Source: Candidatus Altiarchaeota archaeon (GTDB lineage: Archaea > Altiarchaeota > Altiarchaeia > IMC4 > SCGC-AAA252-I15). Taken from it: a DNA stretch of 64,000 bases. Positions within the stretch are counted from its first letter, which is position 1, and every line of letters begins with the position of its first letter. A model generated the notes under the pieces. The model did no database searches, was not told the origin of the DNA, and saw nothing but the letters and a program-made list of their open reading frames with translations. The stretch covers positions 226,438-290,437 of the forward strand of contig JAZDNF010000001.1 in the NCBI GenBank assembly GCA_043800255.1, in the 5' to 3' direction. Shown one piece after another: positions 1 through 64,000 of this stretch. Made by a program: the position numbers and the translations under genes.

Positions 1-1
1 T

Positions 2-997
2 CAGATACAACATTGCCTTGTCGTTCCGTTCCTGCTCTCCCTTCTCAAGTTCTCTTGACCCCCAGTCTATGTCCTGCTGGGGTGATACCCATTCGCCGGA
101 TTCGAAGGTTGCCGCCAGCTCGAGAGGTTCGATTCTGTCTCCTGTTCCAACTTCGGGGGCCTGTTTTTCCGCGTTCATGGTTTTCCTGATGTACTCCAGC
201 AGCTCGGATGTCTTCCTGGCGTCTGAGGCGTCCAGCTTTTTTATCCTGTCCTTAAGCTCTCCTTTACTGCCTGCTGATAGCAGGTCAACCGTCTGCTTGA
301 TTCCTCTTTCGCACTCGTCTGCCATATTGTGCGATGATCCGACCACTATCTCAAAGTGCCTGCCGGGCGTCGGCCCAATATGCACTATCTTCTCCTCGTC
401 CGGGATGATGATTCCTGATTTCATGTCTCCTGATGTCACTGCCATCTGTATGGCCAGCTTGTCTCTGATGCCCTTCAGCCTTTCCACCGCCTCGCTTGTG
501 AGGCTTTCATCCTCTCTCGTTTTGAGCATGAAGAGGTTGCCATGCGCCGACCTGGCGACATACAGTGAGTCGTTGTCGCTCCATGCTAGTTTCATGGGGT
601 TGGTGTACTCTACAGCCTTCATGGCTGTGATCTCCCGGGGGTACACCTCGTCAGGGTCGTACACGTGGGTGGCGTCATGCGTCACATCAGACTCGGACAC
701 TTTCCCGAAGAAGTCCTTTTGGTACTTGTACGCTTGCGGGACTCTCTTGACGTTGAGCTTTTTCAGACCCTCAGCAGTCTGCGTCACGATAATCCCCTCA
801 TCAGGGATTTCAAGTTTCTTCAAGTCTTTCCCAACATCCTCTGAACCGGTGACCTCCCATACGCCTGGGAACCTGTCATTATCCCAGAGCATCTTAACGG
901 TTTCATCTTCTCTGAAGTATTTTGTCAGCTCCTTCTCCTCGAGCCCCTTATCGGTCCGCCTTATGAGGTAGCTTTTGCCTTCCTTTAATCTCACCAT
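2..997 (-). CDS. hypothetical protein, 3'-partial (runs off the window edge)
   Basis: Not in the ORF track. Manual translation from the ATG at 997 (MVRLKEGKSYLIRRTDKGLEEKEL...) stays open to the window start, and the ATG is 4 nt after the stop of the upstream gene. The + strand ORF 18..971 is its shadow. Confidence 0.8.
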   Translation of the reverse strand, partial: MVRLKEGKSYLIRRTDKGLEEKELTKYFREDETVKMLWDNDRFPGVWEVTGSEDVGKDLKKLEIPDEGIIVTQTAEGLKKLNVKRVPQAYKYQKDFFGKVSESDVTHDATHVYDPDEVYPREITAMKAVEYTNPMKLAWSDNDSLYVARSAHGNLFMLKTREDESLTSEAVERLKGIRDKLAIQMAVTSGDMKSGIIIPDEEKIVHIGPTPGRHFEIVVGSSHNMADECERGIKQTVDLLSAGSKGELKDRIKKLDASDARKTSELLEYIRKTMNAEKQAPEVGTGDRIEPLELAATFESGEWVSPQQDIDWGSRELEKGEQERNDKAMLYL

Positions 998-1001
998 TGT
1001 C

Positions 1002-2969
1002 CTACCTAGCCTTCAATAGCAGTTCCTCCATAGTTGTCGGCCTGCCGGAATCATACAACATTCCAACCTCTTCGTTTCCCCACTCGACCGTGAAATGGAC
1101 TTTTCCGTCTCTGATTTTGGCTTTCACGTCGTTGATGCTGCTCGGCTCTGAAGGCGCTGCTAATCTTCCGCCGACCATCTCCGAAATCTGCTGGCCTATG
1201 GCGTCTTTCGCGCCTGTGGAGCATGACGCCAGCACTATCGCAGGATTGTCTGTGAGGAATTTTCTGCTCTTCCTGACACCTGGGCCTGCAAGGTCTCCGA
1301 TCAGTATCTGGTTCCAAGCCTTCCCGTTGGCCTTCTCATCGTCTGTCTCATCCTTTCTGTCCCCTTCCACTTCGCCGCCGCCCAGGTTTATGCTGGTCTC
1401 CGTGCCGTGCCCTCCGAGGATGAGGCCGCTCACCAGCCCGTATTTTTCCGTAATCCTGCTCACCCGCTTCGCGAATTCGAATTTGCTCCCGACTTCGGTT
1501 ATGATGACATTATGTCTCTTTGACAACTCATCGGTCCAGTGTTTGCTGTTCCCGTAGAATGCTCCGTTGTGGTCGTCTCTTGGGAGTGCTATCATAATCA
1601 GCGGCCGGTCGTCTTTCACCCCGATCCTGTCATACAATCTCACCAGGGTGTCCACAGTGTACCTGCCTGGAGCAGCTATCCCAAACTCCTTGTACAACGC
1701 CTTGGTCGCGCCCTTCCTCTTCGCCTCAAGCTTCTGAATCCTCTCTATGTTATCCATGTAGGCGTTCCCTGAACCCCCTTTTTTGCTCCTATACCACTCC
1801 TTTAACGCCAACTCAGGGTCTATTGCATCTCCAACTTCCCATTTCAGGTGCCTGATGAGCGGGTCCTTAGCGCCCGGAACCTCGTCCTGGCACTGCAATA
1901 ACACGCCGGAGCCGTACAGTAAGCCCAGTGCATCTTCAAAGCCGTCCTCTATCCGCCGTACGTTCCTCCCCACAGTGTCAACGCACGCTTTCCTCAGCTT
2001 CGCCCACCCCGGTTCTTTCCTGTGGAGGACGATTGAGATGAAATCCAGGTTGCCTGTTAGCCTCTCATCATCCCATGTCCTGTTCAGGAACGGTAGGTTG
2101 TCTACAAGCCATCCCTCCAGTTTCGGGCTTTTAGGTTTGACTAGCTTGTTGATTGTGTTCTTTATCCCATGAACAAGGTCATCTTGGTTTTTCTCGTCCT
2201 TGAACCCTTCCCCCATGACGTCCAAGACTTTCTGGATTTTTTTGTCATCGCATCCAAATGCTGCTGATACAATAGCCTCGGCGTATGAGCCTCCCTGGTC
2301 CATCCCCTTTTTTTGCAGCATCCCATCCCTCAGCATGTCCAGGTTTTTTATGAAGGTTTTCTGTATTCTCCCAGCCAATTTTTTGGGCACTGTTTTCTCA
2401 TCACTGTTTAATGCTTTGCCAAGCAGGTAATCCAATGCGTCAACGCATGCCTCCTCGTTTTCTTTCACTTTCAGGCCGGCCTCCAACTGGTCCATATTTT
2501 TCACCAGAGCCTGTCTCGCTGCAGTGTAAACTGGAGCCCATTTTTTCTCGCCCCAGTGCTCAGACCCGCTCAACTCACAAAGGCAGTATATGGCGTGCGT
2601 CCTGCTTGCATCATGTTTGAGTCCATCCCCCAGCAGCTCAATCGCATCCTTGCTTTTCCCAGGATTCTTTTTCGCATATTCGTCGAGAACATAGGATACT
2701 CCGTACTCCAGTTTAGGGTCTCTCATAGCCTCCTTGAGCAGCGGGAACCCGACCTTTCCGCCGTCTTTTCGCAATAGTTTTGATATCTCCCCGACAGTTT
2801 CCAATCGCAGTTCCCTGTCTCCAAGCTGGGGGATAAGGTCTCTGAACATGCCTTCCAATGTTTTTTCAGTTGAGAACCAGAAGACCTTCTCAGGATTTAT
2901 GAGTTTGGCAGGCTGCGGCAGCTCCCTCATGTCAGGCCCCGCCTTCACAGTCTGGAGCGTCTTAGGCAT
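1002..2969 (-). CDS. helical N-terminal region plus C-terminal caspase-like (clan CD/DUF4347-like) putative cysteine peptidase domain
   Basis: 655-aa ORF with motifs DDHNGAF, LILGGHG and IVLASCSTG, i.e. His-Gly and Ser-Cys each after a hydrophobic strand. Confidence 0.55.
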   Translation of the reverse strand: MPKTLQTVKAGPDMRELPQPAKLINPEKVFWFSTEKTLEGMFRDLIPQLGDRELRLETVGEISKLLRKDGGKVGFPLLKEAMRDPKLEYGVSYVLDEYAKKNPGKSKDAIELLGDGLKHDASRTHAIYCLCELSGSEHWGEKKWAPVYTAARQALVKNMDQLEAGLKVKENEEACVDALDYLLGKALNSDEKTVPKKLAGRIQKTFIKNLDMLRDGMLQKKGMDQGGSYAEAIVSAAFGCDDKKIQKVLDVMGEGFKDEKNQDDLVHGIKNTINKLVKPKSPKLEGWLVDNLPFLNRTWDDERLTGNLDFISIVLHRKEPGWAKLRKACVDTVGRNVRRIEDGFEDALGLLYGSGVLLQCQDEVPGAKDPLIRHLKWEVGDAIDPELALKEWYRSKKGGSGNAYMDNIERIQKLEAKRKGATKALYKEFGIAAPGRYTVDTLVRLYDRIGVKDDRPLIMIALPRDDHNGAFYGNSKHWTDELSKRHNVIITEVGSKFEFAKRVSRITEKYGLVSGLILGGHGTETSINLGGGEVEGDRKDETDDEKANGKAWNQILIGDLAGPGVRKSRKFLTDNPAIVLASCSTGAKDAIGQQISEMVGGRLAAPSEPSSINDVKAKIRDGKVHFTVEWGNEEVGMLYDSGRPTTMEELLLKAR

Positions 2970-3036
2970 GGTTAATATTACCGCAGTACATGAAGAAAAA
3001 CGGTTATTTTTCTCTCTTCTGTGTTATACTAATATA

Positions 3037-3777
3037 ATGTTAAAGCAGCGTAGCGGAGGGCGGCGGCAGGAGTTCCCGGATATTGTTGAAGGAGGGCGTT
3101 TGGACCCTGCTCTGGTTTCTGAGGCATTGGAAGCTATCGGCGACTCAGGCAATCCTCCCATCGTATCAGACAGTCTGAGGCTTGTGAAGAGGCTGCCTGA
3201 TAGTGGATTGGCTGTCAAGTACTCTATGGGAGAAATCAGGGAACCGGGGGCTGACATGTTCGGCAGGCATCTTAGGGCGCATCTGTTGGACAAATATTTT
3301 GTCCTCTCAGGCAAGTACAGGAGAGAGCATGTTCCAGAGCCGGCTGGTTTTTTCGATTCTGAGCTCTCCGGCAAGCCGGTTTCAGGTTACGCGTACCCCT
3401 TTACAGAAGGTAAGGCTAACTTTGACACCGTGTTCGTCGATTATGTCGATGGGAGGCGTGTTGACTTTCACAGGACGGTCGACGAGTGGGGCGAGTTTCA
3501 GAACCTGATGAAAGATGCAGGCTTCGATTTCAGCTCCAGGAACTTCGACAAGGGCGCGTGGGCCGGCGGCGTCCCCTACTATGAGGATATCGTATATTTC
3601 GGCCGGCAGACGGAGGAGAAGTTCTCCAGTGAGTGGGCTGTGTTCGACTTCTGCAAAGACCATGTGAGATTCTCAGAGCCCAAGTTCGACGAGTTCCTAG
3701 GAAAAAACGAAGCCGCCCTGCGGGAAAGGCTAGGAGACCGCGACTTCCAACGGCTTAAGCACCCAAAAAACCGTTAA
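3037..3777 (+). CDS. hypothetical protein, possible kinase-like fold
   Basis: ATG at 3037 follows an AT-rich promoter region. LAVKY, VPEP and terminal VFDF elements only weakly suggest a kinase-like fold. Confidence 0.5.
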   Translation: MLKQRSGGRRQEFPDIVEGGRLDPALVSEALEAIGDSGNPPIVSDSLRLVKRLPDSGLAVKYSMGEIREPGADMFGRHLRAHLLDKYFVLSGKYRREHVPEPAGFFDSELSGKPVSGYAYPFTEGKANFDTVFVDYVDGRRVDFHRTVDEWGEFQNLMKDAGFDFSSRNFDKGAWAGGVPYYEDIVYFGRQTEEKFSSEWAVFDFCKDHVRFSEPKFDEFLGKNEAALRERLGDRDFQRLKHPKNR

Positions 3778-3806
3778 CCTTTTTCTGCTCGGCGGGAAAT
3801 AGGTAT

Positions 3807-4325
3807 ATGGTGAAAACATACGAGAACTTTCCGGTTTGGATGGTGCTGGTGACCAACGCAGTCGCACTGTCAGTCTACGCTTTGGGGGCGGCCATCCTCT
3901 ACGGGTTCGGAACCGGGATTGTCGTACTATACCTGCTGTACTGCCTCTGGGTTGAGACCAGGGTTATGCGGATGAGCTGCGCATGCTGCTACTATTATGG
4001 GAAGACATGCGGCAGCGGGAAAGGCAGACTATGCGCCCTCCTATTCAAGAAATCCGACCCCAAAAGATTCCTAGAAAAGGATATAACCTTCAAAGACCTG
4101 CTCCCAGATTTCATGGTTTCCCTACTACCCCTTGTCGGGGGCTTGACGCTGCTGGCAGCAGGCTTCACCTGGAGCATCCTGGCGCTTATGACTGCGCTGG
4201 CGCTGCTCGCATTCCCCGGAAGCGCGGTAATGAGGGGCCGGATTATGTGCAAATATTGCAGGCAGAGGGAGATTGGCTGTCCAGCCCAGAAGCTCTTCCA
4301 GAAAAAAGAAGCAAACACTATCTGA
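3807..4325 (+). CDS. Cys-motif membrane protein (about 4 TM)
   Basis: Hydrophobic segments plus CACCYYYGKTC and CKYCRQREIGCP motifs. Confidence 0.7.
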   Translation: MVKTYENFPVWMVLVTNAVALSVYALGAAILYGFGTGIVVLYLLYCLWVETRVMRMSCACCYYYGKTCGSGKGRLCALLFKKSDPKRFLEKDITFKDLLPDFMVSLLPLVGGLTLLAAGFTWSILALMTALALLAFPGSAVMRGRIMCKYCRQREIGCPAQKLFQKKEANTI

Positions 4326-4335
4326 ACCAACTAAA

Positions 4336-4700
4336 ATGACTCAAACGGAGAGGGTGTTGTCGGAGAAGGGCAAGCTGCGGCTTCTATCCAACCCAGAAGG
4401 CAGCTTCCTCGAGCTGCAGGTGAAAGACTTCGAGGATTCCGGAGCGAAGACCCCCTAAAGAGGATGGAAGAGCTCGTCGCAGACAAAGAATACCATCGGA
4501 TGGCAGATGGAATATTCTACAACTTAGTAAGAAAAGGCTGCAAGATAGGAGACCAAGACCCGACAACACAGAAGGCCACTGAGCTTGGGCTGAGCATCAT
4601 AGACGCCTTCAGAGTTGAGCGGGGAGACACGCTCCTGGAGAGAATCCTGCCTGGAGAGCTTCTGAAGAAATCCCAAGAGAAGAAGTTGGCAAGTACCTGA
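4336..4700 (+). CDS. small hypothetical ORF(s) 4336..4458 and 4464..4700, possibly one frameshifted gene
   Basis: Two consecutive short ORFs in different frames, separated at a C5 run. Confidence 0.35.
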
Positions 4701-4756
4701 GTGTGACCGAAGTCTAATAGGCAGGGAAAAACCGCTAGCATGCCCTCCTTCTCAAG

Positions 4757-5064
4757 TTAGGGCTTCCGGAATAGGTTAGCCCTGCTGAACATGACTTTCA
4801 AATTCCCCCCGGCTTCAAGCCGGCTTTGACAGCATTTTCGACGCTGGCATTATAATCTGCTGGCGTAACATGACGTTTGGGCTCGACCATCTCGGCCAGC
4901 GCGAAGGTGAATGTCCCAGAACCGCATCCTAGGTCCAAGATGCTATCCCCCTTCCCGATGTAATCCCCGAAGATACTCCTCGGATTGTGCACCAGCCGCC
5001 GAAAAAAATTATCAAAGAGGATATGGTGAGGCCAACCGTAACTCTCAGCTGTCACGTTAAGCAC
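4757..5064 (-). pseudogene. class I SAM methyltransferase remnant (internal deletion plus frameshift)
   Basis: The ILDLGCGSG SAM motif is followed almost immediately by the C-terminal-type VEPKRHV segment. The tail KVMFSRANLFRKP* lies in another frame. Confidence 0.65.
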
Positions 5065-5067
5065 CAG

Positions 5068-5424
5068 TCAATGTAACTTGTCGATCCTGTTGGTTAGGCT
5101 CTGCGACAAAAATTTTCTAACGGCCTCGTCAACGGTTTTCTCCTCCGTCACAATTGCTAGTATGTTATTCCTCATCAGGTCCTCGTATATCCGGCGGCCC
5201 ATGCCGAAACTTATCACCGCGTCGCAGTCTCTTATGTTGTTTATCATAGTGGAATGATCGCAGCTTCCGCACTCGCCGGAGCTCTTCCCGCGGTTCTCTC
5301 TGTATTCCTCGCTGATGACTTTATCTTCCAGGATTTCGAAAACCTTGAAACCTAATGCCCTCCCAAAATGATGTGATATGCTGGTTCTGTCATCTGATGC
5401 TACGGCTACTTTCAAACGAATCAC
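5068..5424 (-). CDS. NifB/NifX family (dinitrogenase FeMo-cofactor-binding domain) protein
   Basis: KVAVAS...ISHHFGRA..F and CDAVISFGMG motifs. Confidence 0.85.
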   Translation of the reverse strand: MIRLKVAVASDDRTSISHHFGRALGFKVFEILEDKVISEEYRENRGKSSGECGSCDHSTMINNIRDCDAVISFGMGRRIYEDLMRNNILAIVTEEKTVDEAVRKFLSQSLTNRIDKLH

Positions 5425-5428
5425 CTCG

Positions 5429-5728
5429 TCAATGTTTTTTTATCCGGAACGTCCCGCCTTCGATTCTGACAGCTTTGCCGTTTACGATGGCATCGGAGAT
5501 TCTTCTCCTCGCTGAGGTAACCAGACGATGGAATGTCGGCTGTGAAATGCCCATCCTCTTAGCACACTTGTCCTGTTTCAGACCCAGACGGTCTTTAAGC
5601 CTCATAGCCTCGAACTCGTCGACGGTCAGCGTGGACTCCTCAAGGTCGACCAGCCTGATTCCCGCGGGCTTGAAGTAGGTTACGTCAGGTTCGCATTCAA
5701 CCCGTCTGCAGAGTCTCGGGCGCGGCAT
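5429..5728 (-). CDS. DUF134 family HTH DNA-binding protein
   Basis: MPRPRLCRRV...YFKPAG...DEFEAMRLKD...MGISQPTF...DAIVNGKAVRIEGG. Confidence 0.9.
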   Translation of the reverse strand: MPRPRLCRRVECEPDVTYFKPAGIRLVDLEESTLTVDEFEAMRLKDRLGLKQDKCAKRMGISQPTFHRLVTSARRRISDAIVNGKAVRIEGGTFRIKKH

Positions 5729-5741
5729 AGTGCTCCGTAAT

Positions 5742-5763
5742 ATTATGAATATATATTCATAAT
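5742..5763. promoter_or_regulatory. perfect 22-bp palindrome, candidate DUF134 operator
   Basis: ATTATGAATATATATTCATAAT equals its own reverse complement and lies 13 nt upstream of the DUF134 start. Confidence 0.6.
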
Positions 5764-5826
5764 TAGCCTATAAAAACAGAAGTTGATCTCATTCGCCGTA
5801 TCAAGGACACGTACTAGGACAACCGA

Positions 5827-6978
5827 TCAGCCCAGCGGTATGCTTATCAGATTCCAGCCGAGCGTTAGTGGCACTGTCAGGGTCTGAGAGTCTGAGGGTA
5901 TGAAGGCGTAGACCGTACTGCCGCCTGCGATGTAAATGATGCCGTCGGCAATGGCGGGGGATGTGCCCACACTGCCCGAGGTCGTATAGCTCCAGAGGAG
6001 CCCGCCGGTGCTTGCATTCAGCACATATACTATATCATCATTAGAGCCTGTGAAGACCATGCCGCCTGCGATGGCAGGGGAAGACTCCATCCAATCTCCT
6101 GTGGTGTAGTTCCATATGTGTTCGCCGGTGCTCGCATTCAAGGCGTAAGTCTTATTGTCCCGTGAGCCGACGTAGACCATGCCATATGCGACAGCTGGAG
6201 TGGATGATATACTCTCACCTGTGGTGTAGTTCCATATGTGTTCGCCGGTGCTGGCATTCAACGCATGGACTCTGAAGTCATGGGAGCTGAAGAAGACCCT
6301 GCCTTCGGAAACCGTAGGGGAAGAGTATACGGAGTTCCCAATACTATAGTTCCACATGTGTCCGCCGTCGCTGGCATTCAAAGCATAGACGGTAGGGCCT
6401 GTATTGCCTATGAAAAGGACGCCGTTAACAACGGCGGGCGGGGAAGTCACGCGCACCAAAGCACTATAATTCCAAACATGCGTGCCAGTGGTAGCGTTCA
6501 AGGCATAGAGCTTGGAATTGTACCAGGAGCCCACATATACGAAACCGTTGGCAGCGGTGGGCGGGCCCATATCGTCCCCCACAGTATAATTCCAAAGCGC
6601 CTCGCCGGTGCTAGCATTCAAGGCAAAGGTTATATTATTTTCCGAGCTGGCGTAGACCACGCCGCCAACAACAGCGGGGGAAGCGTCAACAGAATCTCCT
6701 GCAGTATAATTCCAGACTTGCAACCCTGTGCCGGCATTCAACGCATAAAGTCTGTTATCATTGGAGCCTATGAAGACCACGCCGCCAACAACCGCCGGCG
6801 AAGAGCTGACCCAACCTCCAGTAGGATAACTCCAGCTTAATGCGAATGCCGTGGCATTAATCTGGTCGCCCGAATAGCCGGTGTGGTTCAAGTCGTGCAT
6901 GAACATCGGCCAGTCGGAAGCGTAAACGGTGCCGGAGAACAAGAACAAAAGCCCTGCTAGAGCCGACCAAGCTCTCAT
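5827..6978 (-). CDS. secreted PQQ-like (BamB-type) beta-propeller protein with C-terminal GWNLISIPLG
   Basis: Signal peptide, WPMF..D..HTG start, and about 8 repeats of SSPAV..G.V..GS.D..YALNA.TG...WNY. Confidence 0.9.
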   Translation of the reverse strand: MRAWSALAGLLFLFSGTVYASDWPMFMHDLNHTGYSGDQINATAFALSWSYPTGGWVSSSPAVVGGVVFIGSNDNRLYALNAGTGLQVWNYTAGDSVDASPAVVGGVVYASSENNITFALNASTGEALWNYTVGDDMGPPTAANGFVYVGSWYNSKLYALNATTGTHVWNYSALVRVTSPPAVVNGVLFIGNTGPTVYALNASDGGHMWNYSIGNSVYSSPTVSEGRVFFSSHDFRVHALNASTGEHIWNYTTGESISSTPAVAYGMVYVGSRDNKTYALNASTGEHIWNYTTGDWMESSPAIAGGMVFTGSNDDIVYVLNASTGGLLWSYTTSGSVGTSPAIADGIIYIAGGSTVYAFIPSDSQTLTVPLTLGWNLISIPLG

Positions 6979-7009
6979 AATTGAATATACGATACAGTAT
7001 AAAAGAACA

Positions 7010-7444
7010 TCAGCCCAGCGGCATGCTGACGAGGTTCCAGCCTATTGTGAGGGAGATTCCGAGGTCAGTTGAGCTTGGGTTGTCGTATGCTGTTATGCCT
7101 CCTTCATACGACTCGAAGGCTCCCTCCGGGACTAGGTACACCTCTTGGCTGTCCTCCTCGCCAATACCGCCTATCTCCTCAGAGTATATGTTAGCTTGCA
7201 GCCGGTATCCTCCTTCACTGTTGCTAACTGCTGATGTATGTGAGCTGGCTGTTATTCCCGCATCGGTGCCGTTCTCACCTGTTTGTGCCGAACCAGTTGT
7301 CGGCGTTACGAGGTTGGCATCATACTCTGATTCACTGCCGAAGTAACCTGCTACTCTCTTAGCTATGCCAGTCTGCACGATAAGGGCGAGCGTGAGGGCT
7401 GTTATCAGCAGCAGGTATGCTTTCTCCTTCTTTCTGCTGTCCAT
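7010..7444 (-). CDS. small secreted/anchored protein with C-terminal GWNLVSMPLG
   Basis: N-terminal basic plus hydrophobic segment, Gly/Ser/Thr/acidic body, and the shared terminal motif. Confidence 0.75.
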   Translation of the reverse strand: MDSRKKEKAYLLLITALTLALIVQTGIAKRVAGYFGSESEYDANLVTPTTGSAQTGENGTDAGITASSHTSAVSNSEGGYRLQANIYSEEIGGIGEEDSQEVYLVPEGAFESYEGGITAYDNPSSTDLGISLTIGWNLVSMPLG

Positions 7445-7447
7445 CGT

Positions 7448-8995
7448 TTATACGGTGAACATTATTATGTCGCCCGCGGGGTTGTTGTCTCCGTAGGTTA
7501 CGTCTGCGGCAGCGTATGCTGTCGAGTTCGTGTCAATCTCCACTTTGAGCCTATACCTAGTGTCCTCCCTCAGTTTCAGCTCTTTCGTCGCTCCCAGCGC
7601 GAAATTGAACACGCCGCTGCTTATCGAATTGTTGTAAGTGTTCTGCCACAGTTGTGTGCCGCTTGAGGACAGGACTGTAACCTGTATGCTACCGTTCTGG
7701 ACTGCAGTCCCAGTTGCTGATTCAGTGAGCTTGCCCTGAACTGTCAGCACGACAGGCTGGGCATTGTACATGCTGCTGTATATTCTGTGCGTTTCCCTGT
7801 TCGCCAGGCTGCTGACACCATAGTAGACATCGAGGTTGGATCCTGACAGGAGCGCGCCGAGGGCTATGTCCGACACCCCATCATCGTTGAGGTCGCCTGT
7901 CGAGTCAACAGCATAGTTAATCTGCGTATGGTCAAACGTAACATCGCTCGTTCCATCAAACGACGAGCTTCCGTAGTATACGTACGCGTCGACTGCGGTC
8001 GATCCGACTGTCACAATCAGGTCGTCTATGCCGTCGCCGTTGACGTCTCCTCCGTTGGACAGGGCCTCCCCATAGTAGTTGTCCGAATGGTCGGATATTG
8101 TAAGGTCGCTTGTTCCGTCTAATGCCGTTCCTCCATAATAGACATAGACCAGCCCCGGGTTCCTTATGGTGGACGACCCTATGACGAGGTCGTCTGCGCT
8201 GTCGTCGTTGAGGTCGCCTCCGCATGCTATGGACTTCCCGAAGTATGATGTTGCCGTGTGGTCTGTGATGTTGACATCGCTTACGTTGTCAAATGATGAG
8301 CCGCCGTAGTAGACGTATGCTTTCTTGTCGTTGTAGGAGCCTACAGCGAGGTCGTCCGATCCATCGGAATTTAGGTCGCAGCACGCCTGCGCCCAGCCGA
8401 AGTATCTTTCACTGACGTGCTCGTCTACTGTCACATCCACTGTAGAATCAAGTGTCGAATTCCCATAGTAGATGTACGTCTTGTTGTCGTAGAATGCTGC
8501 TCCAAGCGCTAAGTCCTTGTAACCATCGTTGTTGAGGTCGCATACTGATATGCTGTATATGTTGTTCGGTGCGGTAATGGTTAAGTCGCTTGCAGTGTCA
8601 AATTCTGGGTTTCCGAGATACACATACGTCCTGTTCGATGTTGATGCGACAACCGCAAGATCGTCTATGCCGTCGCCATTGAGGTCTCCGACCCCTACAG
8701 CGTATCCGAAGTACGCCTGGTCTGTGTGGTCTGATATGATAGCGTCTGAGCTGTTGTCAAAGTCGGCACCTCCGTAGTATACTAAGACGGTCCTGTTAGG
8801 ATACGCCGCGCCAACTACCAGGTCTTTTATACCGTCGCCGTTCAAATCGCCTCTAGTGTTCACCGACTCCGGGTCTGAAGCGAAGCCGCTCCGTCCGGGA
8901 GTTATTATGACATCCCGTGCGGGATCCAGTTGCAGGGCAATAACGCAAAAACCTGTTAGCAGAAGTCCGAGTGTAATAAGGAGTTCCTTTTTCAT
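7448..8995 (-). CDS. secreted FG-GAP (integrin-alpha-like) repeat protein with extra C-terminal domain
   Basis: Seven GDLN.DG..DL.VG Ca-binding repeats and a signal peptide. Confidence 0.9.
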   Translation of the reverse strand: MKKELLITLGLLLTGFCVIALQLDPARDVIITPGRSGFASDPESVNTRGDLNGDGIKDLVVGAAYPNRTVLVYYGGADFDNSSDAIISDHTDQAYFGYAVGVGDLNGDGIDDLAVVASTSNRTYVYLGNPEFDTASDLTITAPNNIYSISVCDLNNDGYKDLALGAAFYDNKTYIYYGNSTLDSTVDVTVDEHVSERYFGWAQACCDLNSDGSDDLAVGSYNDKKAYVYYGGSSFDNVSDVNITDHTATSYFGKSIACGGDLNDDSADDLVIGSSTIRNPGLVYVYYGGTALDGTSDLTISDHSDNYYGEALSNGGDVNGDGIDDLIVTVGSTAVDAYVYYGSSSFDGTSDVTFDHTQINYAVDSTGDLNDDGVSDIALGALLSGSNLDVYYGVSSLANRETHRIYSSMYNAQPVVLTVQGKLTESATGTAVQNGSIQVTVLSSSGTQLWQNTYNNSISSGVFNFALGATKELKLREDTRYRLKVEIDTNSTAYAAADVTYGDNNPAGDIIMFTV

Positions 8996-9140
8996 CTTGA
9001 TTAGATATTGTTACCGCTATTTATATCATCTAATCCTCTCCTACTGACGTTCCTAGTTTGACTGGCTTTCTCAGACGAGCTGATAATCTCCCAGTACATA
9101 CCTCGTATGTTCAAATCCATTCGGGGCTTTAAACTTTTTC

Positions 9141-12100
9141 CTAAAAAACTAATGGAATAGATACCAAGTTCCAACCTATAACTAACGTAATGGTTGATGA
9201 AGTGGTAGTCGTTGACTCGCCATAAATTCCAATCGCATAAATCTTATTATCATCTGAACCGATGTAAACAACACCGTTATAGACTGCGGGTGGAGCATAT
9301 ATGTTCCCCCCTGCCGTGTAATTCCATATGTGTTCTCCATCAGACGCATTCAGGGCATAAATATTATTGCCCCCCGATCCGATATACACGACACCATTAG
9401 ATACTGCAGGGGAGGATAATATGGAATTCCCCATTGTGTAATTCCATATGTGTGCTCTAGCGCTGACGTTCAACGCATAAAATCTAGTATCCCATGAGCC
9501 CACATATAAAATATCATTAACAACTGCGGGGGAAGAGGATATGTCATCACCGGTTGTGTAATTCCATATATGCTCACCGGTGGATGCGTTCAATGCGTAA
9601 ACCTTGTCGTCATATGAACCAAGATATACTACTCCATTCAAAACTGCGGGAGACGAGTCTACCAGATGGCCTGTTGTGTAATTCCATATCAATGTTCCAT
9701 CAGAGATATTTATGGCATAAACCTTATGATCTTGAGAACCAACGTACAGAACACCATTCGAAATCGCAGGAGAAGAGTCTACTTCATTCCCCACAGTATA
9801 GTTCCACATATGCGCTCCACTGGAAGCATTCAAGGCATAAATATTATCGTCCCGTGAACCAATGCATACAACATCACTAGCAACTGCTGGAGAAGAGAGT
9901 ATCAGACCACCAGTTGTGTAGTTCCATATCTGTGCCCCGTTGGATGCATTCAAGGCGTAAGTTTTATTATCACTTGAACCGATGTAAACCACACCATTTG
10001 CAACCGCGGGGGAGGAATATACAGAGCCACCAGTTGTGTAATTCCATCTAAGCGCTCCATTAGAAGCATTAAATGCGTAGACCTTACTATCGCCTGAACC
10101 AATGTAAAGTGTACCATTTACAACAGCAGGGGAAGATCGTACAATACCGCCAGTCGTATAATTCCAAAGCAGTGTTCTATTCAGGACTACGGGGCTCGTT
10201 GTATACCCACTGTGGTTCAGATCATGCCTGAACATCGACCAGTCGTCAATTGCGACTGTAGTAGTGGTTGTAGTAGTTGTTGTGGTTGTCGAGGTGGTCG
10301 TCGTAGTTGTAGTAGTGGTGGTAGTAGTTGTTGTCGTTGTTGTGATTCCAGAACTGAAACAATAGACCTTATTGTCGTTAGAGCCCACGACTACCATACC
10401 TCCTGCAACAGAAGGCGATGAGTATATAAGCCCACTGGTAGTGTAGTTCCAAATGTGAATTCCGTTACTTGAATTCAATGCATAAAAACTGTAATCCTCA
10501 GAGCCTATCAATACAAGATTATCAACAACTGCTGGCGAAGAAAACACTTCGTATAATGTAGTGTAATTCCAAATTTCCTGGCCAGAACTAATATTGAGTG
10601 CATAGACCTTATTATCATATGATCCTACAAAGACTCTATCACCATAGATGGCTGGCGAAGAGGATATATAATTCCTAGTAGTATAGTTCCACAAGTGTTC
10701 GCCAGTGCTTGCATTAAGAGCATAAGTCTTGTTGTTCGTGGAGCCAACAAAGACCATTCCATTAGAAACTGCTGGTGAGGAGTATATGTCTGCTCCGGTA
10801 CTGTAATTCCAAATCTTAGCGCCGTTGCTGGCATTCAATGCATACACATTGTCATCATATGACCCAAAAAAAACCACATTGTTTACCACAGCAGGCGACG
10901 AATATATAAAATTTCCAGTACTATAGTTCCAGATTTTTGAGCCATTGCTCACATTCAAGGCATACATGTTACCGTCTCTGGAGCCGAAGAAGACCTCATT
11001 GTTTACCACAGCAGGCGATGAGAATACGCTATCACCTGTACTATAGCTCCACATAATTGCACCATTGCTGGCATTTATTGCATACGTCCTATTATCCCAG
11101 GAACCAACAAAGACTATACCGCCATAGACTGTGGGCGAAGAGAATACATTATCGCCTGTGGTAAAATTCCAGATTTCTTGGCCAGTACTAATATTGAGTG
11201 CATAGACCTTATGGTCATATGATCCCACAAAGACCACTCCGTTTGACACTGTAGGTGAAGAGTATACGTCGTCCCCAGTAGTATAGCTCCAGTTGAGAGT
11301 CAATCCGCTTGCATTAAACTGGCTTGTTGAATATCCCGTATGGCTCAAATCAGCACGAAACATCGGCCAAGCATTGTCATGGCTTACATAAACCACGCCC
11401 GCAGAATAATTTCTTACAGTAGTCAAACCGTCATAAACTTCACACCACAGGTAATATGATCTCCCACCTGACCAGAGACTTGTATCGCAAGTCTCATTTC
11501 CATCGTTTGCTGTATTTTCAAAGCATTTGTAAGTTTGGTCGAAGCTTGAATTGTCCTCATCAGCATAGCAACTTACCCTCAGCGTCTGTACATCAGGGTC
11601 TGATGCATTCCAACTCGCTTGAAATGACGAGTCAGATGTCATATTGCTAAAGTTGGGCTGTGATATCCCGATTGTCGGAATTTCGTTCGGCCCGAACGCG
11701 TATAGTTTGCGGTCGCTGTCCATAGATCCGAAGAAGAGCATACCATTTGCTATCGCCGGGGAGGAGAGTATTCGTCCTCCTGTGGTGTAGTTCCAGACTA
11801 ATGCTCCTGTAGTGGCATTTAGCCCATAGGTTGTGTTATCCTCTGAGCCGACAAATACAACGCCGCTCGCTACGGCGGGGGATGAATAGTATATGTTATC
11901 TCTTGCCGTGTAATTCCATATGTGCGCTCCGGTAGATGCATTTAGTGCGTATATTTTATCATCCTCTGAGCCGACATAAATCATGCCGTAGGCGACGGCA
12001 GGTGATGAGGATACATCATATCCTGTTGTGTAGTTCCATACCTGCGCTCCAGAGGTCATATTGAATGCATACACGTTGAAATCGTTTCCTCCGAAGTATA

Positions 12101-12806
12101 CCAAACCATTTGAAACCGCTGGCGATGATACGATCCCACCATTAATTCCTGATGAGAAGTTCCACACATGAGCGCCTGTGCTCAAATCCAATGAGTAGAA
12201 TCTCTTGCCCAACTCCGAACCTATGAAGACCATACCCCCAGATAAAGCAGGAGATGATGCTATCCTACCCTCTGTGGTGTAGTTCCATATCTGGGTGCCA
12301 TTGTTGATCCATAATGAGTATGTGATGTTATCATATGATCCAATATAAAGTCTGCCATCTGAAACGGTTGGTGAGGACCATATTGAACTTCCTGTCGTGT
12401 AATTCCATATCTGCTCCCCTGTGCTTGAGTTGATGGCGAATATTAGGCCGTTTCCTGAACCAACATATACTACCTGTGTTGTGACAGTCGGTGATGATAC
12501 GATGCCTGATCCAAGGCTGGCATTCCACATCTGCCTCCCACTGGTTTCGTTGAGTGCGTATAGTTTACTGTCTTGTGAGCCGAAGTAGACAACCCCGTTC
12601 AATATCGCTGGTGAGGCGAATATGCCATCCCCTGCAGTATAAGTCCACTTTAAAGCTAAACTGCTGACATTAACAGTGGTTTCTGTCGTATATCCTGTGT
12701 GCTCTAAGTCATGGCGGAACATCTGCCAGTCTGCGGCAGAAGCCAATCCAGAGTATGAGAGCAATAATGCTAGGGTGAAAACGGTTTTACAACTCATGTT
12801 AGGCAA
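9141..12806 (-). CDS. large secreted protein with three PQQ-like beta-propellers, a Thr linker and C-terminal GWNLVSIPLVF
   Basis: Three W.MFR.DL.H(T/S)GY-started repeat blocks, an Ig-like spacer and a poly-Thr tract. Confidence 0.9.
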   Translation of the reverse strand: MPNMSCKTVFTLALLLSYSGLASAADWQMFRHDLEHTGYTTETTVNVSSLALKWTYTAGDGIFASPAILNGVVYFGSQDSKLYALNETSGRQMWNASLGSGIVSSPTVTTQVVYVGSGNGLIFAINSSTGEQIWNYTTGSSIWSSPTVSDGRLYIGSYDNITYSLWINNGTQIWNYTTEGRIASSPALSGGMVFIGSELGKRFYSLDLSTGAHVWNFSSGINGGIVSSPAVSNGLVYFGGNDFNVYAFNMTSGAQVWNYTTGYDVSSSPAVAYGMIYVGSEDDKIYALNASTGAHIWNYTARDNIYYSSPAVASGVVFVGSEDNTTYGLNATTGALVWNYTTGGRILSSPAIANGMLFFGSMDSDRKLYAFGPNEIPTIGISQPNFSNMTSDSSFQASWNASDPDVQTLRVSCYADEDNSSFDQTYKCFENTANDGNETCDTSLWSGGRSYYLWCEVYDGLTTVRNYSAGVVYVSHDNAWPMFRADLSHTGYSTSQFNASGLTLNWSYTTGDDVYSSPTVSNGVVFVGSYDHKVYALNISTGQEIWNFTTGDNVFSSPTVYGGIVFVGSWDNRTYAINASNGAIMWSYSTGDSVFSSPAVVNNEVFFGSRDGNMYALNVSNGSKIWNYSTGNFIYSSPAVVNNVVFFGSYDDNVYALNASNGAKIWNYSTGADIYSSPAVSNGMVFVGSTNNKTYALNASTGEHLWNYTTRNYISSSPAIYGDRVFVGSYDNKVYALNISSGQEIWNYTTLYEVFSSPAVVDNLVLIGSEDYSFYALNSSNGIHIWNYTTSGLIYSSPSVAGGMVVVGSNDNKVYCFSSGITTTTTTTTTTTTTTTTTSTTTTTTTTTTTVAIDDWSMFRHDLNHSGYTTSPVVLNRTLLWNYTTGGIVRSSPAVVNGTLYIGSGDSKVYAFNASNGALRWNYTTGGSVYSSPAVANGVVYIGSSDNKTYALNASNGAQIWNYTTGGLILSSPAVASDVVCIGSRDDNIYALNASSGAHMWNYTVGNEVDSSPAISNGVLYVGSQDHKVYAINISDGTLIWNYTTGHLVDSSPAVLNGVVYLGSYDDKVYALNASTGEHIWNYTTGDDISSSPAVVNDILYVGSWDTRFYALNVSARAHIWNYTMGNSILSSPAVSNGVVYIGSGGNNIYALNASDGEHIWNYTAGGNIYAPPAVYNGVVYIGSDDNKIYAIGIYGESTTTTSSTITLVIGWNLVSIPLVF
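10258..10345 (-). repeat. poly-Thr (ACN) low-complexity linker
   Basis: Run of about 29 Thr codons with one Ser. Confidence 0.8.
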
Positions 12807-12906
12807 TTAACAATGTGAACGGCATTAAAAATCAGCCAACATCCAGCTATATGGCAAAGGGTGGGGCGCAGCAGCGTCTTTATTGCGCCCTATCCTATAC
12901 TATCAT

Positions 12907-14241
12907 ATGCTGAGGAGGGCCAAGCACTTGAAGCCTGTCAAGGAGGCTGTGAAAGAGCTGGCAGACGATGAAATTCTGAAGAGCACAGACCTTCCTAAGG
13001 TAAGAGACGCCCGCAGGATGCTTGAACTCGAGCTGGACATAAACGCAGCAGGCCTGATTGAAGTCATAGGAGAGCACCCTGACAGGGCGTTGAGAAAATA
13101 CTTCCATCAGGTGAAGAACAAGTGCGAGAAACAGCACAGGGGGGTTGAGGGTGCGGATGGGCTGGTGACTGAGAAGTTGATGCTTGGCACCCTGAAGGTT
13201 GCGTCCAAGATAGCGCGGGACCAGGGTAAGGATGTGAAAGAAATGCTCTCTGATCAGGGAGTAGGGGGTCATGTAATCAACGTTAACGAGGTCCTCAAGT
13301 TCATAGAACAGAGCATAAACGCTCCTGTCAGGGTCAAAACCGGCGACGAAGAAGAGAATCTGATGACAGCAAACGATCTAATCCTCGGCCACATGCTAAA
13401 TCACAAGAAGACATATGCCGTAAGGAAGGACAGGAACGGATACTATCTGGAGGAGAACTCCATTCGCGAGACGATGTACGATAAAGCCCTCAAAAGGCTT
13501 ACCTTAGAGAGGGACGCCAGCGCGTTAGGCATGTTCGAAGAGCACGTCAACGAGAGGATAAAGGAGTCGAGGGCCGCTGAACTGGACAGTTCAACTGATG
13601 AGTTTGTCCTGGGATTGCTGAAAGAGGCGAGAAAGAATTTCAGCCAACTCAGGGGAGACGACATAGGCTACATGAAGAAGGTGCTTGAGAAGAACGTCCT
13701 AGAGAGGATGGCGCAGGTCAGCACAGACAAGAAGGGCAACTACCACGGGCTGCTGACATCCGACTTGGGCAGGGAAGGCGGCGTCATCAACAACGCAGTA
13801 TTAGCGATTGCGAAGGTGATGCCACCTGTTTTCGTGTTCACATACGACTGGGAGAAGAACATGATGGAACTGAACGTGACAGACGGCAAGAGGCTGGCGA
13901 AGCCGTTCGGATACGTGCTAAACCCGACGGTCAGGGATACGCTGCTAAGGGAGTCGAATAAGGCCGGCATTGACATCATCAAGGCTGAAGGAGGGGACGT
14001 CGAGATTGGAGTCGCATCCGCAGGCATCATAGGCGTGGGAGTGTACAAGAGATTCGAAGGATATGAGAACATAACCTGGCTGCCGGAGCCTGAAGAGGCC
14101 GTCAGGTTAACTCTTGCAGGCATACTCTCAGACCAGGAGTCCGCCAAGAGGAAGAAGCTAGTGTTCATGCTCGCGAACGGTAACGTCACATCGTGCAACG
14201 TGGGCGACATCATCAAGAACATAGACCAGAGGAACAACTAA
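12907..14241 (+). CDS. hypothetical protein
   Basis: Long ORF with host-like codon usage, likely starting at the ATG at 12907. No confident family. Confidence 0.7.
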   Translation: MLRRAKHLKPVKEAVKELADDEILKSTDLPKVRDARRMLELELDINAAGLIEVIGEHPDRALRKYFHQVKNKCEKQHRGVEGADGLVTEKLMLGTLKVASKIARDQGKDVKEMLSDQGVGGHVINVNEVLKFIEQSINAPVRVKTGDEEENLMTANDLILGHMLNHKKTYAVRKDRNGYYLEENSIRETMYDKALKRLTLERDASALGMFEEHVNERIKESRAAELDSSTDEFVLGLLKEARKNFSQLRGDDIGYMKKVLEKNVLERMAQVSTDKKGNYHGLLTSDLGREGGVINNAVLAIAKVMPPVFVFTYDWEKNMMELNVTDGKRLAKPFGYVLNPTVRDTLLRESNKAGIDIIKAEGGDVEIGVASAGIIGVGVYKRFEGYENITWLPEPEEAVRLTLAGILSDQESAKRKKLVFMLANGNVTSCNVGDIIKNIDQRNN

Positions 14242-14250
14242 TCAGAGACG

Positions 14251-14490
14251 ATGAAAGAAGAAATCAAGTTCCTGTTCTGCCCAAACTGTCTGAGCAGGAA
14301 CGTCGGCTGGAACCTGTCCAAGGAATCCTACGCAGGAGGGAGGATATTCAACGAGAAAACCTGCAAAGCCTGCGGATTCAAAAGCCTGCTGTTCCCTGAG
14401 GTCACGGCGGAAGAATACACGAAAATCAAGCAGATGAAGGCTGCAGAAGAGGCAGACGCCGAGAAGCCGCACGCTATTCCCCCTGAATAG
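14251..14490 (+). CDS. small zinc-ribbon protein
   Basis: CPNC...CKACG motifs. Confidence 0.65.
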   Translation: MKEEIKFLFCPNCLSRNVGWNLSKESYAGGRIFNEKTCKACGFKSLLFPEVTAEEYTKIKQMKAAEEADAEKPHAIPPE

Positions 14491-14497
14491 TGCCGGA

Positions 14498-14959
14498 CTA
14501 TCCTAAATCCTTTCTGTACCTGACAATCCTCCTCGAGATCGGGAGCAGATTGTGCAATCTCTTGCCCTCTGCCAGCCCCACGCCGACGAAAAGGCCCTCT
14601 GATTTAATTATGACTATGCCCTCGCCCTGCTCACAGGAGATGCTGTCAGCGCCGTTAAAGAGTTCCAGAGCCTGAGGCCTGCTGACTTCTATAACCTGTT
14701 TTGCGGCGGTCTCGCCGATAAGCTGTGCGCCCTCGATTGTCGGCACAATCCCCCGCTCGTCTACTGTGACAAAGTGGAGGCCGACCCACTCAGCCCGCAC
14801 TTCAGGGAGGCTGCTGCCAGAGTAGAGGAATATCCTGTCAATGTTCCTCTTCTTCCTGTGCACGAGCACCCTATCCTCAGTAGAGAAGCTGCTCCCGAAG
14901 AAACTGTTAACGTCGTCCAAGACCCTTTGCCTCTCCTTTCCAACGCGTTCAATCCTCAT
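14498..14959 (-). CDS. NIP7/UPF0113-like PUA-domain RNA-binding protein (partner of RsmF/NOP2)
   Basis: GLHF...PTIEGAQLIG..A.KQVIE...GVG motif, coupled to the NOP2-family gene. Confidence 0.8.
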   Translation of the reverse strand: MRIERVGKERQRVLDDVNSFFGSSFSTEDRVLVHRKKRNIDRIFLYSGSSLPEVRAEWVGLHFVTVDERGIVPTIEGAQLIGETAAKQVIEVSRPQALELFNGADSISCEQGEGIVIIKSEGLFVGVGLAEGKRLHNLLPISRRIVRYRKDLG

Positions 14960-15848
14960 CCTTCACCACCTTCGCGATAAAGTATGAGTCGGCATCATTG
15001 TGCTGCGGCAGAATCCTGATACAGTCTCTGGCTTTCTCGGTCAGACCTGCCATGAACTCCAGTCCGGGCGGAGACTCCCTCACAAGATGCGCATCATCAT
15101 ATTTTAAGAGCAGATGCTCTATCACCTGCTCATTCTCCTCCAAAGAAGTCGTGCACGTCGAATAGACGAGCGATCCGCCCGGCTTAAGCATGCTGTAGGC
15201 GTCAACTATCATCCTCTTCTGGAGGCTGCTGAGACGCTTCACCCTCTCCAGGCTCCAGCGCCTCAAGGCGTCAGGATTCTTCCTCACGGTCCCAACGTCG
15301 CTGCAGGGCGCGTCCAACAGTATCCGGTCAAACTCCTGGCCCAGGCTGCTGTAGCGGCAGCCATCGCTTTTGGTGACTATCGCATTACGGACGCCGCAAC
15401 GCTGGAGGTTGTAGACTAGAGCCCGGATTCGCGAGAAGTTAGGCTCGTTGGCTACCAGCAGACCGCGGTTCTTCATCAGAGCAGCCAGGTGTGTGGTCTT
15501 GCTGCCAGGTGCTGCGCACAGGTCCAGAACGCGGTCCCCATCCGCAGGGCTGAGGACTACCGGAGGCACCATCGACATCGGCGTCTGGATGTAGTAGAAG
15601 CCGAGCTGATGTTCCATGGTATTGAGGCCGCCCTCTCCAACCCAGAGGCAGTCATCGCACCATTGCATGCCGGCATATTCTATCCTATGCTCCTTGAGAG
15701 CCTTCTTCACGAAGCTCATCTCGCATTTGAGGGTGTTCACCCTCAAAGACCATCTGTTGTAATGCATCTGGATGTGACTGATGAAGCTATCGTACTCCCT
15801 CCCCAGCAGCCTCTCATGGTATCTGAGAAACTCATCAGGCAATCTCAT
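14949..15848 (-). CDS. RsmB/NOL1/NOP2 family RNA cytosine-C5 methyltransferase
   Basis: VLDLCAAPGSKT, ILLDAPCS and LVYSTCT motifs. Confidence 0.95.
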   Translation of the reverse strand: MRLPDEFLRYHERLLGREYDSFISHIQMHYNRWSLRVNTLKCEMSFVKKALKEHRIEYAGMQWCDDCLWVGEGGLNTMEHQLGFYYIQTPMSMVPPVVLSPADGDRVLDLCAAPGSKTTHLAALMKNRGLLVANEPNFSRIRALVYNLQRCGVRNAIVTKSDGCRYSSLGQEFDRILLDAPCSDVGTVRKNPDALRRWSLERVKRLSSLQKRMIVDAYSMLKPGGSLVYSTCTTSLEENEQVIEHLLLKYDDAHLVRESPPGLEFMAGLTEKARDCIRILPQHNDADSYFIAKVVKDED

Positions 15849-16090
15849 GGAGCATCCCACCTGAACCCACAATCATGAACCACGGCAAGATCCTTCTCGC
15901 ACCTTGGGAACTTCCTGCACTGGAGCGGTCTTATAACATATACTCTGCACTTCTCCCTGCCGGAGAGGAACAAACATCTTATGGGAAGCTTACAGCATGC
16001 TGCGCCGCAGGCTTCTGGCGTGCACTCTCCTCTCCGGTTAGCCTGCACTGGCAGAAACGACTCTAAAAGGCGCCTGATTTTTTCAAGCAT
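15845..16090 (-). CDS. YkgJ-like cysteine-cluster protein
   Basis: C..CGAACC...C.FL...C.VY..RP.QCRKFP. Confidence 0.8.
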   Translation of the reverse strand: MLEKIRRLLESFLPVQANRRGECTPEACGAACCKLPIRCLFLSGREKCRVYVIRPLQCRKFPRCEKDLAVVHDCGFRWDAP

Positions 16091-16117
16091 AAATAACTTT
16101 GTGCAAAATGTCTTATA

Positions 16118-16747
16118 ATGAGGATGCCTTTTGTCACCGAGGGCCTGATAGTCGGCGTAGGGCTGATACTGACCGGGAGCGCGCTGTATGCCTACGATAA
16201 AATGTCAATAATGCTTATCGCGGCTGGCGCCTTCACATTGTACTTCTTCAGGGATCCTGAGCGTACCGTCCCATCCGGGGAGGATGCTATCGTCTCCCCA
16301 GCTGATGGAACGATTGACAGAGTTCAGAACCTAATTGAGCCGTCTTTTGTCGGCTCCAAAGGGAAGATGATAAGCATAGTGCTCTCGCCGTTCGACGTCC
16401 ACGTGAACAGGATGCCGGTCGACGGCACTGTGAAAAAAATAGAAAGGGAGAGCGGCTCCAAGCTGCCGGCAAAATGGGACAAAGCTTTCGACCATAACGA
16501 GCGGAACCATATAATGATTCAGGGTGGCATCCCCGTAGTAGTGACCCAGATAACCGGAATATTCGCCCGCAGGATAGTCTGCTGGGTCCGTGAGGGCGAC
16601 CGATTAAAGCGGGGGCAGCGGCTTGGCATGATACGATTCGGCTCGAGGACTAACATAGTTTTGCCTGAGAACGTGAAAGTCTCGGTGAGAAGAGGCGACA
16701 GGGTGAGGGGGGGCGAGACTATAATAGCAAGAATCATAAAATCATAA
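16118..16747 (+). CDS. psd: phosphatidylserine (archaetidylserine) decarboxylase proenzyme
   Basis: FFRDPER, SPADG, DVHVNR.P, NER and the FGS pyruvoyl cleavage site. Confidence 0.93.
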   Translation: MRMPFVTEGLIVGVGLILTGSALYAYDKMSIMLIAAGAFTLYFFRDPERTVPSGEDAIVSPADGTIDRVQNLIEPSFVGSKGKMISIVLSPFDVHVNRMPVDGTVKKIERESGSKLPAKWDKAFDHNERNHIMIQGGIPVVVTQITGIFARRIVCWVREGDRLKRGQRLGMIRFGSRTNIVLPENVKVSVRRGDRVRGGETIIARIIKS

Positions 16748-16751
16748 GAAG

Positions 16752-17426
16752 ATGAAACCCAAGAACATCCTCATGCAGATACCTGACCTCCTGACGCTGC
16801 TCAACCTGCTCATGGGATTCACAGCAATAGTGTTCATCCTCCAATCAGACCCAACTAAGGCGGCGTTGTCCATACTGCTGGCGGTGCTGCTGGACATATC
16901 AGACGGATTCTTCTCCCGCAGACTGAATACGAGCAGCAAATTCGGCCTGGAATTGGATTCATTAGCGGACATGGCGTCATTCGGAATAGCGCCTGGCATA
17001 ATAGCGTACACAGTATTCCTGAAGTCTTCCGGCGGTGTCATGCTGTCAGCACTCATCCCCCTTTGCAGTGCAATACGCCTCGCAAGGTATAATATAATAG
17101 ACGACAAGAATTCGTTCACAGGCCTTCCGACCCCCGCGATGGGAGGGTTCATAGCCTCGCTGGTTTTGACAGGCATTACCGTCCAAACCTACCATGTCGC
17201 AATATGGGTTGTGCTCCTGTGCGCTCTCATGGTGAGCGAGATCCCATTCCACAGGTACAGGCGACTCCCGACCAAGAGATTTTCGAAACCCCTCCTGCTG
17301 CTTCTATTGAGCCTGATACCCCCCTTCTTCGACATCAGGCTCATCATCGTGCCATTCCTCACGTATATCATCCTCGGAGTGGTTACTCATTTCTGGAGGA
17401 TTGCGCAGACCAGGAGCAAATCCTGA
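16752..17426 (+). CDS. pssA: CDP-alcohol phosphatidyltransferase, (archaetidyl/phosphatidyl)serine synthase
   Basis: D..DG..(S)R...S.FG.ELDSLAD motif plus RLARYN and FTGLPTP. Adjacent to psd. Confidence 0.92.
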   Translation: MKPKNILMQIPDLLTLLNLLMGFTAIVFILQSDPTKAALSILLAVLLDISDGFFSRRLNTSSKFGLELDSLADMASFGIAPGIIAYTVFLKSSGGVMLSALIPLCSAIRLARYNIIDDKNSFTGLPTPAMGGFIASLVLTGITVQTYHVAIWVVLLCALMVSEIPFHRYRRLPTKRFSKPLLLLLLSLIPPFFDIRLIIVPFLTYIILGVVTHFWRIAQTRSKS

Positions 17427-17442
17427 AAGACAATACCCCAGC

Positions 17443-19251
17443 TCAGTCCAGTGGTATGCTTATAAGATTCCAGCCGAGGGTGAGGGCTACTCCAACGGTT
17501 GACGAGAGGCTCTCTCCCCCTATCGTGTAAGTACTGAAGTGGCTCACATTCGCCCACACGAAATCGCCAGAGGCGTTCACATCGGTAGCATACACCCACG
17601 CCATAGAAGACGCGTTCAACCTCTGCCAATCTGAGAGACTAGTGTTAAACCAGTACATTGCCAGCGTCGACTCGTTCAGATTGCTGGCGTTCAGCTCCTC
17701 AGCAGTATAGTACATCTGAATGACAGTCGAATTCAGATTCTCCGCGAGAGACTGGCTCACAGTGATTTCCAAGTACCTGCCTAAGGAAGGTACAACGAAG
17801 GAAGAATTCGTCGGATTCCCAGAATACGAAGTAACGTTCACATCAGCATCGACTAGGGTAGTATTCGTCACAATAACCAACGTAGCATTCACAGTCGATG
17901 CGTTAATAACGGTAGTATTAAAGGCGGTAAAATTCTCAGTCCAATTATAATTGATAACCTCAATAGTCGACGTGGAAGTAGACGAAGAAGTTGTGGAAGT
18001 CGACGTTGAAGTTGTGGACGTGGAACTTGAAGTAGACGTTGACGTGGACGTTGAAGTGCTGATACTGGTTGTTGTAGACGTGCTGGTAGATGTCGTTGAT
18101 GTCGACGTGGTAGGTGTTACAGAAATCCTATGATAGTACAGTCCAGACCCCCGCGTCCAAGCGATTGGTACATAATCTGAACTCGCATTAACCTTTTTTG
18201 GAAAAACAGGATAACGGCAATCACCACTATTGTCCACTATCACCCTATCTCCCCAAGACGTTGTATTCGAGCTGAAACGCCTGTAAGTCAGGGCATTAAA
18301 CCCCGAATCCTGTCTCAAATATGCTGCGAAAACATCAGACCCGTAGGACGTAATGCTAACCAGTCCGGCATCGCTCACGTCATCGACCGTCACCGGCGCC
18401 GACCAATTCGAATCCGATTTCTTCTTGTAAGCATGGCGCAGCCTATCCTCTCCAGTATCCTCCCAGTACACGACATGAACGTTCCCATCATCAGTTTGGG
18501 TGACAGAGAAAACGCGGGTCAGCCAATTCGATGTCTCCAAACCCAGCTCAAAATCGGCATCCTCCACAAACGTCGAGCCATTCCAACCATAAAAGGAAAG
18601 GCTGTTCTCTCCTGCTGTAAGCTCCCATATGAGGGCATAGGGTGTGTTATCAATCACAATGGCTCCGACCCTGTTGTTGGCGTTAATCCCGGATGCTAGA
18701 ACATCATAAGTCCAGGCATTCCCGTTATCGGCAGACAGATCATAGTACATGTTTGAGTTGCTATTCTCTCTCGTGAAAATCCACACGTTGCCTCCATGAG
18801 CCAAGACGGCAGCATCCGTGGTTGATGTGGAAAAATGGGCGAATGCATCATCATAAGCTGGGTCATAATCGCCTGCCTGAGTTGCGGACGAGTTTATCCT
18901 CTTGTAGGAATGCGCCCCGCCGGTTCCGCGCTGGCCAGTGTGTATGTTACCGTAAGCGTCTATGTCAAAGGAGTCGTGGTCGCCGACGTTGTAAAATCCT
19001 ATGGCAGTCCAATTATCGCCTCCATCGCTACTATAATGTGCGTCAGGGTCTGTTCCGGCATGGAATATCCACAGCTTATCATTCTCGTCTGCGGACATCA
19101 GCATCTTCCTCCTCGGAATCCCGAGCAACGAATCCTGGCCCATGCCTGAAGATGTCACAGTTACTATCTCCTGTGCGGGAATGTAGTTACTAGAAACTAT
19201 CAGGAACAGGACTATCAGAATCAATGTGACTCTAAATTTTCCCCCTACCAT
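17443..19251 (-). CDS. secreted BNR/Asp-box propeller-like protein with Ser/Thr linker and C-terminal GWNLISIPLD
   Basis: Signal peptide, S.D.G.(N/A)W Asp-boxes, an ST tract, and a domain ending in V.HFSTY.I (PGF-pre-PGF-like). Confidence 0.8.
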   Translation of the reverse strand: MVGGKFRVTLILIVLFLIVSSNYIPAQEIVTVTSSGMGQDSLLGIPRRKMLMSADENDKLWIFHAGTDPDAHYSSDGGDNWTAIGFYNVGDHDSFDIDAYGNIHTGQRGTGGAHSYKRINSSATQAGDYDPAYDDAFAHFSTSTTDAAVLAHGGNVWIFTRENSNSNMYYDLSADNGNAWTYDVLASGINANNRVGAIVIDNTPYALIWELTAGENSLSFYGWNGSTFVEDADFELGLETSNWLTRVFSVTQTDDGNVHVVYWEDTGEDRLRHAYKKKSDSNWSAPVTVDDVSDAGLVSITSYGSDVFAAYLRQDSGFNALTYRRFSSNTTSWGDRVIVDNSGDCRYPVFPKKVNASSDYVPIAWTRGSGLYYHRISVTPTTSTSTTSTSTSTTTSISTSTSTSTSTSSSTSTTSTSTSTTSSSTSTSTIEVINYNWTENFTAFNTTVINASTVNATLVIVTNTTLVDADVNVTSYSGNPTNSSFVVPSLGRYLEITVSQSLAENLNSTVIQMYYTAEELNASNLNESTLAMYWFNTSLSDWQRLNASSMAWVYATDVNASGDFVWANVSHFSTYTIGGESLSSTVGVALTLGWNLISIPLD

Positions 19252-19329
19252 ATTAACAATAAACTCCTCAACTTAAAGACAAACCCCCGCACCAACCTGC
19301 GCCAGATGCCAACAGTATATCCTATGGGA

Positions 19330-20781
19330 TCAGCCTAGCGGGATTGATATGAGATTCCAGCCGAGGAAGACGGTGAATGCGTAGTTTGTTGATTCAGGCA
19401 GGATCGTGATCTGAGTCGACATCGAACTTGATGATGCGTTGCCGAGGCTGTCATAGGCTGAGACGTTCACGATGTTGGCGACGGTCTGTGCGGAGGCGAT
19501 GGACGAAAAGTTGACGTAGACCAGATAGGAGCTGCCTGATGTGAGGTTCATGGAGGCGTTAACCCAGCTGACGAGCCTGTTCGAGTAGTTGATTGATGTG
19601 GGAGTCACGGAAGCGGAAGTGTAGTTCAAGTCGACGTCATAGTTGTCGGCTATGCTCAAGTTGGTGATGTTCGAGGAGCCGATGTTGGTGACGTTTATGA
19701 GGAACCGCGTTATGTTGCCCACTATGACTGCTTCCTCGTTCAAGAGGGTCTTGTTCACCGTGAACTGACAGCTGTTCGCGGCTGAAACCGTTAGAAGCTC
19801 GGTGTTCCAGTCCTGGAAGGCGCCTGAGCTGTTGTACAGTGTGAAGTTCAGGATGTGGTCGCCTACGGAAAGGCCGCTCGTGTTAAAGCTTATGTTCAAG
19901 ACGACCGTCGTCGGAGCGGAGGTGACGTTCTCCGTATGATTCCACCTATTGACGCCGTCCGCAAGTATCAGGATGTTGAAACTGTCGTTGTAGCCTGACG
20001 TCAGCGGAACATGCGCGTAGACTAGGGAGCCAGCTTCAACCTGGCTGTCGCTCAGGTTGATGACGCCCAACCCTGCTGTTGTGCCGTTTCCATCAGATGA
20101 TGAGGCGATGTTCAGATCGGCCCATTCGTCCCAGCGGGAGGTGTTGGCGTCGACCGTGTTCTGCGGGTAGCGGTAGTTGTCGGCGTCGACTCCGTCGTAT
20201 GTCTCGATCCTGAAGCCTATGGCGCTGCCCAATGCGACTGCCATGTCCCTGGCTTCGGAGGAGTTCAACGGCTTAGAGAACTCGTAAACGTACTGCCCTG
20301 AGGAGTAGCTGCTCGAGCCGTTCCCATGGGAGGTTCCATTACCATCTCCCACGTCGCGCACCCACCAGTCAGTGGGTGCGGAAGTTCCCCAGTAATCGTC
20401 GCCGTATTCACTGAAATAGTATCCGAATTCTGCGGCGTCCTCGCCGCCCAACGTCGCAGTGTGATCGTGCCCGTTGTCGAACATGAACACTGCATAGTCG
20501 GTTCCAACCTGCTGTGCGCTATCGTCTATGACAGCGGCCATGAACAGGTGAGTGTTGTTGTTCATTATGTACAACTCTCCGCTTATTGTGTTCGCAGGTG
20601 TTGTGAAGCCGTTGAGGGTTATGTTCATGCCGTTAGACCACTCTCCCGCGCCCAGGCTGCCGTCGATGGTGGGCGGGCTGGTCGTGTAAGACGAGTTAAG
20701 GAGAGCAACTGCGCTCACATCAGGCATGGTCGCATAAACGAAGACTAACACGACGATCAATGAGGGTATCCTGCTTTCCAT
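19330..20781 (-). CDS. secreted DOMON/CBM9-like plus Ig-like (DUF11-like) protein with C-terminal GWNLISIPLG
   Basis: PTIDG.L..GEW, YEFSKPL and V.KT...I.F.I.VTN.G motifs plus a signal peptide. Confidence 0.75.
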   Translation of the reverse strand: MESRIPSLIVVLVFVYATMPDVSAVALLNSSYTTSPPTIDGSLGAGEWSNGMNITLNGFTTPANTISGELYIMNNNTHLFMAAVIDDSAQQVGTDYAVFMFDNGHDHTATLGGEDAAEFGYYFSEYGDDYWGTSAPTDWWVRDVGDGNGTSHGNGSSSYSSGQYVYEFSKPLNSSEARDMAVALGSAIGFRIETYDGVDADNYRYPQNTVDANTSRWDEWADLNIASSSDGNGTTAGLGVINLSDSQVEAGSLVYAHVPLTSGYNDSFNILILADGVNRWNHTENVTSAPTTVVLNISFNTSGLSVGDHILNFTLYNSSGAFQDWNTELLTVSAANSCQFTVNKTLLNEEAVIVGNITRFLINVTNIGSSNITNLSIADNYDVDLNYTSASVTPTSINYSNRLVSWVNASMNLTSGSSYLVYVNFSSIASAQTVANIVNVSAYDSLGNASSSSMSTQITILPESTNYAFTVFLGWNLISIPLG

Positions 20782-20822
20782 ATCCGCTTAAAGATTACTC
20801 CCACTTTAAAAAAACAGGCGAG

Positions 20823-21566
20823 CTAGTAATCGGAGTGCACGTATATTGTGGCGTATTTCACGTCTTTCACCTGGTCGTAGGAGTTGCCGAGGACGTTGAA
20901 TACTGTGATGTTGTCGATGTTTGGCTTCTTCCTCTCAGCCATCACGACTTCTACCTTTCTTGTCTGGTTGGTTGGGTCGAGCACTTCAAGCAGTATCGAC
21001 TCATTGGACACTTCATCAACCCTGAAATAGTACCCTCTGAACTCTGCCACATTCCCGAGGAAGGGCTCGCCGAAATCGTACGACGATACCAGCAGGACGT
21101 CAAAGTACTTCGGCAGCTTGTTGTCCGTCAGCCAGCAGCCTAAGTCGTCAAAGCACCTGTAGTCCGGGTTGGTGCAGCCGCCAAGTCTCTCGCTTGCTGA
21201 CTTGAAGATGCACTTGCCTGCCGGGCAGGTCGGCCTGTACTTTGTCACCATGATCCTATAAGAGTCGCAGAACATCTTCCCATAGTATTCGACACCGCAG
21301 TCTGAGTTTAGCGTGCACAGGTACGGTATCTGATTGTAGTCTGAAGTTATTCTTCGTTCGTCGGTTATGGGTATGGTCGTCTGCTCTCGGACTGTTGTGG
21401 TCTGCACGGTGGTTGACGTGGACGTCGAAGTTGAGGACGAAGTCGTGGTAACATCATCCGTGCCCAGGCTGAGGCGTTCCATGGCCCAGCCTCTGAAGTC
21501 TGAGGATACTATGGCCAGGAGCAGGATGGCTGAACACAGAAGGGCCAAGACTACACTATAGTTCAT
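20823..21566 (-). CDS. membrane-anchored protein with Thr-rich stalk and Cys-rich domain
   Basis: N-terminal hydrophobic helix, T/S tract and 8 clustered Cys. Confidence 0.7.
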   Translation of the reverse strand: MNYSVVLALLCSAILLLAIVSSDFRGWAMERLSLGTDDVTTTSSSTSTSTSTTVQTTTVREQTTIPITDERRITSDYNQIPYLCTLNSDCGVEYYGKMFCDSYRIMVTKYRPTCPAGKCIFKSASERLGGCTNPDYRCFDDLGCWLTDNKLPKYFDVLLVSSYDFGEPFLGNVAEFRGYYFRVDEVSNESILLEVLDPTNQTRKVEVVMAERKKPNIDNITVFNVLGNSYDQVKDVKYATIYVHSDY

Positions 21567-21662
21567 ATCAGTAAAATATCACTCTCTAGCGTTAAAAGCC
21601 GTCCACTCAGGTGCGCTTGGGTTCCTTGGGTTTTAAATATTAGATTAGTATATTCTACTCAT

Positions 21663-22319
21663 ATGGAAGGAAAATTGCCGTTACCGTTCAGTCTGCTGAG
21701 AACGCACAGGGATGACATCCAGACCATAGCATACGCCATAACTGCGATAGCCGCTGTTGCCGGACTCATATCAATAGCAGACCAGATGCATCTGCAGACT
21801 AAGGCCATAAACTTGCAGACTGAGGCCATTAACCTGCAGAACGAGCAGCTGAAGCTTCAGGTCGATGCGCTAGGGGCCCAGAACGAGCAGCTGAAATTCC
21901 AAAGGGAGGCGCTTCAGGTGCAGATAAACATGAACAAGCCGATACTCACGCAGAACATGTACTGTCCGCCGCTGTGGCCGAACACCGTCAACCATGCGGA
22001 CTACACAGTGTACAACATAGGCCGCTCTTCCGGGATATACAAGATACAGTTCCAGGCGAAGGATTTACTGCTGAGGGCGCTGAACTTCAGCTGCTACGAG
22101 TTCTCCAACGTCTGCACGACAAGGGCCGAGTACGCGATATCGGCGAGCGACAAGGAAACCTACATACTAGACCTTCGAGTGGATGGGAACGTTGAGAAAC
22201 CTGAGTTCAGCGTGACACTGGAGTGCATGTCCGAGGACTGCCTGGATGAGCCTCCGAAATCCTGGGAGTGCAAGTACGCGTACAATACTAAGTCAAAAGT
22301 CTACGAGGCTGTGCTCTGA
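21663..22319 (+). CDS. single-TM protein with heptad-repeat stalk and Cys-containing beta domain
   Basis: TM helix followed by LQTKAIN/LQTEAIN/LQNEQLK/LQVDALG/AQNEQLK heptads. Confidence 0.7.
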   Translation: MEGKLPLPFSLLRTHRDDIQTIAYAITAIAAVAGLISIADQMHLQTKAINLQTEAINLQNEQLKLQVDALGAQNEQLKFQREALQVQINMNKPILTQNMYCPPLWPNTVNHADYTVYNIGRSSGIYKIQFQAKDLLLRALNFSCYEFSNVCTTRAEYAISASDKETYILDLRVDGNVEKPEFSVTLECMSEDCLDEPPKSWECKYAYNTKSKVYEAVL

Positions 22320-22492
22320 CCTCTTTATGAGTGGACAGGTTGCGCTCTCTGCTTGCTCCAGTCTTTTATTTTGTCATTTAGACATCGAGTTTAGCCTCCG
22401 TTAGCCTGATTATTGAGTATAAATACTTGTGCGTAAAATTTGGTTAATCAGAACCCCGTTTAGGGGTCATTTGAAGCGGAGGTTGATCTGAC

Positions 22493-23575
22493 TTGAAAGC
22501 ACTTGTGCAGGATGCACTTGAAAGGAATAGATATATGGGCATGGACGAATTTGATGAGTCCAATGAGATACGCATTGTTGTTCTCGGAGCCGGAGGCGGC
22601 GGCGGGAACACGATAAACCGACTTAGTAAGATACAGGTCACCGGGGCCGAGCTAGCTGCGGTTAACACGGACGCTCAGGACCTGAAAAAACTTGACGAGA
22701 ATATAACAAAAATTCTCATCGGCTCGAAGCTGACGAGGGGACTCGGTGCTGGAGGATTCCCTGAGATAGGGATGAAGGCTGCTGAGGCTAGCAAGAAAGA
22801 ACTGCTCGATTACCTAACCGGCGCTCATCTGATATTCCTTTGCGCCGGAATGGGAGGCGGAACAGGAACAGGCTCTGCGCCGGTTCTTGCGGAAATAGGA
22901 AAGGAGGCCGGAGCGATAGTGGTGTCCATCGTGACCTTCCCGTTCAAGCTTGAGCGCTCGAGAGCCGAGAAGGCGAGGGAGGGCATAAGCAGGCTCAGGA
23001 AGGCTGCTGACACGGTCATCGTAATAGACAATAACAAGCTTGTCGACTACGTTCCGAACCTGCCGATAGACCGGGCATTCCTCGTCGCCGACGAAGTCGT
23101 AACAAGGGCTGTCAAGGGTATAACAGAGACTATAAAGGCGCCATCGTTGATTAACCTGGACTTCGCTGACATAAAATCCATATTATGCGGAGGCAAAGTC
23201 TCCGTAATATGCGTCGGAGAAGGTTCAGGGCCTGATAAGGTGGAGGCTGCCGTCAAGAACACATTAGAGCATCCGCTGCTTGACGTGGACTACCGAGGAG
23301 CCAAGGGAGGCCTCATCCACATAACAGGCGGCCCGGACATGACGATAGGTGATGCGAACAGGATAGGCGAGCTGATAACCAACGAGTTCGACCCGAATGC
23401 CAACGTTATGTGGGGTGCGAGAGTCGACCCGCGCCTGCAAGACACATACGAGATCATAAGCATCGCTACAGGAGTGAAATCGCAGAACCTGCTCGGACCA
23501 TACGACAGAGAAAGGCTTGATGAACCCTATCTTTACACTCCAGAGTACTGTGAGCTGAAGATAAGGGACATATAA
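22493..23575 (+). CDS. ftsZ: cell division protein FtsZ (FtsZ2-like)
   Basis: GAGGGGGN, GGGTGTG tubulin signature and INLDFAD T7 loop. [10 protein letters not shown] and DYVPNLP resemble archaeal FtsZ2. Confidence 0.97.
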
Positions 23576-23599
23576 TCCATCCAGAGGAGAGGTGCTAAA

Positions 23600-23902
23600 A
23601 TGGCGAAAAGACTTTCGGAGTGTTATGGTCTGGAAATATATTCCATCAAAGGCGAGCATGTCGGCAGAGTCGAGGACATAATCCTGAACCTGGACAGGGG
23701 CGCTATAATGAGCCTATGCCTCAAGCCGTTCAAGCAGCTGACAGGCGACTCCAGCGAGATCAAAAGGCTGCTGAAGGAGGAGAATATCAGTTACGACCAG
23801 GTGAACTCCATAGGTGACATAGTCCTGATTAACAGCAAACCTACCCGGCAGATCAGGCTTCCGTCCGAGTCGAGAAAACTATCCAGGGATGATGACCTAT
23901 GA
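23600..23902 (+). CDS. PRC-barrel protein (CdpB-like)
   Basis: LSECYGLEIYS.KG..VG.VEDIILN...I.YDQV.SIGDIVLI. GAGGTG RBS. Confidence 0.88.
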   Translation: MAKRLSECYGLEIYSIKGEHVGRVEDIILNLDRGAIMSLCLKPFKQLTGDSSEIKRLLKEENISYDQVNSIGDIVLINSKPTRQIRLPSESRKLSRDDDL

Positions 23903-24288
23903 AAGATTGGATCTCTTTTCCCTGGGGGAAGCCAAAGGCCGAGGAGAAGCCGTTCGACGTGGACGAGTACCTGAAGAGGCTTAACGTAACCGAGAGCGGT
24001 TTCATCGAAGACGATAGCATAAAGTATGTGAAACCGGTCAAACTCTCTCAGCCGGGCTCATATGATAAAGTCCTGAAAGAGTTGAGCAAGGGGAACATCG
24101 TAGTCCTGGATGTCGGGGACATGATGAAGGAGGATACCCTCCAGGCGAGAGAGCAGATCACAATGATAAAAGAGCATTGCGACGCTGTCGGCGGCGAAGT
24201 CGGCAAAGTGTCGAGGAACAAGATTCTCCTCTTGCCAAACGGAATCAGAATAGCCTGGGACAATGCTGGAAGGGCCGAAGATGGATGA
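23899..24288 (+). CDS. sepF: cell division protein SepF (archaeal, DUF552)
   Basis: N-terminal amphipathic segment, then V..EL..GNIVVLD...GGEVGKV...ILLLP.GI.I. Confidence 0.85.
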   Translation: MKDWISFPWGKPKAEEKPFDVDEYLKRLNVTESGFIEDDSIKYVKPVKLSQPGSYDKVLKELSKGNIVVLDVGDMMKEDTLQAREQITMIKEHCDAVGGEVGKVSRNKILLLPNGIRIAWDNAGRAEDG

Positions 24289-24733
24289 CGGTGGCAGCGA
24301 CAGATATTCCGGGAGAAAACGTTACACGTCTGAGACCAAAATCGTAAGGCCTGCAAAAAATACGTCAGAGCGGCCGGCCGCGCAGTCCTCAAGCAAGGAG
24401 TCGACCTTCCTCAGCAAGCTGGCCAGATCAGCCGGCAATGAGGGTGGCGGAGGCTATGTGAAAACAGGCTGGATGTCAACCTCAGTTGACAAGAACTCAC
24501 CTGCCTACAATCTCCAGTCAAGGCTTAAGTGGGTGGAGACCGCCTACAAGCAGGAAAACGCTCCTGCCAGTGGAGTTACTCCCGTCAGTGGAGTCCAATC
24601 TCCAGCCATCGACCCCGGAATAACGGTAGAAATAGCAACAATGAGGCAGAGACTGCAGAACATGATATGCGAAATGCAGTCATTTGAGAAGGATCTCTCC
24701 TCGCTGGAAGTGAGGCTTCAGCCTCCGAAATAG
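24281..24733 (+). CDS. hypothetical protein, disordered N-terminus with C-terminal coiled coil
   Basis: Overlaps the sepF stop. C-terminal heptads IATMRQRLQNMICEMQSFEKDLSSLEVRL. Confidence 0.6.
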   Translation: MDDGGSDRYSGRKRYTSETKIVRPAKNTSERPAAQSSSKESTFLSKLARSAGNEGGGGYVKTGWMSTSVDKNSPAYNLQSRLKWVETAYKQENAPASGVTPVSGVQSPAIDPGITVEIATMRQRLQNMICEMQSFEKDLSSLEVRLQPPK

Positions 24734-24738
24734 CCGGT

Positions 24739-25917
24739 CTACTTGCCTGAAATCCACGTTAGAGCCTCCCTGAGGGTGTCACTCCAGAGGCCCCAACTGT
24801 GGCCCTGATGGTATCTCCTGAACTCTAAGGCTCTGACTGACTTGTTCTCCTTGAGGTCTGAGTAGAGCCAGATGTTCGAACTTATGTTATCCCAATCGTA
24901 GGTTCCGACTATCATGAACACTCTCGCAGGATAGAAGGCGTCTGAAATCTCGTTGCCGTAAGGCTTCCCATACCCCCTCTCATAGGCGCAGGATAACGCC
25001 CCAGAATGGCACAGGATGTTCCCGAACTTTTCCGGGTGGGCGTAGACTGCGTATGCTGTCAGGTTCCCTCCAGCAGACGCTCCCACTAGAGTAGTACCGT
25101 CCGCATCAGTCCTAACATTATGCTCTCCCTTAACCCATGGCATAAGCTCATCGGTCAGGAATTTCAGGTAAATGTCCCTGCCGTCTGACATGTAGTCCGC
25201 CTCCCTGTCTATGGGGTCAACGTAGACGGCAACCACTGGTTCGATGTCGCCCCTGTCTATCATGTAATCCAAGATGTCTGCCGCCCTGCCCAGCCTGAGG
25301 TAGTCGCTTCCATCGTTGAAGTATATCACCTCATGCTCTCTCTCCTTCTCATAGCCGGGTGGCAGGTAGATGCTGACATCCCTCTTAGCGCGCGTCACCT
25401 TCCCGTTGACAACTGCATCGCATTCGAACACGTGCCTGGTCACTCTTCCCCTGGGAACGCCTTCAGATTTTTCAGTCTCCGGGTGCTGCGGGTATCCTGG
25501 CATCCTGAGCTCGGAGTTTGCGCCGAAGCCTCCGACGCAGGCTTTCGGGTTCAGGGTGTCCATCACGAATCTGCTGCCGTCGATGAGGAACTTGTAGTCG
25601 AGCCTTGCGTCCTCCTCATAGCATCCCATGACATACGAGAGGTCGGTTCCCGTCACCCTGGTCATGGGCATGGGCAGCGTCTGCCAGCAGCTCATGTCGC
25701 CTACCAGCTCAACCCTGCTGCCAGAACCCCTATGGACGAACAGCACCTCATGCCCTGCGATGACCGGGAAATCAAGCAAGCCTTCGACGTTCTTGAACTC
25801 GGAGTCCACGTAATCCTGCCTTCTCCCGAGCGGGAGATTCTCAACATCCTTGACAAAATCGAGAAAAACTCTTATGCCATCCGCAACCTTCCCGCTCTCC
25901 ATCGAGACATCCTCCAT
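24739..25917 (-). CDS. enterochelin esterase-like alpha/beta hydrolase with N-terminal Ig/CBM48-like domain
   Basis: DYKF.IDG...D.LNP, IYLPPGY, GASAGG nucleophile elbow and GHSW. Confidence 0.88.
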   Translation of the reverse strand: MEDVSMESGKVADGIRVFLDFVKDVENLPLGRRQDYVDSEFKNVEGLLDFPVIAGHEVLFVHRGSGSRVELVGDMSCWQTLPMPMTRVTGTDLSYVMGCYEEDARLDYKFLIDGSRFVMDTLNPKACVGGFGANSELRMPGYPQHPETEKSEGVPRGRVTRHVFECDAVVNGKVTRAKRDVSIYLPPGYEKEREHEVIYFNDGSDYLRLGRAADILDYMIDRGDIEPVVAVYVDPIDREADYMSDGRDIYLKFLTDELMPWVKGEHNVRTDADGTTLVGASAGGNLTAYAVYAHPEKFGNILCHSGALSCAYERGYGKPYGNEISDAFYPARVFMIVGTYDWDNISSNIWLYSDLKENKSVRALEFRRYHQGHSWGLWSDTLREALTWISGK

Positions 25918-25945
25918 TATACTAACTCAGCTTATTATCCTATAA

Positions 25946-26212
25946 GTCCATTCCAAATATGATGGCAGATGCAACAAGGTTTTTGACTATGAGAAAAACG
26001 CTGTTGAGCGTCTGATAAAGGTTAATGGCTCTCAGCGAGTTATTGACATCCTTCTAAGAGCTGATGAGATTGTTGTCAGAGCGGCTATTGATGATTCTGG
26101 TGGCTTTGAGCGGGCGCAGGAAGAGTTGATTAAGGCGGATGAAGGAATATCTAACTGTAAGTATATGCCGGCTGTCGATAGTTATAAGAAGGCGTGGGAG
26201 TTGACATTTTAA
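25946..26212 (+). pseudogene. start-less C-terminal remnant of a helical protein domain
   Basis: Open frame NKVFDYEKNAVERL...AQEELIKADE...AVDSYKKAWELTF*. The only Met is near the end, there is an in-frame TAA at 25943, and the stop lies 3 nt before the next gene. Confidence 0.55.
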
Positions 26213-26215
26213 AAG

Positions 26216-27205
26216 ATGAACCTACTCGTAACTGGTGGCTCTGGATTTATCGGAAGTCATCTGGTTGAGGCGTTAGTCGGAAAGGGCCATAGTGTGAGAT
26301 GCTTGGTTAGAAAAACAAGTAATGTTGATTTTCTGAACGAGATGGGTGTAGAGTTAGTATCTGGCGATATAACTGAAAAAGAGTCATTGAAACATTGCTT
26401 TAAGGACGTTGATGTTGTATACCACCTTGCTTCCATAAGGGGCGAGAAAAAAATCCCAAGAGAGATGTACTGGAATGTCAACGTAACTGGAACTAAAAAC
26501 GTTATGGAATCAGCTTATGATTCCGGGGTGAAGAAGTTCCTATTCTGCAGCTCTATAGGAGTTCTTGGTTGGATTGACAAATTGCCGGGTAATGAGAATT
26601 TTCCGTATAATCCGCAAGGGAACTATCATATAACAAAGTGCGAGGCTGAAAAGCGTGTATCGAAGTTCTCTTATGAAAAGAAATTCCAAACAGTAGTCAT
26701 AAGGCCGGTTATGTCCTATGGGCTTAGAGATCTGGATGGCATGTTGTTCAATCTGACACGATTGATAACAGACAAAAGATTTTTGATCATTGGAAATGGA
26801 AAAAATTATATGCATCTTGTCAATGTGAAGAATTTGGTAAAGGGATTTATTCTGGCCATGGAAAAGGAAAGTGCCAGCGGAACTTATATAATTGCAGACA
26901 AAGAGCCAATTACCGTAAATGAACTAGTAACTATTGTTTCTGAAACTATTGGTGCTAACGTACCATCGATCCATATACCCTTGAATTTTGCCAAAATAGC
27001 CGGATATATCATGGAAAAAACATATACGATTATCCCTACGAAATCCGAGCCGTTTATCACTCCCTATAAGATAGATCTGATGAGCAAGTCCAGATACTAT
27101 GACATAACAAAGGCCATAAACGAATTAGAATATGTGCCTGAGATGTCTACCCCTGATGGGATAGTAGAGACTGTCAGATGGTATACGGAAAATGGTCATG
27201 TCTGA
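26216..27205 (+). CDS. NAD-dependent epimerase/dehydratase (extended SDR)
   Basis: VTGGSGFIG and YHITK (YxxxK). AT-rich. Confidence 0.92.
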   Translation: MNLLVTGGSGFIGSHLVEALVGKGHSVRCLVRKTSNVDFLNEMGVELVSGDITEKESLKHCFKDVDVVYHLASIRGEKKIPREMYWNVNVTGTKNVMESAYDSGVKKFLFCSSIGVLGWIDKLPGNENFPYNPQGNYHITKCEAEKRVSKFSYEKKFQTVVIRPVMSYGLRDLDGMLFNLTRLITDKRFLIIGNGKNYMHLVNVKNLVKGFILAMEKESASGTYIIADKEPITVNELVTIVSETIGANVPSIHIPLNFAKIAGYIMEKTYTIIPTKSEPFITPYKIDLMSKSRYYDITKAINELEYVPEMSTPDGIVETVRWYTENGHV

Positions 27206-27986
27206 AAAAAATTATGATGAGGGTCTTGGAACCGTGTATGAGCGTTTTATCTTGAACGACATATTCAAAGGGATATTACAAAAGAACAGAATAACTTCTG
27301 TTCTGGAAGCTCCGATATACGGCATGACTGGAATTACTGGAATAAACAGCGTGTATTTTGCTTTGAGAGGATGTCATGTGACATTGGTTGACGTGAATGA
27401 GAATAGATTAAAGTCTGTTGATGAAATTTGGAACGAAGTTGGATTACGGGATAGCGTTACCCTAGTCTATGAAAAGAATCTCAGTGAACTTCCCTTTGAA
27501 GACAATTCATTCGATATCGTATGGAATTTTGCAGCTTTGCAACATGTTGAAAACGCACCATTATTGATAAAAGAGCTCATAAGGGTGTCTAAACATCTTA
27601 TTTTTATTTCAATCCAGAATAAGGCACAGATGGGGTATAAATTGAGAAAATATCTGTTGCAAAGGGATTCTTTTAAGAGCATATACGAGAGATGGATGGA
27701 TATCGATTGGATAAAAAAGACGTTTGAGGAAAATAATGTAAGAACGGTTGAGGATGGCGTCTTTGATATTCCGCCATGGCCTGATACGTGTATGCCTGTG
27801 AATAGATTTTTTGGCGATAAGCGCAAGTCAGCGTGGAACTGGAACATCGTGGATTATTACCTGAAAAAGGACATAAATCTTAGAGATAGGATAGATAGAT
27901 ACAAGTTTATAGAGAATTCAGGAATTCCAGAAAAAGTAAAGTCTCTGTGGGCGCATCACAGATATGTCCTTGGAGTAAAGACGTAG
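27198..27986 (+). CDS. class I SAM-dependent methyltransferase (DEGxGTxYER type)
   Basis: VTLVD and LPFEDNSFDIVW motifs. AT-rich. Confidence 0.8.
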   Translation: MSEKNYDEGLGTVYERFILNDIFKGILQKNRITSVLEAPIYGMTGITGINSVYFALRGCHVTLVDVNENRLKSVDEIWNEVGLRDSVTLVYEKNLSELPFEDNSFDIVWNFAALQHVENAPLLIKELIRVSKHLIFISIQNKAQMGYKLRKYLLQRDSFKSIYERWMDIDWIKKTFEENNVRTVEDGVFDIPPWPDTCMPVNRFFGDKRKSAWNWNIVDYYLKKDINLRDRIDRYKFIENSGIPEKVKSLWAHHRYVLGVKT

Positions 27987-27995
27987 GTTGATACT

Positions 27996-28715
27996 ATGGG
28001 GATTCAGAAAGATATTTATGAGAGGTATTGGACTGATGGCGGTCCAGTCATAGGATCGTATATGCATTGGAGACTGGAATTGCTGAAGAATTATATAAAA
28101 AATAATAAACGTATCCTTGATGTCGGCTGCGGTGATGGCAATGCAAGCGGTAATTTTACAAGAGATAACGATTTGTTTGGAATTGATATATCCCAAGTTG
28201 CCTTAAAGAAAGCTCTTGAAAGAAGATTAAGGGTATGTGCATGCAATATAGATGATGGCGAATTTCCGTTTAAGGACGGCTCGTTTGACCTGGTTTTAAT
28301 ACTTGACGTTCTTGAACACATAATAAACCCTGCAACCGTGCTAAAGGAAGCTAGGAGGGTATCGTCAGAGACGGGGTTGATGATAGTCACCGTGCCGAAT
28401 GGTTTAAACCTTATGAACAGACTCTACTTTTTGAGCGGTAAGTTTGTAGACGTTTTTGACCAGAATCACAGGTATAAGGACAGATTGTTTACAGAACATA
28501 TACGACTTTTCTCCAAAGAAGTTTTAGAAAAGATGGTCGTAGACGAAGGTCTTGAGATAGTGGATAGGCATTACTATTTTCCGAGCAGATTTGAAGAAAC
28601 GAACTGGAAGAAATTTCAGACGATTGGAGATATCATATACAAGACGGATTTATACCGAAGAATGCCCACATTGTTTTCACTGGGACTTTTTTATGTATTA
28701 ACGAAGTCAACTTAG
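27996..28715 (+). CDS. class I SAM-dependent methyltransferase
   Basis: ILDVGCGDG, FPFKDGSFDLV and DVLEH motifs. Confidence 0.9.
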   Translation: MGIQKDIYERYWTDGGPVIGSYMHWRLELLKNYIKNNKRILDVGCGDGNASGNFTRDNDLFGIDISQVALKKALERRLRVCACNIDDGEFPFKDGSFDLVLILDVLEHIINPATVLKEARRVSSETGLMIVTVPNGLNLMNRLYFLSGKFVDVFDQNHRYKDRLFTEHIRLFSKEVLEKMVVDEGLEIVDRHYYFPSRFEETNWKKFQTIGDIIYKTDLYRRMPTLFSLGLFYVLTKST

Positions 28716-28824
28716 TGCTGACGAGTCTCTCGAGGAACCGGTTAAGGGCGTACCGCTCATACGCCGTCCCATAGCCCTCATCCAACAGCATCAGATAAGC
28801 TTGAAGTTCCTCTGCGGGGGTCAT
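28713..28824 (-). pseudogene. truncated N-terminus of a native methyltransferase homologous to 27198..27986
   Basis: LDEGYGTAYERYALNRFL versus YDEGLGTVYERFILNDIF. Its start overlaps the stop of the radical SAM gene, and it is cut where the AT-rich cassette begins. Confidence 0.7.
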
Positions 28825-29888
28825 AGCAGCCTCCAGAGAACCCTTAAAAGCGTCTTCGGGTTCACGAGCATGTTAGTGTAGGCGGCGTTCGCAAGCGGGC
28901 AGTAGCACCTGCTTTCCCTCACGGTTTTCCTCATGCTCTCAGCTCGCTCAGAAAACCACAGCTTCTTGAAATCATAATCGCATTCCCTGAGGTTGCCCAC
29001 AGGATCGGCCTTGATGCAGCAGAACCAGACGTCGCCGTCAGCAGAAATCTGCGCGGAAGCTATGCCAGCATAACACGGGATTATCTGACGTTTATCCGAG
29101 AGCATCCTTTTCACGTTCTCATAATACTCCAACCTGAACGCCTGGGTAATCCTCGAAGTTCCCCCATAGTCTTTCATCCTCGTCCTGCTGGTGATATAGC
29201 CTATGGCCTTGGAGTAGTCCTCCTGGGAGGGAGTCACTCCGCTCCCGACGTTGTCCAGTTCGACGCGCTCCTCTGCAATCTCCGTGATGTAGGAGTCGGG
29301 CTTGAGCTCGCTCATAACGTAGTCATAGATATGGGGGATATCACTGACATTGTGCCTGGAGATGACCGTGTGGATGCCGACAGAGAGGTTCCTATTCCTC
29401 AGCTTCCTGAGGCCACGGTAAGTCTCAACAGCCCTCTCAAAATTCCCCCTCACGCCCCGGATCCTATCATGTTTTTCTCCGATGCCGTCCAGCGAGAGGT
29501 TCACAATCCAGCTGGTGTTCGGCGCGGCTTCAGTGATTGCCTTAACAGTGTCTGGTATGCTACCGGCAAGCCCATTCGTCGGTATGTTCACGATGGAAGG
29601 CATGCATCTCCTGTAAAGGGATGTACATATATCCTCTAATTCCTCTCTCAGGAACGGCTCCCCGCCGCTCAACGTGACCCAGTACGGTTTTCCAATAGTT
29701 GAGAATATCCCCCCAAGCTCTTCGAGCGTCAGTTCATTGCCGGCCTCTCTGCCGGTGATATCGCAAGTGAGACACCTGGAATTGCACCTGAACGTCAGGC
29801 TAATCGTATAGTTCACAGGCAGGACATTCGGCCATCCCAGATAATACGTAGACCAGTACGATGGAATTTTTGATAATAACTTTATCAT
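28821..29888 (-). CDS. radical SAM protein with SPASM/twitch domain
   Basis: CNSRCLTC (CxxxCxxC), SGGEPFLR, SLDG and C-terminal CYAG...DGDVWFCC...GNL. Confidence 0.92.
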   Translation of the reverse strand: MIKLLSKIPSYWSTYYLGWPNVLPVNYTISLTFRCNSRCLTCDITGREAGNELTLEELGGIFSTIGKPYWVTLSGGEPFLREELEDICTSLYRRCMPSIVNIPTNGLAGSIPDTVKAITEAAPNTSWIVNLSLDGIGEKHDRIRGVRGNFERAVETYRGLRKLRNRNLSVGIHTVISRHNVSDIPHIYDYVMSELKPDSYITEIAEERVELDNVGSGVTPSQEDYSKAIGYITSRTRMKDYGGTSRITQAFRLEYYENVKRMLSDKRQIIPCYAGIASAQISADGDVWFCCIKADPVGNLRECDYDFKKLWFSERAESMRKTVRESRCYCPLANAAYTNMLVNPKTLLRVLWRLL

Positions 29889-30763
29889 CCTAGCTTCTTC
29901 GTTGACTCGGAAGTCTCCCAGTTGTAGGGATTCCTCTTCAACACATAATAATCTATGTTAGCCCCCAACCTTATGTACGCCTCTAGGATAACGGCCATGA
30001 ACGTCCATACAAACCTCTTCGGGCGGAATGAAATGGTCTCCAGCAAAGCTGAAAGCACCTGAATCTTGTCCATTGTGATAGGATAATAGTCCTTAGACTC
30101 CTTGGTGTGGAGGTAACCTACCATAATCCTCTTCCTCTGCCTTATCAGGTCTGCCACCGTCTCTGGACCATGGTTAACGACGACAGCATCAGGTACGTAC
30201 ACTACCAGATAACCTCTCTTCTTTATCAGGGCCTCGATCTGGAGGTCATCGACGGCGGTGTCCACATCAATCCTTTCAACAAGAGGCTTCATGGCAAGCA
30301 TCTCATTAGCTTTGGGCATCCTCAGTTGGAGTCTGTGATGCAGCTCCCAGACGAGCCTTACAGTGTAGCCCATGAACGAATCCGGGTTGTTGTCGGGAAC
30401 GGGCCTTCCGGTGGTAAGGCCCACCGCAGGATTCTCGAAAGGCTCGCACAAGAACCTGAAGGCGGTATCAGAAGGTATCAGGTCAGCGCTCAATAAAATG
30501 AACAGGTCGCCCCGCGCCTCCCTTAGAAAAAGGTTGATTGCCGAGGCCTTGCCCTCCTTCTTTTTCTGGATCAGAAGCCTTATCCTACCGTCTTTTTTTG
30601 CGTACTCCCCCACTATACTCTCCGTCCTGTCGGTGCTGCCGGAGGATATGACAAGTATTTCAGAAATTCTGTCCCTTCCCACTTTCTGCTTCAGGACGGC
30701 GTCCAAAAGCCTCGCGATGTTCCGCTCCTCATTGTAGGCGCAGACTCCCACAGAGACGTCCAT
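29885..30763 (-). CDS. GT2 family glycosyltransferase
   Basis: AYNEERNI, SGSTDRT, GKA.A.N, VDD and RQRKR motifs. Confidence 0.9.
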   Translation of the reverse strand: MDVSVGVCAYNEERNIARLLDAVLKQKVGRDRISEILVISSGSTDRTESIVGEYAKKDGRIRLLIQKKKEGKASAINLFLREARGDLFILLSADLIPSDTAFRFLCEPFENPAVGLTTGRPVPDNNPDSFMGYTVRLVWELHHRLQLRMPKANEMLAMKPLVERIDVDTAVDDLQIEALIKKRGYLVVYVPDAVVVNHGPETVADLIRQRKRIMVGYLHTKESKDYYPITMDKIQVLSALLETISFRPKRFVWTFMAVILEAYIRLGANIDYYVLKRNPYNWETSESTKKLG

Positions 30764-30811
30764 GGTATATATAATACTGTTTTGTAAAATAACAACATCT
30801 ACCAGCAGAAC

Positions 30812-32197
30812 ATGGAGGTTTCTATACTTGGGGGAGGTATTGCCGGCCTGAGCGCAGGATGGGCGCTCTCAGACAAAAACGTCTCAGTTACCGTAATCGA
30901 AAAAGAGAAGACCCTAGGCGGCCTGGCGAGGAGCTTCACACGCAACGGCTACACGTATGATCTGGGAGGCCACAGATTCTTCACGCAAAACGAGAACCTC
31001 ATCAGCACGCTGAAAGAGCTACTGGGCGAAAACATCTGCGTCATGCCGAGAAAGAGCGCAATATACCTGAAGAACAGGTTCTTCGGATATCCTCCGCAGA
31101 TGAAAGAGGTGCTGTCAAAGATGCCGCCCCACCTTTCGGCGAAGATAGTGCTCTCCTACCTTAAGGCGGCAGTCTCCAGCAGAATAAGGCCGAAGGCAGA
31201 CAAATCATTCGAAGACTGGATTGTCAACCGATTCGGGAGATCCATGTACGACTTCTACTTCGGACCATACACTGAAAAAGTCTGGGGGACTTCCCCAAGT
31301 GAAATTTCAGCCGACTGGGCAGCACAGAGAATAACTGTGGTCAGCCTGCTGGATGCTGTGAAAAACACGCTCTCAAATGTTGAAGACGGCCCCAGAACAT
31401 ATGCGCGAGAATTTTATTACCCAGAGAGAGGCGGCATCGCAAGCATATCGAACGCGCTCGCAGACAGGATCAGAGAAAAAAGCGGGAAAATAAGAACAGA
31501 CTGCAGTGTGACTGAAGTCCATGTCAGCGGTGACAGGGTTGACAGTATAGTCTGCAATGGCGGGGAGGATGAACTCCAGCCAGACTACGTCGTAAATTCC
31601 ATCCCGCTAACCAGCTTAATACGGGCAATCAGGCCCGAAGTCCCGGACAGTGTTGCTGAGGCAGCATCAAGACTGAAATACCGGTCATGCGTTTTCGTCT
31701 ACATCAGCCTGGACAAGCCGGAAATAAGCGACAACACGTGGCTATACCTGCCAGAGCGTAACATCCTCGCGAACAGGATAAACGAGACTAACAAGTTCTC
31801 AAGATACAACGCGCCGGAGGGCAAATCACTGTTGAACGTCGACCTGACCTGCAACAAAGACGACCTGTTATGGGATACGCCAGATGACCGGCTGATAGGA
31901 CGTTGCATCTCAGATTTCGAACGCATCGGACTGCTAACAGAAGACGACGTTGACAGCGCCTGGGTTGAGAGAGAAGAGCACTGTTACCCCCTATACACGC
32001 TCGACTACAGGAAGAACCTTGACGTGGTTCTGGACTATCTTGGGGGTATCAGGAACCTGAGCACAATCGGGAGGAACGGCCTCTTCAGGTACAATAACAT
32101 GGACCACTCGCTTGAGATGGGGCTGACGGCAGGCCAGAACATAGCCTCCACGGGGGAGAGTCATATAAAATACGAGAGCGTATTTAATGCGGTCTAA
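30812..32197 (+). CDS. FAD-dependent oxidoreductase (UDP-galactopyranose mutase/HemY-like)
   Basis: GGGIAGL, DLGGHRFFT, PYTEKVWG, WAAQRI and GRNGLFRYNNMDHS motifs. Confidence 0.88.
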   Translation: MEVSILGGGIAGLSAGWALSDKNVSVTVIEKEKTLGGLARSFTRNGYTYDLGGHRFFTQNENLISTLKELLGENICVMPRKSAIYLKNRFFGYPPQMKEVLSKMPPHLSAKIVLSYLKAAVSSRIRPKADKSFEDWIVNRFGRSMYDFYFGPYTEKVWGTSPSEISADWAAQRITVVSLLDAVKNTLSNVEDGPRTYAREFYYPERGGIASISNALADRIREKSGKIRTDCSVTEVHVSGDRVDSIVCNGGEDELQPDYVVNSIPLTSLIRAIRPEVPDSVAEAASRLKYRSCVFVYISLDKPEISDNTWLYLPERNILANRINETNKFSRYNAPEGKSLLNVDLTCNKDDLLWDTPDDRLIGRCISDFERIGLLTEDDVDSAWVEREEHCYPLYTLDYRKNLDVVLDYLGGIRNLSTIGRNGLFRYNNMDHSLEMGLTAGQNIASTGESHIKYESVFNAV

Positions 32198-32573
32198 TAA
32201 AATAACTACAATGGCGACTTCTAGAGGTGCTATGCTTCTGGTCCTGTTCAGCACGTTTTTCACAGCATTCGGCCAGATATTCTACAAGAAGGCGTCGATG
32301 AGGCTGGATGCGAGCATCGCACACCAGCTTGCGAACTATCCGCTCTTCGCAGGAGTCATACTCTATGCTATGGGAGCTGTGATGCTGCTCATAGCGCTGA
32401 AGTACGGTGAGCTTTCAGTGCTCTATCCAATATACGCGATGAACTTCATATGGGTTTCGATACTCTCGCCCAGGTTCTTTCCGACAGACTCTATGAACGC
32501 TTTCAAATGGATTGGAGTGCTGTCCGTGGTGGTCGGCGTATCGCTGATAGGGAGGGGAAGCAGACAACATTAA
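32187..32573 (+). CDS. small EamA/DMT membrane protein (ArnE/ArnF-like flippase subunit)
   Basis: 4 TM helices and ALKYGELSVLYP. Confidence 0.8.
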   Translation: MRSNKITTMATSRGAMLLVLFSTFFTAFGQIFYKKASMRLDASIAHQLANYPLFAGVILYAMGAVMLLIALKYGELSVLYPIYAMNFIWVSILSPRFFPTDSMNAFKWIGVLSVVVGVSLIGRGSRQH

Positions 32574-32574
32574 A

Positions 32575-32922
32575 ATGAAGGCGCAGCTGACAAGCATCCT
32601 GATGGTATTGTTCGCGACCGTTCTCGGAGCGTTGGGGTCATTGTACCTCAAGCTTGGCTCAGGGAGGCTCACATTAAATCTGAAGGTATTATATAACCGA
32701 GAGATATGGTATGGCGTTATCCTCTACGCCGTCTCATCGGTGATATTCATAATAGCCTTGAGGGGCGGTGAGCTTTCAGTCCTGTACCCTTTCGTCGCCT
32801 CAAGCTACATCTGGGTGTGCCTGCTGTCGGTCAAAGTCCTGAAGGAGAGGATGAACGTCCAAAAGTGGGCTGGGATAGCGTTCATAGTGCTGGGGGTGAG
32901 CCTCATAGGCTTGGGGAGCTGA
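32575..32922 (+). CDS. small EamA/DMT membrane protein (ArnE/ArnF-like flippase subunit)
   Basis: 4 TM helices and ALRGGELSVLYP...LKE. Paralog of the previous gene. Confidence 0.8.
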   Translation: MKAQLTSILMVLFATVLGALGSLYLKLGSGRLTLNLKVLYNREIWYGVILYAVSSVIFIIALRGGELSVLYPFVASSYIWVCLLSVKVLKERMNVQKWAGIAFIVLGVSLIGLGS

Positions 32923-32923
32923 G

Positions 32924-34339
32924 ATGAGAGTCGCAGTACTGGGCGCCGGCCTGTCAGGTCTGACAGTCGCCAAGAGGCTCGCCGAGAGCGGGATGGACGT
33001 TGAAGTCTTCGAAATACAGAATCAGGCGGGAGGTCTCGCGAAGACCCTCAGGCACGGCGGCTTCACCGTTGACCTCGGGCCCCACAGGTTCCACAGCAAG
33101 GACAAGAAGCTGGTGGAGCTGGTGGGGGAGTGGATCAACGGCAACTGGCAGGTCCTCGAGAGGAGGTCGAGAATATACATGGCGGGCAGGTTTTTTGATT
33201 ACCCCCTGCGGGTGTCGAATGCGATACTGACGATGCCTCCAGTCACTTCGCTGCAGATTATGGCAGACTACCTGAAGTCTGCTGTCACAAGGCGCATTCT
33301 ACCACAGGCAGACGTCTCCTTTGAGGACTGGGTCGTAAACCGATTCGGGAGGAAACTCTATGAGATCTACTTCAAACCCTACAATGAGAAGCTCTGGAGG
33401 ATACCCCCCAACAGGATGTCGGCAGACTGGGCGTCGCAGAGGATAAGCCTCCTGAACCTGTGGGACACGATAGTGAAGACTGTATTCAAAGGGGGGGATG
33501 AGCCGAGAACCTATGTGTCAAAGTTCAACTACCCTGTCTCCGGCGGAATCGGCAGCATCTCCGCAGCCCTGAAGGAGAGCGTCGAGAAAAGCGGCGGGAA
33601 AGTATACTTGGATGCAAATGTGAAATCAATAGAGCGCAACAAGGAGGAGGATGCTGTGACCGGCATCACCTATCAATACGAAGGCCGGGAACATAGCGCC
33701 AAATACGACCTGATAGTGTCGAGCATCCCCGTAACTTCCCTCATAAGGCTGCTGAGCCCGAAACCCCCCGAGTGGATACTAAAAAAGAACAACAAGCTGA
33801 AGTTCAAGGCGCTAATCTTCTACTACGTTGTCGTGGGCGGCAAGACCATATCAGACGACCACTGGGTCTACATACCCCAGAAGAACCTCATATTCAACAG
33901 GATATCGGAGCCGAGGAACTTCAGCAGAAACAACGTCCCAGCGGAGAGGAACATCGTCTGCGCGGAGATAAGCTGCGACGTAGGCGACGACATATGGCAC
34001 ATGCCGGAGGAGAAGATGAGAGAATCCGTTGTGGCAGGCCTCGAGGAGCTAGGCTTCATGAAGGCGGATGAAGTGCTGGAATGCTTCTCCCACAGGGAGC
34101 CGCACGCATACCCAGTATACGACCTCGGGTATAAGATAAATCTGAACCATCTGAAGAAGTACCTCTCAGGCTACGGCAACCTCATATCGCTGGGGAGGAA
34201 CGGTCTCTTCACCTACGACAACATGGACCACTCGGTGATAATGGGCCTGAAGGCAGCCGACGCCGTCATAGGCTCTGACTTCCGGGAGGCTAAAAAGGTT
34301 GTCGAGGAGATAGCGAGAGATGAGGAGTACTTCGGCTGA
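32924..34339 (+). CDS. FAD-dependent oxidoreductase, paralog of 30812..32197
   Basis: GAGLSGL, DLGPHRF, WASQRI and GRNGLFTYDNMDHS motifs. Confidence 0.88.
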   Translation: MRVAVLGAGLSGLTVAKRLAESGMDVEVFEIQNQAGGLAKTLRHGGFTVDLGPHRFHSKDKKLVELVGEWINGNWQVLERRSRIYMAGRFFDYPLRVSNAILTMPPVTSLQIMADYLKSAVTRRILPQADVSFEDWVVNRFGRKLYEIYFKPYNEKLWRIPPNRMSADWASQRISLLNLWDTIVKTVFKGGDEPRTYVSKFNYPVSGGIGSISAALKESVEKSGGKVYLDANVKSIERNKEEDAVTGITYQYEGREHSAKYDLIVSSIPVTSLIRLLSPKPPEWILKKNNKLKFKALIFYYVVVGGKTISDDHWVYIPQKNLIFNRISEPRNFSRNNVPAERNIVCAEISCDVGDDIWHMPEEKMRESVVAGLEELGFMKADEVLECFSHREPHAYPVYDLGYKINLNHLKKYLSGYGNLISLGRNGLFTYDNMDHSVIMGLKAADAVIGSDFREAKKVVEEIARDEEYFG

Positions 34340-34346
34340 CGCGAAG

Positions 34347-35501
34347 ATGGAAAGAAAGCATATCGTTGCACTGCTCCTGCTGCTGTGTCTAGTGGTACGT
34401 CTTGCGTACATCATTCTGGCAGGAGATGAGATATTCCCGCCGGACGGTCTCCTCTACGACGAGCTGGCAAGGAACGTCCTGGAAGGGAAAGGCTTCACCT
34501 ACCAGGGTTTCAAGGCGTTCAGGGCGCCAGGTTATCCCCTGTTCTTAGCCTTACTGTACGTTTTCAGCAGCTCCCTGTTTTTCGTCCGGGTTGCGGGAGT
34601 CCTGATGAGCACGTTCACGGCATACCTGGTGTACCTTACGGCGAAGGAGGCGTTCCATAATGAGCGAGTCTCCCAGCTTTCGCTCCTCTTCTTCTCGCTG
34701 TATCCCTACTCGATATACTACACTGCGGCGGTCTCGACGGAGACGCTCTATAGTCTACTGTTCATGGCCCTCATGTATCAGCTTCTCAGGATGTCTGACA
34801 CGAGAGAGTATATGCTGGCTGGCGTCATAGCAGCCGTCGCCATACTGGTCAAACCTTACACGCTCGCTTTCATGGTGCCTGCATGGCTGTGGACGCTCAT
34901 GTCAAAGAAGAAGCCGCTAAAGTGCATCGCATTCTCGGCTGTGGCGATGATTCTGATACTGTCGCCGTGGATTGTGAGAAACTATCTCATATTCGACAAG
35001 CTCGTGTTCATCTCAACAAACGGGGGAGTCAACCTTTGGATGGGCAACAGCCCCTCCTCAGAGGAGGCAGTCGTCGGAGAATACCTTCACGAGCACAGGA
35101 GAGGCATAGCTAACATGTCAGAGCCTGAGCTGGACTCCTACTACAGGGCAAAAGCCATCAGCTTCATCAGAGAGAACCCTCGTTTCACCTTAGAGAGGTG
35201 CGTGTCGAAGCTCTTCAGGACGTGGAGAGTCTATCCTGAGGGAAGCATGACCGAGAAGCTCGTCAGCCTGCTGACGTTCGGGTTAAGCATGCCGTTCGCA
35301 GCCTATGCCGCCCTCAGCTCAAGAAAGGAATGGAAGCATGTGCTCCTGTTCGTGATAGCGTTCGCCACCATACCTTTGAGCGGCGTCCTCTTCGTCCCCC
35401 TGGTAAGGTACAGGAATCCCATAGATCCGCTAGTTCTGATACTGGCTGCGCAGGGCCTATGGCTTCTTCTTGCAGAGATAAACCTTGTGCAGAAAGAATA
35501 A
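34347..35501 (+). CDS. ArnT/PMT-like (GT-C) membrane glycosyltransferase
   Basis: D..Y..LA.N, RAPGYPLFLA, PWIVRNY and STNGG.NLW.GN motifs. Multi-TM. Confidence 0.85.
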   Translation: MERKHIVALLLLLCLVVRLAYIILAGDEIFPPDGLLYDELARNVLEGKGFTYQGFKAFRAPGYPLFLALLYVFSSSLFFVRVAGVLMSTFTAYLVYLTAKEAFHNERVSQLSLLFFSLYPYSIYYTAAVSTETLYSLLFMALMYQLLRMSDTREYMLAGVIAAVAILVKPYTLAFMVPAWLWTLMSKKKPLKCIAFSAVAMILILSPWIVRNYLIFDKLVFISTNGGVNLWMGNSPSSEEAVVGEYLHEHRRGIANMSEPELDSYYRAKAISFIRENPRFTLERCVSKLFRTWRVYPEGSMTEKLVSLLTFGLSMPFAAYAALSSRKEWKHVLLFVIAFATIPLSGVLFVPLVRYRNPIDPLVLILAAQGLWLLLAEINLVQKE

Positions 35502-36032
35502 GGTGTTAGCTGTCCTCTCGATTCTGAACATCTTTGACATCTCATCTTCAACCTGCATCAGGGTGTTAATGTCAGGATGCTTGTTCCACCTTAGGGAGAT
35601 TATCTTACCCAAAGTCAGAATGTGTTCTCTTGGCAGTGTCACTACCAGGGTTCCATCCTCCTTCAGAACCCGGTTGAACTCTGAAAACGTCTTCTTAAGG
35701 TCCAGGACGTGCTCCAGGACCTCAGAGCATATGAGGCTGTCAAAAGCTCCGTCCTTGAAGCTCAGGCCTTCAGTCTCGCACATCGAAAACAAAATCCCAA
35801 ACCTGTTTTTCCCGATTTTCAGTTTCTTGAGGTCGACGTCGCATCCGACCTTAATCCTGCAGTCAACCCTGCTGAGGACATAACCTTCACCGGAGCCGGC
35901 GTCGAGCACCACCTCGCCCCGCACAAATTCTCTTACCTTCTTTATCTTGTCGTCGAATATCGCCCTGATGACTGGATTCCATGTCTCATACAGGTTATCA
36001 TCCAGCTTAGTGTACTGGTACTCTTTTGTCAT
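35457..36032 (-). CDS. class I SAM-dependent methyltransferase
   Basis: VLDAGSGEG, CSEVLEHV and RVLKEDG motifs. Confidence 0.85.
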   Translation of the reverse strand: MTKEYQYTKLDDNLYETWNPVIRAIFDDKIKKVREFVRGEVVLDAGSGEGYVLSRVDCRIKVGCDVDLKKLKIGKNRFGILFSMCETEGLSFKDGAFDSLICSEVLEHVLDLKKTFSEFNRVLKEDGTLVVTLPREHILTLGKIISLRWNKHPDINTLMQVEDEMSKMFRIERTANTLFFLHKVYLCKKKP

Positions 36033-36934
36033 CTTCTGAGCCTTTCCATCACCTGAGCCCACTTCTTGTTTATGAGGTCAGATATGAGGCCGAGCATCAG
36101 AACCTGAAGCCCCACTATTATGAGTAGGCTGGAGAGTATGGCGGTGGGGAACCTCCTTATCGCTCCTGTTTCTATCCACTCGACAAGCGGTATCATGCCT
36201 AGGAGAAAGCCGGCCATCAGGAAGAACAGCGCGATGACGGAGAAAAACAGCATCGGCCTGTAGTCCCTGAAGAGGGTGAGGATGGTATAGAAGATGAGGT
36301 AGCCGTCGCTGAATGATTTCAGCTTCGACTCCGAGCCCTCATGCCTGCTCCGGTACTCGACTGGAATCTCCTCTATCGCGTAACCGCTCGCGAGCGCCCT
36401 GATTGTGAGCTCGGTCTCCACCTCAAAGCCCGACGAGGTTAGCATGATGTTCTTCACCAGCGCCCTGGTCATGACCCTGTAGCCTGAGAGTATGTCCTCG
36501 AGGTTCTTGCCGAAGCAGAAGTTCACGATACCTGTTATGATCCTGTTGCCGATTATGTGCAGGAACTTGAGGGAGCCGCTGGCTCTCTTATCCAGCCTCG
36601 AGCCGACCGTCATGTCAGCCTCACCGCTTAGGACAGGCTGCATGAGCTTTTTGACATCCTCTGCGGGGTAGGTGTCGTCTGCGTCAGCCATCACATAAAC
36701 GTCGGAATCAACATCCTCGAACGCCTTCCTCACGGAATTCCCCTTACCCCTCATATACTGGATTACGACCTTCGCACCCGCCCTTTCAGCCTCCTCCTTT
36801 GTTCTGTCCACTGAGTTGTTGTCGTACACTATTATGTCCGCCTCTGGCAGCGCTCTCATGAAGTCCTTCACGACCTTGGAGATGGTCTTCTCCTCGTTCA
36901 AAGCTGGAATGATTACCGTAACCTTAAGGGCCAT
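36029..36934 (-). CDS. GT2 polyprenol-phosphate glycosyltransferase (DPM1/AglJ-like, 2 C-terminal TM)
   Basis: IPALNEE, DADDTY, GSR, SGYR and FEVETE motifs. Confidence 0.9.
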   Translation of the reverse strand: MALKVTVIIPALNEEKTISKVVKDFMRALPEADIIVYDNNSVDRTKEEAERAGAKVVIQYMRGKGNSVRKAFEDVDSDVYVMADADDTYPAEDVKKLMQPVLSGEADMTVGSRLDKRASGSLKFLHIIGNRIITGIVNFCFGKNLEDILSGYRVMTRALVKNIMLTSSGFEVETELTIRALASGYAIEEIPVEYRSRHEGSESKLKSFSDGYLIFYTILTLFRDYRPMLFFSVIALFFLMAGFLLGMIPLVEWIETGAIRRFPTAILSSLLIIVGLQVLMLGLISDLINKKWAQVMERLRR

Positions 36935-36950
36935 GCTAATTATTGAGACG

Positions 36951-38291
36951 CTAAATACTAAAACCTGCTTTCAATATGCGGACGGTCTGCCCTCCGCCGT
37001 ACGTCATCCTCTGTATCAATGCGGGCCTCACGTACTCAAAGGTTCTGACAGATGTCATATTCTCTGTACCTGGTACCCTGCTCTCGAAGCCTGCCTTCAC
37101 AGGAACATAGACTTCGACGATGAAATCGGCCTGGCCTATGTCGTCAACCACCGTGAAATCCCGGTGCCTCAGGTGATATGATATGGCGTCAGAGTTCGTG
37201 TAAACACTCGAACCTCTCCCGATGTTCGAGCTTATCCAGTATACTGCGTCCTCCGTAGGCTGCTCCAAGCCCAGGAAGAAATAGCCGACAGCGTACCCTC
37301 CAATGTAACCCGATAGTATAATGATTGCCATCAGGTGTTTCCTGTACCTATCGAGCATCTTCGGCAGGTATCCCACCGTATAGTAGGCGAAAGTCGGCAG
37401 CAGGGCCATGAAGTACCGTATGTTCGTCAGCGGCCACGTCACTATCAACACCAAGGATATCATGAAGTAGACCAAAAGTATGATGTCCAAGTCGCCGAGC
37501 TTATTCCTGTAAGATTTCAGGAACCCCTTCGCCGTAGCATACGCTCCGATGATGCCCAGCAGCTGCAGGCCCAGTAGAAAGTGAACGACCCTGAAGAACA
37601 CTCTCATATAGTCTTTTCCTGGCGTGACGGCTGCCGTATCGAAGAGGAAGAAAATCCACTTCCTAAGCAGCTCAGACGGAATCAACATCCCGTAGAGTGC
37701 GGGCAGCAGCGCGAATGAGAATGAGAATACCATAGCCCTCTTGAAGTCCCTCCTGACGAGCATGGCGAAAACTATGGCGGCGAACATTGCAAGAACTGTC
37801 TCGCGCGCCAGAAAACCCAAACCTAGAACGAGCCCGGAAGCTGACAGGATGAAAAAATCATCTTTCGAACTCAGATAAAGGTACAAGCCGAGCAGGGAAT
37901 AGAAGAGGCCGATAGGGCCTATCAGCATCGTCGGGCTCACATACACCAGAGCAGGACCGCTTGAAAAAAGCAGGGCGCCCCACACCGAGTCCTCACTGCC
38001 ATATCTTGTCCTGAGTATGCAGTACATCAGGTAGACGCTTCCGGTCGAGACCAGTATGAGGTAAAGCCTGATGAGCGGGATATTGTAGTCGAAGAGCCAC
38101 TCCATCAGCGCGAGGGCGGAGAAGTGGACTATCCTGTGGGTCTTGACCTGGGGAAGCTCTCCCCTGAGCAGTCCCTCGCTCAGCACCAGGTACTCGGCGT
38201 CGTCGTTGCTTACCTTCTCCCCGTAATACAAGCCTAAAATGCAGTAGACTATGAACGGGACCAATATTACCGTGAGCTTCTGAGTGTCCAT
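36951..38291 (-). CDS. GT-C (GT39-like) membrane glycosyltransferase
   Basis: NDDAEY acidic first loop, many TM helices and RYFMALLP. Confidence 0.7.
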   Translation of the reverse strand: MDTQKLTVILVPFIVYCILGLYYGEKVSNDDAEYLVLSEGLLRGELPQVKTHRIVHFSALALMEWLFDYNIPLIRLYLILVSTGSVYLMYCILRTRYGSEDSVWGALLFSSGPALVYVSPTMLIGPIGLFYSLLGLYLYLSSKDDFFILSASGLVLGLGFLARETVLAMFAAIVFAMLVRRDFKRAMVFSFSFALLPALYGMLIPSELLRKWIFFLFDTAAVTPGKDYMRVFFRVVHFLLGLQLLGIIGAYATAKGFLKSYRNKLGDLDIILLVYFMISLVLIVTWPLTNIRYFMALLPTFAYYTVGYLPKMLDRYRKHLMAIIILSGYIGGYAVGYFFLGLEQPTEDAVYWISSNIGRGSSVYTNSDAISYHLRHRDFTVVDDIGQADFIVEVYVPVKAGFESRVPGTENMTSVRTFEYVRPALIQRMTYGGGQTVRILKAGFSI

Positions 38292-38342
38292 CTCAATTGA
38301 AGACAAAATTGTGTTTTGATGGTTAAAAACCGTATAACGCCG

Positions 38343-39650
38343 TTATTCTGCCGCTTTTGCCAGTCTGCCAGTCCTGCTGATTATGTACGGGGTCACCAGG
38401 GCGCAAGCTATCAGGAACGAGACCGCGGCGCCGGCCATTCCCATCCTCGGCAGAAGGATTATATTCAAGAAGACTATCATCAGAGCCATTGCTGCCTTTG
38501 ATATGAACGAGACTCTGACACCCTTCACCCCCAGCGACAGCGCATACCAGTCGAAAATCGAGTAGACCGAATACGCCATAGGCAGAAGCGGGAAAAGCAG
38601 GAGGTATCCTGTCTCAAGGGGGTACGTCTTCCCGTACAGTGTCATGAAGACGATGCAGGAGACGAAGGTCACGGCATAAACCAGGGGGGACGCTATTATC
38701 AGGCTCCTCAGCCTCAGCCATATCTTCACCTTCCCGCTCCTGGATGCTTCAGGCAGGAGAACAGTCCCGAAGATTACGATGAAGCCTAGGGATACTCCCA
38801 GTGTTGAGAAATTGTAGGCCTGGTACAATCCGATGTCCTCCAGGCTGAGATACCTGTTCATAAGTATCCTGTCAACGTTGAATATGACAATGTGGGCTGT
38901 GTTAGCCAGGAAGTTGTAGGCGCTGTATCCCATGAAGAGCACGAGAGGCGATTCGCTTATCCTGAACCTCAGGAACCTCCTGAGGTCTCCTGCTATGAAG
39001 ACGATGACGAGTGCCGAGCCGACCGCAAGGCTCCAGATGGCTGCCGACACCGTCCTGTCCCCAACCAGGAGAAAAAAGTACACTATGAGCGCTACCTTCA
39101 GAACGGACGCTGAAAACTCCGCAAGGCTCACCATCTTCATCCTGTGTAGGCCTTGCAGTATCCTCCTAACGACGTCGGAGGGGACCCAGCTGACAGCCAG
39201 GATGAGGCCCAGCATCACCGCAGACCTGCTGACTGAGATGGCGTCTGATATGAGCGGAGTCGCAAAATAGAACACCAGCGCCGAGATGACTGTCAAGGCC
39301 AGGGTGATCCAGATGTATGCTGAGATTATGCTCGACTTCCTTCTCTCCTCCTTTTCCCCCGCAAGGTACTTGACGAGCGCGAAGTTTGCCATCGTCATCG
39401 GCAGTATCATGAAAAAAGTTATTGACCTGATTATCGAGTACTCTCCGTAGGCTGTCGGCCCGAGAACCCGTCCCAGGTAGATCTGGATGAACATCTGCAT
39501 CGCGTAGGCGAGCGTGAATCCGACTCCGACATACCCCAGGTTTTTCCCGAAATCCAGGGTGGCTGGTCCTATGCCCTCGCCGAACATCCTCCTGTGGATT
39601 CCTGAGACCAAGGCCCAAACCCTACCTGTCAGGCTTTCTAAGATGCTCAT
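38343..39650 (-). CDS. oligosaccharide flippase (Wzx/MOP family)
   Basis: RVLGP.AYG.Y, DRILM...IGLY and GMAGAA motifs. About 12 TM. Confidence 0.88.
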   Translation of the reverse strand: MSILESLTGRVWALVSGIHRRMFGEGIGPATLDFGKNLGYVGVGFTLAYAMQMFIQIYLGRVLGPTAYGEYSIIRSITFFMILPMTMANFALVKYLAGEKEERRKSSIISAYIWITLALTVISALVFYFATPLISDAISVSRSAVMLGLILAVSWVPSDVVRRILQGLHRMKMVSLAEFSASVLKVALIVYFFLLVGDRTVSAAIWSLAVGSALVIVFIAGDLRRFLRFRISESPLVLFMGYSAYNFLANTAHIVIFNVDRILMNRYLSLEDIGLYQAYNFSTLGVSLGFIVIFGTVLLPEASRSGKVKIWLRLRSLIIASPLVYAVTFVSCIVFMTLYGKTYPLETGYLLLFPLLPMAYSVYSIFDWYALSLGVKGVRVSFISKAAMALMIVFLNIILLPRMGMAGAAVSFLIACALVTPYIISRTGRLAKAAE

Positions 39651-40764
39651 ATAGCGCCTCCATGTTCTCTATCATGCCTTTCAAGGTAAAATACTCCTCA
39701 ACCCTCTCCCTGCCCCTGAAGCCCATCTGCTTCCTCCTCTCAGGGTTCTCTATCAGCGTCCCGATGGCAGCCGCAAGCTCCTCAGGGTTCTCCCTGGGGA
39801 CTAGAATCCCGGTCACTCCGTTGTCTATTACCTCCTTAGTGCCTCCAACGTCAGTTGCCACAACAGGGAGAGACGATGCCATCGCCTCTAGCACGGAAAC
39901 CGGAAGCCCCTCCCAAAGGGACGTCAGGACGAAGATGTCCGAAGCCTTCAGCAGTCCAGGGACGTCCTCCCTCTCGCCTGCGAATATGACGTCGTCTGAG
40001 ATTCCAAGTTCAGAGGACATGATTTTCAGCTCTCCCATGAGCCTGCCGTCCCCGACAACAAGGAACTGGACGTTGCCGTGCTTCCTTTTCACAATAGATG
40101 CCGCCTTTATGAAGTCCGAAGGGTTCTTCTCAGGGTGCAATCTCGTCACGGTTACGACAGTCACCTTCTTCTCAGACAGGCTCAACTGCTCCCTAACCTT
40201 CCGACTGTCAGCAGTGTCGTCGAATCTCCGCAGGTCTATGCCATTGTAAACTACCCTGATCCTATCAGGCTTTATCCGGACATCCTCCACAAGAGAGTCC
40301 CTCACCGCGTTCGAGTTCGCCACTATCACTGTAGAGTAGACGCTGGTGAGCCTGTCTATGAGCCTGTAGAGCGGGCTCTTCCATTCGCTCGTGCTCCTCT
40401 CGCCTGAGACTATTGCAGGCGTATTTGCGAGCCTCCCCGATATCCTGGCCAGGACGTTGCTGTAGAAGAGGAAGGAATGCACTATGTCAAATCTCATCTG
40501 CTTCAGGAACCTGGCCAACCGGTATACAGAAGTCACGTCCATCTTGCTACTAATCCCAAGAACGTCGACTCTGATGCCCTCCCTCTTCAGCATCTCAGCT
40601 ACCCTGCCGCCCTTCGCCAGGCACATAACAGTCACATCGAATCTCCTCCTGTCAAGGCCTGTTGCGAGAGATTTTACCATCATCTCAGTCCCGCCGACGT
40701 CCAAGGTCCCTATCAACATCAGCACTCTCGTCTTTTTCACGGCAGCTCTATGTGCTCCCTCCAT
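39622..40764 (-). CDS. GT4 family glycosyltransferase
   Basis: GGTE, YNGID and EGLPVSVLEAMA...DVGG motifs. Confidence 0.93.
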   Translation of the reverse strand: MEGAHRAAVKKTRVLMLIGTLDVGGTEMMVKSLATGLDRRRFDVTVMCLAKGGRVAEMLKREGIRVDVLGISSKMDVTSVYRLARFLKQMRFDIVHSFLFYSNVLARISGRLANTPAIVSGERSTSEWKSPLYRLIDRLTSVYSTVIVANSNAVRDSLVEDVRIKPDRIRVVYNGIDLRRFDDTADSRKVREQLSLSEKKVTVVTVTRLHPEKNPSDFIKAASIVKRKHGNVQFLVVGDGRLMGELKIMSSELGISDDVIFAGEREDVPGLLKASDIFVLTSLWEGLPVSVLEAMASSLPVVATDVGGTKEVIDNGVTGILVPRENPEELAAAIGTLIENPERRKQMGFRGRERVEEYFTLKGMIENMEALYEHLRKPDR

Positions 40765-42068
40765 CCTTGGGGGGGCATGAACTTGAGGTTGGGCATTATG
40801 TCCATGTTCGACTCGTAGGATATGCCTGTTATGTCTGCAGTCCCGAGGGGGTGCTTTTTCAGGCTTCTGCTCTCACTCAGCTGGGGAATCCTGCCGGCAT
40901 CGAAGCCCATGATGGTCGCCGCTATGGTGTCGGTTGCGACAGGGTCAGCGCCTGCGATGAGCATCCCAGCACGCTTTGAAATCCCGTGTAATGGCCCCTC
41001 CCCCTCGGCGCAGACTACGGCGTCAACGACCGCGAAATGTTTTCTTGCTATCTTGTCATTCATCTTCCCGTCCCTGAAGTACAGCATTATCAGGTTGATG
41101 TCAAGTATCGTCCTCCAGAGGGTGTCGTTCCCGTACCAGCTCCCCTCCCTGATGTCAGCACCTCCTCTCCTGAGCATCGAATGCAGCATCCTGGCAGGCT
41201 TCCACAGGAACGGCAGCCTCTGCCTCATCAGGCCTATGGCTTTGCTCTCGAAGCTCTTTCCCATCCCGCCTTCAGGGTACTCGTCACCGCCATCAAGTTT
41301 GCCGCCTGCCCTGTGATGGGGCAGCCAGGACTTGTCGCCGACGATGCCTATCATGTTCTTGAGGCAGCATGTTATGCCTGCCTTCTTGTGCGTCTTAAGT
41401 TTGGGAACGTTCAGTATGCAGTCTGCCTCCAAGACCGTGTTCGGGATGATGTACTCGTTCTTTTCCATGTTGTGGTGCTCGCACATGGCATCCCTGTCGT
41501 AGTCGGTGACCCTGTAACATCTGTAATCCCTGCTTATCTCATACAAGTTGCTCTCCCTCCCCAGGTCTACGACGGTGTAGCCTCTGGGGTCTCCCCTGAT
41601 CTTTCTCCTCTCGACTATGACGTCGTTCCCGTCCAACACCGCCACCTCCTGTCTGCAGTCTATGAATTCCACTCTGAAGCTGAATCCTCCGAAATCGAGC
41701 CTCTTCTCCTTTAAAAGTCTTTCTATGTCGCAGGACTGCAGGGGGACGTCGCATACAGATATCCTGCCGCCGTCACCGCACGCCCTGTGCGCATAGCCTA
41801 AGACTGCTTTCAAAACTGATGGGTCTGTCGTCACGCAGTCGTTGTGCCTCTCATCGGAGAGGTTCCTGTGCATCACAAAGTTCGGCTTTATGACGACGTT
41901 GTCGCCCTCTGATATGAACTCTCCGAGCGGGTTCCAATCTTTCCTGTTCTTATTCCTATTGTCAAGTTGGAGCAGCATGAACAGCTGCTCCACTCCCTTA
42001 TTGGCTTCCTCTTCGGTCAGACTTCGTCCGAGCAGCCGATCATCCCTGTAGACTGCGACGGAAACCAT
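40737..42068 (-). CDS. DUF362 family Fe-S protein
   Basis: VVIKPN, PKLKTHKKAGIT..LKN.IG, EGEGP and DPVATD motifs. Confidence 0.88.
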   Translation of the reverse strand: MVSVAVYRDDRLLGRSLTEEEANKGVEQLFMLLQLDNRNKNRKDWNPLGEFISEGDNVVIKPNFVMHRNLSDERHNDCVTTDPSVLKAVLGYAHRACGDGGRISVCDVPLQSCDIERLLKEKRLDFGGFSFRVEFIDCRQEVAVLDGNDVIVERRKIRGDPRGYTVVDLGRESNLYEISRDYRCYRVTDYDRDAMCEHHNMEKNEYIIPNTVLEADCILNVPKLKTHKKAGITCCLKNMIGIVGDKSWLPHHRAGGKLDGGDEYPEGGMGKSFESKAIGLMRQRLPFLWKPARMLHSMLRRGGADIREGSWYGNDTLWRTILDINLIMLYFRDGKMNDKIARKHFAVVDAVVCAEGEGPLHGISKRAGMLIAGADPVATDTIAATIMGFDAGRIPQLSESRSLKKHPLGTADITGISYESNMDIMPNLKFMPPQGWREHIELP

Positions 42069-43405
42069 CAGTATTCCCTCCTGAGTATCGCCCTCTTCCC
42101 GCTTTTTGTCAGCGGTATCCTATCAACGTTTTTGAATTCCACGGTCATGCCTTCCCCGAGGTAGTCCTCCATCGCCTGCCGCAGCTTTCCTGTAACCCTC
42201 TCATCCATCTTCTCCATAGGCTCCAACAGCACTTGAAGCATTCCACTGCCCTTCTCCACGACCTGGAAGTTCCTGATGTAATCCGCATAGTCCTCGAAGA
42301 GCAGCGTCATAAAGTGCACTGACACTATCTTCCCCCGCGGCGTCTTTATGAGGTCTATCATCCTGCCACTGACCTCTGAGAATGCTTCAAGGCCGCGCCC
42401 GCATCCGCATTCCACCGTTGAGAGGATTCCGACGTCCCCGATGTCGTATCTTATGAACGGCATCCCGTGATTCTCGAGGGAGGTCACTATCATCCTGCCC
42501 CTCTCGCCCTCCCTGACAGGCTCTCCAGACTCAAAGGAAACTGTCTCGATGTAAAAGCTTTCCATGTTCACGTGCAGCCCGTCCTGTTTCTCGCACTCCT
42601 GCGCTATCATCCCAAATTCCCTGCTCCCGTACCTGTTGTAGACTTTCGCATTGAAGGCTTCCTCTATCGTCTTCCTCTGGGATTCTGGGAGGGTCTCTCC
42701 GGAGGTTATTATGGCGCCGACCTCGGGCGGTTTGATGCTGTTGTCCAGCATGAACTTGGACAGGCCGTATGCTGCCGAGACATAGCATTCGAGGAGTGCC
42801 GGCCTTTTCCTTCTGATACGTTCAGCATACTCTCTCATCGTCGTATCGTCCATGTTGAACGCGCTCAGCAGCTCCCTCCTCATTATTGCATCAAAAAGCT
42901 TCGTCTTGAATGTGATGTTATGGGGGCCCCAGATTTTTATCAGAGGATCCCCGAACAGGAGGCCAGCCCACTCGTATCCCCTGTACAGGTTCGCCCTCTC
43001 CATGTCTAAGAGCTGTCTGTCCATGAAGAACTTGAACGGCGTGCCAGTGGAACCTGAAGTGCTGTTGGATATCAGGTCTTTTTTACTGCACATCCTTGAT
43101 GTCGCCCTGTCAACGGATTTGCTGAGGCTCTCCTTCGTCGAAATCGGGATCTTCGACATGTCACCCCTCTTTCGTATGTCAGAAGGCTTTATTCTGCCAT
43201 CGTCGAACAGGCGCCTGTAGTATTCGACGTTCCTGTACGAGTAGTCTATCAGGCTTTTCAGTTTCTTCCACTGGAGTTCCTCCAGTTTTTCCCTGCTCAT
43301 ATGCTGGCTTCTCTCAAGCTTCATGTACTCTGCCCAGAAGTTCGTCCCAATCAGAGGAGTCAGCGGAAGCACCGCACTCCTCAGCATACTGCCGTAAAGT
43401 CCCAT
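42068..43405 (-). CDS. phenylacetate-CoA ligase family (CapK-like) adenylate-forming enzyme
   Basis: TSGSTGTP, YGSREFG, PFIRYDIGD and IPLTKSGK motifs. Confidence 0.9.
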   Translation of the reverse strand: MGLYGSMLRSAVLPLTPLIGTNFWAEYMKLERSQHMSREKLEELQWKKLKSLIDYSYRNVEYYRRLFDDGRIKPSDIRKRGDMSKIPISTKESLSKSVDRATSRMCSKKDLISNSTSGSTGTPFKFFMDRQLLDMERANLYRGYEWAGLLFGDPLIKIWGPHNITFKTKLFDAIMRRELLSAFNMDDTTMREYAERIRRKRPALLECYVSAAYGLSKFMLDNSIKPPEVGAIITSGETLPESQRKTIEEAFNAKVYNRYGSREFGMIAQECEKQDGLHVNMESFYIETVSFESGEPVREGERGRMIVTSLENHGMPFIRYDIGDVGILSTVECGCGRGLEAFSEVSGRMIDLIKTPRGKIVSVHFMTLLFEDYADYIRNFQVVEKGSGMLQVLLEPMEKMDERVTGKLRQAMEDYLGEGMTVEFKNVDRIPLTKSGKRAILRREY

Positions 43406-43406
43406 C

Positions 43407-45278
43407 TTATCCGTTCATGTACTTTCTGTGCCACATCTCTAGCATCATCAGGTTCCATATCCTGCCGCTGTTGTCCCGCCTACTCTTCGCGTGGTCGTCA
43501 ACTATCCTCCTTATCTCATCCCTGTCCAGGTACTTGCTTATGGAAGCCTCGTTTCCCAGCAGCAGAGAGTCTACCGTGTCCCTAAGCTCGTCATTGAACC
43601 ATCTGGCCAGCGGAACCCCGAAGCCCCTCTTCTTTCTCTTCAGTATCTGTTGGGGCAGGATGTCCTTCACAGCCTTCTTGAATACGTATTTGAGGGTCTG
43701 GCCTCTCACCTTGAGATTCGAGGGTATGGTCGCCGTGAACTCTACCATGTTGTGGTCGAGGAAGGGGACTCTCACTTCGAGGGAGTTTGCCATGCTCATC
43801 CTGTCAACTTTGGTCAGGATGTCGTCAACCATGTACGTGTTTATGTCAGCGTACATGGTCTTCCCGAGGAAATCCGGGAGCGTGCACTCGTCATAGTATC
43901 CATTAAGGACTTTGATGTGATCGAACCCTGCGTAGCCTTTTCCGCCGTAGAGCATGCTCTTCTCGACATTGTCGAACGACGTAACCCACTTAGCGTACAT
44001 TTCAATCGGCGGAAGATCAGCTGCCTCGACAAATCTCTTTGAAAAGTTGATGAAACTCTTGTTCCTTGCGGAGGAAGGCATCGCCTCCATAAGCAGCCTG
44101 GCAGGCGCCTTCAGCATGGACGGTATCCTCGCGTATTGTCTTGCTAGATTCAGCGCCCTGTACCTGTCGTAGCCTCCGAACTGCTCGTCTCCGCCGTCGC
44201 CTGACAGGCACACCGTGACATGCTTCCTCGCCATCTCAGACACTATGTACGTGGGTATTGCCGAGGAGTCTGCGAAAGGCTCGTCAAAATGGTATGCCAG
44301 CTTCTCAAGGAGGGAGATGGCGTCCATCTTCACTACAAACTCTGTATGTTCTGTGTTGAACGTCTCCGCTATCGTCTTCGCGTACTGGAGCTCGTTGTAG
44401 GATTCCTCCTCGAAGCCGATTGAGAAGGTTTTCACAGGCTCATCAGAGATTTCGCTCATCATCGCCACGATGGCCGACGAGTCAATTCCCCCGGACAGGA
44501 AAGCGCCCAGGGGGACGTCGCTCATAAGCCTCGCCTTCACAGCCTGCTTAAGCAGTTCAACTATCCTTGTTTCGAAGTATTTGAGGCTGACGTACGGCCG
44601 GTGGGGGAACGTCAGCTGCCAGTACCTCCTTAGGGCGCTGCTTCTCTCTCCGACGGTCAGAGTGTGCCCCGGCTGGAGCTTCCTTATGCCCTCGAATATG
44701 CTGTGGGGCGCCGGGACGTAATTGTAGCTCAGATAGTAGTCGAGCGCCTCCCTGTTCAATTCCCTCTTCACTGTCGGGAATTCTATTATGGACTTAAGTT
44801 CGGATGCGAATATCAGCCTGTCGCTGTCGAGCAGATAGTACAATGGTTTTATGCCCAGCCTGTCCCTCGCGAGGAAGAATCGCCTGCTCTTGGAATCCCA
44901 TATCGCAAAAGCGAACATTCCGTTGAATTTTTTGACGCAATCTATGCCGTACTCCTCGTAGGCGTGCACTATCGTCTCGGTGTCGGAGTTCGTGTAATAG
45001 GCGTGGCCTTTCCCTTCAAGTTCCTCTCTGATCTGGAGGTGGTTGTATATTTCGCCGTTGAATATCACCCATATGCGCTCGTCCTCGTTGTGTATTGGCT
45101 GGTCTCCTGTCTTCAGGTCTATGATGCTGAGCCTCCTGAAGCCCAGTCCCGTGTTTTTTTCGCAGTAGAATCCGTCGCTGTCAGGGCCCCTGTGCGTCAG
45201 CAGGCTTGCGCTTCTCCTAAGGTCGTCCTCTGCAACGTTTTCCCCCCTGAAGTTGTATGCCCCTACTATGCCGCACAT
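43407..45278 (-). CDS. asnB: asparagine synthase (glutamine-hydrolysing) family amidotransferase
   Basis: MCGIVG, HRGPD, RLSIID, LSGGIDSS, SGDGGDE and EVRVPFLD motifs. Confidence 0.95.
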   Translation of the reverse strand: MCGIVGAYNFRGENVAEDDLRRSASLLTHRGPDSDGFYCEKNTGLGFRRLSIIDLKTGDQPIHNEDERIWVIFNGEIYNHLQIREELEGKGHAYYTNSDTETIVHAYEEYGIDCVKKFNGMFAFAIWDSKSRRFFLARDRLGIKPLYYLLDSDRLIFASELKSIIEFPTVKRELNREALDYYLSYNYVPAPHSIFEGIRKLQPGHTLTVGERSSALRRYWQLTFPHRPYVSLKYFETRIVELLKQAVKARLMSDVPLGAFLSGGIDSSAIVAMMSEISDEPVKTFSIGFEEESYNELQYAKTIAETFNTEHTEFVVKMDAISLLEKLAYHFDEPFADSSAIPTYIVSEMARKHVTVCLSGDGGDEQFGGYDRYRALNLARQYARIPSMLKAPARLLMEAMPSSARNKSFINFSKRFVEAADLPPIEMYAKWVTSFDNVEKSMLYGGKGYAGFDHIKVLNGYYDECTLPDFLGKTMYADINTYMVDDILTKVDRMSMANSLEVRVPFLDHNMVEFTATIPSNLKVRGQTLKYVFKKAVKDILPQQILKRKKRGFGVPLARWFNDELRDTVDSLLLGNEASISKYLDRDEIRRIVDDHAKSRRDNSGRIWNLMMLEMWHRKYMNG

Positions 45279-45279
45279 C

Positions 45280-46446
45280 TTATGCAATAAGCTTTTCGTA
45301 AAGCTTTATGAACGAGTCCACCCTCCTTTTCACGCTGTATTTTCCCAGCATCTGCTTTCTGGCGTTCAAGCCCATCTGCCTGTGGTTTTTCCCGAGCAGG
45401 CTGACTATGGCCTTCGCAGTCTGCCTGCTGCTGCCTGCCTTCGTGAGGACGCCTGTGGCGTCGTTCACAAGCTCCGGATTACCTCCGACCTTCGACGCCA
45501 CAATGGGGAGCCCGCACGCCATCGCCTCCATTATGGACCTGCTCAGCCCCTCCGCAAGCGAAGGCTGGACTAGAACGTCAGACGCGATGTAGGCGGCAGG
45601 CATGCTGTTGTAGGGCAGGTAAGGTATAACTTTCACTTTGTCCTTGAATCTTCCGTTCTTCTCAACCCATCCTGACACGAGCTTCTCGTCGTAGCCTCCC
45701 CCAACGAGGAGGAAAAGCGTCTTCGGGCTCTTCTTCAGGACTTTGGGAACGCTATCGAGGAGGACGTCAACTCCCTTCTCCCTGAGGAACCTGCCCGTGT
45801 ATAACACAATCTTGTCGTCTGTTTCGACTCCCAGCCGATTCCTTGCTTCCTCCCTAGCCATCAGCTCAGGCCTGAAGAACCCGGTGTCGACAGCATTCGG
45901 TATGTAAGTCAGTTTATCCTTCGGAGTCTTGTACTTCTTTATCATCTCGTCTAGCAGGGCCGGGGCATCGCATGTAACATGGGTTGCGTTTCTGACGGCG
46001 TAACCCTCTATCCTGCGGGCTATGACTCTCTTTATCGGGTTCAGCCTGACGCCAGCCCACGGCCCGTGCATCGTAAGCAGATGGGGTATGTCCTTCTCTC
46101 CGATACCCTTTATCGCAGCCAAAGCCGCGGGAGGGTTGTGGGAGTGTATTACGTCAAAGCCTTCAGTCTTCAGAAGCCGCCTGAGCTCCCTCGCGGCATA
46201 ATATGAGTGCGTTATCTTGCTGTCCCTTGCAAGAGATCCGAAATGCATGTAGTCTGTCCGTATTATCCTGGTGTCGTACTTTTCAGAGTACCTGCCCCCC
46301 TCCCTCCTCGTTATGACCGTTACCTCTAAGCCATTCGCGAGCAGGCCTTCCACCAGCTGGCCCATGCAGGCTCCAGCTCCTCCATACGTTGTGAAACCGT
46401 CCTCCCTGATACAGGGGAAGTCGGTCGTCACCATGCAGATTTTCAA
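45280..46446 (-). CDS. GT4 family glycosyltransferase
   Basis: IPNAVD, KGVD and EGLSRSIMEAMACG motifs. Confidence 0.92.
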   Translation of the reverse strand: MKICMVTTDFPCIREDGFTTYGGAGACMGQLVEGLLANGLEVTVITRREGGRYSEKYDTRIIRTDYMHFGSLARDSKITHSYYAARELRRLLKTEGFDVIHSHNPPAALAAIKGIGEKDIPHLLTMHGPWAGVRLNPIKRVIARRIEGYAVRNATHVTCDAPALLDEMIKKYKTPKDKLTYIPNAVDTGFFRPELMAREEARNRLGVETDDKIVLYTGRFLREKGVDVLLDSVPKVLKKSPKTLFLLVGGGYDEKLVSGWVEKNGRFKDKVKVIPYLPYNSMPAAYIASDVLVQPSLAEGLSRSIMEAMACGLPIVASKVGGNPELVNDATGVLTKAGSSRQTAKAIVSLLGKNHRQMGLNARKQMLGKYSVKRRVDSFIKLYEKLIA

Positions 46447-46455
46447 TTTAACGTC

Positions 46456-47760
46456 CTATAGTCGTTTGTAAGCGAATCCCAGTCTTTCAGCCTCTTCTCT
46501 CTTGAACAGCCCCTTGACGTCGAATATTACTGGATTCTCTTTCATCTGCCGTTTCACGTCCCTCAGTCTTATGCTCTTGAAGGCGTTATGCGGGACTGTG
46601 ACAACGAGAGCGTCATATCCTTTGCCGCTGAATTTTCTGATGCATCCTATCCCGAACTTTTTCCTGACTATGCTGGATTTGACGAGCGGGTCGTGGCCTG
46701 AGACTTTCACTCCGCCGTTTTTCAGGACGTGGATGATCTTTTTCGCAGGCGACGTCCTTATGTCGTTCACGTTCTCCTTGAACGTGAGCCCCATCACAAG
46801 GACTTTCGACTTTTCAGGCTTTTTCCCGGCCTTCTTGAGCTCCCTCATCACTGTCTTCGCGACGTGCACTGGCATGTGGTCGTTTATGGCCCTGCCTGCG
46901 AGTATCACCTTCGGCTTGTACCCGAGCTCCTCAGCCTTGTGCACCAGATAGTACGGGTCTACTGGGATGCAGTGGCCTCCGACCAGTCCTGGAGTGTACC
47001 TGTGGAAGTTCCACTTCGTCGAGGCCGCCTCTATGACTGATCTGGTGCTCAACCCCATCCTTTCGAAAATAAGGGAGAGCTCGTTCATCAGCGCGATGTT
47101 CAGGTCTCTCTGGGCGTTCTCTATCACCTTGGCAGCTTCAGCGGTTTTTATGTCTTCGGCCTTGTATATGCCTGCCTTGACAATCCATCCGTAAACCTGC
47201 GCGAGCCTTTCTGTCGTGTCCCTGTCGCATCCGCTGACTATCTTCACGATGCTGCTTATCCTGTGCTCCTTGTCTCCCGGGTTTATCCTCTCAGGGGAGT
47301 ATCCTAACTTGAAGTCTCTGGGGCATTTCAATCCTGATCTCATTTCCAGTATCGGAAGGCAGACGTCTTCCGTCACTCCTGGGTATACTGTCGACTCGTA
47401 CACGACGGTGCTCCCCCTTCCCATGTTCCCTCCCACTATGCTAGAGGCTGATTTCACGAAGCTGAGGTCAGGCTTCTTGCCCTTCGACACTGGAGTTGGG
47501 ACTGCCACTATTATGTAATCCGCCCTCCCGATGTCCCTTGAATTGTAAGTGTAATCCAGGCTCTTCTGCAGTATCTCCTCCTTTGAGAACTCTTTCATGA
47601 AGTCTATCCCCTGTTTGAGTTCTTCGACTTTTTCCCTGTTCACATCAAAGCCTATCACGTTGACTCCCTTCCTGGCGAACTCGACTGCCAGCGGGAGTCC
47701 AACATAGCCCAGCCCTACGACGCATACTGTCGTCTGCTTCTTGTCTACTTTCTGAACCAT
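46456..47760 (-). CDS. UDP-N-acetylhexosamine dehydrogenase (WbpO/TviB-like)
   Basis: GLGYVGLPLA, ESTVYPG, SPERINPG and GGHCIPVDPYY motifs. Confidence 0.93.
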   Translation of the reverse strand: MVQKVDKKQTTVCVVGLGYVGLPLAVEFARKGVNVIGFDVNREKVEELKQGIDFMKEFSKEEILQKSLDYTYNSRDIGRADYIIVAVPTPVSKGKKPDLSFVKSASSIVGGNMGRGSTVVYESTVYPGVTEDVCLPILEMRSGLKCPRDFKLGYSPERINPGDKEHRISSIVKIVSGCDRDTTERLAQVYGWIVKAGIYKAEDIKTAEAAKVIENAQRDLNIALMNELSLIFERMGLSTRSVIEAASTKWNFHRYTPGLVGGHCIPVDPYYLVHKAEELGYKPKVILAGRAINDHMPVHVAKTVMRELKKAGKKPEKSKVLVMGLTFKENVNDIRTSPAKKIIHVLKNGGVKVSGHDPLVKSSIVRKKFGIGCIRKFSGKGYDALVVTVPHNAFKSIRLRDVKRQMKENPVIFDVKGLFKREEAERLGFAYKRL

Positions 47761-48671
47761 TCTACAGTCCTCTTAAGCCCCTCATCGAATGCTATCTCCG
47801 GCGTGTACCCTATTAATTTTTCGGCCCTCCTTATATCCGCCAGAGAGTCTCTTATGTCCCCTTCCCTCGGCTTCATATGCGCTGCCTTGACGTCAGAGCC
47901 TATGATATGGTTGATCCTGTCAATCAGGCTGTTCACGGAGTACTTTTCCCCGCATCCTATGTTAACCGCCTCTCCACTGGTTTTCTTCGCCTTCATCGAG
48001 AGGAGGTTCGCGTTGACCACGTTCCCGACGTAAGTGAAGTCTCTAGTCTGTTCTCCGTCCCCGTATACTCTCGGCCCGTCCCCATTGAGTATAGTTGTTA
48101 TGAACTTGGGTATCACTGCGGCGTACTCTGACGTCGGGTCCTGCTTTGGCCCGAACACGTTGAAGTATCTAAGGCTTACGGTCTCAAGCCCGTATATCCT
48201 GGAGAAGACCCTGCAGTAGTGCTCTCCGCCGAGCTTCGAAACAGCATAAGGCGATATCGGGTTTGGAGCCATGTCCTCACTCTTCGGCAGCGTTGGCGTG
48301 TCACCGTACACTGATGACGAGCTCGCATAGACTACCCTTCTCACGCCGGAGTCCCTCGCTCCCACCAAGACGTTCAACGTTCCCGTCAGGTTAGCCTCGT
48401 TCGATCTTATCGGATCCCTAACCGACCTTGCCACCGATGGGATGGCTGCCTGGTGGAGGACGTATTCGACATCCTCTAGTGCGTTTTCCAGCGTTTTTTT
48501 GTCGTTTATGCTGCCCCTGATCAATCTCACCTTTTCCCTGTGTTCTCTCAGGTTTTCGGCCTTCCCTGTTGAGAGGTCGTCTAATACCCTGACGTCCTGC
48601 CCTTCGTCAAGCAGCCTTCCGACGATGTTTGACCCTATAAAACCAGCACCCCCTGTGACGAGAACAGCCAT
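47745..48671 (-). CDS. UDP-GlcNAc(A) 4-epimerase (WbpP/TviC-like SDR)
   Basis: TGGAGFIGS, HQAAIPSV.RS, YAVSK and RYFNVFGPKQDP motifs. Confidence 0.92.
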   Translation of the reverse strand: MAVLVTGGAGFIGSNIVGRLLDEGQDVRVLDDLSTGKAENLREHREKVRLIRGSINDKKTLENALEDVEYVLHQAAIPSVARSVRDPIRSNEANLTGTLNVLVGARDSGVRRVVYASSSSVYGDTPTLPKSEDMAPNPISPYAVSKLGGEHYCRVFSRIYGLETVSLRYFNVFGPKQDPTSEYAAVIPKFITTILNGDGPRVYGDGEQTRDFTYVGNVVNANLLSMKAKKTSGEAVNIGCGEKYSVNSLIDRINHIIGSDVKAAHMKPREGDIRDSLADIRRAEKLIGYTPEIAFDEGLKRTVEWFRK

Positions 48672-48706
48672 AGTTCATATATATTTCCCTTAAAGAATAA
48701 AGGCGC

Positions 48707-49675
48707 TCAGAGGAAGCTTACCACTGCCGCAGCGCCGAATAATGCCTCAACTGCCAGTATCGTGAGTACTAGATTCCTCTCTCCTATTCCCTTGCTGAGG
48801 TACATTACCAGCCTGCCCCAGCCGTAGATTTCATTCCTGTCCTGGCAGACGAGCTTTTTGCCCCTCACATCGCACCATGATTGGGCCTTGAATCTGCCTC
48901 TCATCTTCAAAACCAGTTCCAGGAAGAACGGGATTATCAGTATTATGCCTGCCTTTTCTATGTTCCCTATGAGGACTGATGACGCCACCACAGCTCCTAT
49001 CGTCAGGGTTCCGACGTCTCCTATGAGCGTCTTCGCAGGATACCAGTTGTATCTTATGAATCCTATGAGCGCCCCGAGCATCGCGGTCGAGATTATGAGG
49101 GCTGATGTGCTGCCTGTGATAAAGCTTACTATGGCAATGGACAGGCACATTATCATCCCAAGACCTGCCTCCAGCCCATTGAAGCCTGCGAGCATGTTCA
49201 TAGCATTAGAGGCGCCTGTTATCGCAATGGGTATGAGCACAAAAACGTAGAATATCCCGAAGTTGACCTCTCCCAGCAGGGGGAGGGTCATCACCGTCGT
49301 TCCAGCCTTTACTGCCATCAGCGGGAGCGCTGCCAGCAGCGGGAGAGCGGCCTTCACGTGCTGCTTAACCATTATGAGGTCGTCTATGACTCCTATGAGC
49401 GTCATTATCAGGACTGTCGAGAGCGCTGCCAGTATGTATTTTAGTCCGACGGTTGCCGTCGTCATCTCAAAGCTTATCAGCCCTATTCCCAGGAGAACTC
49501 CGGCCACGAATCCTGCGGTTATTGCCAGCCCTCCCATCTCCGGCACTTCAGGGTTTCCCTCCTTGTTCATGTCCTTGCCTGATATGCCTGCCTCCGCCAG
49601 CTTTTTGGCCAGTCCGGGGGTGAGCAGGTAGGTCACTGCAAACGCCCCTGCCGGTATCAGAAGATATTCGAGCAT
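48707..49675 (-). CDS. aglH: UDP-GlcNAc:dolichyl-phosphate GlcNAc-1-phosphotransferase (AglH/Alg7-like)
   Basis: D.NK...VPEMGG, IDD, NAMNMLAGFNGLEAG and NWYPAK...GDVGT motifs. Confidence 0.85.
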   Translation of the reverse strand: MLEYLLIPAGAFAVTYLLTPGLAKKLAEAGISGKDMNKEGNPEVPEMGGLAITAGFVAGVLLGIGLISFEMTTATVGLKYILAALSTVLIMTLIGVIDDLIMVKQHVKAALPLLAALPLMAVKAGTTVMTLPLLGEVNFGIFYVFVLIPIAITGASNAMNMLAGFNGLEAGLGMIMCLSIAIVSFITGSTSALIISTAMLGALIGFIRYNWYPAKTLIGDVGTLTIGAVVASSVLIGNIEKAGIILIIPFFLELVLKMRGRFKAQSWCDVRGKKLVCQDRNEIYGWGRLVMYLSKGIGERNLVLTILAVEALFGAAAVVSFL

Positions 49676-49700
49676 GTCAATTATTGAAAAGCGTAAGGTA

Positions 49701-49732
49701 TTTATACTATTATGTGAAAATAATTTCACATA
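49701..49732 (+). promoter_or_regulatory. TATA box plus 9-4-9 inverted repeat, candidate ArsR-family operator
   Basis: TTTATA at 49701. TATGTGAAA-ATAA-TTTCACATA at 49711..49732 touches the start codon. Confidence 0.6.
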
Positions 49733-50022
49733 TGGACGACAGGTGCCGCCATTTTTTCAGCACGCTCGGAAGCGAGCTGAAGATTGGCATAATAATGGCC
49801 CTCAGAGAGAAGCCGATGTCAGTCTCGGAACTGTCGGAAAAGATAGGCGAGGAGAGGAGCAAAGTATCCCACGGCCTGCTCCTGCTGCAGAGATGCTACT
49901 TCGTAAAGTCCGAAAAAGAAGGCAGAAGCAGGATATACTGCCTCAACAAGGACACGATAGAGCCCCTGCTCTCCCTTGTCGAAAGGCACGCAAAGAAATA
50001 CTGCAAGGAATGTAATGTATAA
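49732..50022 (+). CDS. ArsR-family transcriptional regulator
   Basis: FFSTLG...I..L...MSV.EL...S.VSH.L..L...V...KEGR.RIY.LN, with Cys near both termini. Confidence 0.88.
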   Translation: MDDRCRHFFSTLGSELKIGIIMALREKPMSVSELSEKIGEERSKVSHGLLLLQRCYFVKSEKEGRSRIYCLNKDTIEPLLSLVERHAKKYCKECNV

Positions 50023-50033
50023 CAGGTGATAAC

Positions 50034-51218
50034 ATGAAAGTTGAAGTCAAAAAGGACGTCTACTGGGTCGGCGCTGTGGATTGGAGCATCAGGAGATTCC
50101 ACGGTTATACCTATTCAACGCACAGGGGGACAACCTACAATGCCTACCTGATAACGGACAGGAAGACGGCGCTGGTAGACACAGTCTACCCTCCGTTCGA
50201 GGAAGAGCTCATAAAGAGCATCTCAGAGCTGACCAAGCCTGACAGCATAGACTACATGATATGCAACCACGTCGAAGTCGACCACTCCGGAGCGATACCG
50301 AAGATCATGGAGTTGAACCCGAAGGCGGCACTAGTATGCTCCTCGAGGGGCAAGGACGGCCTCATCAAGCACTACGGCGGTGACTGGAACTACAAGGTCG
50401 TGAAGACCGGCGACGAAATCAAGCTCGGCTCAAAAACGCTGAAATTCATAGAGGCTCCGATGCTCCACTGGCCTGACAGCATGTTCACCTACATCCCGGA
50501 AGACAAGCTGCTTTTACCGAACGACGCATTCGGCCAGCATATTGCGACCTCAGAGCGGTTCGATGACGAAGTCGACAACCACATCCTCATGGACGAGGCT
50601 GCGAAATACTATGCGAACATACTCTGGCCTCTGAGCGGCCTGGTAGCCAGGAAGCTCAAAGACCTCGGCGGACTAGATGTCGACACCATAGCCCCCAGCC
50701 ACGGCATAATCTGGAGGAAAAACCCGAATCAGATTGTAGAAGCCTACGGCAGATGGGCTAACGGGGCGCACAAGAGGAAGGCTGTCATAGCATATGACAC
50801 AATGTGGGGCGCGACCGAGGCCATGGCCAACGCAATCGCCGACGGCCTCTCGTCCAAGGGAGTCAGCGTCATAGTCCGCAGGATACCTGTCTCAGACAGG
50901 GGCGACATAATAAAGGAGATGCTGGACGCCGCAGCAGTTATCATAGGCTCGTCAACCATAAACAACAGCATACTTCCGACTGTCGCATCCCTGCTGGAGG
51001 ACATAAAAGGCCTCAAGCCCGTCAACAAGGTGGGCTTCGCCTTCGGAGCCTACGGGTGGAGCGGGGGAGCGGTGAGGGACATAACGAACATCCTGCGCGA
51101 AGGCGGCCTCAAGGTCCCGTTGGAGAGCGTGCAGGCCAACTGGAAGCCGACGGAAGCCGAGTTGAAAAGATGCTTCGACGTTGGTGTTGAAATAGCCAAA
51201 CTTGTAGGTGAAAAATGA
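50034..51218 (+). CDS. fprA: flavodiiron protein (FprA/A-type flavoprotein)
   Basis: GTTYNAY, NHVEVDHSG, HWPDSM, DAFGQH and a flavodoxin domain with YGWSG. Confidence 0.95.
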   Translation: MKVEVKKDVYWVGAVDWSIRRFHGYTYSTHRGTTYNAYLITDRKTALVDTVYPPFEEELIKSISELTKPDSIDYMICNHVEVDHSGAIPKIMELNPKAALVCSSRGKDGLIKHYGGDWNYKVVKTGDEIKLGSKTLKFIEAPMLHWPDSMFTYIPEDKLLLPNDAFGQHIATSERFDDEVDNHILMDEAAKYYANILWPLSGLVARKLKDLGGLDVDTIAPSHGIIWRKNPNQIVEAYGRWANGAHKRKAVIAYDTMWGATEAMANAIADGLSSKGVSVIVRRIPVSDRGDIIKEMLDAAAVIIGSSTINNSILPTVASLLEDIKGLKPVNKVGFAFGAYGWSGGAVRDITNILREGGLKVPLESVQANWKPTEAELKRCFDVGVEIAKLVGEK

Positions 51219-52036
51219 AGAGGAAGATTATTGAAATAGACGAGAGAAAGTGCACAGGCTGCGGGCTGTGCATACCGAACTGCCCTGAGGGCGCACTTCA
51301 GATAATAGACGGGAAGGCGAGGCTGGTGTCTGACCTATTCTGCGACGGCCTCGGAGCGTGCATCGGCCACTGCCCTGAGGGGGCAATAGAGGTTATAGAG
51401 AGGGAGGCTGAACCTTACGACGAGAGGAAGGTCATGGCGAACATCGTCAAGCAGGGCGAGAACACGATAAAGGCTCACCTGGAGCACCTCAGAGGCCACA
51501 ATGAGACAGGATACCTGAAGCAGGCTCTAGATTATCTGAAGGAGAAGGGCATCGAAAACCCCCTGAAAAAAGGACCAGCCCACGAGCATCAAGAGTTCAA
51601 GGGCTGTCCAGGGTCGAGAACAATTGACATGAGAGGGGACAGGCCGAAAGCGCAATCAGACGTTGAACTCCAGTCGGAACTAGGTCAGTGGCCTGTCCAG
51701 TTCCACCTGGTCCCGGTGAATGCGCCCTACTTCGACAACGCCGACCTGCTCGTAGCTGCGGACTGCGTTCCATTCGCCTACGCAGACTTCCACAGGGAGT
51801 TCCTGAGAGGGAAGGCGCTCCTCATAGGCTGCCCGAAGCTGGATGACGCGCAATTCTACACGGAGAAGCTGACGCAGATACTCAAGGGCAATAACATAAA
51901 GTCCATATCAGTCGTGAACATGGAAGTGCCATGCTGTTTCGGCCTCCAGCGTCTCGTCGAGGAGGCGATAAAAGCGTCGGGGAAGGTCATACCATTCAGG
52001 CAGACGATAATCTCGATAGACGGCAGGAAAAAATGA
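51215..52036 (+). CDS. 4Fe-4S dicluster protein with C-terminal Cys-rich domain
   Basis: CTGCGLCIPNCPEG, CDGLGACIGHCP, WPVQ, GCPKLD and MEVPCC motifs. Confidence 0.9.
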   Translation: MKRKIIEIDERKCTGCGLCIPNCPEGALQIIDGKARLVSDLFCDGLGACIGHCPEGAIEVIEREAEPYDERKVMANIVKQGENTIKAHLEHLRGHNETGYLKQALDYLKEKGIENPLKKGPAHEHQEFKGCPGSRTIDMRGDRPKAQSDVELQSELGQWPVQFHLVPVNAPYFDNADLLVAADCVPFAYADFHREFLRGKALLIGCPKLDDAQFYTEKLTQILKGNNIKSISVVNMEVPCCFGLQRLVEEAIKASGKVIPFRQTIISIDGRKK

Positions 52037-52311
52037 AGGACGAGAAGCGGGCGAAGCTGGCTGAGGAGGGCAAATGCCCGGGCTCGGAGGACATCAGAAG
52101 ACCGAGGCCTGAATACATAAGGTGTCCGTCCTGCGGCGAGGAGGTTGAAGTCTGGACTGACGAGCTGGAGGGGAAGTGCGGGGAATGCGGCGCCACAGTC
52201 TCGAAGGAGGGTTACATGTCCTGCATAGAATGGTGCGAGAAGGCTGAAGAATGCCTCGGCACCGAAAAATACAACCAGATGATAAGGCAGAAGAAACCTC
52301 CAAAGGACTGA
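52033..52311 (+). CDS. small Cys-rich zinc-ribbon protein
   Basis: KCPG, CPSCGEEVEVWTDE, CGECG and SCIEWC..A.ECLG motifs. Confidence 0.8.
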   Translation: MKDEKRAKLAEEGKCPGSEDIRRPRPEYIRCPSCGEEVEVWTDELEGKCGECGATVSKEGYMSCIEWCEKAEECLGTEKYNQMIRQKKPPKD

Positions 52312-52363
52312 GACCAAAAAGGATTTTAAATAGATAACTCCTATAAATTAGCCACCATAAAAT

Positions 52364-52551
52364 GCGGCCGTAGTGTAGCCTGGTTTATCACTCGAGCTTG
52401 CCACAACCTTTTCTTTCAGAGAAAGAAAAGCGCGACGAAGACTAAAGGTCTTCGTGCGCAACGAGACAAAAGTCTCGTTTGCGTTGACGAAAAGAAAGAA
52501 CGTTAAGGTTGCAATGAGCTTGCGACTCGGGTTCGAATCCCGACGGCCGCA
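52364..52551 (+). tRNA. tRNA-Gly(GCC) with 113-nt intron at 37/38 (52404..52516)
   Basis: Acceptor stem GCGGCCG/CGGCCGC, T arm TCGGG-TTCGAAT-CCCGA, anticodon stem CGAGC/GCTTG. The bulge-helix-bulge has central helix TTGC/GCAA, bulges CA^C and TG^A, and outer helix AACC/GGTT. Confidence 0.92.
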
Positions 52552-52689
52552 TCCGAATCACTAGGAAGCATCGCTTCCTGTGCGCAGCGACCAAAGGTCG
52601 CTTGCGTTCCGGATGAGGAAGAGGCGGCGTGCGGCTGCGTCGCAGCCTTAGCCGTCTGCTGTTCAATTCGAATCCCCGCGGCCGCATCC
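52552..52689 (+). repeat. hairpin cluster ending in a duplicate of the tRNA 3' end
   Basis: Three stem-loops followed by TTCGAATCCCCGCGGCCGCATCC (52667..52689), which is 21/23 identical to 52532..52554. Confidence 0.75.
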
Positions 52690-52719
52690 TCCTGTCCTGT
52701 TCTGAGAAGCTGGTTGGAG

Positions 52720-52917
52720 TCAGATGAGGCCTAGGAATTTCTTGCGCCTGTTCTTCTTTTCCGCCTCTGAAAGATCGTCGACGATGCTGTCGATTCTGCT
52801 CTTCCTGGCTCCTCCGAGGGATGTTCCCTCCGAGCTTGAGGGGTCCAAGTCTTTGGCTATGTCGGCTGAGATGCCAGTAGGCTCCCGCCTGCGGTTTCTG
52901 AAAGCAGTGTTTTCCAT
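52720..52917 (-). CDS. small hypothetical protein
   Basis: 65-aa ATG ORF filling an intergenic gap. No family recognised. Confidence 0.4.
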   Translation of the reverse strand: MENTAFRNRRREPTGISADIAKDLDPSSSEGTSLGGARKSRIDSIVDDLSEAEKKNRRKKFLGLI

Positions 52918-53034
52918 AATTTGTCTTAGAGAATCCGCGCATGAGCTAATAAATCTATGGTTGATAGCGGTTGTGTGGATGAGAGTTTGAAGTTTCTGAC
53001 ATGTATTTAAGTCTGCAGGATTTATTCCTTTAGT

Positions 53035-54030
53035 ATGTTCTTGCTATTGTTGAACCTGGTGCTGTTTTTGTTTTCAGTCTACCTGATACTCGTTGGTTCA
53101 GACTGGATTACCGACTCCTCTATCCATGTTGCGCGGAGGCTTGAGACGAGCAGCATGGCAGTCGGTTTGATTGTCATATCGTTCCTTTTAAGCCTGCCGG
53201 AGCTTGTCATCGCAGTCTCATCAATCGTCAAAGGGCATCCGTCTCTCGGTTTCGGCGCGGCGATTGGTTCGGTCATAGTGAACATAGGGCTGATTGTTGG
53301 CCTCTCGGCCATCATCCGCCCAATGAGGGTTCCTAGGATTATGGTGACGAGGGACATGATTTTCATGGTCGTCGTTTCCATCGTCGTTGTTGCGATGGCA
53401 TTGGAGGATAGGCACCTGAGCAGGACCGACGGTTTCGTCTTCCTTCTGTTGTTCGTCCCGTATGTGATCAACGTCTATGAGCAGGAGCGGAATCTCACGC
53501 TCCATGAGAGGAAGCTTAAGGCTGAGAAGATGACCGAGGCGCTTGATATGTATGGTGACTATAAGGTCCACTCTAAATCGCATCGCGGCATAGGGCATTT
53601 TATCATCGGGTTTGTTCTCCTCCTAATCGGTTCTGAGATTTTCCTGAGGCTGCTGCTTAAGGTAACGGTTTACCTGAGCCTGCCAGAGCTTCTTGTGGGC
53701 GTAACCTTGGGGGCTTTGGGACCGAGCATTCCCAATCTGGCAACCGCTTTGGGTGCGGCTAGGAAGGGCGTGGAGGAGCTTGTCATATCCGAGACAATAG
53801 GCTCGAACATCTTCACCCTTCTCATAACTATCGGCATCATAGCATTGTTGAATCCCATAGTCATCGACGATGTAACCGCGTGGGTGACCGCACCTGCCTT
53901 GCTTTTGGTGACTTTCATACTCCTGATAGCGATGCTGGGCGGTCACGTGAAACGGGTGCACGCCATCCTACTATTGCTGGTCTACATTTCAACATTGATA
54001 GCGGAGTTCCTGTTCAGGGGCATGATATAG
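53035..54030 (+). CDS. Na+/Ca2+ exchanger (CaCA, YrbG-like)
   Basis: Two alpha-repeats, SLPEL...GSVIVN and SIPNL...IGSNIF. Confidence 0.88.
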   Translation: MFLLLLNLVLFLFSVYLILVGSDWITDSSIHVARRLETSSMAVGLIVISFLLSLPELVIAVSSIVKGHPSLGFGAAIGSVIVNIGLIVGLSAIIRPMRVPRIMVTRDMIFMVVVSIVVVAMALEDRHLSRTDGFVFLLLFVPYVINVYEQERNLTLHERKLKAEKMTEALDMYGDYKVHSKSHRGIGHFIIGFVLLLIGSEIFLRLLLKVTVYLSLPELLVGVTLGALGPSIPNLATALGAARKGVEELVISETIGSNIFTLLITIGIIALLNPIVIDDVTAWVTAPALLLVTFILLIAMLGGHVKRVHAILLLLVYISTLIAEFLFRGMI

Positions 54031-54040
54031 TGCCGGCGTC

Positions 54041-54370
54041 TCACAGGTTTCTCATCAGTTTTCTTATTTTTTTGTCCTTTATCCTGTAGAATGTCAGCTT
54101 TCCCACAGGGTAGTCCTCTATCATGCCGTTGTCCTTCAGTTTCGCGAGGTGCTGGCTTATGTTCGGCTGCCTTTTTCCCAGAAGCTCTGCTAGGACGCAC
54201 ACGCACACGTCCTTTTCTGCCAGGATGTTGAGTATGCTCAGGCGGGTGGGGTGGGCGAGGAGCTTCAGGAGGTTTGCGGTCTCTTTCGCCTTCTGCCTTG
54301 ATGGCAGCCTTCTCTTAAGGCGTTTTGCATCCTCCAGGCACCTGCACGCTTCCTCCTCCGTTATCGGCAT
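54041..54370 (-). CDS. arsR: ArsR/SmtB regulator with CVC metal(loid) site
   Basis: LAHPTRL.IL...VCVCVL...QPNISQHL..LK. Divergent from acr3. Confidence 0.9.
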   Translation of the reverse strand: MPITEEEACRCLEDAKRLKRRLPSRQKAKETANLLKLLAHPTRLSILNILAEKDVCVCVLAELLGKRQPNISQHLAKLKDNGMIEDYPVGKLTFYRIKDKKIRKLMRNL

Positions 54371-54406
54371 GTTAGCTACTGGCTTTTAAGCTTTATATCC
54401 CTATAA

Positions 54407-54430
54407 TCATATTCGAAAAATCGAATATGA
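54407..54430. promoter_or_regulatory. perfect 10-4-10 inverted repeat, candidate ArsR operator
   Basis: TCATATTCGA-AAAA-TCGAATATGA overlaps the acr3 ATG. TTTATAT lies at 54392. Confidence 0.7.
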
Positions 54431-55476
54431 AAAAATCGAGCGAAGAAACAAAATCTCTCGGCATCTTCGAGAAATACCTGACGCTGTGGGTGATTCTGTG
54501 CATAATCTCCGGGATACTGGTTGGTCAATTCATGCCCTCCCTACCGAAGCTGCTTTCGCAGTTCGAGTATGCCAAAGTATCCCTCCCGGTCGCAATCCTC
54601 ATATGGCTTATGATTTATCCGATGATGGTGCAAATCGACTTCAAAAGCGTTTTAGATGTCAGAAAAAAGCCGAAAGGTCTGATATTGACTCTCGCAGTGA
54701 ACTGGCTCATCAAGCCATTTACGATGTTCGCGTTCGCCTACCTGTTCTTCAAGATAGTCTTCTCAGGGCTCATTGAACCTGGCCTGGCTGATGAGTATCT
54801 TGCCGGGGCGATACTTTTGGGTGCTGCGCCGTGCACGGCAATGGTCTTCGTTTGGAGCTATCTAACCCGGGGAGACCCCAATTATACTCTCGTCCAGGTT
54901 TCCGTGAATGATCTGGTTCTCATATTCGCGTATGCGCCCATAGTCATGTTCCTATTGGGTTTGGGCAGCATCACAGTACCCTATGATACTGTGCTTCTTT
55001 CCGTCCTGCTTTACATAGTCTTGCCCCTGATTGCAGGGTATCTGTCCAGGAGTTACCTGATTCGTACGAGAGGAGTTGACTGGTTTGAGGGGAAGTTCAT
55101 AAAAAAACTGCAACCTATTACGATATCCGCCCTGCTTTTGACGCTGATAATACTGTTCTCATTTCAGGGCGAGATAATACTGAAAAACCCTCTTCATGTC
55201 ATTTTGATTGGAATACCTCTTGCCATTCAGACGTTCTTCATATTTGCGATAGCCTACGGGTGGGCGAGGCTCTGGCGGCTGCCGCATAACATCGCCGCCC
55301 CCGCTGGTATGATCGGGGCGAGCAATTTTTTCGAGCTTGCGGTGGCAGTGGCAATTTCACTTTTCGGTTTATCCTCTGGGGCGGCGCTTGCCACAGTGGT
55401 TGGTGTTTTAGAGGAGGTTCCCATAATGTTAATCCTGGTGTCAATAGCGAACAGCACAAGACACTGGTTTCAATGA
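54427..55476 (+). CDS. acr3: ACR3 family arsenite efflux transporter
   Basis: [40 protein letters not shown] and VGVLEEVP motifs. Confidence 0.96.
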
Positions 55477-55486
55477 GGTGATACAT

Positions 55487-55621
55487 ATGGAAGAGAAAAA
55501 GAAAGGATTTTTTTCCAAACTGTTTGGAAAAGTGGACGAGAAGCTGGAGGAAAAATCACAGCAGTCCTGCAGTTGCTGTGACAGGCCCAAGAAGAGGGAA
55601 AAGGACACAGGGTGTTGCTAG
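55487..55621 (+). CDS. 44-aa Cys-rich peptide
   Basis: GAGGTGA RBS. MEEKKKGFFSKLFGKVDEKLEEKSQQSCSCCDRPKKREKDTGCC* fills the acr3-arsP gap. It is below the ORF-track size cutoff. Confidence 0.75.
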   Translation: MEEKKKGFFSKLFGKVDEKLEEKSQQSCSCCDRPKKREKDTGCC

Positions 55622-55624
55622 TAA

Positions 55625-56584
55625 ATGCTCCAGGAAACCGTTGACTGGCTGGTTCAGTCGCTGTTAGGGTTGGAGAGCGGTGCGAAGGCTGCCGAGACTG
55701 TGAACTTTTTCATCTACGACAGCATTAAGATACTCCTGCTGTTGTATTTTATGATATGGTTCATCGGCGTATTGCGAACCTACATTCCCCAGAAAAAAGT
55801 GAGGCGCTGGCTTGGCGGTGGGAAACTGGGAGTGAGCTACATAATTGCGGCATTGTTCGGCGCGGTGACGCCGTTCTGCACGTGCTCTTCGATACCTATA
55901 TTCATGAGTTTTATCCGGGCTGGAGTCCCGTTGGGGCCGGCTTTTTCGTTTCTGGTCACTTCTCCGCTCATCAACGAGTATCTTGCTGTGCTGATGTTCG
56001 GTTTCTTCGGGTTGAAGGTAACGGTGGCGTATATCCTGTTCGGGCTGTTGCTTGGCATAGTATCCGGGGTTCTGATAGACAGGCTAAAGGTTGAGCGTTT
56101 TATTGTTGAGGATTTGAGACTCAAAGCTGTTGAAGAAAAGGAGGCAGAGTACAAGAGGTTCATCGAGAGGGTGGATTATGGGCGTCGGGAGGCGTCTTCC
56201 ATAGTGAAGAAGCTTTGGCTGTGGGTTCTTCTTGGAGTTGGCGTGGGCGCGCTGATACATGGTTTCATCCCTGAGGAGACAATCCAAAGCGTTCTTGAGA
56301 AGACTGGCGTTTTTTCTGTTCCGCTGGCGGTGCTTGTCGGAGTGCCTCTTTATGCTAATTGCAGCGCGGTCGTTCCAATAGCAGTCGTCCTCTTCCAGAA
56401 GGGCGTGCCTCTTGGGACGGCGTTGGCTTTTATGATGGCTACTGCGGCGTTGAGCTTGCCGGAGGCTGTAATACTTAGGAGGGTTATGAAGCTGCAGCTT
56501 ATTGTAATATTCTTCAGCATGGTTGCAGCGGGGATAATGTTGATAGGTTATGCATTCAACCTACTACCTAACATTCTGATCTAG
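55625..56584 (+). CDS. arsP: ArsP-like (DUF318) permease
   Basis: FFIYDSIKI, TPFCTCSSIP, GVPLY and ALSLPEA..L motifs. Confidence 0.9.
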   Translation: MLQETVDWLVQSLLGLESGAKAAETVNFFIYDSIKILLLLYFMIWFIGVLRTYIPQKKVRRWLGGGKLGVSYIIAALFGAVTPFCTCSSIPIFMSFIRAGVPLGPAFSFLVTSPLINEYLAVLMFGFFGLKVTVAYILFGLLLGIVSGVLIDRLKVERFIVEDLRLKAVEEKEAEYKRFIERVDYGRREASSIVKKLWLWVLLGVGVGALIHGFIPEETIQSVLEKTGVFSVPLAVLVGVPLYANCSAVVPIAVVLFQKGVPLGTALAFMMATAALSLPEAVILRRVMKLQLIVIFFSMVAAGIMLIGYAFNLLPNILI

Positions 56585-56667
56585 GGGCGAAGTCCCACCA
56601 CTGGAGGTTTGGGTTCGCGTATTTGTGGCTGTTTTTATATTAGTACTACTATACTTATATAAGTAAA

Positions 56668-57264
56668 ATGTTACTTAATAGCGCTATCTTAACAGTTATG
56701 GACCCCTTCCTAAGGGACTTGAACGCCTCGTACCACGGCAGCGGGATAGCCCACAAAAGCAGGTTAAACCAGAAGACTGTGGCAAACACGCTCAACAGCC
56801 TCGAAGGGGAAGGGCTTCTAAGAAGCAGGATCGTGGGAAAGAACAAGGAATTCAGGCTATGCTTCGATGACCGTGAAAAAGTGATGCGGTTCCTCCTTTC
56901 TCTTGAGAATGCGAGGTCCGCAAGGTTCTTGGATGAACATCCTAGGATAAAGGAGTTTGTGGCAAAAACTAAGCCCCACTTCAGGGGTATCGTAGTAGTG
57001 TTTGGGAGTTATGCGAAAGAAACGCAAAAGAAAGACTCGGATTTAGACCTACTATCTGTCGGCGAATACGATGCTAAACAGGTGGGGGAAGTCGCCGAAC
57101 TCTACGGCATACATGTGAGCGTCAAAAATATGAGATTAAAGGACTTTATTCAGGCATTAAGGGAGAAAGACCTCTTCATAAACGAAGTGGTGTCAGGCCA
57201 CATGATAATCCGAGGTATAGAAAGCTACTTGGAAAACGTTGTGAGAGAATACTATGGCAGATAA
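56668..57264 (+). CDS. wHTH-fused minimal nucleotidyltransferase (MNT antitoxin)
   Basis: N-terminal wHTH and VFGSYAK...DSDLDL. The palindrome TACTTATATAAGTA (56652..56665) lies just upstream. Confidence 0.88.
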   Translation: MLLNSAILTVMDPFLRDLNASYHGSGIAHKSRLNQKTVANTLNSLEGEGLLRSRIVGKNKEFRLCFDDREKVMRFLLSLENARSARFLDEHPRIKEFVAKTKPHFRGIVVVFGSYAKETQKKDSDLDLLSVGEYDAKQVGEVAELYGIHVSVKNMRLKDFIQALREKDLFINEVVSGHMIIRGIESYLENVVREYYGR

Positions 57265-57736
57265 GATCCGATGGTGCATCCGGCAAAAGAGAGGCATAGA
57301 GTTGATTGAGCCGAGCGAGAACCTCGCTAAAGCGTACCTGCAGAAAGCTGAGAAAGCCTTGGAGTCGATGAAAGCCAATGAAGGGAACACAGAGTGGGAG
57401 ATACCTTCAGGATACTATGCAATGTACTTTTCAGTATACGCTATACTAATGCGGTTGGGCGTTAAGTCGGAGATACACTCCTGTACAATAGAGTTTGTGA
57501 GAGTCTACCTCAACGAGTACTTCACAGATGAGGAAATGGAACTCCTTGCCACATCACAAGAAGCTAGAATAGACGCCCAATACTACGTCGGACGCAGAAT
57601 AAACATCCGGATTCATCAAAAGATCATCCGCGAGGCGCCAGACCTTATGATAAAATGCAAAAACATTCTGCCAAAAATCAGTGACTCCAAGATAGGCGAA
57701 ATCAGAGAGGATCTAAGGAAAAAAATAAGCGGATGA
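57254..57736 (+). CDS. HEPN domain protein
   Basis: YL.KA..AL, YYAMY, SEIHSC and RIDAQY motifs. Overlaps the MNT gene. Confidence 0.88.
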   Translation: MADKIRWCIRQKRGIELIEPSENLAKAYLQKAEKALESMKANEGNTEWEIPSGYYAMYFSVYAILMRLGVKSEIHSCTIEFVRVYLNEYFTDEEMELLATSQEARIDAQYYVGRRINIRIHQKIIREAPDLMIKCKNILPKISDSKIGEIREDLRKKISG

Positions 57737-57903
57737 GGAGGTTAACCAATGAAAACAAAATCCTACCCACTCCTCAGCATTGCCGAAGTCTATCGTTTTT
57801 CAACCCGACTGAAACTTTTCTTCAAGTCTCACCTTCTGCATATTGTCGTGTGATTTGGCTTAACTGCCTTTATTAAGGTGTTTTACTTATTATACTTATT
57901 GAG

Positions 57904-58143
57904 GTGATTTTTGTGGTTAACATGACGTTCAGCGTTCCGGTGGAACTTCACAGGCTGATGAAGAAGCATTCTGACATAAAGTGGAGCGAGGTCGCGCGGC
58001 ATGCGATATGGACGAGGGCAAGGGATTTGGAGTTGCTGGATAAGCTCACAGCGAAAAGCGCCATGACCTTGGAGGACGTGGAGGAGTTGGACAGGATAGT
58101 GAAAAAGGGCGTTTGGGATAAATTGTCTAAAAGCGTAAAGTGA
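57904..58143 (+). CDS. RHH-type antitoxin (VapB-like)
   Basis: NMTFSVP.EL...[14 protein letters not shown]. Coupled to the PIN gene. Confidence 0.85.
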
Positions 58144-58565
58144 AAGAAAAACCGAGCAGGCTTGTGCTCGACGCCAACGTTTTCTTCTCAGCGTTAGTCA
58201 AAGATTCATTCACGAGGAAGCTGATCCTCGAGCTTCCACTCTACTTCTACACGCCGGACGTCTTGATTGCGGAAATAACAGCCAACCTTGATATCATATC
58301 CCAGAAAAACAAGTTAACGTCGGCGGAAAACAGGCAGATACTGCATAAGCTGATGGAGTATGTTACACTGGTCGAATACGGCCAATATGAATCTTGGCTG
58401 AAAAAAGCGCACAGAATAATGAAGGATGTCGACCCGGCTGACACACCCTATCTAGCGCTTGCGATGTCATTCCAGAACGATGGCATATGGTCAGACGACA
58501 AGCACTTCCAAAAACAAGAAACAGTGAAAGTCTGGAAGACAAAAGACATAATAGAACTCATATAA
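58140..58565 (+). CDS. PIN domain toxin (VapC-like)
   Basis: [23 protein letters not shown] and IWSDDKHF motifs. Confidence 0.9.
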
Positions 58566-58603
58566 ACTGGAACCTGGTTGCCCGCTTTCTGTAGCGTTCT
58601 TTT

Positions 58604-60493
58604 TTATGCGACTCCTTTGGCGTAGTTTCCGGTGGTATAATCACGCGGTTTTTTGATTTGTTCGCCTGATAGTATGCGTTTGTAGGTTGAGATTGTTTGG
58701 CTTATGTTGGTGTCGAGGTCGAGGAGGAATTCTGTGATGCCTGACTTTTTCAGCTTTAGGATTCCGTCGTACAGTCCGAGGGGGACGCTGTTCAGGATCT
58801 GTTTGTAGTCGAGTTCGCAGCGCACTGGGAACACATAACCTAATCCGTCCCGCAGTTGGGATGCTTTGAGGGCGTAGCGTGTGGTCATCAGGGGCAGTCT
58901 GCCGTGCGCGTACACTGCGAAGCGTTTGTCTGAGAACTCTGACAGTTCCTTGAGGGAGAGTTCGGGCGAAACGATTGGGACAATGCCGGAGCGGTTGTAG
59001 TGTGAGACGTCTATGTCGTTGAAAACGTTGGCTGATGTGTCAGCGTAGACTTCAGCGTCCGGGAACTGTGTTGCAACTCCCGGGTCGCCGCACAATATCG
59101 ATGTTGCGCCGGCCTCCTTCACAAGTTCTATGGCTTTGGCGGCGTTCCACTCTGAGAGGCAGCGGGGAACGTAGGGGCTCACTCTGCCGCCTGGGTAATC
59201 CTTGTTGAACACGTTATAGTATGCTCTGTCTGCGCCGGCCTCCAGAGCATCCACTGCACCCTTGGGAGAGTAGGTTTTCACCAGAAGCTTCGGCTTGTGA
59301 AAACGGGCGGCCTCAGTCTTCGGCAGCGTAAAACGGCGGGTCCGGCGTTCGACCACTATCTTCTGCCGCTTTCTGGGAGCATGATGCTTTCTCCTCATGG
59401 CTCCTGAAGTCAGAACAATGGTGTCGCCTTCTTTCGCGTTCAAAGCCAGTTCCACAGTCTGGCCCTTCAATCCGGCCTTACAGTCCGCTCCTCCTCTTCT
59501 GATCCTGCGTATGATGTCACCGTGTACGCCGCCGGCATTGTGGATTCCTACGCCGTCTCCAATGCGCACTTCAGCCTCGAGCTTTATCGAGTTGCCGGGG
59601 CCTAACGTCCCCAATAAGACGCCGCGTTTGCCAGCCTCCTGCGGCGAGACGACGTCATACTCTTTGAAGGCTGCGCCGACTGTGTACTCCCTGTTGAATG
59701 CTATTCTCATGTCGTCATAGGCTTGCCAGTCGACAATCTTGTCGTCTATCATCCTGCGGTACAATGCTGTTGCAGCGCCGACATACTCCGGGCTCCTCAG
59801 CCTGCCTTCTATCTTCAGCCCTGACACGCCTGCCTCCAGAAGCTGGGGGATTTTTTCAACAACACATAAGTCTTTTGTGGATAGAAGGTAACTGCCGTTG
59901 TATTTTTTCCTGCATTGTTGGGCGCATAATCCGCGGTTTCCGCTGCGGCCTCCGAGGAAGCTTGACATCAGGCATTGGCCGCTCACGCTGTAGCATAGCG
60001 CTCCCTGGACGAATATTTCGACGTCAACTCCCGTCTTCTTTCTGAAATCCTTTATCTGGTTGAGGGTGAACTCTCTGGGCAGGATCACCCTGTCCACATC
60101 TGGGAACAATTTCATGTGGTAGGAGTTTGAGACGCACGCCTGGGTTGAAGCATGCACTTTAAGTTCTGGGTAGGACTCTTTTATCAGCCTTGCGAGCGGG
60201 AGCTCCTGTATTATGAGCGCGTCAACTCCTCCGGAGTAGGCGGCTTCGACCATCCTGAAGTAGGCTGGGAGTTCCTTGTTCTTCACCAAAGTATTGGCTG
60301 TCAAATAGGCGCGGACGCCTCGCTCATGGCAGTATGATACGACCTCAGCCAGTTCATTGTCTCTGAAATTCTCAGCTCTTGCTCGCGCATTAAAACCTTG
60401 CAGGCCGAAATACACAGCATCAGCCCCCTCCGACACCGCAGCCTTCAGGCAATCCCACGAACCAGCCGGAGACAAAACCTCAACCGAAACCAT
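58604..60493 (-). CDS. peptidase U32 family protein (RlhA/TrhP-like RNA hydroxylation family)
   Basis: GADAVY.G, HASTQ, E.FVQGALC...SGQC..S......SGNRG.CAQ.CR and KIEGR motifs. Confidence 0.9.
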   Translation of the reverse strand: MVSVEVLSPAGSWDCLKAAVSEGADAVYFGLQGFNARARAENFRDNELAEVVSYCHERGVRAYLTANTLVKNKELPAYFRMVEAAYSGGVDALIIQELPLARLIKESYPELKVHASTQACVSNSYHMKLFPDVDRVILPREFTLNQIKDFRKKTGVDVEIFVQGALCYSVSGQCLMSSFLGGRSGNRGLCAQQCRKKYNGSYLLSTKDLCVVEKIPQLLEAGVSGLKIEGRLRSPEYVGAATALYRRMIDDKIVDWQAYDDMRIAFNREYTVGAAFKEYDVVSPQEAGKRGVLLGTLGPGNSIKLEAEVRIGDGVGIHNAGGVHGDIIRRIRRGGADCKAGLKGQTVELALNAKEGDTIVLTSGAMRRKHHAPRKRQKIVVERRTRRFTLPKTEAARFHKPKLLVKTYSPKGAVDALEAGADRAYYNVFNKDYPGGRVSPYVPRCLSEWNAAKAIELVKEAGATSILCGDPGVATQFPDAEVYADTSANVFNDIDVSHYNRSGIVPIVSPELSLKELSEFSDKRFAVYAHGRLPLMTTRYALKASQLRDGLGYVFPVRCELDYKQILNSVPLGLYDGILKLKKSGITEFLLDLDTNISQTISTYKRILSGEQIKKPRDYTTGNYAKGVA

Positions 60494-60631
60494 GTAAATA
60501 CAATAAAAGCCGACAAAATAAAAAAAGCACGGGGACCCAAGGCTGTCCTCTTTGATTTGGACGACACTTTGAGGGTATTTATATGTTAGTTATACTTATG
60601 TATAATCATTGTATAATTTGAGGTGATATTC

Positions 60632-60841
60632 ATGGCGTTTGAGGTTGTTGTGCGCAGGTGGGGGAACTCTTTTGGTGTTGTGTTTCCAAAGGATCTGGTG
60701 GTGGAGAAGAACTTCCATACCAATGAGAGGGTGTTGGTGGAGGTTGTGAAAGAGGCTGAGTTGGGGAAGGTGTTCGGGACTTTGAAGGCGAAAACCGGGG
60801 GGCAGGGGTTCAAGGACATGGTGAGAGGCGGATGGAAATAG
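60632..60841 (+). CDS. AbrB/MazE-type antitoxin
   Basis: RRWGNSFGVVFPK and a GAGGTGA RBS. Confidence 0.88.
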   Translation: MAFEVVVRRWGNSFGVVFPKDLVVEKNFHTNERVLVEVVKEAELGKVFGTLKAKTGGQGFKDMVRGGWK

Positions 60842-61206
60842 AGTCCTTTTTCTTCGACACTTACGCGCTGTATGAGATAGCGGCAGGAAACCGGGCGTAT
60901 GAGGTTTATGCGTCCGGCGTGGCGGCGGTCACAACCCGGCTGAACCTTATGGAATTGTATTATGGCCTGCTGGCGGCGCACGGAAAAAAGGCGGCTGAGA
61001 GGTATTATGACGCCTTTATTGGATATGCTGTTGACATAGGCGACGACACCATTAAGAGGGCGATGGAGTTCAAGCTGGCGAACAAGAGCAGAAACCTGTC
61101 CTATGTGGACTGCATAGGTTACACCCTAGCCCGGCAGAGAAACATCAGGTTCCTGACAGGCGACAGGGAATTCAAAGACATGCCCGGAGTCGAGCACGTG
61201 AAATGA
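60832..61206 (+). CDS. vapC: PIN domain toxin (VapC)
   Basis: FFDTYA, NLMELYY, LSYVDCIGY and LTGDREF motifs. Confidence 0.9.
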   Translation: MEIESFFFDTYALYEIAAGNRAYEVYASGVAAVTTRLNLMELYYGLLAAHGKKAAERYYDAFIGYAVDIGDDTIKRAMEFKLANKSRNLSYVDCIGYTLARQRNIRFLTGDREFKDMPGVEHVK

Positions 61207-61467
61207 GGACTAAAGCCGGCCTCTTCGACCTCGACAGTGTCCGCGCATAAGATAAACCAAAAAGTGATAAAAACAGTGAGCCCAGTGGAGAACAGAAATT
61301 ACCCGGTTTGGTCATTATATACTCAATGGGGGAAGGAGCGTAAAAGTTATTTATCTAGATTATTTTTGTTATATATACACTTGGTGGTCGCAAAATGCAA
61401 GAGAAAAGTCTTAAGGCATTAAGTGGGACTATTGGGAAAAAATCCGCCAGGTTGGGTCTAGATTTGG

Positions 61468-61578
61468 GTGAGAAATCGCATGGGCTCGGTTTTAGGGGTT
61501 GTATTATGCGAAAATAGCGGGGCTGGATTAGTACTCATACACTTTAGGGCTCATATTTTGAAGCTTTCGGGGGGAGCG
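61468..61578 (+). repeat. ~110-bp direct repeat, copy 1
   Basis: 40-bp core GGCTCGGTTTTAGGGGTTGTATTATGCGAAAATAGCGGGG (61483..61522) is identical to 63245..63284, and the flanks are similar. Confidence 0.9.
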
Positions 61579-61662
61579 TTGAACAAGCATGCTTTTCCCC
61601 CTTTTTTTCATATATGCCACATTTTTTAACCCAAGCTTAACAGTGTTTAATGGTGGTTGGAT

Positions 61663-62265
61663 ATGCGGATTATTTTAGCTCTAGTTATTTTATTTCTTCT
61701 ATCCCCTGCTGTAGAAGGTCAACAAGGATGCTGCTCCAGCCATGGAGGTGTTTGCGGTTGTAAGTGCTGTGATGGTACGAGTATTTCAGCCACGTGTATG
61801 AAATATTTTCCTTCATGCAGTTCAAAAACGACTCCAACAACAAGTGTTAGCTCTTATAGAACTGTTACAAGCGTTCCAAGAGCTCCTCAAACAACCTCAC
61901 CAATGCTTACAGATACTATAGCTGTTATTGCAAATACAATAGATTATAGTCTCAATAGCCAGTTGCTCAATAGCCTATCCAAATCCCAGTATATTATTCT
62001 CTCATCATCTGAGAAGTGGGACTATTACTTGAAACGGAATAATATTATCCTCTTGGGTGGGCATCGTGCTCCGGGGGGAGTCGGTGATATAGTTTCTGAA
62101 CTCTTAACCTCCGAGGATAAACAAAGACTACTATCCTCTCCTACATCTAATCTTATTCTAGAAAAGAAGAATCGTTGGAACCCTGACAAAAAAATAATTA
62201 TTATAGCAGGCTATGAGAAGGAGCAAACTGGGCTGGCTTTAAGAGAATATTTCACCCAAAAATAA
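61663..62265 (+). CDS. secreted protein with Cys-rich N-domain and S-layer-C-terminal-like domain
   Basis: Signal peptide, GCCSSHGGVCGCKCCDG, T/S linker and NIILLGG..A...IIIIAG. AT-rich. Confidence 0.7.
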   Translation: MRIILALVILFLLSPAVEGQQGCCSSHGGVCGCKCCDGTSISATCMKYFPSCSSKTTPTTSVSSYRTVTSVPRAPQTTSPMLTDTIAVIANTIDYSLNSQLLNSLSKSQYIILSSSEKWDYYLKRNNIILLGGHRAPGGVGDIVSELLTSEDKQRLLSSPTSNLILEKKNRWNPDKKIIIIAGYEKEQTGLALREYFTQK

Positions 62266-62291
62266 CTGAAGATTTTTAACCCCTAGATTCC

Positions 62292-63119
62292 TTACTCAGA
62301 TTGCTGTCCTAGTAGATAACCCAGACAAACTCCGAATAGTTCGACTGAGCCACTTTTGTCCATGGAAAAAAAATAACCCTTTTCCCTCCCGTCCTTGTAA
62401 ACTTCAATTCCATTATTGTAGCAATTGTAAGACAATATCTTATTCAGCGGTATGCTTACTGGTTTGCTCCCCGGCCCAGGATGCAATAGAAGCCTCTGAT
62501 TTGTCACAATAAGCGCTCCACTTGATGTTTCAACCAATTTAGTCTCTCGTCTTACATGTCCTCGATGAGAGCCTACCCTATAACGAACTCCCTTCGCAAT
62601 CGGAAAACTTATACCATGTGAGCCTCCCTCATAACCCAGACTTACGGACCGCATTTCCTTGAGTATAGCACTACCTGCATAGTGTACAACTTCCCCCTTT
62701 TTCAGGATTACTGGCGACGCACCTAGTATGCTCAGCTTATCTAAAGTTGGTAATTTTCCTTCCTCACGAATACCATAGACATAAATGTGAGGCCTAAGGC
62801 ACTCATCTAACCTAACCTCATTATTCGTGAGATTAAATGATTCTTGTATCTTCTGTAAAGTTTCTATCTCAGCCTTATCAAATTCACTATCCTCCTCAAA
62901 ATGGTTGAATAGTCTAAAATACAATTTGATTAGATATTTCTTCTCCTGTTTTTTTAGAATTTCTAATTGTTGTTCAGTAACATTCTTTTTAGCAAATATT
63001 TCTTCCTCTGCGTTAGATAACTTAGACTGGTAAATGCTTTTACAACCGTCACATAATTTCCCGCCAGTTAAACTAGAGAAAAATGAAAGTTTTTCTCCGC
63101 AATCGTTACAATTAGCCAT
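62292..63119 (-). CDS. hypothetical protein with N-terminal zinc ribbon and PH-like C-terminal domain
   Basis: CNDCG...LCDGC, GG..G.S..I.KGV.YRVG and G.L.VTNQRL.(F/L) motifs. Confidence 0.7.
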   Translation of the reverse strand: MANCNDCGEKLSFFSSLTGGKLCDGCKSIYQSKLSNAEEEIFAKKNVTEQQLEILKKQEKKYLIKLYFRLFNHFEEDSEFDKAEIETLQKIQESFNLTNNEVRLDECLRPHIYVYGIREEGKLPTLDKLSILGASPVILKKGEVVHYAGSAILKEMRSVSLGYEGGSHGISFPIAKGVRYRVGSHRGHVRRETKLVETSSGALIVTNQRLLLHPGPGSKPVSIPLNKILSYNCYNNGIEVYKDGREKGYFFSMDKSGSVELFGVCLGYLLGQQSE

Positions 63120-63229
63120 TTTATAACCCAACCACCACTGTTTCAACTATTAGACCAGCATTAAAAAAAGGTTACATTTATAAGCCCTCATTTAACAGTG
63201 TTTAATGCGGGGTTTGTGTCTATTTTTGT

Positions 63230-63339
63230 GTGAAAAATCACATAGGCTCGGTTTTAGGGGTTGTATTATGCGAAAATAGCGGGGATAGCTTGGTACTCCT
63301 GCACTTTAGGGCTCGTATTCAGACGCTTTTGGGGGAGCG
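63230..63339 (+). repeat. ~110-bp direct repeat, copy 2
   Basis: Matches 61468..61578. Confidence 0.9.
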
Positions 63340-63385
63340 GAGAATACAGTGTTCGATTTAGCAGCAGAACTGGAGACTGCGATTG

Positions 63386-63709
63386 CTATCTCCGTATACC
63401 TCCTACCCTCTCTCTTGACAGTCTCCAGAGGATGTTAAATCTCCCCCTGTTGAAGCTTTCCCTTTTCTTTTGCAGCGCCTGTGGAGTCATTGTCCACCCT
63501 AGATGTGCTTCGCCCCGGTCCGTTATTCTGTAGACGAAGCCTTTGCCTATTCTCCCACGGGCTAGCAGGCCTTGCTCATAGTATCTCTGCAGGGCTGTTG
63601 AAGCGGCAGTCAGGCTCATGTTCAATCCGCTGGCCACATCATGAGAGAACACGACCTCCCTATCTTTGACCAGCCTTAGGATTTCCTCCTTACGATATGA
63701 ATATATCAT
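63386..63709 (-). CDS. winged-helix DNA-binding protein
   Basis: IL.LV...DVAS.L.MS..AAS..L.RY..QGLL.R...Y.IT.RG. Confidence 0.75.
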   Translation of the reverse strand: MIYSYRKEEILRLVKDREVVFSHDVASGLNMSLTAASTALQRYYEQGLLARGRIGKGFVYRITDRGEAHLGWTMTPQALQKKRESFNRGRFNILWRLSRERVGGIRR

Positions 63710-64000
63710 TTCACATGTTATGGTCGTTCACACTTATACGGTGAACCAACTGTAATCTATCCTAAACATTTTCATATAAAAACATGTTACAGTTTGCGGC
63801 GGATTTTTCGTGTTAGAACAGTAATCCAGTGTCCTAATCTTTTTTCTCTAATCCGCTCCCGGGGCTAATTTTTGTTTCTTTGATGTTTTATCTTACTTGT
63901 CCTCACTTGCACAAATCACATTTATACACGGGACTTCTAATTGCTAAACCGGTGGTTTGGGTGAGGGGCGAGCCGAGCCCCGAACCGTATATCCCTTGTT

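Follow-up and report, generated by a model that had tools for sequence, protein, structure and literature searches.

A recurrent C-terminal hairpin tag on secreted Altiarchaeota proteins and its predicted docking partner

Described docking and sorting systems

In the literature consulted here, donor-strand complementation is described for chaperone-usher pili, archaeal threads, cannulae and Tat-dependent bundling pili (PMC9715654, 10.1101/2024.12.30.630787, PMC12337348). As portrayed there, a beta-sandwich with one or more missing strands is completed by another polypeptide, extracellularly and without ATP, which resembles the arrangement that we propose for a set of secreted Altiarchaeota proteins. 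The same accounts portray identical or similar subunits that both donate and accept and thereby build a filament, whereas in Altiarchaeota about 23 unrelated cargoes would only donate, through a two-strand hairpin, and one protein, P0007, would only accept; a polymer is not implied, and the fold has no PDB match, in contrast to the donor-strand filaments. Aligned to complete tandems, the one element missing from mature P0007 and its orthologues is the first domain-1 hairpin, as in a donor-strand acceptor that lacks strands of its own. The only hairpin of P0007 belongs to its complete domain 2 and the cargoes have no open core, a layout that differs from donate-and-accept filaments.

SpyTag/SpyCatcher is an engineered split domain in which a peptide strand docks into the separately expressed rest of the domain and is locked by an isopeptide bond. 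The likeness lies in a short peptide, one strand in SpyTag, that docks into the rest of a domain and with which any cargo can be tagged. The Altiarchaeota split differs in being natural, and the acceptor residue next to the tag Asn is not conserved, so a covalent lock is not indicated. An isopeptide lock between the tag Asn and acceptor Lys77 was considered and dropped because the acceptor position varies among K, R, N and Y (alignments A1 and A2). In the cohesin-dockerin system, the dockerin (~70 aa, a duplicated Ca-binding loop-helix) folds autonomously and recognises a cohesin that is complete in itself. Dockerins and the tag are alike as small C-terminal modules common to many secreted enzymes that plug, or in the case of the tag would plug, into one partner; unlike a dockerin, the ~17-aa tag would be a missing piece of its partner's own fold. 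Dockerin and cohesin had no Pfam match on the tagged proteins or P0007.

The PGF-CTERM and PEF-CTERM signals are tripartite, with a motif followed by a transmembrane (TM) helix and a basic tail, and the T9SS C-terminal domain (CTD) is a beta-sandwich of 80-100 aa. Both resemble the tag as common elements at the extreme C-termini of otherwise unrelated proteins that carry a signal peptide. At ~17 aa, the tag falls well short of a T9SS CTD in length, and none of 21 tagged proteins had an NCBIfam or Pfam match to the T9SS CTD models (TIGR04183, PF18962). The string GWNLIS had no occurrence in the literature searched, all occurrences of GWNLI and GWNLV were unrelated as judged by title and abstract, and listings and abstracts on hami, cryo-EM and archaeal donor-strand complementation contained no such tag.

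Tagged proteins in the window and across genomes

The window is a 64,000-nt stretch of Altiarchaeota DNA. The sequence-only reading had reported five window proteins with nearly identical C-termini, and translation reproduced these exactly: x-T-L-x-L-x-x-GWNL(I/V)S(I/M)PL, followed by one or two residues (Table 1). The back-translated motif GGNTGGAAYYTNRTNWSNNTNCC occurred five times in the window and not once in 100 dinucleotide shuffles. As that reading had also held, the tag is conserved at the protein level, since synonymous codons vary among the five DNA copies (AAT/AAC, CTG/CTC/TTG/CTT, AGC/TCT/TCA, CCG/CCA/CCC), and all five proteins have an N-terminal hydrophobic signal-like segment. 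Beyond the stops (four TGA, one TAG) lies non-coding DNA or the start of the next gene, indicating that the tag ends are true termini; stop-codon read-through or recoding was dropped on the same grounds and because the stops are mixed.

The body labels fared unevenly. The PQQ propellers of P0001 and P0003 stood, whereas the BNR label of P0004 found no Pfam or NCBIfam match and the DOMON/Ig label of P0005 gave way to DUF11 only. The C-terminal module of P0004 terminates in FVWANVSHFSTYTIGG before the tag. A distant relative of the P0004 C-terminal region, P0169, ends with a PGF-like motif, a hydrophobic helix and KRRK.

Table 1 Tagged genes and tags of the window, with C-termini taken from the translated ORFs, and the hairpin-less gene P0007.
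Feature	Position	Strand	Description
P0001 gene	5827-6978	minus	383 aa: signal peptide, PQQ-like beta-propeller, C-terminal hairpin tag
P0001 tag LTVPLTLGWNLISIPLG	5830-5880	minus	final 17 codons, followed by TGA; co-fold partner
P0002 gene	7010-7444	minus	144 aa: signal peptide, low-complexity body (no family match), tag
P0002 tag LGISLTIGWNLVSMPLG	7013-7063	minus	followed by TGA
P0003 gene	9141-12806	minus	1221 aa: signal peptide, three PQQ-type propeller regions (poly-Thr linker), tag
P0003 tag STITLVIGWNLVSIPLVF	9144-9197	minus	followed by TAG
P0004 gene	17443-19251	minus	602 aa: signal peptide, body without Pfam/NCBIfam match, Ser/Thr-rich linker, C-terminal module, tag
P0004 tag VGVALTLGWNLISIPLD	17446-17496	minus	followed by TGA
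P0005 gene	19330-20781	minus	483 aa: signal peptide, body with DUF11 repeat, tag
P0005 tag YAFTVFLGWNLISIPLG	19333-19383	minus	followed by TGA
P0007 gene	G000:C5:35526-36062	minus	179-aa secreted protein on another contig, outside the window

The 1.75-Mb genome (G000, 93% complete) has 23-24 tag termini, almost all on signal-peptide proteins. A regular expression found 21 matches, 20 of which end 2-4 residues past the Pro of GWNLISxP, and the tail-HMM scan for terminal bias that had been suggested as a check raised the count to 23 terminal tags plus one weak one. The tagged bodies are unrelated and include C25, S8 and M6 peptidases, PQQ, NosD, NHL and LTD. G, W, N, L, S and P were invariant in 19 of 19 aligned tails on these unrelated bodies, suggesting a retained structural contact. 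The tag is preceded by Ser/Thr-rich or low-complexity linkers and also occurs on very small proteins that offer it no domain to pack against, such as P0002 and a 102-aa protein. Two tagged ORFs are fragment-like (41 aa, G000:C7:200342-200467; 111 aa, C7:252882-253214), and one tagged protein of 1707 aa also holds an internal complete copy of the domain described below. In a scan of 185,579 species genomes, terminal tags were confined to a subset of Altiarchaeota; three families (f1, f2, f6) gave 50 terminal matches in 12 other genomes.

The intact tandem domain and its hairpin-less form

The tag is homologous to the first beta-hairpin of an unnamed C-terminal tandem domain of ~165 aa. A profile of this domain (A2) matched 30,101 representative clusters at E <= 1e-3, and 42 of the first 50 matches listed end within 12 residues of the protein end. 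When 21 tagged proteins, P0007 and full-domain relatives were searched against Pfam and NCBIfam, neither the tag nor the tandem domain fell within any family of either database. Profile A2 had no sequence match in the PDB (best E 0.11), the best Foldseek hit against the PDB had an E of 8.5e-3, and VIA-align (wide) reached a best Z of 4.3, with cupin/jelly-roll-like rows only. The AF2 model of the intact tandem had a pLDDT of 90 and a pTM of 0.86, and the residues homologous to the tag form the predicted strands E2-6 and E8-13, which agrees with the beta-hairpin first read from the sequence.

GWNL-like strands had also been noted inside larger domains, and the internal matches in the genome all mark the beginning of a complete domain, in P0007 and in a 565-aa LTD protein. 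A 498-aa paralogue is collinear with the 565-aa protein as far as the hairpin and ends two residues beyond it. Typical members of the family carry the whole tandem in cis. The tagged proteins cover only profile A2 positions ~3-23 and are thus domain fragments that lack the complete arrangement of hairpin and core repeated twice. In the outgroup genomes G001, G002, G007 and G052, the motif was internal in 14 of 14 matches, and in 11 of these the stop lay 143-157 aa past the motif, indicating that a complete tandem ends the protein. For the other three, the frame ran past the sequence end in one match each from G002 and G007, and one G007 stop lay at 95 aa. Large secreted proteins of the outgroup Altiarchaeota bear the whole tandem, whereas the cargo of the G000 lineage bears the hairpin alone. 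The domain is split in the Altiarchaeota subset only.

P0007 is a tandem minus its first hairpin, consisting of core 1 followed by hairpin 2 and core 2; the tag corresponds to hairpin 1 of the family and P0007 to the rest. In alignment A2, the cargo tags finish at column 20-21 and mature P0007 begins at column 23, so the two breaks are complementary. P0007 has the only vacant core in the genome, with a break that fits the tag within two residues, and this one open socket gene stands against ~23 cargo genes. P0007-P0012, at 42-80% identity, all retain this hairpin-less layout of signal peptide, core and full domain, and so do the genomes G044, G045, G020, G023, G008 and G035; the layout is conserved in at least seven genomes. 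G008 has an acceptor and no tag by the queries used. Beyond Altiarchaeota, only three of the best 150 profile hits (P0026, P0039, P0057) begin within the domain; they lack a signal peptide, appear to be incomplete genes and were rejected as acceptors.

P0007 has no membrane anchor, so docking onto it alone does not explain localisation. A conserved cluster beside P0007 encodes C-terminally membrane-anchored proteins (G000, G044, G045, G020, G023). In RNA run X1, eight contigs, all at least 99% alike, lay on the genes for a 470-aa TM protein and an LTD-tandem protein (L015 6269-9077); none lay on the acceptor gene (5526-6062), such contigs being incapable of showing absence.

Predicted complex, alternative readings and implications

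P0007 (residues 22-179) was co-folded with a 40-aa cargo tail carrying the P0001 tag, alongside three controls. The predicted complex had ipSAE values of 0.87, 0.87 and 0.86, and the best of the three controls reached 0.03. Of 157 solved complexes, 116 reach the ipSAE mark, as against 2 of 215 mismatched pairs, which is a rough guide only because our own alignments were used. The runs shared at least 98% of contacts, with a partner pLDDT of 66-69. In the models, GWNLIS lies against acceptor residues 73-78 (GYWVKV), and the strand before it lies against the final domain-1 strand (residues 83-89). The acceptor was modelled at a pLDDT of 90 with the tag versus 66-76 with unrelated partners. Modelled alone, P0007 had a pLDDT of 76.2; its domain 1 was moderately confident (block pLDDT 73-88), and its signal peptide (<50) was not placed in the hairpin slot. 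The co-fold speaks for compatibility and not for association in the cell, and the model may rebuild a fold known from intact domains.

We regard the tag as an orphan beta-hairpin that corresponds to strands one and two (x-T-L-x-L-x-x and GWNLIS-x-P) of the ~165-aa tandem. The domain would be split, with the hairpin at the extreme C-terminus of ~23 Sec-exported cargoes and the remainder produced once, as P0007. After export, the cargo hairpin would enter the vacant slot in the first domain of P0007 by donor-hairpin complementation. The ancestral C-terminal tandem would thereby be rebuilt non-covalently, bringing many unrelated cargoes onto one adaptor. We give this docking of cargo onto P0007 by a hairpin supplied in trans, for which binding is predicted, a probability of about one half. 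Docking by strand complementation had been raised by the sequence-only reading, alongside recognition by a machine and with no receptor seen in the window, and it now has a conserved hairpin-less acceptor on another contig that is predicted to take the tag, the support being computational throughout.

It is also conceivable, though unlikely, that the tags dock in trans onto complete tandem-domain surface proteins, as a swap or add-on, or onto one another, which would tie the cargo to a full-domain surface lattice. Five tag-bearing genomes (G005, G032, G043, G030, G031) yielded no hairpin-less acceptor in searches with profile A2 (E <= 0.05); unless acceptors were missed, P0007 therefore cannot serve as partner in all tag-bearing genomes. 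G005 is 93% complete with 10 tags, G032 is 91% complete with 4 tags and G043 is 57% complete, and the full-length A2 matches read in these three genomes were all complete tandems; G030 and G031 likewise yielded complete tandem proteins only. At least one full tandem is present in every tag-bearing genome examined, and in G029, G030 and G031 a tagged gene adjoins one for a 294-302-aa secreted full-tandem protein. Against a swap, a cis hairpin is expected to out-compete one supplied in trans, and G000 has a single vacant core, whose break matches the tag.

The tag could instead be a C-terminal sorting or processing signal for other machinery (outer-layer export, cleavage, or lipid or glycan attachment), with P0007 unconnected. 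The tag is strictly terminal on signal-peptide proteins and sits where other archaeal surface proteins have a CTERM signal, and the P0169 terminus points the same way. We nevertheless consider this reading doubtful. The absence of a TM helix and basic tail, remarked on at the outset, held for the five window tails and for 20 of 21 regular-expression matches, in which neither a K/R tail nor a hydrophobic run of helix length occurs. The archaeosortase/exosortase family PF09721 had no match at E <= 0.01 in G000 (93% complete), with a positive control in M. jannaschii, and TIGR04213 (PGF_pre_PGF) likewise had none in that genome. The described CTERM families of NCBIfam and Pfam were unmatched, and the motif shares both ancestry and invariant residues with a structural hairpin of intact, folded domains. 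We regard the proposed docking as a variant of donor-strand complementation, new in form.

That the tags are non-functional remnants of truncated domains, or tails packing onto their own last domain, is very improbable despite the two fragment-like ORFs, given the invariant residues on unrelated bodies, the terminal position kept across families f1, f2 and f6, the linkers, the tiny domainless proteins, and a break point identical everywhere, which independent decay would not yield.

Under trans complementation by P0007, the rebuilt domain may attach to the cell envelope, possibly via the C-terminally membrane-anchored proteins encoded beside P0007; we infer both its localisation and its purpose. 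The fuller picture is one of natural split-domain display in a clade of Altiarchaeota, in which about two dozen proteins (proteases, propellers, adhesin-like proteins) would bear a 17-aa plug and the P0007 socket would be held at the surface by its membrane-anchored neighbours. This is tentative, and we lean somewhat against it as a whole. If true, secreted proteins would be addressed and attached in a new way, via a missing piece of their partner's fold in place of a sorting enzyme or a binding module that folds by itself. Such a system would be a counterpart in nature of SpyTag/SpyCatcher, minus the covalent bond, and would offer an orthogonal docking pair, a small natural peptide and protein usable in engineering. 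It would also give a first functional handle on a huge unnamed domain family. The supply of one small adaptor would then govern how the entire exoproteome is attached to the surface. Such a system would also begin to explain how the surface proteome is organised in Altiarchaeota without an archaeosortase.

Tagged proteins in the window and the source genome

Translation of the five minus-strand ORFs (P0001 to P0005) confirmed the shared C-termini described in the sequence-only reading: each tail reads x-T-L-x-L-x-x-GWNL(I/V)S(I/M)PL, followed by one or two further residues, and each protein starts with the expected signal-like hydrophobic segment. The stop codons (four TGA and one TAG) are followed by non-coding DNA or the start of the next gene, indicating that the tails are true C-termini and not read-through sites. 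The back-translated motif occurs five times in the window and in none of 100 shuffles, and its DNA copies vary at synonymous sites, as had been claimed. The tags contain neither a transmembrane (TM) helix nor a basic tail, and no Pfam or NCBIfam family covers the tails of P0001 to P0005. For the protein bodies, PQQ/BamB-type matches in these databases upheld the propellers of P0001 and P0003. The earlier labels DOMON (P0005) and BNR (P0004) were not reproduced: P0005 matched a DUF11 repeat, and P0004, like P0002, had no match.

The tagged proteins have very dense N-x-S/T sequons throughout, and homopolymeric or near-homopolymeric linkers of ~28 Thr in P0003 and of ~60 S/T in P0004; judged by sequence, these features fit surface proteins that are heavily glycosylated. 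The gene for a 515-aa FG-GAP repeat protein is flanked by two tagged genes; its product has a signal peptide and ends in GDIIMFTV, so the tag is not universal among the secreted proteins of the cluster. Housekeeping genes are interspersed, and the tagged genes thus form no dedicated island.

Table. Coordinates of tagged genes, acceptor genes and neighbouring features (G000, source genome; C, contig)
Feature	Location	Strand	Description
Window	G000:C8:226438-290437		
P0001	window 5827-6978	-	tagged
P0002	window 7010-7444	-	tagged
FG-GAP gene	window 7448-8995	-	untagged
P0003	window 9141-12806	-	tagged
Housekeeping genes	window 14498-17426 and 22493-23575		RsmB/F-type methyltransferase with PUA protein; phosphatidylserine decarboxylase; CDP-alcohol phosphatidyltransferase; FtsZ
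P0004	window 17443-19251	-	tagged
P0005	window 19330-20781	-	tagged
Short tagged ORF	G000:C7:200342-200467	-	41 codons
Short tagged ORF	G000:C7:252882-253214	-	111 codons
P0007 gene run	G000:C5:34109-41066 (L015 4109-11066)		surface-protein genes
P0007	G000:C5:35526-36062	-	hairpin-less acceptor
LTD-tandem gene	G000:C5:37579-39276		565 aa
Acceptor-like gene	L020 (G022:C72) ~400-977	+	in-frame TGA

The source genome is a 1.75-Mb, 17-contig assembly (93% complete). A six-frame regex search found 21 motif copies, 20 of which stop 2-4 residues past the Pro. The terminal position singled out by the sequence-only reading also held with a tail HMM, which gave 23 terminal tags (score at least 11) and one weak one; internal matches at that score fell in only two proteins, where complete domains begin. 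Tagged bodies include C25, S8 and M6 peptidases and NosD/beta-helix, NHL, PQQ, LTD and Big/invasin-like domains, and several had no family match. A crude hydrophobicity test detected a signal-like segment in 20 of 24 tagged proteins, although this test discriminates poorly, since 300 of 821 long ORFs pass as well. Among the remaining four, two show such a segment on visual inspection, and the others are short fragments. Several tags are preceded by a Ser/Thr-rich linker, an LTD-domain end ('TPGxxN') or a common module ending 'VWANVSHFSxYTI'. Two short ORFs on contig C7 end in a good tag, lack a start or signal peptide and are probably what remains of tagged genes; the shorter retains 'WANISHFSTYTV' upstream. 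Five homologues of the P0004 C-terminal region end in the tag; the C-terminus of a sixth, more remote homologue consists of a PGF-like motif, a TM helix and KRRK. No archaeosortase or exosortase was found in this 93% complete genome.

The tag as the first hairpin of a tandem domain

The single internal regex match lies in a 565-aa LTD protein whose C-terminus consists of two tandem copies of a ~90-aa domain, each with an x-T-I-x-x-x-x-GWNLIS-x-P hairpin at its start and GYWIKV...TL.V.G at its end. A collinear 498-aa paralogue runs from signal peptide through LTD domain to the hairpin and stops two residues later. Together, the hairpin-bearing copies and this paralogue indicate that the tag is homologous to the first hairpin of the domain. 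In the AF2 model of the tandem (pLDDT 90.0, pTM 0.86), strands 2-6 and 8-13 form the hairpin. No clear solved relative of the fold was found (Foldseek best E 8.5e-3; VIA-align best Z 4.3; PDB search with the tandem profile, best E 0.11), and Pfam and NCBIfam have no model for it. The family is nonetheless very large: its tandem profile, A2, matched 30,101 representative clusters at E ≤ 1e-3, 11,226 at 1e-10 and 834 at 1e-30, and among the first 50 matches listed, 42 ended within 12 residues of the C-terminus.

In two small proteins (L170, G005:C26; L171, G005:C1), a complete tandem is preceded by an N-terminal hydrophobic helix segment (...AIIGLTIVMLAIYVV...), giving a predicted membrane-anchored form of the domain. 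Another conserved protein (L032-L036 and L040; G014-G019 and G027) has GWNLIT(L/M)PGKG ~153 residues ahead of the stop, followed by a Cys-containing, non-tandem part; its weak A2 match (E 1e-5 to 1e-8) marks a related but distinct C-terminal module.

The motif DNA pattern matched 27 of 61 phylum genomes, and the reversed-pattern control matched none. All 79 matches outside the source genome were read, with a stop within six residues past the Pro counted as terminal. Fifty were terminal, spread over 12 genomes from three families (G005, 10; G020, 2; G023, 5; G029, 1; G030, 1; G031, 2; G032, 4; G035, 1; G043, 4; G044, 7; G045, 6; G046, 7), and 29 were internal. In G001, G002, G007 and G052, 11 of 14 matches open a complete tandem 143-157 residues ahead of the stop, in proteins of up to 5,586 aa; the other three are also internal (two in frames running beyond the fetched stretch, one with a stop 95 residues on). 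From these complete-tandem starts, it is likely that the C-terminal tandem underwent fission in one section of the phylum.

Scanning one genome per species (185,579 species) for 'tag + 3 residues + stop' returned 34 stretches. Of these, 24 are true terminal tags with tails as in the phylum set; all come from records of archaeal MAGs or SAGs, several of which bear the title Altiarchaeota. Five bacterial matches have upstream frames of at most 17 codons and look like chance, and in five others TGG replaces the stop and the domain runs on (Thermoplasmatota, Methanomassiliicoccales, Methanobacteriota, Lentisphaeria and Bacteroidota). Thus, only some Altiarchaeota have the terminal tag in this form.

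A hairpin-less acceptor and its neighbourhood

The domain HMM found only one further carrier in the source genome, the 179-aa P0007. It comprises a signal peptide ending in VSA directly before QT, a first copy that starts past the hairpin, and a complete second copy. In an alignment to complete tandems, the first column of mature P0007 is 23 and the last column of the cargo tags is 20 or 21; given these complementary columns, a cargo tail and mature P0007 amount to one complete tandem, with the break in the loop that follows the first hairpin. The hairpin-less layout is kept in five database homologues (42-80% identity, one named Candidatus Altiarchaeota) and in the relatives G044, G045, G020, G023, G008 and G035; the G046 copy is interrupted by a contig end, and two more distant homologues have the hairpin. 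An acceptor-like gene in G022 encodes a hairpin (...FNILLEPGWN), an in-frame TGA and then the core, with no signal peptide visible, and may be a pseudogene, a fission intermediate or a sequencing error.

P0007 lies in a run of surface-protein genes in the order 522-aa protein, 565-aa LTD-tandem protein, 467-aa protein (CarboxypepD_reg-like domain, C-terminal TM helix, K-rich tail), P0007, and two further small proteins with C-terminal TM helices. G044 and G045 share this gene order, and G020 and G023 show part of it. An LTD-tandem gene is near the acceptor gene in G000, G044, G045, G046, G035 and G008, and in G000, G044, G045, G020 and G023 it adjoins genes whose products have a signal peptide, a C-terminal TM helix and a basic tail. 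By neighbourhood, these TM-anchored proteins are candidate partners of the rebuilt domain. In G035 (L127, contig C8) and G008 (L135, contig C34), the second acceptor domain is nearly identical to that of the adjacent LTD-tandem protein and strongly different between the two genomes, which suggests that the 3' end of the neighbouring gene has undergone concerted evolution or gene conversion, or else has been duplicated locally more than once.

Proposed docking by hairpin complementation and alternatives

Co-folding P0007 residues 22-179 (alignment A1) with the 40-residue C-terminus of P0001 (cargo-tail alignment A3) gave ipSAE values of 0.87, 0.87 and 0.86; the best of three controls reached 0.03. 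Contact agreement between runs was at least 98%, and the partner pLDDT was 66-69. Of 157 solved complexes, 116 reached the mark applied, as did 2 of 215 mismatched pairs; these counts are approximate here because our own alignments were used. The tag GWNLIS contacts acceptor residues 73-78 (GYWVKV), and the strand before it contacts the last strand of domain 1 (residues 83-89), so that the tag occupies the place of the cis hairpin in an intact domain. Acceptor confidence was 90 with the tag versus 66-76 with unrelated partners. The co-fold supports the predicted binding of tag to P0007, although the model may rebuild a fold known from intact domains. We consider the best reading, with a probability of about one half, to be that the cargo tag would dock onto P0007 by hairpin complementation in trans.

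Some results weigh against this reading. P0007 is still modelled moderately well when folded alone. With profile A2 at E ≤ 0.05, no hairpin-less core was found in G005 (93% complete, 10 tags), G032 (91%, 4 tags), G043 (57%), G030 or G031; the full-length matches read in the first three were all complete tandems, and tandem-domain matches were read in G030 and G031 too. G008 has the acceptor, and DNA-pattern and follow-up queries found no tag there. Tag and acceptor therefore co-occur well but imperfectly, which leaves room for two rather unlikely readings of similar weight: that the tag swaps into complete tandems instead of P0007, or that some other machine reads it. A vestigial tail, or one folding in cis, is quite improbable, since G, W, N, L, S and P do not vary among the 19 tails aligned and the tag is retained over three families and found on tiny domain-less proteins too.

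No mention of the tag motif was found in the literature searched, and the portions of the archaeal donor-strand complementation literature consulted describe no cargo tag. Strand complementation as a principle is already known; to our knowledge, its proposed use here is undescribed, with one terminal tag shared by many unrelated cargoes and a socket that is encoded separately and arose by fission of a common C-terminal domain. The complete tandem domain (representatives P0015 to P0163) would merit its own family description.
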